From Trichosphaerium sp. ATCC 40318 (lineage: Eukaryota; Protista; Tubulinea): a stretch of DNA of 64,000 bases. The notes beneath the pieces are model-generated. The model made no database searches. It was not told the DNA's origin and saw only the letters and a program-made list of their open reading frames with translations. The stretch is from contig JALMLS010000091.1 in NCBI GenBank assembly GCA_038496445.1, forward strand, positions 1 to 64,000, read 5' to 3'. Both the position numbers and the translations under genes were made by a program. Within the stretch, counting starts at the first letter, position 1; each line of letters starts with the position of its first letter. Positions 1 through 64,000 of the stretch are shown piece after piece.

Positions 1-76
1 TTTATTTTATTGGCACATTTATTTTTTTAGGCTCTTGTTTTTTTTTTTGTTTTTTTGGTATGTAAAAAACACTGTG

Positions 77-246
77 TAGGGTGGGGAATTTTGTTTTTTT
101 GGTATAAAAAAAAAACAAAATAGATAATTTATGAGAAGAAAAAAGCCTAAAGAATAAAATTCCCCACCCTAGGCGGAAAAAACTTAAATAAATAGTGGTA
201 TATTTTCTATTATTATACCACTATTTATTTAAGTTTTTTCCGCCTA
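77..246. repeat. Two adjacent stem-loops upstream of nad2 (possible control region)
   Basis: TAGGGTGGGGAATTTT (77) pairs with AAAATTCCCCACCCTA (ending 171). TAGGCGGAAAAAACTTAAATAAATAGTGGTATA (170) pairs with its reverse complement ending at 246. Confidence 0.8.
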
Positions 247-323
247 CGGCAAGTAGTATCGCTATTCGAATAGTTATAATATATATAAGTAAAAAAAAGT
301 ATTAATATAGACTTATATATAAG

Positions 324-1698
324 ATGGCTAATCTATTTTATTTTTATTTAGAAGAGAGATTCTTATTTTATTTTTATTTGGTGATTAATTTTTGGTACTA
401 GTTTACAAATTTGAGGAAAAAGTGCAGGATTCTTGCAAAAGATTTAGGATTATTATGTTTTGTTTTTCAATTTTAAGCTTTAGTTGTGCGCGTTAATGCA
501 GTGATATGACTGGATCAAACTTATTTTGATGCTTCGGTTGTATCTATTTAAAAGTGTTATAGTGTGCTTCTTTTTTTTTTTGACTTCTATGAGGAAAGTG
601 ATTCCTACAATGGTGTTTACTTAATTTATGTATATGTTATGTAGTTTTTTAATATTATCGTTTTCGAGTTGTTGTGTTGTTGAGTTGTTTTAGAATTATT
701 AGAATTTGTTTCTATATTTTATTAAGTGTAGGTCGAATAAAGTTTCTAAATCTGAGCAGCCCTAAAATATTTAATTTTTAATAAATTAGCTCAGGATTTA
801 TTTTTATAGGTTGTGTTATTTTTTGACTTAAGAGTTCATGTGGTCGTATAAGTTTATAGAGTGGGTGTGGATTTTTATATTTGGATGGTTTATTATCGTA
901 GGGTTATCTCTATTTTTATGTGTTTATTTATAAAATTAGGGATATTTCCGTTTAATTTTTGATTGTTGATAGCTATGAGGCAGGTTCTTTGGGGCTTTAA
1001 GTATTTTAACAGTAGTAAGTAAAATAGTGACCTTGATGTTTTTTTGAAAGTATTTTTTGTATTGATACAAATTGAAGAAATAAGTCAATAATAACAGTAT
1101 TTTCAGTTATTAGCATGTGGTTTTTGTATTTTTAGGTGTTAGTCAAATAAGATTAGAAGAATTTGAGCGTATAGCTCAGTGTAAATTTAAGTTATTTATT
1201 ATTAGCATGTAATACTGCATCTCATTTAGTTTTTTATGTATTTTAATTTATTTGGTATTTATATGCTTGTAAGCATGGGTTTTTTTTTAATTTGTTTATT
1301 TTGTTAAGTCATTTACAAAATAGAGTATAGTAAATATGTTAGATTTTTTAAATTTAATCATATAGCGTTTCGTGAAGTATATTTTTTTGATTAAGTTTTT
1401 TATCTGTAGCAGGATTACCTCCGCTAATGGCTTTTTTTCTAAATTTTTGTTAATATCGAGTTTATTAGCGGTAGTGATTGATTACTTGCTATATTTTGCA
1501 TTTTAGTCGTATTTTTGCATTAAGTTTTATTTAAACGTTTTCAAGGATTCCTGTTTGGTAAATTTTGAGGATGAGGCTTATATATAAGGCGAGACGAAAT
1601 ATTTATTATATGTTAGCTTTTTTTTTATGGCTAATATTTTATTTATTTTAATTATGATGTTTTATTTTTATTGATATAGATATGTTAATTTAATTTAA
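324..1698 (+). CDS. nad2: NADH dehydrogenase subunit 2, frameshifted cryptogene
   Basis: Single insertions restore SE(A)ALKY, FIKLGIFPFNFW-VDSYE, IRRIWAYSS and LSVAGLPPLM(G)FFSK. ATG at 324, TAA at 1696. Confidence 0.9.
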
Positions 1699-1702
1699 AT
1701 TA

Positions 1703-3126
1703 ATGACAAATTGACTTTTAATTTTGGGTAATAGGGATTGCGTGTTATTTTTTTAGTATATATAAATGTTATATTAGTTGGCTTTTTTTATTTTATTTTT
1801 TTGTGATACTGAGTTATTTTATATTTTTAGTTACATAGGTAATTTTTTTAGGAGGAACAGAGGATTGGATGTGACGTTTGTCTTATCTTTTCATATTTTA
1901 AGCAGCAGTTTGTTTATATAGGTAAGCTCCTTAATTGGGATCGCAAGTATAGAATAATAGTTTTATTTTTATGCTTTTAGCATAACTTGTTGTGCGCAGG
2001 TGCTTTTTTAGTATATGATCTTATTTTTTTTTATATTATTTTTGAGTTTTTTTAATACCTCTTTTTTTTTTTATAGGTATTTGAGGTACTAAAAAGCGAC
2101 GGTAATAGCATCCTTTAAATTATTTTTATATACGTATTAGGATCTTTTTCTATGCTTATAGGTTAATGTCTTTATATTCTCAAGTGGTACATTTGATCTG
2201 TATACCTTATTTTATATAATAATAGTTTTCAGCGAGATTAGGTACATGTATTTTATTTTTAACAGCATTTGCTGTTAAACACCCATGTATCCATTTCATT
2301 TATGTTACCCGAAGCACATGTAGAGGCAACAACAGTAGGTTCGGTTATTTTAGCAGCTTGATTTTAAAATTAGCTTGTATGGGCTGTGTAGATTTGTTAT
2401 TCTTTGTTTTTTGAATCTATAAAATATATGCGCCTTTATTTTTTGTAATTATAATAATTGTATTTTACATAGTGTATGTTTATCGTGTAGACATGTGATG
2501 TTAAAAAAGCATAGCTTATATGTCTATAGCACATATGATTTTAGTTTGATTGGTTTGTTTTCGTTAAATATAGTAGGTGTGCAAGATGCATTTATTTATT
2601 AGTAGGACATGGTTAGTATCGAGTGGTTATTTATTTTAGTAGGTATTTTATATGATAGTTTAAAACTCGTGTTATTTTTTATTATGGAGTATAAGTCAAA
2701 TAATGCCATTATGGCATTATTTTATTTTATGTTTATTTTTGCTAATTTTGGTTTTCCTGTTTTTTAAATTTTGTGGAGAACTTTTAATTTTTTTTTCTTG
2801 TCTTTATATAGTTTTTTATTAAGTTTTTTTTTATGTTTAGGTATGTTATATCTACAGGGGCTAGTGTATGAATGTATAATAGGATAGTTTTTGGGAAGTT
2901 AAATACGAAGGCATATTAAAAAAGGTTTGAAAAGAAGTCAAAGAGAAAAAAATTGAAGATTAATGGGAGTAGTAGAGGTTGGTTGATTAGTACGTATGGT
3001 CGTACAGATTTAACTTGGCGTGAATTAATATTTTATGCTTTTTATTATGTACCGTGTAATATTAGGAATATTACCATGGTTTGGGAATTCAGCGTTGGTC
3101 ATTTTATACTACTAACAGAATAAATA
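1703..3126 (+). CDS. nad4: NADH dehydrogenase subunit 4, frameshifted cryptogene
   Basis: Motifs FE-VLIPLFFFIGIWG, FAVK-PMYPFHL(W)LPEAHVEA, GSVILA, R(Q)CDVKK-IAYMSIAHM, HGLVSSGLF, YD(R)FKTR, ANFGFP(G)FLNF-GE and DLTWRE. 3' end approximate. Confidence 0.95.
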
Positions 3127-3138
3127 AGCTTACTTATC

Positions 3139-4161
3139 ATGGAAAATTCTAAAATTGTTGATGAAATAATGGAAAAAATGGCACGTTTTTTTTTTGTTTT
3201 TTTTAATTGCCTAAAAAGCAAAAAAAGCAAAGGGGCCTACGTGTCTATACCAGGATTGATATTAGAACCTCAAAATTTAGAGGAGGTTATACATAATAGG
3301 TTCATTTTATTAGGAGTAACAAGTGTATTATTTATAGTTTGTTTAGGTTTTGCTGCAGGTTTTTATTATAATAGTAATAATCATATAATCTCTGTAGATA
3401 TGGACTGTATTGATCAGGTGCTTCGCTATAATTTAGGGTATAAAAATTTAAAAAACGATGTGAATCTTGAGAATTGTGAAGCATATTTTGAACCGCAAAA
3501 TATATTAATATTACCAGCTTTTGAATTTGAAGATCCAGATTTAGATTTAGACGAAAAAATAATTGAGGGAATTTTAGAATTGCAGCAACAAATACCAAAA
3601 GTAGAGGTAGAGTTAGACGTTGCAAGTGAAACAGTAAAAATAATGGAGCAAGCTTTAGAGTCTTACAATTGAGGTAATTATAGAGAAAATATAGTAAATA
3701 TCGAAGATGAACCTACTTATCAAGGGACAGAAAATTTTCAAGGATATAATAATCCAAATTTAGATGAGTTATTGTCAGATGCAATAGCTTCATCTAAATT
3801 TAATGTATCTGATGAACTAGATGATAGTTCATCAGATACATTAAATTTAGATGAAGCTATTGCATCTGATGGTTCAAATGAAATTTTTGAGAATATTGTG
3901 ACTTTTGAGGAAGAAGATTATGGAGGAAAAGATACTTTAGAAGGAATTGACATAGTGTTTCCCGGAGAAAATCAACTGGTAAGGGAAATTGGTGAAAATA
4001 TTGATGGAAATTTATATTGTAGTTATGAAGAAAATATGGTAGGTTGTTATGATTGTTTAAATGAAACTACTCAGATTTTTTTAGATATGGATAATGATTT
4101 TTTTTTATTTGTTGAAATATTAAAAAAAGTTATATATTTTTTAATATCTATTTTTTTTTAA
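3139..4161 (+). CDS. Orphan mitochondrial ORF (340 aa with TGA=Trp), acidic, with a hydrophobic segment; no frameshifts
   Basis: Track ORFs 3139-3672 and 3772-4161 are in the same frame and are joined by reading TGA 3670 as Trp, with no other stop between them. Confidence 0.75.
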
Positions 4162-4187
4162 TATTTTATTTTATATTTTTTATTTAA

Positions 4188-4301
4188 AAAAAGAGAATGT
4201 TATTTGTATTATAAATGAATATTTAAAAAAGATAGTTATTTGTTTATAATTTTTTATAGTTTCAAGGGAAGAAGCGAAATTAAAAATAAATTAAGTTCTT
4301 T
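4188..4301 (+). ncRNA. ~115-nt structured intergenic element, copy 1 (candidate 5S-like RNA or control element)
   Basis: Near-identical to 11262-11375 with 3 substitutions. Folds by eye into a closing stem plus two arms. Confidence 0.35.
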
Positions 4302-4329
4302 ATTTTATTTTTTTTTGTTTTTTAGATAG

Positions 4330-5180
4330 CTTTTATTTTTTTTTTTATATTTAAGTGTTTTTAGGTTTAGCATTGTAGGTTGGTTAAAAGAAGATTTTAA
4401 TAATATAGTTTACATTTTAAAAAAAGAGTAAGACCTATTGTTTTTATTCTTTGTGATTAGGTTACGACGGTTTACGTGTTATAATGAAGCATATAATTTT
4501 AATAGGGCATCTTTAGTGTGTCAAACAGATATTGTGTAGGTATGACTACATGGATGGTTATGTAGGTGGATGTATTTGGATAAATGGTATAGCTAAGTGG
4601 TAATAATTATAGTTTTAATTGTAATGCTGAAGTGATGGTTTTACTGAGTTGCTATAACAAAAGGTTTCTTTATGTTTTGAAAAAAAGAAATTTAGTTTTG
4701 AATTACTAACTAGTGATATTTTTTTAGAGAATTGTTGCGTTACCAAAAAATTAATTTTTTGGTAACGCAACAATTCTCTAAAAAAATACAGAGTAATCAT
4801 CTAGATATTAAAGTTTTTTAAAAGGTTATTTATGTGTTGGAGGATAACGAACAAAAAAAGATTTAAGGGAATGATTTTAAAACTAACATATTTAAATATC
4901 GCTTATTTTTAGGTTGTTTAAACAACCTAAAAATAAGCGATATTTAAATATGTTAGTTTTAAAATCATTCCCTTAAATCTTTTTTTGTTCGTTATCCTCC
5001 AACACAGTTTATTTATTATTTAATAGGGGTTTAGCTGATTTAAGGTATGAATATGCCTTGATATGTTTATGATCAATGGTGATATATAGTTGTTTTGTAA
5101 AACTTGGTTATATACTTGTTATAGTAGTCGTAATGTGTGTTTTATAGTGTTCTCGTTTTATGGAGATCAATTTAATAAAC
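4330..5180 (+). CDS. Probable frameshifted ribosomal protein gene, rps2-like
   Basis: Fragments RPIVFILCD and YVGGCIWING resemble the S2 'ILFVGT' and 'YV..RW.GG' regions. Contains palindromes. Boundaries uncertain. Confidence 0.25.
4717..4788. repeat. Perfect palindrome
   Basis: TATTTTTTTAGAGAATTGTTGCGTTACCAAAAAATT followed directly by its reverse complement. Confidence 0.9.
4833..5006. repeat. 174-bp perfect palindrome
   Basis: Centre AGGTTGTTT|AAACAACCT at 4919/4920. Confidence 0.95.
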
Positions 5181-5204
5181 AAAAATTAGCCAAAATAGAT
5201 CAAA

Positions 5205-8200
5205 TGTGAGGTTTAAGTTAACTTATATGAAGGAAGAAAAGCTTCTATAAACTTGGTTATGTTTATAAATTAAGAATTTTGTGCAAGAAATTTAGAGTTT
5301 TTATATTAATTATAAGTTTTTACGTAAGGGTGGTTTTTAGGTGTTAATTGAGGCGTTTTTTAAAATAGCAAAGTTTTATATTTTGTTTTGCTAAATTTTG
5401 TATTATATTTTGAAAAAATAGGAATAATTTAGTTAGATTAGGGTTGGTAAAATGGAAAATTTAAATCATTCGTTTTCGGTTTATTTTTTGATATTTTAAG
5501 TTTTTTTATACGTGTTTATATTTTTATGTAAAAGTGTTTAGAAGTTTATACCACGTCGTAGTAATCTTTTTGAAAAACTTTATGAAAAGGTAAGCGTAAT
5601 TAATTTTAAGAAAATATCTTAATAGTAAGCAAATTTTGTATTATATCGTGAAATAAGAAACCAGAAAAAATAAGCAATAAATTAAATAAATTACATATTA
5701 GTGGACGTTATAGAAGGTAAAATTGCCTATAAAAAATAAACTTATTTTAAAAATAAATTAAGTTTATTAATTTTGTAAATTTAAATAAAAATATTGAATA
5801 GAAAAAAAAAAGAAAAAAAAAAAAAACGGCGTTTTAAAAACAAAGACGTAAACTTTATATCCCGCTTTATTAAATTTTTATCGATAGGTAAGCGGGATAT
5901 AAAGTTTACGTCTTTGTTTAGTTAACTAAAAGAGAGACGTAAACTTTATATCCCGCTTACCTATCGATAAAAATTTAATAGTAATTAAGTCATTAATTTT
6001 GGGTCTCTTTAATTTTACTAGTAAGAAAAAACCTGGATATTTCTTACTAAGGTTATCTAATATTATTTCTTCGCTGGTATACTTAATTTTAAATTAATTT
6101 AAAATTAAGTATACCAGCGAAGAAATAATATTAGATAACCTTAGTAAGAAATATCCAGGTTTTTTCTTACTAGTAAAATTAAAGAGACCCAAAGGTTATT
6201 TGTGAAAAAAAACAACCTTTGGGTCTCTTTAATTTTACTAGTAAGAAAAAACCTGGATATTTCTTTAAAAAATCGCGATAGGATCTTTTTTAAAGAAACA
6301 AATAAAAGTGAAGGTATAAATACATATCTAAAAGAAACAAATAAAAGTGAAGGTATAAATACATGTTTAAAAGAAAGAAAAGAAGTTAGTTTTAATATTG
6401 ATTTAGTAGGTAAAATTAAAAGTAAAATTAAAGAAAGTAATTTAAAATTATATTTTTTACGTGATATTTTATTAAGTCAAAGTTTTCTTTCTTTTTTAGA
6501 TAGTCAATACACGTTGGACGTACGTCCAACGTGTATTGACTATCTAAAAAAGAAAGAAAACTTTGACTTAATAAAATATCACGTAAAAAATATAATTTTA
6601 AAACCTTCATTGTTTTTTCATAAACGTTACATTAGAAAAAGGTTTTTATTAAAAAAAATAAAAAGAATAGTAAAAAAACCAAGTAAAATATATAAAAAAT
6701 ACTTACGACGTCAGTATTTTTTATATTTTAGAAAGGAAAGAAAAAAAAAAACAAAAAAAAGGAAAGAAAAAATAAAAAAGATAAAAAAAGAACATTATAA
6801 AAAAAAATACATTAAATTTAAATTTTTTCAGAAGCTTCTGAAAAAATTTAAATTTAATGTAAAATATAAAATAAAAATTTTTAATTCTAAAATAAAAATT
6901 TTAAAAACCAAAAAAAGTCAAGGTAATAAAATAAAAAGAATATTAAAAAAAAAGAAAAAAAAAAAAAAGGTATTAAAATTTTTAGTAGGTAGATATACAA
7001 AAGGTTATTTTAGAAAAAAAAGAGCATGAGATCGCAGGCAAGAAAGAATAAAACAAAAAAAAATTGAAAAAAAAGAAGAGATTAAAAAAAAAAGAAAAAA
7101 ATTTTTTAAAAAACTTAGGAAAAAAAAAAAAGCAATAAAAAAAGAGATTAAAAAAATAATAAAGCAAAAAAAAAGATATAAAAAAGAGATTAAGAAAATA
7201 AAAAGAAAATATAAGTTAAATAAACTTATGATATTAATATTAAAAAATAAAATGATTAAAATGATTAAAAATTTTAATCATAAGTTTTTTAAATTTTTAG
7301 TTATTAGAAAAAAAAGAAGAATCAAATTTAATATAAAATCTCTTCTTTTTTTTTATTATGTTAAATTGAAAAATAAAAGAAAAAACGTAGAACAAACTAA
7401 GTATAAAAATTTAATGAGATTTTTATACTTAAAAAAAAAAAAAGAAAAAAAAAAAAAATTAGAAAGCTTAAGAAATTTAATTTATAAAAAAAGAGGGAAA
7501 AAAGTAAAAGAAGAAAAAAAAAATATATATAGAAAAATTTATAAAAATTATTATAATAGTTTTTATAAAGGATGAATTTTAAAAGCAAACAAAAAAAGAA
7601 TGAAACGGAAAAAAAAGAATGAAAAAGAAAAAAAAAGTGTTAGTTTAAAAAAAAATTTAGAAAAAGAATGGTTTTGATATGGGATACGTAAAATACTAAA
7701 AAAAAAAAAAGCAAAAAAAAAAAAAGAATGAGGATATATTTTAGGTACAAAATGGCGTAAAAGATTAAAATTAAAAAAAAAAGAAAAAAAAAAATCAAAA
7801 AATAGAAATAGAAGATTACAAGCATGAGTTTTAATAAAAAAAAAGTGAGGTAAAATAAAGTATAAAATAATAGATAATAAAAAAAAATATATTAGATTTT
7901 TAAAGAAAAAACGATTGTTAAAAAAAAAACGTTTATTAAAAATAAAGAAAAATAAGGTATTAAATAAGAATGTATATAAAAAAAGAAAAAAAAAGTGGAG
8001 AAAGTATAAATATATTAGTAGAAAGAAGCGTTTTGCTATGTTGGAAAAGGTTAATAAAAAAATAAATAAATTTTGAAAGCAAAATTTATTTAAAAACAAA
8101 GCAACTAAATCTTGTCAAATAAAATTAAATACGTTTAAATCAAAAGGTTTATGGAATCGTAAAACGTTTCGCTAGACGCTTTTCCTAAATTTTAGGAAAA

Positions 8201-10600
8201 GCGTCTAGCGAAACGTTTTACGATTCCATAAACCTTTTGATTTAAACACAAGGTTATCTTTTAAAAATTTTATTTTGAGAAATCGACTTTATTATAATAA
8301 AGTCGATTTCTCAAAACGTAAAAAAGCTGGGGGATTTTGTTAAATAGTCAAAGCTTTACGCATACGTTTGACAATACGTTGCATAAAAGATCGTGCTGCA
8401 TTAGAAATGCAGCACGATCTTTTATGCAACGTATTGTCAAACGTATGCGTAAAAAAACTGGTTATTTAAATTACGAAATAACTTAGCATACCTTTGAAAA
8501 GGAAATTTTGTAAAATTTAAAAAATTTATATCAAAAAGACGGTGACAAAATAAAAAATTTTATAAAAAATGATTATTTGGTAGCAAAAATCAATGTGTAA
8601 ATTTTAAAAAAAATAGAAATGTAAGATGATTTCTACCTAATAGTTAAAATTAAAATCATTTGGAAAAAATTGATTGTTTTTTAATGAAAAAAAAAAATGA
8701 AAAGAATTTTATAGAAAATTAAGATATATTTATGGTGAGGATCGTAAAGATAGATTATTTTGAGTATGGCGTCATTGAATAATATTTAAAAATAAAGGTA
8801 GAGCCAAACTATTGCAGTTAATACGTCGTAAATATAAACATAGTATAGATATTTATGGTTTATGAAGACTTATAAAAAAAATAAAATTAAATGCTTTTAG
8901 AGAAAAAGAAGGTAAACGTAAGGAAATAAGATTTATTAAACAATGGTTCAAATGAAAAATAAAAAGACCAAAAAAGTTACAACAAATAATCTAGGTTTTA
9001 ATAATATGATGAATATATTAATACGTTCTACTCTTTTAGCGAGGGACAGCTTATATTATAATAAATTAATTTGAAGTTTAGATAAAAGTGGAAAACTATC
9101 GAGAAAAATTAAATATAATCTTTGATTAAAATATAACAAAGGAAAAAAATGAAACGAAAAGAAGATAAGAACTATATATTTAAAAAAATTAAGAAATAGA
9201 CGTATTAACTTTATAGAGAAAACGTTTAATGGGAGATTATTTAAATCATTTTTTTGAAATAATTATTTAAATAATAAAAAAAGGTTTACTTTAAAAAAAA
9301 CTAAAAGTTTAAAAAGAGGAAAAAAAAATAATTATTTCAAAAAAAGTCAAATAAAAGCATGAAAATGAGCAAAAATAAAAAAAAAGAGAAATAATAGGAG
9401 AGGTTATGGGAAAAGATGAAGAAAATTTCGTATAAAAGATAAAAAGTTAATTTATAAATTAAAAAAAAAGGAAAAAAAAAGAAAAAAAAAAAAAATAATA
9501 AAAAAAGGAAAGGTATATAAAATAAGGTCTTTTAAGAAAATATTAAAGATATATAATCTTATTAGAAAAAAACTAAAAAAAAAAAAAGAAAAAAAAAGGA
9601 AAAAAAAAAAGAAAAAATATGATAAGGTATATTATTATAATTATATATCTTATCTATTGAAAAAAGGTATATTTTCAGATATAACTAAAAAGAAGCGTGA
9701 ATTAGCTTTAAAAATTGGTTGTGTATTATCCTTAAAATCTAAACGAGCACGTAAATCACGTAGAAAGCTTTTACGTAAATTTTTAGCTAAAGTAGCTCGT
9801 CTATCTGATAGACGAGCTACTTTAGCTAAAAATTTACGTAAAAGCTTTCTACGTGATTTACGTGCTCGTTTAGATTTTAAGGATAATACACAACCAATTT
9901 TTAAAGCTAATTCACCAAGGTTTTCTTATATAAATACTTTAAATGATTTTAGAAATTATCGTTTAGTTTTAAGTGAAGGTTTTGAACATAGCAGGCTTAT
10001 GTTCTTAATTTCTTTACGCAAGGTTTTTCTAGAAAATTTTGAATGTGATTGAAACGGGAGGAAAAAAAAAAAAAGAAGAAAAGCAAAAGCTGATTAAGCC
10101 GAGCAATTGTCTTCATGATTTTAAAACCTGGTTTTTTACATGTAAAAAACCAGGTTTTAAAATCATGAAGACAATTGCTCGGCTTAATCAGCTTTTGCTA
10201 TAAATAGAAATAGATTATGAATAAAAAGCTAGTAAATAATCTATTTCTATTTATAGCAAAAGCTGATTAAGCCGAGCAATTGTCTTTAAAAATGAAACTA
10301 GTTCAATTTAAAAAAATATATAAAGGTGATTTTAATTTAGGAAAGGGTTGTATTTATTTTTTAATTCTTTTTGAAGAAACTTAAGGTTAGTGTTTATGAT
10401 ATAAATATATAGACTGAAAAAATGTAAAATGAATTAATATGGTGATTTTTTTTATAACGACATAAGACACGATTTTTATGTGAATACGTACTATTTATAT
10501 ATAAATAAAGTATAAATTGATTTGTTTTATTGTTAGTTTTGTTTCTTATATTTTTGAAGATCTATATAGTTATATGTATTAGGTTGAAGTGGGTTTGTTT
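5205..10600 (+). CDS. Giant Lys-rich coding region, possibly rps4 with a very large insertion
   Basis: N-terminal fragments YKLRILCKKFRVF and LLNFVLYFEKIGII-VRLGLV, and C-terminal LKVSVYDI and IKYKLICFIV, resemble S4 motifs. Uninterrupted TGA=Trp frames run 6202-8175 and 8943-10097. Confidence 0.35.
5838..6264. repeat. Serial fold-back repeats including a 196-bp perfect palindrome (5998-6193)
   Basis: A/A'/A arrangements of GACGTAAACTTTATATCCCGCT and TTTGGGTCTCTTTAATTTTACTAGTAAGAAAAAACCTGGATATTTCT. Confidence 0.9.
6202..8175 (+). CDS. Continuous 658-codon Lys/Arg-rich frame (TGA=Trp)
   Basis: Read codon by codon. ORFs 6202-7029 and 7228-7575 and downstream sequence share one frame, interrupted only by TGA, until TAG at 8173. 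Confidence 0.8.
6291..6368 (+). repeat. 39-bp in-frame tandem duplication (KETNKSEGINT x2)
   Basis: AAAGAAACAAATAAAAGTGAAGGTATAAATACAT occurs twice. Confidence 0.9.
6441..6602. repeat. 162-bp perfect palindrome inside an open frame
   Basis: Centre GACGT|ACGTC. The same peptide is encoded on both strands (track ORFs 6202+ and 6428-). Confidence 0.95.
8133..8453. repeat. Three consecutive palindromes (8133-8247, ~8273-8316, ~8355-8453)
   Basis: Reverse-complement arms read directly from the sequence. Confidence 0.9.
9697..9915. repeat. 219-bp palindrome in frame within an ORF
   Basis: Centre CTATC-T-GATAG at 9806. ORF 9657-10052 reads through it. Confidence 0.95.
10082..10286. repeat. Palindrome followed by a second fold-back copy
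   Basis: AGCAAAAGCTGATTAAGCCGAGCAATTGTCTT appears forward, inverted, then forward again. Confidence 0.9.
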
Positions 10601-10746
10601 TTCATGTATAGATCTTCAAAAATATAAGAAACAAAACTAATAAATAATAAATTTAAATTAATTTGGTGTTTTTATTATAAGGAAGGTAATAAATTGTATA
10701 TATTTCTAAATTATATTTAAAAAAGAAAATATATATAAGTAATTTA

Positions 10747-11199
10747 TGAGCTTATTTAAATTTAAAATAGGCTATCTTTATCTTTAAATGCTGGTATAGT
10801 TGAGTATTATTGCGTTATAAATTGTTTTCATTTAGTACTTTATTTAGGAAAGAAATCATAAGAACCGACGTTAAAATTTGTTTTTTATAATTTTATATGA
10901 GAGGAGTTTTTAAATTTAATCGAGATATAAATATAAAAATAATGCAAATTATCGTTTAAATTTTTACGTCAAAAAGAGATTTAAAATGATTTGAAAAAAG
11001 AAGTTTTTTATAGGTAAAATCAATGAGATTGAACGATACGGGGCGTGTATTAGGTATATTTTGAAATTCAGGGCATGTGGTATAAGAGGCCTATACAAGA
11101 TTATGTGTAAATTTTTATATAAATAAAGAGACGTGAAGTTTAGTAAATCTGAGCATTTAATTTTTTTCTTTGATAGCTTAAGTAAATCAAGTGTATAAA
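10747..11199 (+). CDS. Unidentified, probably frameshifted mitochondrial gene (ribosomal-protein-like composition)
   Basis: ATG at 10747 followed by short basic/hydrophobic frames broken by frameshifts. No motif securely recognised. Confidence 0.25.
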
Positions 11200-11261
11200 T
11201 AATTGACATTTATCTTTTGTTTTAAAAGATTTATTCCAGAAAAGTAAAAAAAATGTGAAAA

Positions 11262-11375
11262 AAAAAGAGAATGTTACTTGTATTATAAATGAATATCTAA
11301 AAAGGATAGTTATTTGTTTATAATTTTTTATAGTTTCAAGGGAAGAAGCGAAATTAAAAATAAATTAAGTTCTTT
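11262..11375 (+). ncRNA. ~115-nt structured intergenic element, copy 2
   Basis: Direct repeat of 4188-4301, lying just upstream of nad3. Confidence 0.35.
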
Positions 11376-11435
11376 AAATTTTATATTTTTTGTTTTCTAG
11401 TAATTTTAAATATAAAAGATGCAATAATAAATAAA

Positions 11436-11777
11436 ATGTATTCATTTTATATAAGTTTATTTGTGTTAGGAGTGCTTTTTTTTGAGTTATATTACTATAT
11501 GGATGTTCATATATATTGGTTTATAGAGTTATAGTAAAGCAAAATTATCTCCGTATGAATGCGGTTTTTAATGAATAAAAAACCACGGGTAAATTTGAAA
11601 TTAGATTTTTTGTGGTAGCATTATTATTTTTAATCATGATTTAGAAATAGTATTGTTGTTACCTAGTGTATTAGGATTTTAAGTTATGACTTTTGAGGTT
11701 ATATAGTTTACTTGAATTTATCTTACTTTTATTCTTAGGTTATGATATGAATGATTAATGTCTGCAATAGATGGTAA
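11436..11777 (+). CDS. nad3: NADH dehydrogenase subunit 3, frameshifted cryptogene
   Basis: KLSPYECGF, KFEIRFFVVALLFLI-DLEIVLLLP and WYEWLMSAI(E/D)W-stop. Confidence 0.93.
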
Positions 11778-11806
11778 ATATAAAAAAAAGTATAAAAAGA
11801 ATTAAT

Positions 11807-12420
11807 ATGTTAGATAATTTTATTTGGTTTATAGTTTTTTTTATACCATTTGTAGTATGATGTTTATAAGTACAGCGTGTTAAGGTTAATTAATTTAATT
11901 TTATTTTATGTAGTGTAGTTATATGGTTATTAGTTAATGATTTAGTTTTTTTGGACTTGTGTTAGGGTCGTATATATAGGCGCTATTTGTATCTTTTTAT
12001 TTTTGCTATAATAACAATTTATGATAAGTTACTCGTATATATGGTGAAATATATAGTAAACTTTTGTTTGTTTAATTTTATTTATATATTATTATTAATT
12101 TGTGTTGCTTTTATAAATTATAAGGATTAATTTCTGTATACGTTTTATAGAAGAAGAGCTTCAACAAGTTGTAGGGTTGCAGCTCAAGAAGTATCTACTG
12201 AAACTTAAATAAATCTTTGCAACTAGTGAAAATTTATTTAGTTTTTTTACTTTTTATGTTTAATAGGTGGTTTAATTTTATTAATAGGTATTATTGTACC
12301 ATTTCATTAGTTTTTAATAATAAACCTAATATTATAATAATAATGAATTTGCCTGAAGTATATAGAACGTAGAGGGATGTTTTAACTTTTAAGAAAGAAG
12401 AAATAAAGAAGAAAAAAAAA
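11807..12420 (+). CDS. nad6: NADH dehydrogenase subunit 6, frameshifted cryptogene
   Basis: VYIGAICI and GGLILLIGII(G)TISLV. 3' end uncertain. Confidence 0.8.
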
Positions 12421-12424
12421 AATA

Positions 12425-12720
12425 ATGAGATCCCCAAAAAAATTCCGTTTTTTAAGTTAAAGATCTTAAGATTTTAAAAAAAAGTATACATAAAGCGAAA
12501 AATTTAATTATGTTTTTATAGAAATATTATTATTTTTAAGTGCTTATTGGTAATTATTATAGTGTTATACAGGACAAAAGTTTATTATATATTTGTTAAA
12601 CCAAATATGTATGGTTTAAATATCGTGATTTCTTCTTTACAAAAAGTGAGGTTCTAGAATACATAAAAAGAAGATAAAAAATCCAGTAAGGGAAAGTAAA
12701 AAGAAGAGGTCGTTTAGTAA
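12425..12720 (+). CDS. rps19: Ribosomal protein S19, frameshifted cryptogene
   Basis: MRS.KK.PFF, then YRNIIIFKCL-GNYYSVYTGQKFI..VKPNMYGFKYRDFFFTK, matching the S19 pattern. Confidence 0.75.
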
Positions 12721-13690
12721 TCCTCTGTGTTTTAGATCCAATTTTTGATTACTTGAGATGATGTTTATTACGTTAAGATATACATTATGCAATTTGTTTT
12801 ATAGTTGTTTGCGGCTCGAAACTTTGTAAAAACAATATTAAGTGAGATTGGCAGCGTGGTAGAGGTTGATTATAGATAATATAAATATTGTTTATAATCA
12901 AGTGATAATAAATTAATAGGTGTTGTTATTGTTATCATGGTCTTATATGACATGATGTCTTCGGCGGTTAAAAATCGTGTACGATTTTTATGAGATATAA
13001 AGCTTGTATGCGTTATTTAAGATCTTTTTGCTGACGTTATTTTTAAAAGAAGTAAAATGATCAGGTACTTTAAATTACGTATTTTTATAAGAATTTAATT
13101 AAAGCAGCAGTAAAAAAGCATTAGGGAAAAGGCGAAGCTAGTTACTATTTATAGAGTTTACAATTAATGATGTGAAGTATAGAAGCAAGGCGAGTGTATG
13201 GGGATATGATTTTATTGGTGAAATTTTTTTATGGTTAAATTTTGTAGTTTTTTTCTCGTGCTTTGTTATCCAAAAAAGTAAGTTTAAAGTTGATTTTTTG
13301 GATAACAAAGCGTAAGTGCAAGATTTATGTCGTGTTTATGGTAAAGCGTTTTGATCAAAAATATAGTTATAAGAAATGTTGAGTACTATGAAAGGGAATG
13401 TTTTAGGTTAATGTTTAATTGAGGATTATAGAAGGTTTTAAATTTAATTTAAAGGTCGTTTTAAAAGACGTCAAAAAAAAGTGAATTTATGTTTTTTGAA
13501 GGTAAATTACATTAAGTACTGTTACAGGCTATATAGATTATGGTTAATTATTTGCCTTTAAAATTTAGTATAATGGGTGTTAAAATTTGATGTAATAAAC
13601 CTATAGGATGGTGTTACAACCAGTGTGTTTAGTGCAAATATGGTATACATCCAAGAAAAATATATGCATTTAGAAAAGATTTAAATTAAA
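12706..13690 (+). CDS. rps3: Ribosomal protein S3, frameshifted cryptogene
   Basis: GRL-NPLCFRSN..TWDDVYY at the N-terminus, and KGRFKRRQK, GKL-LSTVTGYIDYG and MGVKIW at the C-terminus. No ATG is visible at the start. Confidence 0.8.
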
Positions 13691-13721
13691 ATAAAATATA
13701 AAGCAAAGAAAAACGTGACAT

Positions 13722-13853
13722 TGACTTGATAAACGACGTTTATTTTTTAATTTTTAAATTTTTGCTTTATTATAAGTCCATCTAATTAAATAAAATACAT
13801 TTATAATAAAGCAAAAATTTTAAAATTAAAAAATAAACGTCGTTTATCAAGTC
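13722..13853. repeat. Hairpin at the centre of the large inverted duplication
   Basis: CTTGATAAACGACGTTTATTTTTTAAT...TTATAA, a ~25-nt loop, then the near-perfect reverse complement. Confidence 0.85.
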
Positions 13854-13913
13854 GAGAAAACGACGTTTTTCTTTTTTCTTTTTTGAGAAAAAAAAAACAC
13901 CTTATAATAATAA

Positions 13914-16255
13914 ATTTTTCTTGGATGTATACCATATTTGCACTTAAACACACTGGTTGTAAACAACCATCCTATAAGGTTTATTCATCAAATTTTAACA
14001 CCCATTATACTAAATTTTAAAGGCAAATAATTAAACCATAATCTATATAGCCTGTAACAGTACTTAATGTAATTTACCTTCAAAAAACATAAATTCACTT
14101 TTTTTTGACGTCTTTTAAAACGACCTTTAAATTAAATTTAAAACCTTCTATAATCCTCAATTAAACATTAACCTAAAACATTCCCTTTCATAGTACTCAA
14201 CATTTCTTATAACTATATTTTGATCAAAACGCTTTACCATAAACACGACATAAATCTTGCACTTACGCTTTGTTATCCAAAAAATCAACTTTAAACTTAC
14301 TTTTTTGGATAACAAAGCACGAGAAAAAAACTACAAAATTTAACCATAAAAAAATTTCACCAATAAAATCATATCCCCATACACTCGCCTTGCTTCTATA
14401 CTTCACATCATTAATTGTAAACTCTATAAATAGTAACTAGCTTCGCCTTTTCCCTAATGCTTTTTTACTGCTGCTTTAATTAAATTCTTATAAAAATACG
14501 TAATTTAAAGTACCTGATCATTTTACTTCTTTTAAAAATAACGTCAGCAAAAAGATCTTAAATAACGCATACAAGCTTTATATCTCATAAAAATCGTACA
14601 CGATTTTTAACCGCCGAAGACATCATGTCATATAAGACCATGATAACAATAACAACAACACCTATTAATTTATTATCACTTGATTATAAACAATATTTAT
14701 ATTATCTATAATCAACCTCTACCACGCTGCCAATCTCACTTAATATTGTTTTTACAAAGTTTCGAGCCGCAAACAACTATAAAACAAATTGCATAATGTA
14801 TATCTTAACGTAATAAACATCATCTCAAGTAATCAAAAATTGGATCTAAAACACAGAGGATTACTAAACGACCTCTTCTTTTTACTTTCCCTTACTGGAT
14901 TTTTTTATCTTCTTTTTATGTATTCTAGAACCTCACTTTTTGTAAAGAAGAAATCACGATATTTAAACCATACATATTTGGTTTAACAAATATATAATAA
15001 ACTTTTGTCCTGTATAACACTATAATAATTACCAATAAGCACTTAAAAATAATAATATTTCTATAAAAACATAATTAAATTTTTCGCTTTATGTATACTT
15101 TTTTTTAAAATCTTAAGATCTTTAACTTAAAAAACGGATTTTTTTTGGGGATCTCATTATTTTTTTTTTTCTTCTTTATTTCTTCTTTCTTAAAAGTTAA
15201 AACATCCCTCTACGTTCTATATACTTCAGGCAAATTCATTATTATTATAATATTAGGTTTATTATTAAAAACTAATGAAATGGTACAATAATACCTATTA
15301 ATAAAATTAAACCACCTATTAAACATAAAAAGTAAAAAAACTAAATAAATTTTCACTAGTTGCAAAGATTTATTTAAGTTTCAGTAGATACTTCTTGAGC
15401 TGCAACCTACAACTTGTTGAAGCTCTTCTTCTATAAAACGTATACAGAAATTAATCCTTATAATTTATAAAAGCAACACAAATTAATAATAATATATAAA
15501 TAAAATTAAACAAACAAAAGTTTACTATATATTTCACCATATATACGAGTAACTTATCATAAATTGTTATTATAGCCAAAAATAAAAAGATACAAATAGC
15601 GCCTATATATACGACCCTAACACAAGTCCAAAAAAACTAAATCATTAACTAATAACCATATAACTACACTACATAAAATATAAAATTAAATTAATTAACC
15701 TTAACACGCTGTACTTATAAACATCATACTACAAATGGTATATAAAAAAAACTATAAACCAAATAAAATTATCTAACATATTAATTCTTTTTATACTTTT
15801 TTTTATATTTACCATCTATTGCAGACATTAATCATTCATATCATAACCTAAGAATAAAAGTAAGATAAATTCAAGTAAACTATATAACCTCAAAAGTCAT
15901 AACTTAAAATCCTAATACACTAGGTAACAACAATACTATTTCTAAATCATGATTAAAAATAATAATGCTACCACAAAAAATCTAATTTCAAATTTACCCG
16001 TGGTTTTTTATTCATTAAAAACCGCATTCATACGGAGATAATTTTGCTTTACTATAACTCTATAAAACCAATATATATGAACATCCATATAGTAATATAA
16101 CTCAAAAAAAAGCACTCCTAACACAAATAAACTTATATAAAATGAATACATTTTATTTATTATTGCATCTTTTATATTTAAAATTACTAGAAAACAAAAA
16201 ATATAAAATTTAAAGAACTTAATTTATTTTTAATTTCGCTTCTTCCCTTGAAACT
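13914..16255 (-). repeat. Inverted copy of 11332-13661 (nad3, nad6, rps19, rps3)
   Basis: Reverse-complement match throughout, with a handful of 1-3 nt indels. The nad3 copy lies at 15809-16151 (-). Confidence 0.95.
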
Positions 16256-17510
16256 TTGAAAACATAAACAAAAGTGAAGTGTACCATTGACCAAAAGTTT
16301 GGTTGGTGTCCATTGTTGACATTGCTGGTATTGCTGACAGAGCCTGTACTTTTGATTAGCTTCTTTTCACCAAAAGAACGTAATAACAACGTACGTTCTC
16401 CGTCTAAACTTCACTTTAAGCTATTTTTGTGCGAAAGTAGTTGTCATATTGACTAAAACTTACATCCGTTTGTTCCATGACTTTATTGCACAGATATCTT
16501 TTTTAGCTTCCTTAATACCAAACTGCACCGTAATTTTAAGATAAGATTTAATACTTGGCTACCGTACCGTCAATCTATTGCATTGCATCAACAATAAAAC
16601 TTCGTTTTTTCCATGGCTTCCTCCAAATCCTCGTTTAACTTAAAACATTTTACGAAAAATTGCGAATTTTAACATAAGATTTTTAACACTTGGCTACTCC
16701 TCGCATACGTTACATTAGCATTGCATCAAGCGTAACTTCGGTTTTCGTTTCTTTCCTAAATAAACGACTAAAGATAAAACAATTAGTACGTAAAAGAGAA
16801 CTTGACACCTGTCAGTTACACATTCACATCGTCCTATACGTTACATTTGAATCAAGCAATAAATTAACTTTGTAATATATTTTCCATCCTTAATACAATT
16901 TAGAACAACACTTTTTGTTAGTCTTAAAAAGAAACACACAACGTCCGTTAGCATCTAACAATATTAGATTTGAAGCAATAAAAATTTGTAAATCGTTTAC
17001 GATGATACACCAACCAGACGGCCTATTACGATTTTTAGCGACTTTCATAGTTCTTCAATAAAATTAAGTCGTCAAAAAAAAAATTAAACACCATCAACTC
17101 TTATTACTTTATTTTGATTAAATCTAGTAGCGTATTGACTGTAAAATCTTGCTTAAGTCCGTTACAAAAAAAGATAGAAATTACATTCATCTTTTAATGG
17201 ATTCTTCTACAGTATTGATACGGCAGACTGTAACCGTAGTTCTTCAAAAAGACATGGACAAATTAAGATACAACCCGGTTCCACTTTTAAACTACCGGCA
17301 TACAGATCCTTTAAATTGAACGAGTACAAACTAAAGATAATTGCCCGTTAATCGTGCTTTTGGCATAAATGAAATAGTTTCCCACTACTTTTTTGATACT
17401 GTAAACTGTAAAGCAAAAGCTGCTTAAGCGAAATTGTGCATCAAGATTTTACAATAATGGCCTTTTTAGAAGATTACAAAATTAGGCTTAAAGTATTATT
17501 TAGCAATTCA

Positions 17511-19240
17511 ATGGCCTTTATTAGATTTTACAAAGTTGTTCTTTTTATTGTTTTACTTGGCGTTTCTCTATCCGTAGCAGACCAAGACAAGTGCGATGAT
17601 TGTTTATTTCAAGCAACACAAAGTGCGTTTCTCCACACTTTTTGAAAGTTTTTAACTAAATCACCAAACAGCATGCTCTGTTGAATGTAAATGTAATGGA
17701 GAGTTCGCAGACGGAAAATGTATTTGTCACACGGGTTATGAAGGTAAAACGTTATAAAGCCACCAAAAAACGTTATTCAATGTATAAAAGGTGTAAGATG
17801 CGAACGACAATGGACTGACACTGAATGGTTCAGTGTTGTACTACTTGCGTACCAAGTAAGTAACAAAACTCCTTATAGCGCCTGTACATCGCTAGGTATG
17901 ATTAACATAACGTGAAATACAGATTATTGCGGGCTCTCTATTCCTTGGTATCGCTGTATGGTCGATTTCTCTGCTTGTAGCGTACAGCAATACAGAAAAA
18001 AGAGAAATCCTTCTTGGAACAAGACCTGGACGTTTATCCTTGTTTCAATTGGTGGCGTTAATTTTTTTGTCTGTTGGTATGACAAGGAATGTACAATTTT
18101 TTTTTCTCACAGGTTTTTTTTGTAGGTGTAATCATAGAAGAAGCTATTGATCCTTCAGCGCTAAGAGTACGCTAGAAAAAATAAATTAAACTTACTGATC
18201 GTATTATCGAATAGCGTGTTTTTACCCCGGGCCCACAAACTTCAATCCTTACGTCTTTGGTAAGTAACAAAAGTTGTTAAAAAATGTCTTTTAATTTTCC
18301 AAATTAGAACAACTCTTTGATTCTTATTATGTACGCCTGGACTCTCTTTCTCTGTGCTGGAATACTCGGTGAAAAAAATATCCCGTTCTTTAATAAAATG
18401 AGGCACGTGATCAAATACACTATTGGTTTTTATAAAAATCAATCACGTGATATCGTGAAAAAAAGATTGACTCTTTTTGTTTAGATACGGTGTCATAGGC
18501 TCTTGTGTGGTTGTATTTTTGGTGTTTGTAGCGCCCACGATCATCATTCTTGTGAGCCAGGAACAAAGAGATCTCTTTTCTGTTATTTTATTATTCAGTA
18601 CAGAGGTCCTCACTCTAGCTTCTGGAATTGCTATACTTGCATTTGCCTTTGCTTTACATAGACGCAGAGATGTCAACAGAAAAGGTTTTCGCTTTTACAA
18701 CTCAGTACGCACTTGCTCCTTTTCTTCATCTTCGAGAAAAAATCGATCGAGATTTCTTTTTCTTTCCAGCATTTTGTTTGCAAACAGTAAGTGCTTTAGA
18801 TGTTTATCAAACTAATTGAGAAAACCCTTGGGCACAGCACTCTTTGTTATATGATTTTTTGAGCGAACTTTCCCGTTTACGTTGAATAGGTTGAAGTGTT
18901 TTGTTTTACTGCTGGAACGCTATTTACACTATCTTTTTTCGCGTTCATATTAGAAGCTATTATGTTTCTTGTATTACCTCGATTACAAGGAACAAAAGAA
19001 CTATGGTTTGTCGATACTACCATAAACACAGTGTTTATTCTATTCCCTCTTCTATACATTGTTCTAAGATCCTTTCATGCAGATAAATCAGTTTATATTA
19101 AAAATGTATTACTATGTATGCATAATGAGAATAATGGTACTACTCATAACCTTGGAGATTTAACAAGGTCAAATACACATTATACAAACTCCAGAAGATT
19201 CAATGACTTTCTTGAAAGAAGCGAGATGCAAGGAGCATAG
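17511..19240 (+). CDS. Signal peptide + EGF-like domain + multipass membrane protein (receptor-like), multi-exon
   Basis: MAFIRFYKVVLFIVLLGVSLSVA, CKCNGEFADGKCICHTGYEGVRCE, several hydrophobic exons and GT-AG introns. Confidence 0.65.
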
Positions 19241-19788
19241 ACAACAAAAAGTTCATACACGCTCAAAGAGGAAGAGAATCTTTACAAAAAAAAATCAAGA
19301 GATTAAGCGAGACGCAGTAATAACTATGTACAAAAGAATAACCAATCCTCATTTCTACAGTCACAAACAAAATGGTAGTACTCAGAAGGAGATTCACAAC
19401 AGGACGCCAATGTACTTTGTACACACAATGTAAATAAAATGTCCATTTTTAAGTGTACAGTAAGTTAGGTTGTATTGACCAAACAGCACCCAAAGCAGCT
19501 AGTCTATTGACCAATAGTTCTCGCAAATGATAAGCATAAAAACGGACAGGTGTAATTCCTTACAAGTCCAACCTACTTTCAGCTGTTGTATGGCGCACGT
19601 ATTGAAGCTTTTAATATAAGTTAGTGAAAAGGATGTTAAGCGTTTCCACTAAACAAAAAGCTGATTAATTATCTTCATTTATTCTTCACATCAAAGTTGT
19701 TAAGTTTGTTATGTACATCAGGTAATGCCATAGCGTTGCTTTTCAAGCTTGCGTTCATTCAAACATATAAAATGAACCTTCATCGAAT

Positions 19789-20892
19789 TTATTTAAAAGT
19801 ATAGATAACAGTATCTACAACATCCATCAATGTGTCCACATACTCATTAGTAACATTTGTCCCATCTAAAACAATTTTGTGTACACCAGACAATGATTTA
19901 ATACCTTCATCTGTAATTGATTGACAATGCAGTAAACTTATAGTGTGTACACCTGACAATGATTTCAAACCTTCATCAGTAACTTGTATCTTCCAAAATT
20001 ATAGTGTGGACACCAGACAGTGCCTTTATACCCTCGTCTGTAACTTCAGTATACGTTAGATCTATTTCATGTACACCAGACAATGCTTTGATACCTGAAT
20101 CTGTTATCGCGCAAGCATTTAACTTTATAGTGTGTACACCAGATAATGCTTTTATTCCCTCATCTGTTATTGCTGTTACTACCCGTAAATGTATTGTATG
20201 TACACCAGCCAAAGCCTTGATGCCTTCATCTGTTATCGATTTACAAAAATCTAAGTTTATATTGTGTACTCCTAACGCTAATGCCTTCATCAGTGACGTT
20301 TGAATCTGTTAAATCTATTGTATGTACACCAGCTAAAGCCTTAATACCCTCGTTTGTTATCAATTTACTAGCATACAAGTTGATAGTATGTACGCCTGCC
20401 AATGCTTTGATGCCATCATCTGTGATTGTACAACCATGCAAGTTAATGCTGTGTACGCCTCTCAACATCTTTACACCTTCATCTGTTATTGAATAACAAT
20501 ACTTCAGCTTGATAGTGTGCACACCAGATAATGCTTTGATACCCTCATCTGTTACTAGCTTACATAACTTCAAGTTGATAGTGTGTACGCCTTTAAGAAG
20601 GCTCAAATGACTGTCCGTAAGGGTGCTTCCCAGTAGTGTCAAAGAAATTGCTGTGTTCTTAAGCAAAGCGCTACCAGAAAGCTGTTTTAGTTCATCTTCG
20701 CTTAATACTGCAATTTTATCATATCCAACATGGTTATGGACGATTTCTCGCATGAGGTGGCATGTTTGGGCTGAGCGAAGCGTGAAAGTCCCAGACTTGA
20801 GAATATGAACTATCACTTCAACTTGGTAGCGCAAGGAGGCATAATTGCTGAGTAGTTTCGATTGTGGGTTTTCTTTTGGGTAGCTGTTCCAT
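19789..20892 (-). pseudogene. F-box + LRR gene with three frameshifts
   Basis: LLALP/VEVIVHILK F-box-like start and repeats of GVHTIxLxxxxITDEGIKALA. Frame breaks near 20823, 20280 and 19983. Confidence 0.75.
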
Positions 20893-21093
20893 CTTGTAAA
20901 ATAGGGCGTTGAGTGGTTTATTGTGGGAACGCTATGTGTTCATAACAACGAGCAGAGGCGAGAAATATAACGACTATTTTTGCGAAAAAAAAAAGAGTCT
21001 TGGAAGGCGACAAGCCGCCGCACAAGATTAGAAGCATAACATACCTAAATGATATTATTGCCTAGAAAAGGGTAGGAGCGATTATAAGCAAGT

Positions 21094-24049
21094 ATGAGCT
21101 TAACGGAAGTTTTACCACCAGAAATACTTCAACATGTGCATAATATTATACCAACGCGTAAGGAAGGCAATAATGGAATGTTTAGGTTTTCTTTTACATA
21201 CCCCTACAATTACTCACTACAAATGCCCAAGTACGCCTTAAACGAGGGTTTCTTATGCATAACGAATAACGGTTAACGCCTAAATACGCTTTAGGTTTGT
21301 AAGCTCTTCAACGACGTTATTAACCTCCCGTCTACATGGAAAAAGCCTTTAATTGCTAGATTGGGTATTGATTACGAAAAAGGTAAAAGAGTGGGAGAAC
21401 TTGAACCGAAACACGTTTTTTTTTCCAACAAGGCAACTTTTTAACATGATTTGGTTAGTTGATACAGCCATTCACAGTGCAGGAGCGTCATGGATAATTT
21501 TGGCACAGATGATATTGAAATCACCAAGGACGGAATTACTCTGGAAGTTCACAGCTATTGATCAAGTAAGTGTTTGGTCATCGTACTTTTTTTCGTATTT
21601 GTTGTTGTAAATTAGACATTTGCTTTCACGTGATTTCTCGATTGAGGTGGTCTGTAACCAGTTCTATCTTTATACACTAAAAAGAACTCTCTAATGAAAC
21701 TACAAAAGTAATTTTCTTGGTGTATTTGACATCCATTGTAGCTCATGTTTGGTTCTTTTCTTGAGGATTCAGTAAACTTTAAGTTTTCAAAAGGTGGTTT
21801 TAATCAAAGAAGAAGTTCAAAGACAGATATCGCCTATCTTGAGAAGATTACTGTTGATGGCATAGTCAAAGTAGTTTGCCATCCTTTCAAATTATGTGCA
21901 AAAGACTATATGAAACATTTATATAGCCCTGAATGTAAATATGACGTAACAAGTACGAAGGCACTAGCTTTCGCACAAGGTTTACTTACTTTTTCTTTAA
22001 GGTAAGTTTATGTGCTTGCTGGTTGGAGGCCTTTTGATTGAGGAAGCTAAGTTTGCCGAGAGGCTTATTGAAAGCCTTATATCCGCGTATGAAGAAAACA
22101 AGAATGACTTTGGCGGTCACAGGTAAAGCAACATTAACGTTCCTTTTTTTTCTTCCTGTTTTTTTCTTACTATTTTGCAAAGGCTTGTCCAGTTTTTGTG
22201 TTATATGATATCTTACTTACCACTACCTACTGAAATCATATCAAACACATATACTCAAGACGATAGCGATGATGATGATGATAAAACAGATTTTCTATGT
22301 GAATGGTCAGACAAGTTCTTGACACTTGTTAAGCTCTTATCACCTCACCATTTCCGACTTGTACAAAAAGCCCTTGATAAGCGAATAGAATATTGTAAAG
22401 CCATTAAGGTAATGCAATGTATATACATCACTAAAAGCTCACAAACATTTAATAGAACCCTCTTACTGAGGCTTGTTTCATAGAAGGTTTAAACTACAAA
22501 AAACCTATTACTTTTGAACCTAGAAAACCTTTAAAGATTAAACAAAATATGTCTATATGGGACATGACACCAATGGATATTGCAATAGACTATACTCTTC
22601 AAACACATAAAATGTGCGTAACGGTATCTGTAGTTAGTTAGTCAATAGCTAGTTAAATAGTGGCTATGTTACCTAGTTGACCTCTTGCGTCGTGCTCTTG
22701 ACAACAATGCCCACATAGTCAAATAACTTAGTATTGACTAACATGCTGTTGTATTTGTGCTTACTTTTTTTAAATATTTAATAGGATGCGTGTATGCCAA
22801 ATTAAATACCATCCGACAATAACACACTCTTCTCTGATGGCAATTATAGCTCGGTTTAACAATGTACAAAACAATTTTTTGTTTGAAAAAGAAGCAAAAA
22901 CAAAGTAGCTTCACTTGCAAGTTTTTTTTATTCACACGTTTTAACGTTGTTCTAAAGAACGAACGATGTAAGAAATGATTTGTTAATTAACTTATTTATA
23001 TATAGCATAGCAATTACTTGATAGGTGAAATACTGTCTTTTACAGAAATCAAAGAAAGAGCACGGAGAATAAAGTTTATGATTGAAGTCATTGGATGTTT
23101 TGTTAAACTTGGTAACACAAATGACGCTACGCTATTTTTGTCAGTACTACAAAATTGTGTCATCTACAGACTAAAATCAACATACCTCATCGTGCGTAGC
23201 AACCTATTTTTAACTTTTCTCCAACACGTGGATTTCATGCGACAGCAGAAAAATTCTCAATTTTTTTAAAAGAAATGCCATCTCTTTACGAGTATTATAA
23301 AGGCTTTATTAATTATATTTTGACTTTGTATACTTATTATCACATTTATATTTTATAACATACAAGAGTGTTTGGTAAAACGAGACCACAAAAATAATCG
23401 TGTTCTTTAGGTTCAAAAAAAATGGAAAGATATCCACAAACAACTATGTGAATATCGATCACTTATTTCTGCTGAAAAAGGATACATGGCTCTTCGAAGA
23501 TTTATAAGGGTATGTTTTTTTTTTTGATTAATTTGGGCTTGTTTTTCCACAATAACCTCCTCTTTGAGCTTATATTAATATGTTAAATTAGAAACGTCAG
23601 GATACACATTTGCCTCAAATACCTTACTTAGGCCTTTTTCTATGTGACTTAACGTTTATTAAAGAAGGTAAGCAATACAACAACTTTCAACTACAAACGA
23701 AAATTTGCAAAGTTCACTCTTTACCTTGTATCGCATAGCTTTAAGCTATGCTTCCTTTTTCAGTTAAAAAGTTATAAATTCTATTACCACACATTCTATG
23801 CCCGTACTAACCAATATAAACAAAAAAGGTCACCTGGCAACAGCACCATTTGTGAGTGTTCAGCGGTGGGAAAAAGCATTTCAAAAAACTAGTCAATTCA
23901 TTGAATGTCTTGTACCTTGTTACAATTATAAGTCTAATCACTTTATACAACAAGAATTTGAAAAATGGCATACAACAATGCGTGACGACGATTTTTATAG
24001 GATAAGTATGAACGTGGAACCCAGAAATAGGGGCAAGAAAAAAAAATGA
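21094..24049 (+). CDS. RasGEF (CDC25-type) domain protein, multi-exon
   Basis: GEILSFTEIKERARRIKFMIEV..LGNTND..LQNCVIYRLKST, IPYLGLFLCDLTFIKEG and FYRISMNVEPR. Confidence 0.85.
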
Positions 24050-24592
24050 AGACAATCGCAATAAAATCCTGTACCCTTTTATCTAAAGACTTACCTAGTA
24101 CAAATCGTTAGCAGGTATGTGAATGAAGCTATGTCCGCATTGCCTTGTAATAATAAGCCTTGACGTTCAATTAAAAGTGCAAAAGCTACATGGAATATAC
24201 TACTTTGCATTTTCTGTTAAGTTATTTATCACTGCTACATCACTGCTTTGCTCAACCAACGAACCTGATTCATATCTTGTGAAGTACCACTCGTGCTTTT
24301 AATGTATCCCGTGTTCTTTCAAAACAATATTCGGTTCACTATTGGGGTGTTGTAAACATGTCGTTTAACCCAATTTGAAACATTTCTACTACTGGCAATG
24401 TTTGGCTAATGTTGACTTCAGGAGTACCTCGTTTTGTTCTCAATACTGCCCAACCTCCTTGGGGCCACCGTTTAGATGTATTACATTATAATAGAATGAT
24501 GAATTGTATTTTTGTTAAGCAAGGGTTTCGGAATAAACGTAGAGTGCTTAACAATTTTTCGTTTATTTTTTTTTTGCTGCATTGGTTTTTGT

Positions 24593-27500
24593 TTACTTTT
24601 TACGTTTGTAACGCTTTGCAGACTTAAAACCTTTCTTTTGTCGTTTTGCAGCAGGTGCAAGGAATGGATTCCATTCTTGTGGCTTTGGTCTCTTTCTAGC
24701 AAGACGTTTCTCAAATAATGTCGTTGCTGTGATGAGTTTTTTATCACTTTTTTGACGAGCATCTCTTTTACCTTTTTGTAAAAAAATAACGTCAGTACCA
24801 ATATAAAAAATAATGAAGAAAGGTTTTTTAGAGAGGCACATAATGTATAGTTACTTGTGATGCATAATTTAATATTTTGAAAAAGCACCAACAGAGAAAT
24901 GGAGGTGTTTTTTCGGAAAAAAAGAAAAAAGAAAGAAAAAACGATGTACGTACTTCCTTTTTGTAGATTACCACTCTTGTACATAGATTTAGCTCGTTTA
25001 AATATCTTTGCTTTTTGCTCATCTAAAAAAAATGGTGTAAGATAAGGTCAAGCGACAGAGTAAAGCGTTTTAATTTCAGTGAACAAGAAGGGAAAAAAAA
25101 GTTCAATTCTGGATATTACTGTACCTGATACGTGTTTGTTGATTCGTTTTTCCCTACGCACAATCCTACTTCCTCGGTTTACACTTGGTGAATAACGTTC
25201 ATATACCTAAAGAAGGAAAAAAATAGAATAAGAATGGATTTTTCAGCTAGATTTGGAAGAGGAAAACTTACAGCTTCTTTAGCTTGTTTTAGCTTTTTAT
25301 CTTCTGGATTATGGTCCTCTAGATACTTTTTCTTTGCTTGTTCTAAACAGAGATAAATATAATCGTATCTGAGGCAAAATACAAAACAGCAACAACCAAA
25401 TCGCAAAAAAGAAAAAAAACGTACTGTCATGCCACCGTCTCTCTTTATTACTCATAATCCAAGGTCGTGTCTAAATATTTTTGTTAGTATTGTATTATTA
25501 GTACTGACCCGTCTGCCTCTACTTAATAAAATGACAGCTAGCACGTGTACTTCAAAACAAAATAACAAAACTTTTAAACGGAAAAAGAAAAACTCATACT
25601 TCGAGCTCTCTTCCTTCAACAACATCAGTCAATGTTTCTTGCAATTTACCAGCTCTCACAAGCTCATTTTCTTGTCTTTCCATGAGAAGAACATTATCAT
25701 ATTCGTTCCTGATCATTTATAAATGAGTACACAAAAAAATAGTCACAAAACAGAAAAAAAAGCAAGAAAAAATGAAACGCACTTCATGACTTGAACTTGC
25801 TCTGTATACTTTTTAATCAAACCAGGATCTATAATACGTTGTTTTGCCTATAATAAAACGTAAGAAATTTGCGCCAAAATAAGTTACTGAAGGAGATATC
25901 ACGTCAAAAAAAAATGCATTTATACGTTTATAACTGTATATTTTAAGATATCTTTCAATAAGTGCTTGTCTTCTCTTGTTGCAAATGTAATACTACGACC
26001 ATGACGACCAGCACGAGCTGTTCTACCTACTCGGTGGACATAACTTTGTACTTGTAGAGGTACTTCAAAGTTTATAACCTAAACAACAAACTTAGACATT
26101 ACTCTACTTCATATAGGTTTTGTGCGTACTGTCTGGACTCCAATTATATCTAACCCACGTGCTGCAATCTCTGTAGCAACTAGGACATCAATCTTACCAT
26201 CTCTGAAATCATTCATTGTTTGTAATCGCTATTAAAGTTAGAGCTTCGAAACAACATACTGTTCATTTTTTTATATAAATACCTTGTTTTGTTTTACTTC
26301 TCCTGAAAGCTCACCAGCTTTAATACCCAATAAACAAAGCCTTACACATAGATTATGACAACGTCTTCTGAATCGAGAGAATATAACAACTTGAGATGAA
26401 AACTCTTGTAACAAAGCTAGAGAGAAAAAATAAGCAAACTCGTTCAGATAACAAAAAAAAACTGTCTTCAGCTCGCCACTGACAACTTTTACAAAGTTCA
26501 AAGATGACGCTGTGTACTTACCTAATAGAGTAGGTACTCTGGTTTCTACCTTGACTTGAACGAACTCCTGTACTAAATTCTCTGGTGCACTGAACTTTGC
26601 GTCCATGTGTACTTTTGCTGGTTTTTTCTCAACACAAACAAGCTTTGCAAGTTTTGCTATGCCTAGATATTTCATAACCATTAGTTACTGCTGTATTGAT
26701 GAATGCGTATAATATAATAACAAAGAAATATTTTTAAGTTACTCACTTGATGTTAGGGTTGCAGAAAATAGAAGAGATTGGCGTTGATATGGAAGTGCGT
26801 TGACAAGTTTATCAACAACGGGAGAGAACCCCATATCAAGTATACGATCAGCCTCATCAATAACAAACAGCTCTAAGTCTTCTAATCCAAATCCTTGTGT
26901 GCTTAAGAGATGATCAAGAAGTCTACCTAACCGTGAGTGTCAGACTAACGATCTTGTGTAGAAAAGTATTTAAAAAGACTCTACTGCAACAACTTCACAT
27001 GTCTTTCAGTGACACAATATCATACCTGGTGTTGCTACTATAATATCGGGTTGGCCTGCAAGAAACCTTTTTTGTTTATCCATTGAAAGACCACCTGTGA
27101 TTAGACAAGTTGATACATCAACTGCAAAGAGAAATTAAGCACAGATGAGAAAAAATTTTAAACTCCTTACCGTATTGTGCCAAGTTATGTATTACTGACT
27201 CGCATTGAGCTGCAAGTTCTCTTGTAGGTTCCAATATAACTGCTTTTACGCATCTTTGATAACTTGTATAACATTAGTAAATAGTTAAGGTCACTATCAA
27301 CGTACCCAGCGCGAGATTTTTGATAAATCATTTCCAATACAGGCAACGCGAAAGCAGCAGTTTTTCCAGAACCTGTCATGGCGCTAGCTGTGACATCTTT
27401 ACCATTGAAGACTTTTGGTATAACAGCCTATAAAATAAACATCAATAGAGTATTTTAAAACCGGGTAATCAGCCGGTTGATTAAAACAAAACAAAACAGA

Positions 27501-28465
27501 AAAAACAGCAACTTTTGTTATATTTCGTACCGCTTGAATAGGCATTGGACGTGCCCAGCCTAATTTTTCAATACCGCGTAGTAATGGTTTACATAGTTTA
27601 AGTTTATGCCAAGGGATATCTTCAACTTCAGTGACTTTCTAAACCATCAAAATGTCAAAATTCCAAAAGTGACATTTTATTTTTTTTTTGAAATGAAATT
27701 CTTGAAAAAACAAAAAATGCAACCCCTTACCTCTTTACGCTTATCCATAGCTTTTGCTGCTTTTTCTTGAGCTTTCCTGACTTTTCTTTGTCTTCTTTTC
27801 TCTGCTTTTGCAGCTTCTAATGCCTCAGTATCTGGTTCTTCGATACCATCATCTACGCTTTCATCTGAATCTTCTGATTCTTCATTACTTGATTCTTCTT
27901 CATCTGACTCTGAGTCTGATCCAGAGGATGACATATCACCAAATGTTCCCTCAAAATCTGCGTCCTCCTTTATAGCTTGCGCTGCAGCGTCTTCTTTTTG
28001 TTTGTCCTTTCGTTTAAAATGAGCTTTAAGGATTGTAATAAAAATACCATACGCAATTGCGTATTAGTTCAGGTGATGAAATGGCGCGTTTTGTATAAAA
28101 TTAAAGAGGTTTACAGTTTCTGTCACTTACAACACGTTCAAAACTTTCACGTATAATGTTTATCTTAGTAGCCAGAGATGTACGATATTCCTATGCGTTA
28201 TTAGCGAAATTTTACATGTTTTCTGTATAACGGAATTAGAGGTTCAAACGTACGTCTCCTCTGTTTGGTTCAGCCATTTTAGCTGCTCGGTCAAAGTTCC
28301 AAGCATGTACTGTGTTTTTTCCGCTGTCGAACTCCAATTCGATCTGTATAAACAGTGAATACAACTACTTTACAATACGCGAGTAAATTTAATTATACAG
28401 ACCTCGTCCATGCCGTCGTCATCTACTTCTGGCGTGTCATCGAAAACTACGCGTAGGTCGTCCAT
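24593..28465 (-). CDS. DEAD-box RNA helicase, DDX27/Drs1-like, multi-exon
   Basis: [37 protein letters not shown] and [10 protein letters not shown]. Acidic N-terminus and [15 protein letters not shown]-terminus. Confidence 0.9.
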
Positions 28466-28676
28466 TGCGAGCTTTCAGAGTCTTTTCTGCCTTTGTTCCA
28501 AAAACGTTTTTACACCTCCAGAAATACTTCAGCTTTGACAATGCAAGACTTTTTTCTGCGACAACGCAAATTCTGCCGCAATAATCGGGAGAACCCCCGC
28601 AATCCTTTTGAAGACCTACCATTCCAAATTAGTAGACGTATATCATTTTGGTGGTAGTTTTGCTGTTTAACGAGCT

Positions 28677-31600
28677 ATGTTCACAAATTCGAACCCAGAC
28701 TTTACGCTCAATGAACCTGGAAACGAGTTTTATAATGACGGTACATTAATAAGCGAATGTTTTAAACCCAAAATATTCACTGTCAACAGGTTTTGGTTTA
28801 GATTTTACGACCACACCTACAAATGATCCTGGAATGTTTAATTTCTCTCAACAAGAGAATTGGCCAGCCTCAGCAAACAGCGCAAATTCGCTAGGGCAAA
28901 CATCAGGCCTTTTTAACAGTTCAGGAAACCTACAAGCGCCTGACCTTGGTGGTAATTTTACAATAAATGTAACGTGCGTGGTTGTGTTTTTTTCATTTTT
29001 GTCGCGAAGTTTCTGACTTTCTCAGTGGTAATGGACATCACTCGCCAGGTGCAACACAGGCGATGGTACGGGTAAAAAATAAAAAAAAAACAACGCCTTT
29101 TTGTTGACATGTGTGCTTATTACATAACAGGGCGAGCCAGTATCGTCTCCTTACTCGGATACACCAACTTCACCGGATTCTATCGAGATAGAGAACACAC
29201 CTCCTCATTCACCGCCTCAAAACTCCTCAAATATATTTGTCGCTACAGTTTTACATAAACCAAGGTAAAACGGGCTGTTTGCGTAGTGTTGATGACTTTT
29301 TTTTGACGTCCTTTTTTAGAGGTAAAGGTGGTAAATACGTCACTATAGAGGAAGGTCAGCGTATTAGAGTAACAAGAGATAGAGGTAAACGATTAAGAGT
29401 AGTGCTGGAGACTGTTGTGACTTGTGATTGGTCAAATGCTTTTCAACTTTTGTTGGACGATGTTAATGAGGACGTATGTATTTTTTCTTAGCGCCCCACG
29501 CTAATATTTGAGAATTTTTTTTAATTTATTTTAAATATCTCTGTTGATGTCTGACGCCTTTATAGGGGACTGTTATTCAGACATATGATGCAAATGGCCC
29601 TGGATTTGATATTGAAGCGAATAGAATGCGTCAATCAACGCCTCTAGGTAACTAACTAAGGAATCTTATTTTTCTAAATTGTTTTTCGATATTCGGTTTT
29701 CTACACTACAAAAAAAGATAAAGTACTATAAACAATTTATAACGTCTTTATAGGTAACGAGCCTCCTCGATATACTATTGAACTTGAAATTAAAGTATAT
29801 CTAATACATCGCCGGTTACGATTTCGTGTTTGTGCTTCTAGTACCTCCGGACAACTGCACGAAGGGAGGACTGTTGAATTTTATACACATGATAGTGGTA
29901 GAAGGTCGGTACACTCAATCCCGTAAATTCCCTAAAAGCTCCTCTTTTTATACCTTATTTTAACGAAAAACCACAAGAAAAGTAATTTTCCCTTTTCTCC
30001 TTCCAATTTATAAGGAATCACAATGATGTCATTGTTTTGTTAGTATTAAAAAAAACTTTCTAGAGGTGATCCAAAAAAGGCTTCTACAAAAACGCGGAAC
30101 AAAACATCAAGTAATACTCCTGCAAAAGCACCTTCTCGAAAACGTAGGAGAACTACTAGTGGTCCTGATACTCAATCTTCTGTTGGTCCTTCAAGTTTCT
30201 TGATGACGCCCATGTCTCAACAACAAGCTCAACCAATTGTACCACAAATGCCTCTTCAACAACGGCAGATTCCACCACAACAGCAACCAATGGCTTTTAC
30301 TCAAGTACTTACATTTTATTTTGAAATTGAAAAAAATTTCAGATTACTAACTTTTCTCGACCCAGGGGATGGCACGTCAACAAATGCCTCAACATATAAA
30401 TGGTGATTTACAAGTCAACGGTTATGTAAAGGTACGGATTTTTTTTAGTGACCTCAGTGATTCTTTTTCTGGCGTTTATAATTTTATTTTATTTTTTTCT
30501 TATTTTGACCTTAGGCGCATGGATTTTTCCAATATTCTGATGAACGTCTCAAAACTGATATTACAGATATTGTTGATGCCATGCAAGTTGTAACAAATTT
30601 GAATGGTAAAACTTATAAGTGGAAGCCAGGAACAGAGCAAGCGGGTACGTTGTTCGCGAATAAAATTTTATTTGCTTTTTACTGGTGATTTTTTTTATCT
30701 TATTTGGTTGTAGATGCTCGTGGTGGAGAACGGGTGATTGGTTTTATAGCTCAAGAGGTTCAAAAAATTGCTCCTTCAGTTATAAAACAGGTACGATAGC
30801 TCGTGCGCTAGTAAATTCCAAAAACCGCCTAAATACTGGTTTTTTTGTGTTTTTGTTTTGTTGTTTTTATTACTCAATACTGACTGTTTGTAGGCACCTG
30901 ACGGATTTCTCACTGTTAACTACATAGAATTGCTGCCATATCTTGTCGAAGCATTCAAGCAACTAGTAGCGTACGTAGTCTCCACAAGCATTTTTCAAAA
31001 AAATTGAAGAAATACTACGATTGTTTTGAGTTTTCTGTTTTCTTATGTATTGAAGCGACCATGAGAAATCAAAAGGAGAAATTGATGGTGATATATCGGC
31101 TCTTAAAGCAGATGTAGCAGCCTTACTTTCTAAAAAATCTGAAACAGATGATCTAAAGGAACAACTCATCTTACTTCGGAGACGAGTGTCTCGGTTAAGC
31201 TATCACGCTCATGGTACGTTTCATAGACAATCAAGCTTTGTCTGATACTGTTATAGGTTCCGATGCAGCAAGTGCTAGTACAAGTGCTGGAGACATACTA
31301 ACAATGAGTGGGAAGCGACGTCTTGTTAAGGCTGAGAGTGACTCTTCATCCACTCCTCCTCATAAAAAAAGTAGTAGTAAAAAAAAGAAGAAAAATAGTA
31401 AGCTCGCTTATATATCAATTGCATTACTTGCTGCTATGATTGTAACAGCAGGTCTTATTATTGTATTGGTACGCACTATTTTCTCCTTTGAAAACATTAA
31501 AGAAAAAAAGAAAAATCACGTGTTATTCTGAAAACAAACTTACAAAACGATTTTTGGTTTTCGTGTTGTTTTTCCACTACTGGAGTTTGAGTCAGGTTTT

Positions 31601-32713
31601 CTTTTTTGTATTGCGGCAGGTTGCTTATTTTTTTCTAGCTTGTGTTGACTGTGTTCGCTGATAATGACGGTGGTATTGACGATGATATTATATGGACTGC
31701 AAACCAAGTAGATAATCCTAGTTTTGAAGCAACAGATATAACAGATCCATCAATAGCTCTTTTATGGGAATTTACTGAAGGTGTATCAGTAGTAGATTTA
31801 GAGTACGTTCAAATAACTTTTGCCCGAATTTGAACTTGTACTTGAGCGTTTTCGTTTATTTCTTCATTTTCCTTTTGATAGTAGTATGACAAGGTAGTTT
31901 AGTACTACTCTGCACTTGTTTTTTTTTTTCCATATTTTCTTTGAGACGAAGTTCGATTAACTCTTTTGGTTAGAAATACGCCCGGGATTCCCATACGACA
32001 CGGAACCAATGTAATAAAGTTGGAGAGTGTTAATGGTACACAACCATCTGCTCAACAGTTGGTCGTTCCGTATAGTACAACAAATTCTGGGAGTTACAAT
32101 AGTGTCATGTTGGCTGGATATGCTTATACAAAGGAGATTGTTGCCTATGAAGACTTTAATAGTTACGGTATTATCTTAACTATGGTGTATCAGTATACGG
32201 GTGATGGTAGTAATAGTACAGACGCGGAGTATACCATGGAGATAGGTCTTCCATTCCCTGTATCTGGTACGTAAATTTTTTTTTCCTCTGGAGTCACGTA
32301 AAAAACGGCGATATTTGCACGTAGTTACGTGCATGACTACGTGATTATAAAACTTGAATATCGCCATGTAAATGGTGCTCGCTACATGTAGTTTTCTAGT
32401 TCGCGTAGCGAGTGCATTACTCTTTTTTTTTTTTTGGAAGACAAAGTAATATCACCACGTTTGTACAACCAATGACTTGCAATCGATTGCATTCAAAAAA
32501 TTTATGTCAATCATTTTCTGTCGTTACTTTTTTCACTTGCGTAATGTTGACTGTTTCGCCTTTTTAGATGATTCTGAATGGACTTATAGTGAGTTAGTAC
32601 AACCCCTTGAAAAGGATGATTACGAACTACGTGCTCTTACAGTGGAACTACATGTGACAAGCGCTACAGGCGCAATTTACTTTGACGATATAAATTTGAA
32701 CTTACAACAATAA
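28677..32713 (+). CDS. MYRF/MrfA-like membrane-anchored protein with peptidase S74 autocleavage chaperone domain
   Basis: NGDLQVNGYVKAHGFFQYSDERLKTDI..YKWK..IGFIAQEVQKIAP..VNYIELLPYLVEAFKQL, followed by a coiled coil, a basic patch, a TM segment and a luminal beta-domain. Confidence 0.85.
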
Positions 32714-33029
32714 TTCAAGACAAAAAAAAAGGGCAAAGTGGGAAGCTGACTTTCACTATTGCCCTTCTTTTTTCTTGATTTTTTTTTCAAACCTTGTACC
32801 ATAAATGTAAATAATATACTCACGAGTACTTACGCCTGTATTGGCGTTTTTGTAGTTATACTGGAGCAATGAAACTCTTTTATTTTTTTGTCTATAACGT
32901 GATTGAGAGCAGTTAGCGGAGGAAAAAACCATGACAAAAAGGTCCACTTTGGTCAGCTTTTTATGAAGTTACTGAGCTGTTTTCACGGTATTAGGCTTTG
33001 ACTTCGTATACAATCGCATATTTAGAACA

Positions 33030-34219
33030 ATGAGAGCGTATTATTACGGCTGCTATGGACATGGAATGGTTTTTATTGTATTATTTGTATTATTAGCAAT
33101 TGCCCGGGCTGATGTCGTCGCAATGGATAGTATTAATCAAACTACAACTGTACATATAACGGACTTGTACCTAAACGTCAAACAGCACCCACACATATCA
33201 AACGCGTTTATTGGTACTTTTATTGTATCTATGGAGTGGTATGAGTCCAGTAAGGGTTCCAACGGCGAAATTAAAATGCCTGCAGCAAAACTTGAAAATG
33301 CCAAAGTAACACGGTATTTACAAAGTGTAACAAAGACAGGAGATAGGATTAGATGGGTACATTACGTTGACGCTGTTTTTTATGAATGGCCTCGTTTCGG
33401 GAGTAGTACAATCACAAAAATGATTTGGTAACGTTCTTTTTTAACTACTCTTGTTGACGTATTCTTTACAGGGCTCCTGCTATTGCATTTCATTGGCCAG
33501 AGTATTGGGTAACTAAAACTACTGGTAGTGCCGTGTGTAGAACACTTGATACTCGTTTGAAGCCAAAAGAAACTCCGATAAAAGTCAATCCAATAAGTAC
33601 GATTTTTTGTCCCGTTTTATGAAAGGTTTTATCACGTGACTTGGTGCACAACAAACGGAACATATTCTCGGGTAAGACTTGAAAATGCAGGTTAAACCTT
33701 GAGGTGTTGTTCTGCTTGAAATGGTGTGAAGAAACTGAAAAGTATAGCTGTCGTTCTGACTTTGGTTTTTTTTTTGTAGAAAATAACGATCACGATTATA
33801 GCCATATACTCCTATTTACAGGGTGTGTATATGAAGCAGATTGGTCGCTATGGTTATATGATATAGTATTGTGTTCTATAATATGTATAATATCAGTGTG
33901 GCCTTGTACTTGGTTTCTCAAGATGAGCCGTTTTGATTTTATAAAAAAGCCAACTGCGATTATTTTAGGTGGATTCATGTTACATCTTTGCTTGACTTTC
34001 TACGTTATGTGGAGGTCTGCATTACATACAAAACAATTACACGATGTCATTTGGTATTCTAGTCTACGTGCATTGGCTTTTCTTTTTGCTTACCTCAAGT
34101 TACAGACGAGAGGAAGGAAATGGTTAGTATACTTTTTACCAACAACTATTTTTGATAAAGCAAAATATTTTTCTTTTTTTCCTATTTACTACAGACTAAA
34201 ACCACTTTCTTTGTTATAA
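33030..34219 (+). CDS. Signal peptide + beta-rich ectodomain + 3-4 TM membrane protein
   Basis: ORFs 33030-33431 and 33704-34219 joined by introns, with a hydrophobic C-terminal half. Confidence 0.55.
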
Positions 34220-34428
34220 TTACCACTTTTCAAGTCAAAGACGTTGTTCTTTTTGGAAAACAAGCAGTATTTCACAAACACGTGCTAGTGATACAATGTT
34301 ATTGCCTTTTCTTTTGCACCACAGAAAAAATCTTTCTTGGTTTTTTTTCGTAGTTTCTCACTGTTACAAGGTATGATTGGAAACAAAAGGAGTTAGTACA
34401 CCTTTTAATAGATATAGTAATCCATACT

Positions 34429-35010
34429 GTGTTTATTTATATGACATTTTTAAAATATGCTGGAATTGCTGTACAAGTAGATATTCTTTTTCAGTGTGGA
34501 TACAACTATATTCCAATATATCTTTACCTTCGAGAGTCAATTGTATGGCTATATTGTTATATCCACAAAAACACTAAAAATAACGATACTGGCATTACTG
34601 TATATGATCAACTACCACCAGAGGTATGGCACAAGATTTTTTCTTACCTAGAACTATCACATATGCGTACTTTGGTATCAACATCAAAATGTTTTTATGA
34701 TATTTTATATTGGAAAACAATCGATATAATTTATCCTCCTCCGGAGCTACATTGTGGTACTGTTATATATAATGACCTATGGTATATATGGACAGGTAAG
34801 AGGCTATATTTAAGAAGGAAAACAAGATCATTTAGCGCTAATATACATTATCCAACAAAAGTAAAAAGTAGTGGATACTGTGTTTGCTGTTTAAGTGAAT
34901 TTTGGCGTTCATCAACAGGCGGTCTTGTTTATAAAAAGACAAAGTATATATGCAATATATGTGACTGTTACTTACACCCTGAATGCTTTCATAGAGTACA
35001 CGTTCATTAA
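34429..35010 (+). CDS. F-box protein with C-terminal Cys/His zinc ribbon
   Basis: YDQLPPEVWHKIFSYL and CVCC...KKTKYICNICDCYLHPECFHRVH. True start uncertain. Confidence 0.75.
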   Translation: MFIYMTFLKYAGIAVQVDILFQCGYNYIPIYLYLRESIVWLYCYIHKNTKNNDTGITVYDQLPPEVWHKIFSYLELSHMRTLVSTSKCFYDILYWKTIDIIYPPPELHCGTVIYNDLWYIWTGKRLYLRRKTRSFSANIHYPTKVKSSGYCVCCLSEFWRSSTGGLVYKKTKYICNICDCYLHPECFHRVHVH

Positions 35011-35326
35011 CATTAAGCACGTGAAACTTGGACTTGAGTAAAAACTGTAAATAGCAAAAAAATCTCAAGTAAAAAAAATGTACAAACAATAAAACAAAGG
35101 TAACTAGTTAGATACTTCCCAAAATAGCTGAAAAACTCAAATACTTCATCACGTGACTGCTTCAACAGTCCAAAACGCCAAAACATCAAAAAGTGCTTAA
35201 ATTAGTTACACCTCTTTAAGTGAAGTAAGTTATGTCAAGTTTGTGCAAGAAAGTGTATAGAATTACGATTTTTAACAGTGGAATAAAACACATCTTGGAG
35301 AAGTAAATTGCAATATTATTTTGTAA

Positions 35327-36839
35327 TTACAGACACTCTATAGTGATATGTGCAAGTTGATCAAAACTCAAGCGAACAAACCCAGATCTTGCAGCGTCAT
35401 TCCACTCTAGAGAAAAAAATGTTAAAGAAGAAAAAAAAACAATCTAATAAAGTCTAATCATGCTTTACTTCCTTAAGTGAATATGCAATAATAGAATATG
35501 TATGATTTTAGAATTGAACATCACGTGATGTTCTGTTTGAGGAAAAAAAATATTATCGAAAACTTGGAAAATAGAAATGATTCACTTTGCTTACCAAATA
35601 TGCTTCTGACGATGGCAAGATGTGCCATAGCCATGAGGAATGCCTCAAAACTTAATCCATAGCCAGTGTTATTGAATTTAGTACTTAATGCAGTGATTGT
35701 CGGTTGAGAAAGTGAGAAACCAGCTTAACAAGTCATAAGGTTATGAAAAGTCTCATATAAAGAAATTAAACAATACCTTGAGATACTGCAGTCCAAGCCT
35801 CTCTAGGGTCGATGGAGCCACTTCTATCAGCGTCAGCGACAAAGAAGGCTTGTGTCATTTGAGTGAGAAATTGGTGTAAAGCTACGTATTCGCGAAAATC
35901 TACAATGACAACGTCAGGTACAAATACAGAAGTATTCTCGAACTCAACAAAAAAAAATACATAAAAAAACTGCTTGTGCTTCAAACACGTCAATTTTGAG
36001 ATCTCTAAAATTGACGCCATTGAGCAGCTAGATGAGTAATACTTTTGTTCACGTGAATCTTACAATTCCAAAAACGAGTAATAGTTAACACATGATACCA
36101 GAGAGTTACGTATAATGTATTTTTGGGTATTGTAGACTCCTAAGAAAAGAGAAAAATGAAACGGTTTGATTTTTGTTTTTTTTGTAAATTCGGAGTGACC
36201 TCATTTCTTTGTTGTCTGCTAACGCGTACCTATGCTTCCTGATTTATCCTTGTCGAATGCACGTATTATTTTTACCGCACAAGGTAAACCAAGAGGTCTA
36301 CCGTGAAATGCGACCTACAAAAAATTTTAGACGTTTTTTACGCTAGTGACGACGTTTTTAACGTAGATTGTCATGTTTTACGTACACCTGCTAATTCTTG
36401 AGCAGCAATTGTTCCAGATCTGTCTGTATCTATTGATTGAAACCTAAACACGTTAATTTAGAGCTTTCTTATGAGTTAATAAACGGTACCATGACTGTAA
36501 TTGATAGATCATTTGCTAAAGTGACAGGCAGAGCTTAGAAAATTACCTCTAGAGTAGTGCGTACTTGATTTTGCATCGCTTGATGGTAATAGTGAGCATA
36601 CCAACTATTATTGAATACTGTCGTTGTAGTTCGCGTTACACCGCTCGCAGGGTTACCGTATGAAGTAGTTGTTTGCTGGTAGCCACCTGGATGCGCAGGT
36701 CGAGGCGGTTGAACACCGTATGTCGTAGTGGTCTGTTGATAACTGGCAGCAGGTCGAGGTGGGTAACCTGGTTGATTGTATCTGCTTGGTGGTAAATGTA
36801 ACAACAGAAACTGGATTCTCCGTACCCTGGGTATGACAT
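35327..36839 (-). CDS. Penta-EF-hand calcium-binding protein (ALG-2/peflin family), multi-exon
   Basis: Pro/Gly/Tyr-rich N-terminus and EF loops DTDRSGTIAAQEL, DKDKSGSIDFREY and DADRSGSIDPRE. Confidence 0.9.
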
Positions 36840-37465
36840 GTTGTTCTAATTGTTTAATTCGTAACGAAATGAGCCGTTTGGGTGTTCATTGAAAGTCGCT
36901 CCTCATTCCGCAATCAGTTGGTGGACCAGAACATTACGCGTTTACCAATTGACTACCTGGGTTTCCGAAATAGCGCAGCAACATGCACTATGGTGCGACA
37001 GTTGCTGTAAACACCACCTAAAGTATACAATGGAAGCCTTTCTCACGAGACATCTTAGCGCACGATGTCGCAATGTTGAGCTCGCTTTACTTACCTCTTA
37101 ATACGATAACGTTGCGTCATTGTGCTGACAAAATACAAAACCCTTGGCCAGATGATCATTCAAAAGTGGAAGCTTCTCATTTTACTATATCCAACAACGT
37201 GATGAATAATATCGACCATAGGATGACATGACTGAGCAATAGAAAACCTATCTTGTCCTTGTATTCTTTACAATATTTGCTGGAAAAAACGTTACTTGAT
37301 GTTAGGATAATTGGCAAGCAATCCATTGTATTGGCGACTGTTCTGCAATTCCTTGTGGGCGTTAAAAGCTAAAGAAGTGCATAGGTTAACAAGTGCGTCT
37401 GATCGTAAACAAGTCCATCCGGCTATCACTTAACCTCTAAGGTCACGTAAATTACACAACAGCTT

Positions 37466-38887
37466 ATGACAATGCAAGTGTCAGATTTTGAAATCCTGGC
37501 AGTTGGACCAAATCCTGCGTATCAGAAAACGCTTACGTTCGATGATTTAATAGTAGGTAACAACGTTGTCAAGCGATAGCAGAGCCTTCTGTTTTGTTAA
37601 TATTATTAGGTCAAGTAAACAGAGCTAAAACAGCTGTTGTCACTGCCGGTGGCAAGGGTGTACACTTTGCGATGGCTGCGAACCAAATAAGTAACAATTA
37701 AAGCAACAAACTTCAATTCGGCTTATAAACACAGCCAAGGGCATTGCTTGCGTCGCTCAATTTGTTGGAGGCAACACAGGCTCGTTTATCTCTAATTCAC
37801 TTGACACCCAAAACATTCTTCACAAAGATGTCAAAATGACGTGCGCATATCGCTTTCTGTTGTTTTAACACGCGCGTTAATTCGTCAAAAAATCACTGAC
37901 ACTACCACAAGAGAGCCCACACGGACGTGTACGACACTCCTGGGCCGTGACAATGAAGCTACAGAAATTATAGATCCTTCTAGCCCTGTAACAGAGCAGC
38001 AATTGGCTGAAATGGAGGCTGTCATTCGCGAAAGTGTCAAGAAAACGAAAGGTAAAAAATCAATGATTCCATCCTCGAATGTTTCTCTTTTGTTGATCTT
38101 AGTTATATTTTAGCTGTAGCGTTATGTGGCACTTGTCCACCTGGTGTTCCACCGTCCTTCTACGCCAATGTAGCTCGTCTAGCGAAATCTTCTAATAATG
38201 AACAAATCGTACTATTGGATGGTTATAAAGGCGTAGATAAGGCGTTAAACTCGAAATGTATTGATATTTTAAAGATAAATACATTGGAGATAAAGAAATT
38301 AACAAAAAAAGAAAATATTGATGACGCTGTATCTCTCGTTTTTGATAGCTTTTCAGTAAAGCACGTATGTATTACTGATGGACCTGGTACTGCTTTTCTA
38401 TACAGTTCATCTCCTAAGCAAGCATGGAAGTACGACATACCAAAACTAGAAAATGTCAAAAATCCTATCGGTGCAGGTACATTTTTTTTTTCGCGGTAAT
38501 AGAACTTTACAAAACAAAAAGTAAAAACAAATGACATTTTACTTTTTTTAAGTCAGCAACAATATTGAATTTCATGTACAGAAAGTGTGCAGGTTCAATA
38601 TATTGTACAGTTAAACAGAACTTGTATTGTTTTTGGTTTTTTGACATTTTCTTCAAAAGGTGACACGACAGCTGCACTTCTTCTTGTTAAGATGGTACAA
38701 GGAACAACTATTCAAGATGCTTATACGTACGTCAAAATACAAATATGGCCTAAAGACAGATTTCTTACTTTACGTTAGGTATGCGTTAGCTGGTGCTTCA
38801 GCAAGTTGCTTAAACCAAATGCCAGCATGCTTTTCTAATGATGATTTGAAGAGAATAAATGACCTGATTGTAAGAAGTGATGCTTGA
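37466..38887 (+). CDS. PfkB-family carbohydrate kinase (1-phosphofructokinase-like), multi-exon
   Basis: VGPNPAYQKTL, VNRA, AGGKGVHFA, LKINTLE and NPIGAGDT. Confidence 0.88.
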
Positions 38888-39028
38888 AGTACACAATGAG
38901 GACCTTGTGGTAATAATGAAAATATTTTACAGTTTACTAGAGGTACAGTACAACAAAGGGTTTTTTGTGGTTTTTTTTTGTTTGTGTTTTTTTCACATAC
39001 GTGAAAATTATAATTCCTTCTTCTGTTA

Positions 39029-40974
39029 TCAGACGTTTGATGCAATAAGCTTATTTGCTGAAAGTCTGTTTGCAAATACATTTGCTACAACACCTTCTAA
39101 TATAACGCCTAGAAGTTGAAAAATATAAGTACAAAGGATACTTGCATCTAATAAACAAAAAAAGGTCCATCATAAAATAAAAATGTTTTGTCACGTAAAC
39201 ACCCAAACGCTACGCGTAAAATAGATTTTTGAAGTATTTGTCTCACATCACAAAAAAAAAAGAAGGAAAATCTGAGTGTCGGACATACTTATTTGTTTTG
39301 AATCAATTGCACATGTAGGATGAACAAATATTCTTGCTCCACCTTTAGTATGAGTGCCAAAGGCCATATGTTTCTTTTTAAAAAACCCAAGAGCCTACAA
39401 GACACGTTAACAAGTGAATACTCCATAAAAATGAAACACAGTTGAAATAATCGTTATTGTAATCGTAACGCTCTCAATAGTAGCGGAAAATGATCGAGTA
39501 CCTCAGAGTAACTACTACCAGTGTATTCAGGGTATGTTTTACGTAATGTATCACCAGCTTTAATACGCTTGTTTAACAGATCAATTTTGTTTAGAAACAG
39601 CACTACGATAGTTGTGCCACCAAACGTATCTCCTGTTACGAGCTATTAAAAGAATAAACGTCAGTAGTCTGTCAACTTTTTTTTGAACAAAAAAATCAAA
39701 ACGTTTTTCTCGCTTACCTGTTTCCAAACATCGATAGATTCCTCTAGTTTAGTTTGCCCAGGTGTGTCAGATTGCACATCCCAGCAATCAATAGCAGAAA
39801 CGTAAATGGTAGCACGAACAGCACTAAAACAAGAAAAGTTAGTGTTTTGAGACAGAGCACGTAAAAAATGTCCTAAAACGCACTCTGTAAAACAGTTTAT
39901 CCATTTCCTACGTTCACTTCTTTGACCACCAACGTCTATGACGTTCCATGTAAACCTAAATATACCAATAAGATAATGGTGAGGAGATAAAGCGCCAAAA
40001 TAGCCAAGAAAAAGAGTAAAAAGAGTAAAACGTTTCGAAAGTTGCAGTTTGGCGCAAAATATTTACCTATCCATTTTAAACCCGGTCTCATCAACTCCAG
40101 TAGATACAATGCCAGTAGTACGTTGTCTAGCAAGCAGCATATCTTGTGTTGAAGGAATCCAATCCTTATTTATGTCAAGACCTAGCCAGTGCTCTAATGT
40201 GAGCACGGTACTATCTCTATCAATTTTACATATCTGGTATGCAGCTTTAAACCCTTGTTTTTGTGTTAATCCAATTTTAAGCACAAAAGTCTTCAAATAG
40301 CCTTACCAACGTCAGAAAATATCTGTTTACATGCTCTAATCCTCTCATAAGCTCCTTCTTCGTCATCAAACATACCAAAAGCGTTTGTGCTTGTGATTAA
40401 ATCTCTTAGGTGTTTATTTTTCCTCTTCGTTTTAAGTCCTCTCTCTGTTGCCTTTGTTAACACTAGTTGCGTTGCGGCTATAATATTGCTGCAAATAATA
40501 TTTTTGGTTGTTTTTCTGTCATTGTCTGTGAATCCTCCTGCAAAGCGTAGGCGCATCTGTTTAACTAATATGTAGTCAGATTTAAAAGTTATTACGGAGT
40601 TGAGTTTTTTAAACTGAATCAGAATTACCGCTTGTGGTGTTTAGTTAAAAAAAGAACGATTTGGCTACTAGTTGCACTAACACACTTTTTTAGGAAGACT
40701 GTGAGCGCAAATTCGTCAAATAGCCGCAAAACTTGTCGTTAGCGTAATAAACGCTCTTGGATGCATTATGATGAGAAAAAGTAGTTTTGGGTTGAGCGTT
40801 GTGGTTTCTAAATTGAAAACAAAAAGCAAACGTACCAACAGTAGATTTACCACCAGAGCTTGTTCCAAGCATTAGAACATTTATTGTTTGAGCTCTTAAC
40901 TTCTTTGTTGCGCGAAGCTCCTCGCTAATTTCAACATGACGTGAATTCCGCTTACCAGATCCCAGAGTGCACAT
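39029..40974 (-). CDS. Heterotrimeric G-protein alpha subunit, multi-exon
   Basis: LMLGTSSGGKST, LARQRTTGI, DVGGQRSERRKWINCF, LFLNKIDL and TCAIDS. Confidence 0.93.
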
Positions 40975-41563
40975 GCTGCTTATTGGTCTAAGATTAGAAA
41001 ATTATAATACAGAGTTTGACTGCTTTGGTCAATTTGAGTTTTCTACAACTAGTTTTTCTTTCTAACCAAGTGCGTACGTTATATTGGTAGACGTTAAACA
41101 TGCATAAAGCAAAGACTGCCAAAAAGGGAAATAAATGTACGAACCACACGTTCACAAGTTCCTATTATCTTGAATTGGGTTACTTTTTAACGTTGCATTA
41201 AAGGTGCGCTGCTTTACAGGACAGTTTTGTCTGTTATGCAAGTGAAGATATCCGGAAAAACCAAAACAGTATTTAATGCAGGTGAACTACCTCTTTTCTT
41301 GATATCTCGCCTAAAGCACGTACTAGCTCAAGGAATGTATAGGAGCTACGTTATTACTGTTATATTCAACTTACACCAAAACGATATAAACACACAGTGG
41401 GTGGGCGCGAAGTGGCTATTGTCACTCATTTTTGAATTCTATTTCTAGCTTTTGTGTACCACTCTATTAAGAGTATTTTTACCCGAAAACACAAAAATGT
41501 TAACTTGATTTCTTTTTATGGCCTGACAAGGCGAAAAAATTGTCAGGTTTTTTTTTTGGTTTA

Positions 41564-44500
41564 TTATTTCTTTACAGCAGAGCTGTAGTGATATTGTACA
41601 TTACTTGAACTATTACGACGAAGTTCATGTATAGGTGGAGTCGTATGTAAGTATTTTTTAATACTTGCTTTCAAGTCCGATAGTCTCACAGGTTTACAAA
41701 GAAAGTCGTTCATACCTAAAGGTGATGTGAGTAAGAAAAAAACAAGAAAAAGTTATTATAAGTTACCAAAATTTTTTTGGTTTTCTTTTTGATTCACAAG
41801 GTACGTACCAGCTTTCAATGCAATTTTACGCTGCTCTACTACTGCATGTGCTGAAATAGCAATAATAGGTGTGCGAATACCTGCATCTCGCATCTTTTGC
41901 GTTGTTTCTATGCCGTTCAGTATAGGCATTGAAATATCCATTAATATTAAATCAAACGATTCTAAAAAAAAGAGGTAAATTCAGGGTTTCCAACAAAACC
42001 AGTACAGCAATGCCACATACCTCGATAAACAATATCAAGAGCTTGTTTACCATTCATAGCGAATGTAACACCTTTTATACATGAGATACCCCGTAGCATA
42101 CGCTTGAGTATAGTTTGATTCACAATATTGTCCTGTAAAAGAGAAAATCAACAACTTGAGTTTTAGTAGCAAATAATAAAAAAGTCTGCTCATGACATAC
42201 CTCTGCTACAAGGACTCTATACTGACCAGGTTTATGTGGAGGCTTACTTACTTTGGCACTCCGAGCTCTACCTAAGAAAACATAGATGAGTAATTGCTCA
42301 ACAAAGTGCAATGTAAAACTTGACAGTCGAAAGAAAGAAACTATGTATTGTGACGTACTCAGGCCAACTATTGTATGTGGAGCCCCTGGACCACTAAATG
42401 ATCTTATTGGTTTAGGCCCTTCAGGCACCATCATTGTGTGCTCTACACGTCCAGTCAATTTAGTCAATTTATTCAATTTATTCGGTTTATTCAATTTTTT
42501 CACTAAAAGACGAATAAAGACAAAGAATGGATTGAAAGAATTTGATCCAAAGAAAGAATAATTAATATTTACGTACCTGATGCTGCCTTTCTCAGTTTTC
42601 GTTTAGAAAACTGACTAGTAACTAGATGCTCTTTATATGGTAAGAATGCATAAAAAGTGCAACCCTTTTGAGCTCCAGCACTAAAAACCTTTGAGTTAGA
42701 ACCAAAAAAAAAAACCAAGAAACTTTCGAGAAACAACAAGAAAAATCAACATACCTGTATAAATATAGACTACCTCCCATCGCCTCACAAAGACGCCTTA
42801 CAATAGTCAATCCTAACCCCGTACCTCCGTATTCTCTAGGGGTTGACATTTGGGCCTGTAGTTGTATTAGTCAGATATTAAAGTATTTATGACGTGTGGC
42901 CGTTCTTACCTGTACAAATGGTTTGAATACATCCGCTTGGCTCTCTTTTGAAATACCGATACCTAAGTCACGCACATGAAAGCGCATGTATAGTTTAACG
43001 CCCTTTTTAAGGTACTTTTTGATTTTCTTCGGAGATATTTCTGGAAGATTTGGTAATGCCTCGTTAAGGATATGATCATCACCAGGTGTATTACGAACAA
43101 TGGAAGCACCAATGGTGACATAATCACCATCATTTGAGAACTTTATGGCGTTTGACAAAAGGTTGATCAAAATTTGTTTAATACGATATCGATCGCCCTA
43201 GGTTACGTATATTGTTAGTAATTACTCTGTAGTACATACCAAACAAAATGGGAACATTGTAGATTGATCTTACCTTGAAATAGTGAGGTGCGCTTGACGG
43301 TACGCTTTTTTGTAGATTAATATTCATCTTTAACGCTTGTGGCGCTACAACACCACATACATTCGATAGGATACTATAGATATGTACAGTCCCTTCTTCT
43401 ATTCTTATATTACCAGCTTCTATCTTGCTTACATCAAGTATATTGTTGATAATATGCTAAAGCAACAAACCAAAGAGTAAGTAATCACTTGTCTTTGTAA
43501 GGAAAGTCAAGAAAAAAAAACAAATAAAAAACGCACGAGTAGACTTTGTGAGCAGTTAAGTACGATTGATATGAACTTATCCATATCACTCGATACAAGT
43601 GATGTATCTTGCATAATGTCTATAGCACCAATAATACCAAATAACGGCGTTCTGTAACAAAAAAAGTCAACAAAAAAAAATATGGTAACAAGAAGCCGTT
43701 TTTGGCTGTTATGCCTGTTTACGTGTACCAAAAATGTTGTATTAGTTTACGCACCTTATCTCATGACTCATCTTACATAGAAAGTCCGTTTTATGCTGAT
43801 TTGCAAGCTTGAGTTCTCCCATCAGTTTTTTTTGTAGAGTTTGAAAAATTATGTTTAGAAAGACAGTAAACACTAGAGTCTCCCATATCATTATTGATAG
43901 TTCACTACTTCAGGATTAAGAAATAAAGCGCTAACAAGTTCGTAAAACTTACGGTGATGTATCAACACCCACTCTACGCAACTGGTATGTGCATAAGAAC
44001 CCAGCTAAAGTGCCAATAGAAGAAACTACAACTGGTATATTTTCGTTCGGAAACGCTACAACTACGGTTAAAAACACGTACGACGCAATTGGCAAATTAG
44101 GAATTATAATCAACCCGAGCCCGAGTTGTCAGAAAATGGTTTACACTACGTACGTAAAACGCAGCCGGGTAGTTGCCAAAACACGACAGAGTGCAATAAC
44201 CAAGTGTTTGAACTCCCAATGATGATGGTTCGTGCTAGGGAGTTCGCCCAATAAAGGAAAACTAAGAAAATGCCTATTTGCAAGTCAGGTTGTTGCGTTA
44301 TGAGTTTATAGTTATCATACCAGATGTTCGCGTATTTATTTTAGCGTGTTCTATTATGATCGACACTGTTGAAGCAAGAATAAGTTCCAGTGCATCTAAT
44401 CCAATTGACAGATACGTCTCACTTCTGTACAGTGCATAAACGAACTTGAGAACGACAAATAGAAGCCAACATCGACTTATACTTGATTGGGCCCAAAGAT

Positions 44501-44809
44501 ATCTGGACCTAGACTCCACATGAGGAAATCATCAAGAGCATAATAAAAACAGTTTTCCGTGGCGCGTTTTTCAGTACAAACAGAAAAAATGTGCTTGCAA
44601 AAAAAAACGCATGCTGCGTGTGCCCGGAAATGAATAGACGGATAGTGCAACTAGAATCCAGTAGCGCAGGAGTACGTTGAAGACAAAGGGAGTTGTGGAG
44701 TTACGCACTCTGTTGAAGAGCTCTTTGTTTCTGCACTTGATCGAGACGTATTACTTTTAGTTTCTATCGTGTACACGCTTTTTCGAAAGCCCGTTTGCCT
44801 CTTTGACAT
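41564..44809 (-). CDS. Membrane-bound hybrid histidine kinase (TM-HisKA-HATPase-REC), multi-exon
   Basis: [53 protein letters not shown] and KPV. Confidence 0.92.
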
Positions 44810-45339
44810 TTCACGTTACTGTACTCTCCGTGGGCTACACCATACAACGATTGTTTGAGTACTGGCCAAACGGAGTTAGAGGCTAGGCCTGCGGTGTTTA
44901 ACTTTAGAAATAGAATGACTCGGTGTTTTTGAAAAACTCCATCTAGACTTACGATAGGAGGCTTTGCTATATTACTTCACAAGCACTACTATGGAGTAAC
45001 AACCCAATTGACCTTGCAATTACTGAAAACTACTAAAAAACTCCCTGTTTGTATAAAAAGCTACAGGCGGCATTAAAGGTATATTCACGCGACTTGTAGT
45101 GCGGTAACTCTTTCTGTTTTAAGTGAAATTTGCGTTTGCGTGTCAATGTGATCATACTCACTCTTGTACAACGCCTACGGGTTCGGAAAAGTCCTGTGTA
45201 GTGCGCAACATTTCAAACTCAGTATGTGGCTCATTTAATCCTGAACAGACAGGTACACCATTAAAAATACGTCCTGATAATGCGTTTACATACCTGATGG
45301 TACAATCGATGCTAAGGAGAAGTTGTCATGATGTAAAGC

Positions 45340-46337
45340 TTGTTTAAAGACTAATTTGAAACTTTTTGACGTAATGATGTCGCCAACCTACACAAAAAAG
45401 GAGTTAATCTCCTTACATTCCTATTGTGGAGAGAAGCGAACTAACCATAGCGCACAACAGCGCTATAAAAGCCAGTGTGCGCTTATATAGTGTTTTTCCG
45501 TGATAGTATTTGTATGCTGTAACGCAATCAATCCATATGTCTTTAAACGCGTTTGTGAGAATAGGTATTGTTTCCGTCGAGTCGCCTAAAATAGATTACA
45601 AGTCACTTTTTCTATTTTCAAAAAGTGCCAAGTGTCAATCAACGTACTACTCTTGTAAGATACTCGAATCAGGTTACCATGTTCTATTGCACGTCCAGTA
45701 ATGTTGTGATTGATAATACGGCTTTGAAGTAAAGAAAACAGCGTCGGCAGAGGTTCTATACCTAAACGTCAAATCCAAAGTAATTTTTCCCCACTACCAA
45801 ATCGGTAAGTTTAAAAGTGACGCCAAGCTATCACGTGCGGAAACTTGTGGCTGCAAATAAGTACCTCTTTACTGCTAAACGCTACTGTCGCTGTTGATTC
45901 ATAAACACCGAGATCGTTGCCACTAGCAACACAATTTGTAATTCGAAAATTAAAATTGTTCATAAAATCGGCTGTAACAAGCTCTTCTCCAAGTACTTTC
46001 TTCCACTGGAAAGTTTGACACCAATCTTTAAGGTTTGGCTTCCATATATCACTTTCTATGTATGAATATGCTTGTTTATCTACTAACCATGTTGCCAGGC
46101 GTGTCAAGCCTAAATTAAAAAATAAAATTGGTAACAAAAAACGCGTGGACTTTAGATACCTTCTCTCTTTGTGAAGTCTGTCTCCTTGCATGTCACTGAC
46201 GCAATATTAAAACCAACGAAGCAATCCTTTACAATCTCTCTTGCGGCGCCACATGTCTGCGAAAATGATGCACGTGATGACCACGGCGTACACTGTAGTA
46301 TACAGGTCCAAACTTCCAACGGTAGAAGTGTCAACAT
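45340..46337 (-). CDS. F-box-like protein, multi-exon
   Basis: MLTLLPLEVWTCILQCTPWSSRASFSQTC. 3' extent uncertain. Confidence 0.5.
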
Positions 46338-47081
46338 TAAGCACGGAAATGTCAGCTTTTAACGACTTATGTGAAACGTTTTAGACTCCCGTGTATTTTA
46401 TAATATGCCCTATACACGCTCGTTGTCTAACAGCGATTATAATAGCGTCTGTACACCAGCCATTTTTCCCGCCTAATTTGAGTTAAGTTCGTATACCTTT
46501 CTAACTTCTTTATCAACGCAATAACTCAGCAACGTATGTATTATTTTCTACATTTATTGGCGTTAGAGCAGTTTTACGCATTTTCAAGCATTAATAGTTT
46601 TTAGTGCGTTAAAAAACGTAACAATGGCTGATGACCGTTCGTACTATGCAAGAGGGGCACGTTTACGAGTAATTTTAATGTATTTTGTCTGTAGCGCATG
46701 TATATAATCTGATAAGGAGTCCTAGCCTTTGAAAGTGCTCCTGCTTGCAGGTTGTATTTTACTGGCAAATAAACCAGGTGGTTAGGCTTACAGTTGATGA
46801 GGATTATGCACACACAAGTTTTGGACATTCCCGAGTAGAGGCTTGGAGGTAAGCTCGCAATTACCCCTTGCGAGCGTGTGACTGCTTTAGTCTTCGCAAG
46901 GAGGCTATTTACGCTTATGCGGCATCAACACTTTAAACCAACTCCCTCATCTCACGTCCTAAACCGACGTTATTCGTAGGGCCCACGAATAACGTCGGGA
47001 TGAGTGTGGTGTCTAACAAGACTATTTTACAACTGAATTGCGAACGTGCTTTTAGAGTGTTAACACTCTTTTTAGGAGCCA

Positions 47082-47321
47082 ATGCTAGACTTATTGCAAG
47101 AAGCTGATGATGAAATAAAGAAACTAAAGGCAGAACTTGCAAAATCACGCACAGAAAACAACACACTTAAACGGAAACTCACAGTACTTAAAACACATGA
47201 TAAAAAGTGGAAGAAACGAGCTAAGACGCTTTTCAATGAGAAAAAAGCTGTACAGGAAGCAAGGAAAGCTCTTGATGATTATCTAGTTTGTGATTCAGAT
47301 AGTGAAGAATGGTCCGAGTAA
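47082..47321 (+). CDS. Small coiled-coil protein (probably the last exon)
   Basis: Heptad-like charged sequence with an acidic C-terminus. Confidence 0.4.
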   Translation: MLDLLQEADDEIKKLKAELAKSRTENNTLKRKLTVLKTHDKKWKKRAKTLFNEKKAVQEARKALDDYLVCDSDSEEWSE

Positions 47322-47874
47322 ACAAATAATTTTTTCTGTCTTGTAACATAAAATAAAATGTAAAATAGTTAATTAACGAACAGTGCACTTATGTAATAGA
47401 AAGACTTTTGAAAATCGAGTAGATAACCGAGCAGTTACAGTCAGGGAATCGACTCGGATTTGTGGAGACTTTTTTTTACTCGTAATCTCAACTTTCAGCA
47501 GAACATTGTGGTTCACTATCAAACTTATATCTTCATAAGAGGCTTGAGTATCGTGTTGATAATTGAAAGAGTGCATAGCGAAAAATATTGGATACGTGTA
47601 GCTGATAGGATCTATAGAAATGTGCCAAAAATTGAGATTAGAGGTAATACCATTTTATCAGCAACTTTTTTGATTCACTGGTAGAATACACATTGGAAAT
47701 CGTCACAAACTGGACTTATTTTGTTTTGCACGTGACATTTTAAATCTCACTTTAACACGTAATGTTGCCCATGAAAATCTTTGTAGGTTGATTATATTAT
47801 TTTACAGCAACAGTTTTATGTAAGAAAACACAGAAAAATTTTTCTCACTTTCTTTGGTTTTCGCTTCTTTGTTA

Positions 47875-50303
47875 TTACTTGTCAATAAATGAGACTAATT
47901 TTTCAACCAAGCGAGTAACAAGCCGGTTTGATTTGAATGATTTACCACCCGTGTAGATATTTTTAAAGTGGCGTGTAGCTGCACTGTAAATAGTCCCAAA
48001 AAATAGAGCAAATGCTGTACAACTCATTGTAATTACGTTGTATGGCATACCTAACGCCGTTAGCATTAACCAAACCAAGTTATAAAAAAACCCTGACGGT
48101 AGTGTTTTAATTGGTTATAGGCTTGAAACACCGCACTCAAAGGACTGGCACAGGTAGTGGCGCAATTTTTTTTTGTAGAATGAGTTTCACAGCAACGTAC
48201 TGAAATCTGGGTTAGGCAATGAGACTGTCAAGCCATCTGTATACATTCTTCTAGAAATAATATGCTGTGTAGTTCGCTTGTAAAGCAAAGGAGACCATTC
48301 GTCATCTAAAAACGCATCCTGTTGCGAAGAAGCTTTCTGCTTTACTACAATCATAGCTGGTGGTAAATCAAATCCTCTAATTACGAGTCAAAATCAACTA
48401 CGCGAGTAAAAGTTAGACTACTTGCCTGTGGGAATCTGGAGGAAACTCTGTCCAATGCATAAAAGCTCTATCAAAGGATATACGGATACTCAGCGTAGAG
48501 TGTGCCGGCAAGGTGAACGAAAATTCGAAGATAGTTGGTTTCTTACGATCTTCACTTGGTTCTAAGCGCACAGAGGATAGAATAGACTTTACAAGAAGGA
48601 GTATAAGTAGTGAGAACGCCACTCAAACAAAATAGTTTCTTGCATCTACGTACCTTCATTTCAGGGACATGTGTACCATTCACGAATGTTTTCATTGTGT
48701 GGAAGTAAAATTTAACAAACCAAGGCACGTAGTTAAAGAAATCCACGTCAACAGCATTATTTCCCCTAGCAAACTGAATGAGAATTAAAAAACAGCCAAA
48801 AAAGGTCTGTTTATAAACAGCACAGTTTCCAAAAAAATTCCTGTTGTGCGTTTTCTTTGTACCTGTTCAAAAAATCTATCGCAAATCCACCAGATTGCTG
48901 TCCGTGACCAGTTAAGTGTCTTCTTACAGTGAATAAAGGCTTTGCTGTATCAATACGATCTTTAACTTTAAATGACAAGGAGAGAGGCTTTTCTCTCTTC
49001 GTCAAGTCAAAAGCTACAAGATCACCTCGTTGCTCTGGGTTTGCTGTAGCACTTATCTCAATTTTATCACCTTTGTGTTCATAATTAGCTAAAAAGCTAA
49101 CTATACATTTAACCGTACTAGGATGAGCAATGTAAATCATTGAATTTGTAGCGAGAGGGCAAGGCTTAACCGATTTCGCGTTCAATAAATCTTTAAGCGA
49201 AATACTATTTTTCTTCGTTTTTGGTGTTGCCAAGATCAATGTAAGTGTTTGTACAAGTTCTAGAGATACTTTTTTGCAATCCTAAATGAAGAATAAGAGT
49301 GTTATAGATTGACGATAAAGGTTTGTTGGTAACTGGGTTTTACCTCATCTGAGCACGTAGGACGAAAGTGTAATCCCATGGAATGATACTTTGCATTGTA
49401 GAGCTTCTTAGGAGGACTCATTAAGGCAGCTAAGCCGCCTTGAGATCGGCAAGGAAGCAATTTTAGCCATGGAGAAATATTCTCTATGCAAACAGCTTCA
49501 CCAGGTAATAAACCATGTTTGAATTGCGCATGAGTCACTAGAAACAATCATAGAGTTAGATATTCACTTATCAGCAAACATAAAGAAAACAAAGATGTCG
49601 TACTTCCTTGGTACATGTTGCTCCTTCCAGTGTGAGAATACGCTGTGTAAGGTACCGCTATTGTGGTATTTTGCAACGCTGATAATGATGTGCAAAATAA
49701 CCCACCAAGTGACTATTTGATCTTGAGCGTTATGAATATCCAGATTAACTACTGCGTACTTGTGTTAATGTTGCCCATTTATCATCTAGAGTCTTCGTAT
49801 TGTCATTTGTAAACCAAGCAGCAAGTTCAGCGCCTACGTGTCAAAATGATTTAGTTTTGTTATGACAAGTACTTGAACAGGTACTATCATATTCTATTTA
49901 CGGTGTATGTACCTGCTGGCGCTGGAAAAGGTGGATTACCCCAACTAATTTAAAAATCAATTTATTTAACTAACAATCGCCACGCACCGATCATACATCC
50001 ATCGTCCTTGCGTCATAGTCAAATGTAACTCCTGCAATCCGAATTCGTTCAAAATTGTCCCTGCGGCCTTTGGAAACAACGTATAGTGTTTAACTAGCAT
50101 CAATAAGTATATAGCGCGTATATAAGTGTTTTATCAGTACAAAGAGTATCTGCCTTGTCTTGTGGGCTCCACTGTACAGTAAACTGAAAGTGAGCCATCA
50201 CATCACCATGTTTCAAGGGTTTTAGGAGGAGTTCCTCTGAGAAAACCTCGCTGCATAGTACAAATGCAATCAAGTAAGCGAAAACAACGGCTAGTAGGCG
50301 CAT
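47875..50303 (-). CDS. PIGT: GPI transamidase component PIG-T/Gpi16, multi-exon
   Basis: EELLLKPLKHGDVMAHFQF, LPGEAVCIENISPWLKLLPCRSQGGLA, FPPDSHRGFDLP and PDFSMPYNVI. Confidence 0.92.
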
Positions 50304-50565
50304 TTGGTATCCTTGGAGAAACTATTTAAATTTGCGCTTAACTCTAGTTGTTTATTGTATCCAACGTTCAAAAACAGTTTTCCAACGCTCGGTAATCACG
50401 TGGTTCAGTTGATTAACCACTACTGCCGAAACAATCTTTCTTAGCCCAAAAAAAAGGTCAAACTACTTAACTTAAAAACTACAAGTCGTGTTTATTTTAC
50501 ATTAATAACTGTCACCTGTTATCCTAGCAGCTACAAGGTGCCGACGCATTCACATAGTGTTTTTT

Positions 50566-53045
50566 ATGCAATCCAAAACTCTCCTCATTGCAACTGCGTT
50601 ATTGGCGTGCTTATGCGGCGTCATAGCGAATGGTACACGCTTTTATAGCTTGTAATGTTTAAACTCGGATTAGTTCGCTTCAACTCCCTCCCATCAGGTG
50701 ATTATCCGTGCTGGTTACCTCGCGTTATTAGCGCACAACGCTGTACGCACCGTTTAAAGATTTCATGTGATAACGCTTATTAACTAAACCATCAGATCTA
50801 CAACAGGATACTCCTGTCAACTATGCCACGTATATTGGATCTCATAACTCCTTCTCCTCTGCTTATTATCGCAGAGCCAATCTACCTCAATTTCTTCCTG
50901 AAGGCTATTACAATCAAGAATTCAATATAACTCAACAGCTTAACTGGGGTGCACGTTGGATAGGTACGCAGAAAGAAAAAACAAAACCAGTTAAAAAAAG
51001 TAATTCATGTAACACTTCACTTCAGAGCTCGATTTGCATTACACGGCTCATCCAGATTTTGGAACTGACGATATCCGAATTTGCCACACTGATCCTGATG
51101 TGTACGATATCTGTTATGCTACACCATTTAATCGTACGTCTTGTCACTTAAAGCAGCTTCCATAAATGTCAAAAAAAAAAGAAAAATGCGGTGCTTGCCT
51201 CTTGTTTTCGGATTTGATTTTTTAAGTCTAGAACTCTGTTTATGGATAGATACTTATTCTCTAATTATTTTTCTTTAGAGGATGTATCTATATCTTGCAC
51301 TGCTTATGACTTCATCGATTATGGAGTACAGGGAACTGGATGCCTTCCAGTTGATCCTACCTTTGATGTAATGCTCACTGAGATTAATGATTGGTTGGAT
51401 AATTTTTATGCCACAGAATATGATACTTATGCTGCTGATGAAAGATCACCTGAGGTAACAACCTCTTAGACGAAAGAAGCGCCTATTTTCTTATATTTTT
51501 TTGTAGGTTGTTTTGGTTGAACTTGATACGACAATTTTTGGTCAAGGCCTTGATACTGCAACAGAGTATGTAGCGTTTTGCTTCTTTTTTTTAAATAAAT
51601 TGTTTCGCCTCTTTCTCTTTTGCTAACAACTCTCAAAAGGAATCGAATTCGAAATGACATTTTTGCAACGATTGCTAACCATCCTATCATGTCAAAGGTG
51701 CTCCTCTATTTTAATTATTACCTACATCAAGGCTATTCTAATCCTTTTTTTTTTGTAGACCTTCAATAGATCAAGTATTGTTGATCCTTCTGCACGCCCA
51801 GTAATATGGCCTACGCCTAACGAGATGCAAGCAATTGGTAAATCTGTAGTATTTATCACTACTATCAATGGACCAATATCTGAGTACGTAACAGTAATAG
51901 CACTGGTATTTGCTTACTTTGTTTTAAACTAGTATTTCCTTCAACCCAATTTCAACTGCCCAAATCGCAAGCATTGACACTAATGTTGCCAACCATGGGA
52001 GAGGAGTTCCTAGGAATTTGAATTTCGATGATGACGGCACTTGTACTCACAACGGTGTGGCTGTAGTGAACGGAGATGTTGGTGGGTTTTGCAAAAATAA
52101 TTTACAAAAAATTTAGCTTAATTTTTTTCTTCTAGCTACTTCCTTCAGAGAAGATCTTATTGAGTGGTTTATTGGACCTATTGCTATCCTTGATAACAAA
52201 GTTGATACAGGAATTTTTCTACCTAACACAACACAAGCCTGTGTACGTAGTAAGGCACCTGTATTTATCATCTCACCTTATGTAGTACCGCTGTGGTATA
52301 ATCCCTAAATTCGATCGTATTACAGCAATTAAAATGGCTGAACATTTATCTTGGTCGTTCGAGCAGTTTGAACCGCAACCAGGTTTGAACACCCTTATGA
52401 GGTGGGAAACAGGTCGTTGGTCTACTAGCGCCTGGGCAACAGCTCAAGATGATCCAGAGCTCAGAGCTTGTCGTCAAAACGGAGCATCAAACGGTGGTTG
52501 GCAAATCGCTAATAGTACCGAACTTGGTATGGATTGCCCAGCCGGTCATACATGGGATATCCCACGTAATGCGTTTGACAATAATGCATTATGGCAACTC
52601 GCCAAAAGCTTGAATCATGACGTTGGTCTTAGCGATGAGTTTTCGCAAGCTTTCTGGGGTACTGTTTACAGCATTACTTTGTTACATTAAACTATAGTAT
52701 ACTGACGTGTATTAAGGCACTACTTGTAATGTAATGGTACCACCAACAGATACACCTACAGTAGCACCTACAAACCCTGTTTCGCCACCAACAAATGCAC
52801 CTGTTCAAGTGCAACAAGGTATGTTAAGGCGCATGTTTCCTACCTAGTTTTTTTTTTCATTGCTAACTTGTTATTTTTTTTTTGTAGATTTCTCCTTCGA
52901 TTTCTTTAAGTTTAACTTCCCATGGATTATTTGTTTAATCTTTTTAATCCTCTTCTTGGTTGTATTCTTTGTCTTCCTTTGCTGGCCAAATCCAGCCCAG
53001 AAAAAACTGGAGACGTACGAAATTAAGACACAAAAGGGCCCATAA
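50566..53045 (+). CDS. Secreted, membrane-anchored PLC-like phosphodiesterase (PI-PLC X-like), multi-exon
   Basis: Signal peptide, YIGSHNSFS, NQEFNITQQLNWGARWIELDLH, a Pro/Thr stalk and a C-terminal TM segment. Confidence 0.75.
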
Positions 53046-53410
53046 ATACATAGACTGAAACTAATTTGAGAGGGCGTTAGGCACTCAATAAACATAACTT
53101 ATTGTTGTAAATACTTTTCTATATTTGCATTGCACTCATGTAGTGACACTTCACGCGCCACGAAAGGCTTCTCGAAAAACGCAATACACGTGTGAAAAAT
53201 TCCTCATGAAACTACTTTAACTGAACCGTTCGGGCGTTGTTCTTTTGCAAGTGCACCGCACGTCGGAACATACAACGATTCGTGCACTGAAAGTTGCTGA
53301 CAGTGAAGAAAAACTGTAGAGAAAAAAAAAAGTTTTGTGGAAAAATTTGACTCAAAAAGAATCCAACGACCGCCCCAATTTCTAGACCATTTCGCACATC
53401 AATAGCCATA

Positions 53411-54178
53411 ATGCAAAACCTATCAGAGAGTACGTCCTCTTTTAATACCGAACAAACGCGATTCAGAATAAGTTAAAACAAAAAAAAACATGCTAATAGA
53501 CATGTATTTATCTGTATTCGCCTTCAAATGGCCTCAAATCATCTATAACCGGCGATTTCTACTTTTTTTTCAAATCAGAAGCTTTCAACTTTAATGCTAC
53601 CAAACACACTCAATATACCAATTATTGTTATAAATACGCTCGCAAACAAACATTTACACGCCGATACAAGCGACAAAGCTTTAAACAAAAAGATCTCAGG
53701 AAACTAATTGTACTGTAGTCGAAAAGTCTGAGCTCGCTTGTACACTCGCCTCCCTCGTAATTGAGGATTCTGGCAAAGAAGTCACAGCCGACAGCATCAA
53801 AGCAGCCGCAAAGGTGCGTTGTTAAGATTATTTACGCGTCTAAACTCTCATTCAGGCCGGTGGCGTTGAGGTTCAAGGATTCTGGGCTTCAATTTTCGAA
53901 AAAGCTTTCAAAAAAAAGAGCGTTAGCGAAATGATTGAAGGATTTAGCGCAGGTGGACCAGGTCCTGCTGCTAGTGGTGATGCTGGCGTAAGTATTTTGT
54001 TTTGTAAACTACAAAAAAACAATTTAAACATCGTCTCGATCGATATTAACTTCCTTCTTAGGCCGCTGCCGGTGAAACCGCTGCTGAACCAGAACCAGAA
54101 GAGGAAGAAGAAGAATCTGAAGCAGACCTCGGTGGTGGTGGTTTGTTCGGTGGATCTGACGATGATGATGACTGGTAA
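53411..54178 (+). CDS. RPLP1: 60S acidic ribosomal protein P1, multi-exon
   Basis: ELACTLASLVIEDSGKEVTADSI, GVEVQGFWASIFEKA and EEEEESEADLGGGGLFG. Confidence 0.9.
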
Positions 54179-54469
54179 ATATGTTTCAAAGTTCATCTTT
54201 GTATGGACAAAAGAAACAAAACGCCAATCAAAACAAAAAAATCTCAGTCCCTTGTACCTAATATAAACCGAAATTTTAAAACAATCCCTTGTGGTTATCA
54301 TTTAAACTTGTAACGGGTTGTATCGTTTGAAATCTTTTCGAGGGAGTTGCGTATTGTGTTAGCGAAAACTGTGGTGAGAAGCTACGTTTGAGGCATATTT
54401 GATCCTACTTGACGTCATTTAACGCCTTTTGTGACTTAAAAGCAAACCGTAGAATTCCCGAAGGCTCTG

Positions 54470-57348
54470 ATGCTGTTGCTGTAGTTGTAATTGATTGTGA
54501 ACTATTGTACACTACACTCAAGTCGTATTTGTAGTAACATCGTAATTTCTATTTGATGGCAACTACAACAGCGCTACGCGCGCTGTCGCTGTATTTGATA
54601 GTTGGAATATGCGCTTACGCGGCTGTACCTTTAAATCCAGCTTGGATGAAAAGCGACAAAGCTTTCTTAGATAATATGATACTCTCTGGTGCGTATTTAA
54701 CCGCTTTTTCAGGCGTATTAAATGTAGTTTAGACTTGACACTGCCTGGAACCCATGACACAGGAACATACATGCTAGTACGAACGAGGTATCAAAGTATT
54801 CAAGTCTGACACTTTCTGAAAAGACAGAACGCCTTGAGGAAGGTATAGCTCCTAAATGGATACTGGACGTATATACAGCTCTAATAGACTTACGTACGGC
54901 TATTGAAATTAAATGGCATTTTTATTACGCTTTCTCCGTTGACACTTCGCGTTACTTTAACTACAGCCAAAACTAATCGCTTTGCTCAACTATAAAACAT
55001 TCTAAAGCTGGTAGATATCGCTGCACCTTATGACGTAATTAAAAAATGGTCTCATACGCAGTCTTATGACGTTTATGACCAATTACAAAGGGGTATACGT
55101 TTTCTAGATGTTAGAGTTTGTTGGGATGATAAAACATCCGAGTTTAGAACTCTTCATGGCTTGCTAGGCGATACAACTATTGTAAGATGATCAATTTTCT
55201 GTTTTTTTTTCTTCAACAAGCACGGCTACAAAAAACGTGCTTATTTGCGCCTATTGGTGTTTTGTTGATTAAGTGTTTAGAATATGTTAAAGAATATTAC
55301 TCAGTTCATGGATGAGAACACTGAAGAAGTCCTGGTGCGTTCTTTTTGGCAGACAACTTTTTTTCTTTTTTTTTTCAAAGACGTCCATCACAAAAAAGCG
55401 TCTGGAATTAACAATGAATAGGTGCTTCAGTTTGGAAATTTTGCGCAGTTTACACCTGATTTATACACGAAAGCTATCGAGTTGATAAAGGCGGAAATAG
55501 GTACTACAGAGACTGTATTAGCGTTTGTAAACTGAAAAAAAACTTTTTCTATTTTTTTGTCACAAGGGTACTTTTGTGGGGAATTACTTTGCGTATAAAT
55601 CATTGTTTTTAGTGGTGGATATGTGTTGATATTATAAAACGCAATAATAGCTGTTTCAACGCTTATCAAATCAAACACATGATCATGTGATTCACACGTT
55701 GAAGCAGAATAAAACCATTTTTTCTCTCTTCTACTTGGGTCTGTTGTTATTTATTCTTATGTTCTTTAGGTCCTTTGTTATGGTTGTCTGATACTGGGAG
55801 TCCATATGGGTTCGGAACATACAAAGAAATGGTAAAAACTTAGATAACAATCAATTGATGTTTTTTTTTGATTTCTTGTTAATCTCATACAATGTTCTTA
55901 GGTTTCTTCTAATAAGCGTATTGTCGCTTTCTTTGATGCATGTGATTATATCAATGGAGATCCATACTTTTTTTGTAGTCAGCTACTACCTAATCGATGG
56001 GCAAATAATGTACGGTAGCTATCTTTATTATGTAAAGAATTATGAATGAAGAAAAAAATAGGATAACTTTACAACAATGGAAGGGATTGTCTCTGACTCT
56101 GTTGTCGCTGATACAGGATACCCAAATGAAATATATAAACTCCAATGGGTACTAACAGGTAAATATACTTCCCTTTATTTACAGGATCCTTCTTCATCTC
56201 GCAAACTGATAAAAGGCGTAAAAAGAACACGTGGAAGTATGATGGCATGTTTTCACCCACAACATAATCTTCTTGCCTTGAGAGTCCGGATGCTGTACAG
56301 CGCGTCTGGCTGCAACTGAAAACTCAATTTGTTTGAAGTGTGGAGAGGACGACATTGTCGGCATACAAACCATGATTTTTGCCTGAAAGGAAACAACTTT
56401 TTTTTGGAACACGTGTTAATGTTTTTTGTTAAAATCTTTTTAGAGAATGCTGGATTGATTATTGAGAGTGTTTTCGATTTGGGAAAATATGATAGTCTTC
56501 GTGAGCTTAGCCGTGTTGCTAATTCTAATTTGAACAAGTTTATGGAACGCTATTCAGCGTACTCTATAAATTTAATCATGACAGATTTTTTCCAAGAAAC
56601 AGACTCTGTAGAGAGATCACGTATACTTAATCGTAGAATGTGTAATGATAATCCAAAATATCGTGCTCCTCTTGATGATACCAAAAACTGTAGATATTGG
56701 GTATCTAAGAATCTATGTAGCACAAACAAAACAATCGCCAAGTACGTTAAACTATTGTGTTGAGAGTTGACAAATTTATTTTTTACTTTTTTGTTTTTTT
56801 TTCGAAGCTTGTTGTTTACGCTCAAAGATCAATCAACTTGTGATTTTTTTTCTTGTCTTCAAATATCGTGTACTACGTGTAGTTGTAATAATGATATTTT
56901 ACTAAAATTGGAGAGTGCTTCGAGACTCAAAGCTTTTTTTTGAGATTTTTTTTTTTGAGATTCTCTAACTTTTCTTTTTCATTAGTTTGTGTCCACGTTC
57001 TTGTGGGTTGTGTAAAATAAATCCTGGAGAACCTGGAAGTGCGTGTACTAAGAATGATACTTGCTATTACAAGAAATGTCAAACATCAAAGCAGATTTGT
57101 CTCGTTGAGTTTCCAAGAAACGATGGTAAATCTTGTTTTCTTTCTTATTCTTTTCTTATTTTTTTTTCTTTAAAGGTGACCCTTGTGGATCTGCGTATCA
57201 ATGCAAAAGTGGCATATGCTCTTCATTCACTTGTGGTAATGGTAAAACAGTCAGTGAAACACCTTCATGGGTAGTTAAAAACCCAACAAAAGAGCAACAG
57301 ACAAAACTCAAATACTACCTAAATAAGTTTTCGGTAAAGAGCCATTAA
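54470..57348 (+). CDS. Secreted PI-PLC X-domain protein with ShK-like and Cys-rich C-terminal modules, multi-exon
   Basis: LPGTHDTGTY, TQSYDVYDQLQRGIRFLDVRV and CND....CRYW...LC......CPRSCGLC. Confidence 0.8.
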
Positions 57349-57496
57349 TGCTTCTGAACTTGTCCTAATAAAGCAATATTATATATAACCGTATCACAAT
57401 ATGATACAGAAATTGCAGATGTACTGCTATTTATTTACAATGCACTTGCTGGAGACATTAGAGAATTTCTTCCTAAATTACATGTTAAGAAACAAC

Positions 57497-59785
57497 TCAA
57501 AAAAAAAAGGAAGTAGTACCTTCATCTACCTTAGCGTTCAGAATTGGCAATACACCTTCTCTACACTGAAGAGGTAGTGATGGATAATGATATAAAAGAG
57601 TTGAAATTAATGATTCCGTATCACCTGGCCACCAATAAGGTATAGGAACGAGCACTATACCTAAAACAAAAAGTGTTTCAGTTTTGTTTTGTATTTCATT
57701 ATGACCAAATTCTTTTACCTGACATGGCGCATGCGTGACTCTTTTCAGCATCTCGTGTTTCAAACGTTTTAGAGTCAGAAAATCCTGGTCTACTATGGTA
57801 ATGATGTTCTCCTTAAATCAAGGTAAGCAGACATCAAAGGACAACAACAAAAATAATAATCATTTTTGGTTTTATACCTTGATACTCAATCGCAAGGTTA
57901 TATTTAGGTACAAATATATCAACGGTCATCTCTTGAATCCATGATGTATAGTTCCTTAGGCCAACTATATGTTCTTGTGTAACCTCACAGTTTGGAAATA
58001 TTAACTTTATTCTCTCCAGTAGCTGCCTAAACGTAAAATTATTTCAGACTGTTTTTTTTGATCCTTTTTTTTTTTCAAGTGACTTACTTTTGGTTTGCTT
58101 TTTTACTGATTGAAAATAATCTCCAGTTAAAATCATACGTGGGATAAAACTCCTTAAGTATGTGTGGAAAGTGATTAGATATTCCTGCTGCACCCAATGA
58201 AGCCAATTGCTCGTTTGAGACAGAATACCAAGAAACAAAAAATCAGAAAAAAAAAATACAGCAACTTGACGATGCCTCTCTTGCAAACTTATTCAAGAAA
58301 ATTGTATATTATAGATCGTACCAGTTACTAGGGTGTTGAATATTTAATTTTGAACTTGCTGTTTGCAAGAATTTGATCTGATTACTCCTCTTTAGCCAAT
58401 GTCCTTTAGGTGAATCACTAATATGTCATTAAGGTTTTTTTTTCAAAACAAAGGTTAGTCTTTGCATACGTAGTAAACGCTCTACGATACCACGTTTTAT
58501 CAGGAAATAAATAAACTAACATCTCAGAAACACCGCCGCACCTACAAGAATAAATCAGGTAACCTGAGAATTAAACAAGGATAGAACTCTTTCATAGATA
58601 AAAATATCCAAAAAAAAAAAAACCAGAAAGTGGAACTTTTATTTGGTTGTTTTGGGTTATCTGTGATTGGCGTACTTTTTTAGTAGAGTGTCTAATCCTG
58701 CTCGTCTAAGCTTTAAATAGTGTGAGTTTTCAACATCCAATAATGTTTTAAGGTTGAGATTCTCTGCTGTAGTGTTAAGTTCATTTAGCATATTTTCGCG
58801 AGAATTCCAATATTGGTGATGCCTAGCATTGCATTAGTTTAAGTTTGTATACAAAATGAACGCTATCACAGCGCCTCAAATATAATTGATACAATCTAAG
58901 CCGATAATTTAAAGTTTCTAGTATATGCACATACCAAAGAAACCGCAGAGTTTCAATCAAAAAAGAATTGCAATGTCAAGTAAAAACAAAATAAGTTCAA
59001 GAGACAACTTACTTGCTGAATCGCCTCACATCCCAGGGATAATCAGGATAAAGATTCATCAATGTCCAGAATAGAGATTTATCATATCTAGAAATACATA
59101 ATGAGTGCCATTGATTTATAATGTCAACAACAAAAATGACAAAAAAAAGTTGTCAACTCACTTGAACATTACATTTCTTCCACCAACTTCATAAAAATCT
59201 TGCCATGCAATATCATACCAGTCACTAAATACCATAACCTCTAGTATCTCTGCAATATCTTGCATGCGTTGATGATGGTTTTTTGAGTCTTTCCAATACG
59301 CAGGACCCTCTTTCCTCCCAGAATGAGCAAAAAACTTTTTTTTTGAATTTTGAACGCAAAAAAACCACCACAGCTCGTGGTCTGTTGAACTAGAACTTAC
59401 TTAAATCTCTGTGGAGATACCGCTGCATTAGTGGAATGCTTCAGGGCCCTGTATAGTTCAAAATATCTACACTGGGTCAGTTTTTTAAATAAACGTTTAA
59501 TGTTACTTCAATTTGATGTTATGTGTTGCTGCTGTGCGTTGGTAATCCTCTTTAGCGATTTCATACCACTCATTAACTGTTTTAATCTTCAGTATCCGCG
59601 TTATTACCAGAAATTGACCTTGTTGGTACGTTGTGGTAATTCTACGCTTCCCTGAAGCGAGTTACGCAAAATGTTACAGAATAGTAAAGAGTAGTGTAAA
59701 AATTGTCATTTTACACGTATAGGGTACCATTAGGCGTTATTGGCGGATGTTTTGCACTAGCTCGTGATAAAACTCTTCCAAACAT
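57497..59785 (-). CDS. Helical-repeat protein with RAP-like C-terminus, possibly mitochondrion-targeted, multi-exon
   Basis: Repeats YWKDSKNHHQRMQDIAEILEVMVFSDWYDI..FYEVGG, YWNSRENMLNELN..L and LKIKTVNEWYEI. C-terminal GIVLVPIPYWW. N-terminal MFGRVLSRASAK. Confidence 0.55.
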
Positions 59786-60081
59786 CCTTTGGTGTTGTAT
59801 TGCGCATTAAAACGATGAACAGCACCCACAGGCAAATGTAATAATCAAATAGACAAATGTTTTAACGCTTAACTAGTTGCTCACGTGCAACAAAGCAAAA
59901 AGACAAGATAACATATTTACTGCGCATCCGTCCATGTTCTTAAATATTGTTGCTTCACACTGACCCATGACAAGTGTGTGATACATAACGTGGTAATCTC
60001 ACTTCCTAAAACAAGGGAGTTGAATCTCAGAGAGACGATATTAATACAGTTGTTTCTTTCTATGTTATTATTTTATTATTT

Positions 60082-61092
60082 CTACAGTACAACAAAATAT
60101 GCATCTTGTAAGGTATCCACATCTTCAATACTAGTCACAGCAGTATCACATAAGAAAATTGTATGAACACCAACCAAAGGTTCAATACCTTTGTTTGAAA
60201 TACTTGTTCGACAAAGGTCGATAAGATGAACACCAACTAACGAAGCTACTCCCTCATCAGTCACAGCAGTATCCTCAAGGACAATGCTATGCACTCCTGC
60301 CAAGGCTTGGACGCCTTCATCAGTGACACTAGTGTTTCCTAAGTCAATGGAGTGAACACCAGCCAAGGCCTTAACACCATTATCTGTTACCGAAGTATAA
60401 GCGAGGTCTATTGTATGTACACCCGCTAACGGGATCACACCATCATCAGATACAGTAGTATTCATAAGTTTTATAGTATGGACACCTGCCAACGCCTTGA
60501 TGCCTTCATCGGTGATATTCGTATCTGACAAGTCGATTATTTTGACACCCGCAAGTGATGCTACTCCCTCATTTGTAATGTGCGTACACTCGAAGAGATC
60601 AATGTTTCTAACACCACTGAAGCGAAAGAGGTGCTTATCTAGTATAAACGCACGAAAATCGCAAGTGCGAATTTTGGTGTTCCGCAGAAGAGGGCTATTT
60701 TTAAGAGCTCTGATATGGCGTTTCGACGTAATAGATATCGTTTTAAGGCCCACGTATGTGTGTACAACGTTTCGTAAGCGCCAGCAAGTTATCGCCGTTG
60801 AAGCATTTGAAACGCAAAAGCGGAGGATCCTGGCTAGTACATCGTCTTCTAAATGGTCTAAAAACGGTACAGGAGCTCTATATAATAAATTAAGTTGCTA
60901 ATTAGCGTATAATAGCGAAATTTCGCTATGAGGGTATACGCACTCCGGATACTCATCCATTGCTTCATAATTTAACCTTGGGAATGCGTGCCGGTACAAC
61001 TTTGAATTGAAATCTTTTGACCTTCTTTTTTTCGTTGGGCTGCAAGAATCTGAGGAGTAGATACTTGCGTATTGAGCGCTGGAGTATGACAT
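60082..61092 (-). CDS. F-box-like + LRR protein (intact paralogue of 19789-20892), one short intron
   Basis: FLDHLEDDVLARILRF and GVHSIDLxxTxVTDEGVxALA repeats. Putative 42-nt intron near 60898-60939. Confidence 0.75.
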
Positions 61093-61399
61093 TTGCGTTG
61101 AAAGAGAAATCGATACTCGTACGATCGAAACAATTCGGTTCGGGCACCAAACGTCTCAGAGATACGATATTATTATTGTCAAAGTAAGGTTAGTTGCACA
61201 CCTGTTGATTGATAAACTAAATGAAGTTCTGATACTGGCTTAAAACATTTCGATCATCAGTGAAAACAGTAGTAATCAATCATGATTGACATTTTTTTTT
61301 GATTTCGGCGGTTTTTTTACAGCTGAGAAAAAAGTTGACATTTGTTAAATTATCAAACGACACAAGTCACAACATATAAAACACTCGTGGATATCTATA

Positions 61400-62572
61400 A
61401 ACTACATCATGCAAAAGCGCAGAGCAATATCATTTCCACAACGTATGTTTTAGTTGTGTTTAAACGATGCAACTCTAACTTTGTTTTAGCAAATTGCAAT
61501 AATCTCTTACTCCTTCCAACGGATATGCAAACACTCATTAGTACCCAGGATAGCGAAATTTTCGCATTATGGTGCGTTTGCAATCAAGAAATTTCAATCA
61601 AAAGAAAAAAGCAAAACACTTCAATCAAATTTTTTTTTCAATCTGTTCCCCAAAAAAAAAACCAGTCTGACAGAAAACTCAGGCACATGCTTTCTAAAAC
61701 AGCAGCCACACGCACACGTTATAACAATAGAATGGAAAAACACGGAACTTGGTACACGTGGTACGTAATAATGAATCCACTTTTGTATCTTTCAACTAAT
61801 GACTTCCTGTAGGCACGAAAACGGAAAGAAGCATATTGTAGACAACTTCGCTTCTGGGTTGCGACACGGCAAACAAACTGAATACAACGAAAAAGGGCAT
61901 AAAATAGCTGAAACGTTCTTTTGTTTCGGTTTAGAACAAGGTCAATGTAGCCGTTGGTACTCAAATGGTAGACTACTTCTTCGGGGTGTTAAAGTCAACG
62001 GAGAGTTTGAAGGAGAGTACAAAGAATGGCACTCAAACGGTGTATTATCAAGACACTGTACAAAACGCAGAGGTCTCTCAGAAGGACCAGAAATAACATG
62101 GCACGAAAGTGATATCATTAAATCAAAGTGTCAAATGAAATCTGGTAAGAAAGACGGAGAATATCTTGAGTGGCACAGAAATGGTGTATTGAAATCTAAG
62201 TATACAACCATAAATGGTTTAATACAAGGTCCTTGCATGTGTTTTTATGAAAACGGTAAAACACAAGCAATATTTGACGTGGTTGATGATGAGGCACATG
62301 GAGATTATAAGGAGTTTTACGAGTCTGGTCAGCTCTCAGCACACTGGACAATGGTCCGTGATAATGCCACTGGAGAAAACAGACAATACCATGCAAATGG
62401 ACGTCTTCAAATCCACAGTATGTTCATTGATGGATATGAAAATGGATCTTACAAAGAGTATCATGATAACGGTGAGTTATGTCTTTCAGGAATAATGAAG
62501 AATGGTGAATACGTTGGTACTTTGAGTTCTTTTAATCGTAATGGGGAGTTTGTGTATGCAACAGAAATGTGA
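61400..62572 (+). CDS. MORN-variant (YwqK-like) repeat protein, possible F-box-like N-terminus
   Basis: Repeated GEYKEWHxNGxL in ORF 61799-62572, with upstream LLLLPTDMQTLI. 5' structure uncertain. Confidence 0.75.
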
Positions 62573-62852
62573 AACAGAAAAACAAGTCAAAAAATTAATA
62601 CAAAATAAATAACTGTTAATTTCTAAAGTCGTGTCATATTCCTTTTGCAACTCCACTATTCCAACATAACGGCATGCTGTAACTGTTGTTTTTTCAGCAA
62701 TCCCATCTCCATAGGCCCTTGTGGTCTAGAGGAAGGGTGTCTAAACCAACTATTCTCATTATCTTTAAATACTGTTTTATTAGTAGAATAACGTGTAAGA
62801 TTGTTCTTGTGAATAGGCAAGTAGAACGTAAGAGGTTTTTTATTTGTTGTTC

Positions 62853-64000
62853 TTATTTTATCATCTGTACGATACCAAAAGTACCAGAATAATACCAATC
62901 TTTTGATTTTTCTTCAAGTTCCTTTACTTGATCTTCTGTTAAACCAGATACAGTCTCTGACTTTAAAGTTCTTATCATAACAACAGGCATATCTAAGGGG
63001 GAGTATTATTAAACAATACTGTATGCACATTGCCAGTAAAAAAACAAAACGAAAGAAAAACTAAATAGGTACCAAAATAATGAGCAATATCTTGTGTTGG
63101 TCTTGTGAACGACCACCGCAAGTCTCCATGTACTCTTCTTGCGTTAGCATCACCTGATATTTAGAGTTAATCACATACTAAAAATATCATAGTTAAAATC
63201 GTGCCCTTTATAATCACTAATTTGGATGAACTCAACTCTTTGCTTAGTTTTTCTGGTATAACAGAAAACGCAGCAAAATCATTCCTAAATAAGAGTAAAC
63301 AACACAGTTTAAAAGATACCAAAATAAGCACGGCAATAACCTCAATAGAACCAGTAGACAATGATAACCAGCAGTAGTGTTTTGTCAAAACTTGTGAAAA
63401 AAAAAAATTACCACAATATTATTCCTTGAAACGTACCAGTATACATCGCTAGTTAATTTCCATGAACCCTTTTTAAGTAGATCTCTCCAGTGAGTAACTA
63501 AGTCTTTACATTTACCCTTCTCCAAATGAGAAAAAGTCCATTCAACATCTTTAATCAGAGCATCAGAAACAAACCTGAAAAAAAAACAGTTAGTACATCA
63601 TTCGTATCAAAGTTAAAAACTACTGTACACTGGATAATCCTTCAAATGGAATACTACATTCTCGGCCATTCCAAAGTGAACTAGTAAAGTACCAAGGCAA
63701 AGGTCACAGACAACCTCAAGACCAGCGTTATCACAAATGAAGTCAACTCTTTTTTTGTCACTCTTGACGCTACACAAAAAACGTTTTAACACAAATCTGG
63801 ACTCCTTTACGATTATTCTTTTACCTCAAGTATTCATAAATCTCTTTTGAGTTATCAATAAGGATATTATCTTGGTCTTTTTCAAGAGAAAAAGAAAGTT
63901 CATCAGTTGTTAATCCACTAGGACTTTTACTCAAATCAGCTCTATTTCCCCATAAATTCATGTATAAAGCTAAATACACGAGTTAATTATTTGACTACAT
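62853..64000 (-). CDS. ARMT1-like / DUF89 damage-control phosphatase (5' end outside window)
   Basis: VDFICDNAGLEVVCDL, FHLKDYPVFVSDA, KGDANARRV and IRTLKSE. Confidence 0.88.

Follow-up and report, generated by a model that had tools for sequence, protein, structure and literature searches.

Genes and features of the window

The window, that is, the whole 64,000-nucleotide stretch of DNA analysed here, carries frameshifted cryptogenes for nad2, nad4, nad3, nad6, rps19 and rps3 on the + strand of its 324-13600 part. All six had been named in an earlier sequence-only reading of this DNA, and all were recovered here by frameshift-aware protein-to-DNA alignment. The same part also contains three long ORFs that are not conserved and are intact in frame; only the one at 3124-4158 is covered by read contigs, and it is insertion-free in RNA. 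The features are as follows.

324-1673, + strand: nad2 cryptogene, with an ATG at 324, an alignment over 508-1673 to NuoN and to diatom-type Nad2, and RNA insertions at 355-590
1685-3052, + strand: nad4 cryptogene, with about 38-54 missing-base sites, from alignment, profile and RNA
3124-4158, + strand: intact ORF of 345 codons (TGA as Trp), present in RNA-run contigs, unedited, of no known family
4359-5790, + strand: edited region, gene or genes without assignment, with extra letters in RNA contigs of runs X4 and X5 and none in DNA contigs
6148-8172, + strand: intact lysine-rich ORF of 675 codons, no frameshifts
8940-10094, + strand: intact lysine-rich ORF of 385 codons, enclosing a perfect palindrome (9697-9915, 109-nt arms)
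11424-11824, + strand: nad3 cryptogene, NuoA alignment with z 6.4, 10 frameshift sites, PYECG motif
11804-12382, + strand: nad6 cryptogene, alignment to the Nad6 of locus L001 with z 7.6, 18 frameshift sites
12428-12679, + strand: rps19 cryptogene, RpsS alignment with z 9.4, 9 frameshift sites
13419-13599, + strand: rps3 cryptogene, C-terminal part, RpsC alignment with z 6.0, GVKIW motif; the gene starts somewhere past 12680
13900-16273, - strand: partial copy of 11314-13700 in inverted orientation, diverging by about 1%, chiefly in homopolymer length; nuclear DNA follows
16274-64000, no strand assigned: nuclear DNA of 33-41% G+C with LRR, F-box, MORN, Gpi16, G-alpha and histidine-kinase exons, outside the editing system

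In the frameshift-aware alignments, nad2 (508-1673) scores 186 with NuoN against 57 with the reversed protein, and nad4 (1739-3052) scores 663 against 99 with the protein reversed, or 390 against 77 with E. coli NuoM. In the first nad4 alignment, 54 codons lacked a base and 3 had one too many, these 3 all lying in the N-terminus, which is poorly conserved. From 112 Nad4 proteins we built a profile, which places 38 missing-base sites in 1775-2910 with zero in-frame stops, and 27 of these sites in 2045-2850, where the earlier reading had counted about 25. TGA occupies conserved Trp columns of nad4 at 2082 and 2869, and on sequence grounds TGA is read as Trp in the mitochondrial genes of the window.

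The mitochondrial part is 72-83% A+T and C is scarce on its sense strand (8%). Neither rRNA nor tRNA genes were detected within the window. Comparison of 4100-6200 and 10050-11450 with 55 reference proteins gave no clear gene: the strongest signal, itself weak, was for an rpl2 N-terminus in 10795-11009 (z 5.0, from 8 shuffles), the other matches being marginal (z 3.7). The ORF at 3124-4158 matched no Pfam family and no homologues were returned for the query 3139-3669, in a search whose length filter hides full 345-residue proteins; the ORF at 6148-8172 has no Pfam family either, and a search with four intact-ORF products of the window found no encoding contig on record. The ORF at 6148-8172 is an internal control against homopolymer error.

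We also searched for edited sequences elsewhere. The pattern of the nad4 region encoding HLWLPEAHV, with or without the extra base, had no match in viral contigs. Its only metagenome match, L001, is an unrelated diatom-type mitochondrial genome and was kept only as a source of reference proteins. Among 150 representative Nad4 proteins, none is more than 47% identical to nad4 of the window, and a profile search from window fragments, which MAFFT had stacked on each other, returned only relatives of L001.

Missing bases are present in RNA and absent from DNA

Contigs, not raw reads, of four runs were compared with the window over 300-5980, X1 and X3 being presumed DNA and X4 and X5 presumed RNA; nad3, nad6, rps19 and rps3 (11300-13700) are known from alignment only. 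All listed DNA-type contigs of X1 (depth 584) and X3 but one match this region with 0 gaps, the lone gapped contig carrying a 6-letter strain difference common to RNA run X5. We directly observe the opposite in RNA: record 22 of X5, covering 300-3774, has 3561 letters for 3475 bases, i.e. 86 additional letters in 86 gaps, which corresponds to about one insertion per 32 nt. Over 4359-5790, the contigs of X4 and X5 contain 8, 11, 15, 18 and 25 extra letters, and the DNA contigs none. The number of extra letters equals the number of gaps in all six gapped RNA contigs, so that there are insertions only and no deletions, as the sequence-only reading had held in describing every break as a missing base. 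The intact ORF at 3124-4158, in which roughly 150 G runs stay unedited, is spared, with 0 gaps in RNA contigs over 3468-3730 and 3868-4046. At every listed single-letter insertion, the inserted form has depth 0 in the DNA of X1 and X3, save at 4255, a multi-copy repeat variant also held by X1. Over 300-5980, the bases that the earlier reading found missing are thus in the RNA-type contigs and not in the DNA-type ones.

X3 and X5 have several strain differences in common (761 C>T, 3552, 3729, 4064 and a 6-nt insert at 3984), indicating one strain sequenced as DNA (X3) and as RNA (X5). That insert, GAAAGT, is the sole multi-letter insert and is a strain difference since X3 DNA has it too; the other-letter differences listed in X3 DNA or in both RNA runs are likewise strain differences. 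X5 alone shows mismatch clusters at 1782-1804 and 2760-2769, where the alignment has shifted next to insertions. This leaves two isolated differences private to X5, 5291 T>C and 1097 G>T (X3 DNA has G), the second of which may be a U insertion that the alignment renders as a mismatch. Public DNA and RNA data cover at least three natural strains, one represented by the window and X1, one by X3 and X5, and one by X4.

At each of the listed sites, the whole depth of X5 is in the edited form, and assembly gave no unedited contig; because contigs drop rare variants, partial editing and low-level intact DNA copies are compatible with these data.

The inserted base is mostly G and copies its neighbour

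Thirteen RNA insertions could be read, ten listed as single insertions and three deduced, the listing giving 12 of 133 insertion rows: 11 are G and 2 are A, giving a G share of 85% with a 95% interval, for so few sites, of roughly 55-98%. The inserted base is the same as the next template base in 10 of the 10 listed single insertions, and three deduced G sites (1781, 1805 and 2759) likewise adjoin a G. Nine of the 11 G sites involve a lone G rather than a G run. Once the nine insertions at 355-590 (7 G, 2 A) are applied, 324-612 reads as a single 99-codon frame from the ATG at 324. In nad4, G is read directly in RNA at 2657 and through the mismatch clusters at 1781, 1805 and 2759.

Homology points the same way. 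In the Nad4 profile, six sites in invariant residues require G beside G, and the G sites proposed earlier at 2304, 2356, 2373, 2585, 2657, 2689 and 2759 hold, those at 2657 and 2759 being G in RNA as well; G at 756 and 1430 fits a by-eye reading of the sequence. Single-base models for nad4 score 993 for G, 946 for A, 918 for C and 897 for T, although such restricted-base models part the bases only modestly and are secondary evidence. A TTT-(G)TT site had been described as having no adjacent G; at about 2048, however, a G beside the G of GAG restores the frame too. When the neighbour-copy rule is combined with homology, T is chosen at 5 of 18 decisive sites, and U insertions may be commoner than the RNA sample suggests. 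Homology also points to C at 2402 and possibly to some U.

Extensive, G-dominated insertional editing is real, because the RNA-type contigs hold the missing bases, the DNA-type contigs do not, and the base is G at 11 of 13 sites. The sequence-only reading was right about the extent of the editing and the predominance of G; the insertions are not of G only, given the two A sites in RNA.

Interpretation and alternative explanations

We are confident that this is mitochondrial DNA in which the conserved genes are cryptogenes, repaired by single-nucleotide insertion, mostly of G, that copies the neighbour. On expression, one extra nucleotide, usually G and sometimes A, is added about every 32 nt; wherever it is readable it matches the neighbouring templated nucleotide, and its addition restores the reading frames. 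Most likely, the mitochondrial RNA polymerase or a partner factor uses one template base twice at specific sites, during or immediately after transcription, as was proposed for the heterolobosean amoeba BB2. We infer the co-transcriptional timing, the polymerase stutter and the manner in which sites would be chosen.

An identical outcome would be produced by post-transcriptional cleavage, addition and ligation, directed as in kinetoplastids by guide RNAs or by site-specific proteins. We see no motif by eye around the ten listed sites, so an external specifier is conceivable, but it has no positive evidence. The X5 contigs, with edited depth equal to total depth at every listed site and none of them unedited, argue against it, and the neighbour-copy rule is most simply explained by a re-reading of the template. 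The authors of the BB2 study, moreover, saw no guide-like matches and only 0.33% unedited sites (PMC5421314). We consider this mechanism unlikely.

The mitochondrial block adjoins nuclear DNA at about 16273, after the inverted partial duplication, and is there either as a nuclear insert or through a mis-join (assembly chimera). This junction might suggest a decaying nuclear copy, with the transcripts coming from a separate intact mitochondrial genome. Nevertheless, the sequence is that of high-depth DNA contigs (584x, 0 differences), the inserted form is absent from all X1 and X3 DNA contigs, and X3 DNA has the private variants of X5 RNA but lacks the insertions. A decaying copy should moreover have picked up stops and substitutions as well as insertions, whereas here 86 sites each lack the one base that restores the frame. 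We regard this reading as very improbable.

Sequencing or assembly errors, such as long-read dropouts, are also very improbable. The stretch 11314-13700 and its inverted counterpart at 13900-16273 do differ at about 20 positions, mostly in homopolymer length, which means that local polishing errors exist in that part. Two separate DNA-type runs, however, match 300-5980 gap-free at a depth of up to 584, the ORFs of 345, 675 and 385 codons stay intact despite being rich in A and T runs, and the breaks are unidirectional throughout.

Equally improbable is editing of the myxomycete type known from Physarum, with mostly C and dinucleotide insertions, even if the density is alike (about 1 per 25-32 nt), unedited ORFs lie among the cryptogenes and C makes up a mere 8% of the sense strand. 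C was found at 0 of 13 read sites and no dinucleotide insertion is among the listed rows; the C-only nad4 model (918) falls below those for G (993) and A (946); a purine is required in the invariant codons for Gly, Trp and Arg; and the whole Physarum transcriptome has only two single-G sites (PMC3152335).

Lastly, programmed frameshifting or bypassing by the ribosome at every break of an unedited message is suggested only by the frameshifts themselves and has next to no chance of being right, as the extra bases are physically in RNA contigs from two independent studies; it is already refuted if the RNA-type runs are truly RNA.

Comparison with known editing systems

During transcriptional stuttering in paramyxoviruses (P gene) and filoviruses (GP), a non-templated G, or A, is added that copies the neighbouring template base, and in the window too the added G or A copies its neighbour. 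Viral stuttering happens at a single slippery A(n)G(n) tract in each genome, with mixed products, whereas the window has many sites, mostly lone Gs, which are apparently fully edited. In kinetoplastids, U is inserted or deleted, and in calcaronean sponges it is inserted, U being the only base concerned; kinetoplastid editing is directed by guide RNAs and leaves many partly edited molecules. Frames are restored by nucleotides added to mitochondrial RNA in these organisms as in the window, but the window has U at 0 of 13 read sites and no deletions.

In Physarum and other myxomycetes, the insertions are of C, along with some U and dinucleotides, a match to the neighbour is not required, and editing has been shown experimentally to be co-transcriptional (PMC3152335; PMC10048350). 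These mitochondria share with the window cryptogenes repaired by insertions about every 25-30 nt, breaks that are all missing bases, and unedited ORFs of unknown function between the cryptogenes. Single G insertions, in contrast, number two in all in Physarum and are dominant in the window.

The sequence-only reading had regarded a G-dominated system as mechanistically distinct from those established. This kind of editing is, however, already published for one other organism: the mitochondria of BB2 have 475 single-nucleotide insertions, 309 of them in 40 protein genes; of the 475, 84% are G, and each adjoins an encoded nucleotide to which it is identical (Yang, Harding, Kamikawa, Simpson, Roger 2017, Genome Biol Evol 9:1161; PMC5421314). 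A 2025 review gives only 'heteroloboseids' for neighbour-copying G insertion, and our literature searches turned up nothing about discosean amoebae with frameshifted mitochondrial genes, which the earlier reading had mentioned. BB2 and the window have in common single-nucleotide insertions only, dominance of G (84% and 11 of 13) with A second, identity of the inserted and adjacent encoded bases, sites mostly outside homopolymer tracts, and the order nad2 then nad4; judged from its contigs, editing in the window may also be as nearly complete as in BB2.

The two nevertheless differ. Sites in the window are about three times as dense (1 per 32 nt), nad6 follows nad3 instead of overlapping cox1, and A+T is 72-83% instead of 70.1%; from density, gene order and base composition, the window is not BB2 itself. 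All four unknown ORFs of BB2 are edited, whereas the RNA-covered one of the window is unedited and all three are frame-intact. BB2 edits mRNAs, rRNAs and tRNAs, the comparison with the window being limited to protein genes. TGA encodes Trp in the window and characterised heteroloboseans use the universal code (PMC7900873), which argues against the known heteroloboseans; together with the several exons of G-alpha, the one nuclear gene read here, it may point to a lineage apart from them. An organism unrelated to BB2, in which neighbour-copying G insertion evolved independently and reached a Physarum-like density, is a serious possibility, though we stop short of calling it probable.

No kind of mitochondrial RNA editing is less well understood than neighbour-copying G insertion, which the literature searched describes in a single organism. 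If the lineage is unrelated to BB2, the window would add a second case to the one known, and a much richer one. The window also offers an evolutionary test of whether the mechanism arose once or repeatedly, and gain and loss of sites among the three or more strains could help to show what distinguishes a site. The roughly threefold site density, the unedited ORF at 3124-4158, the two frame-intact ORFs and the multi-strain data make a useful contrast, which allows one to ask how the polymerase or its partner is told to read a base twice at thousands of defined places. For this organism, DNA alone is insufficient to annotate the mitochondrial genes. The observations support editing of the kind found in BB2, not the C insertion of Physarum.

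Frameshifts in the mitochondrial genes

The NADH dehydrogenase motifs are recognisable in a three-frame reading of the DNA but hop among frames. Using a purpose-written protein-to-DNA alignment that tolerates codons short of a base or carrying an extra one, with E. coli proteins and those of L001, a mitochondrial contig from the pattern scan, as references, nad4 was aligned to 1739-3052 (score 663, versus 99 with the reversed protein), nad2 to 508-1673, and nad3, nad6, rps19 and the C-terminus of rps3 to 11424-13599 (z of 6.0-9.4 against shuffled proteins). In this first nad4 alignment one base was missing in 54 codons and one was extra in 3, all three of them within the weakly conserved N-terminus. 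A profile built from 112 diverse Nad4 proteins then gave a path over 1775-2910 that lacks a base at 38 sites and is free of stop codons, in line with the sequence-only reading, which had found no in-frame TAA/TAG after frame restoration in the motifs tested and had counted about 25 sites in 2045-2850, where the profile places 27. The frameshifts are real.

L001 (JACCEE012610867.1) is itself unrelated and unedited, its Nad4 being 67-68% identical to named diatom Nad4. Another unrelated, unedited mitochondrial contig, L004 (from ERZ26694059), encodes tufA, atp1 and rps10; on checking, the gene requested from it failed to translate into the protein on record. Both contigs served for reference proteins only.

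Extra bases in RNA

Contigs of four public runs, whose types are the tool's guesses, were compared with the window over 300-6200, at contig level, where minor variants are hidden. X1 (DNA-type, depth 584) probably comes from the sample that was assembled, and X3 is DNA-type from a different study; their listed contigs match the window gaplessly, bar a 6-letter insert at 3984, and lack the single-base insertions listed for RNA. In the RNA-type run X5, a single contig of 3619 letters spans 300-3774, aligning 3561 letters to 3475 bases with 86 extra letters and 86 gaps. Extra letters are also present over 4359-5790: 18, 25, 8, 11 and 15 in contigs of X5 and X4, the latter an independent RNA-type run from 2015. 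The gap count always equals the number of extra letters, so that only insertions are present over 300-6200, as expected from the earlier claim that the breaks are always missing bases.

X3 and X5 have private differences in common (761 C>T, 3552 C>T, 3729 A>G, 4064 A>T, the 3984 insert, 5471, 5591), and therefore represent one strain, seen as DNA without and as RNA with the insertions. This same-strain match rules out a strain with intact genes as the origin of the RNA contigs.

Runs with at least 7 different organism labels also contain near-identical mitochondrial DNA, as do metagenomes of wastewater and marine origin; at least 3 haplotypes occur among runs X1-X21 (300-6200). Given this occurrence, the organism is either widespread, or often present as a co-inhabitant or contaminant, or recorded under more than one name.

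Identity of the inserted bases

Among the 12 of 133 indel rows listed, 10 are single-letter insertions found in RNA only:

Behind 355, 461, 487, 511, 539, 555, 590, 2657: G insertions, RNA contigs
Behind 375, 425: A insertions, RNA contigs

In all 10 the inserted base is identical to the template base that follows. Three more G insertions adjoining G (1781, 1805, 2759) emerge when the mismatch clusters at 1782-1804 and 2760-2769 are resolved, so that the sites read from these rows and clusters comprise 11 G and 2 A, with a lone G at 9 of the 11 G sites. The proposed insertion of G thus holds for 11 of 13 sites, while the two A seen in RNA depart from it. Unedited, 324-612 has 3-5 stops in every frame; when the nine insertions at 355-590 are applied, it reads through as a single frame of 99 codons that starts with the ATG at 324.

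Homology scoring of the nad4 bases agrees with this G-dominated readout: single-base models score 993 for G, 946 for A, 918 for C and 897 for T, against 1049 for any base. A G adjoining G is uniquely best at invariant residues at 1876, 2356 (LAG), 2373 (KLG), 2585, 2689 (YYGG) and 2759 (FPG), the last three having been singled out from the sequence as demanding G. A purine is required at 2657 (Arg) and, also as predicted, at 2304 (the Trp of HLWLP), and at 2402 (Pro) a C adjoining C fits. Under a neighbour-copy rule the decisive sites give 9 G, 5 T, 3 A and 1 C, by a noisy inference.

The extra bases, present in RNA and without counterpart in the DNA, each copy a neighbour, and could arise if one template base were read twice during transcription. 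Unedited Gs are plentiful in a transcribed intact ORF, and the insertion process is therefore site-specific. By eye, the surroundings of the ten listed sites show no evident sequence motif.

Intact ORFs and genetic code

Three long ORFs, one acidic and two lysine-rich, sit among the heavily edited genes:

3124-4158: intact ORF, 345 codons, no frame break
6148-8172: intact ORF, 675 codons, no frame break
8940-10094: intact ORF, 385 codons, no frame break

All three are unbroken despite abundant A and T runs, and neither homologues nor a Pfam family were found for them. The first occurs unedited in RNA contigs, which are gapless over 3468-3730 and 3868-4046. The insert at 3984 (GAAAGT) is a six-base in-frame insertion in the acidic ORF that sets the X3/X5 strain apart from the window's.

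TGA at 2080-2082 and 2867-2869 falls in columns where Trp is conserved in Nad4 (profile Trp score 12), and another TGA lies inside ORF 3124-4158 (3670-3672). In this mitochondrial genome TGA encodes Trp.

Palindromes, repeats and the nuclear junction

Perfect palindromes are numerous, their arms measuring 45-109 nt and their loops 0-5 nt, and a dispersed repeat is present as well:

3775-3869, 4833-5006, 5998-6193, 6441-6602: perfect palindromes
8133-8247, 8355-8453, 9697-9915, 10082-10199: perfect palindromes
4162-4326, 11248-11397, also 16191-16273: dispersed repeat

Several palindromes lie inside intact ORFs with the frame kept. Short-read contigs of all four runs, compared up to 6200, break at the three palindromes well covered there (3775-3869, 4833-5006 and 5868-5980). 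Within the dispersed repeat, X1 depth rises to about 2600 at 4255 and some copies have an A insertion variant, which makes the repeat multi-copy; it is possibly a recombination site, and its copy at 11314 marks where the inverted duplication ends.

Positions 1-13700 have a G+C content of 17-28%, with the + strand strongly G-rich over C. The block then folds back at a hairpin centred near 13790, 13900-16273 being an inverted copy of 11314-13700, and joins DNA of 33-41% G+C (~16274-64000) at about 16266-16273. The latter contains LRR, F-box, MORN, Gpi16, G-alpha and histidine-kinase exons, and is therefore nuclear. Two of these genes are split by introns:

39664-41001, - strand: heterotrimeric G-protein alpha subunit exons
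42874-43456, - strand: histidine kinase exons (HisKA, HATPase motifs)

No tRNA genes or Rfam families were detected over the whole 64-kb window. The fold-back block joined to nuclear DNA may have been inserted into the nuclear genome recently, or may be a chimera of the assembly that arose by fold-back. About 20 differences separate its arms, most of them in the length of homopolymers, and the likeness is lowest (93%) near the centre; some of the breaks in 11300-13700 may be polishing errors. In nad6, the copies differ by one G within a G run at 12004 and 12174. The additional G that the second copy has at 12004 coincides exactly with the point at which the first copy requires one to connect two frames. 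This could be a polishing error, or one copy could encode the inserted base.

Comparison with known editing systems

In Physarum, the inserted base is C, with just two single-G sites across the transcriptome (PMC3152335); unedited ORFs of a similar kind are present in its mtDNA. Single-nucleotide insertions number 475 in the heterolobosean amoeba BB2, of which G makes up 84%, A 7%, C 5% and U 3% (Yang et al. 2017, PMC5421314). G-dominated insertion thus has a precedent in BB2, which the sequence-only reading had missed, and every testable feature of BB2 editing is also found in the window's pattern. Neither a 2025 review nor the papers that cite the BB2 work, with subscription journals incompletely covered, name another organism with BB2-type editing. 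The window's organism is not BB2, because it differs in density (309 sites in 40 protein genes in BB2 versus about 1 per 32 nt), in gene order (nad6 overlaps cox1 in BB2, whereas here it comes after nad3), in A+T content (70.1% versus 72-83%), and in the use of TGA at nad4 Trp columns, the universal code being reported for heteroloboseans (PMC7900873).
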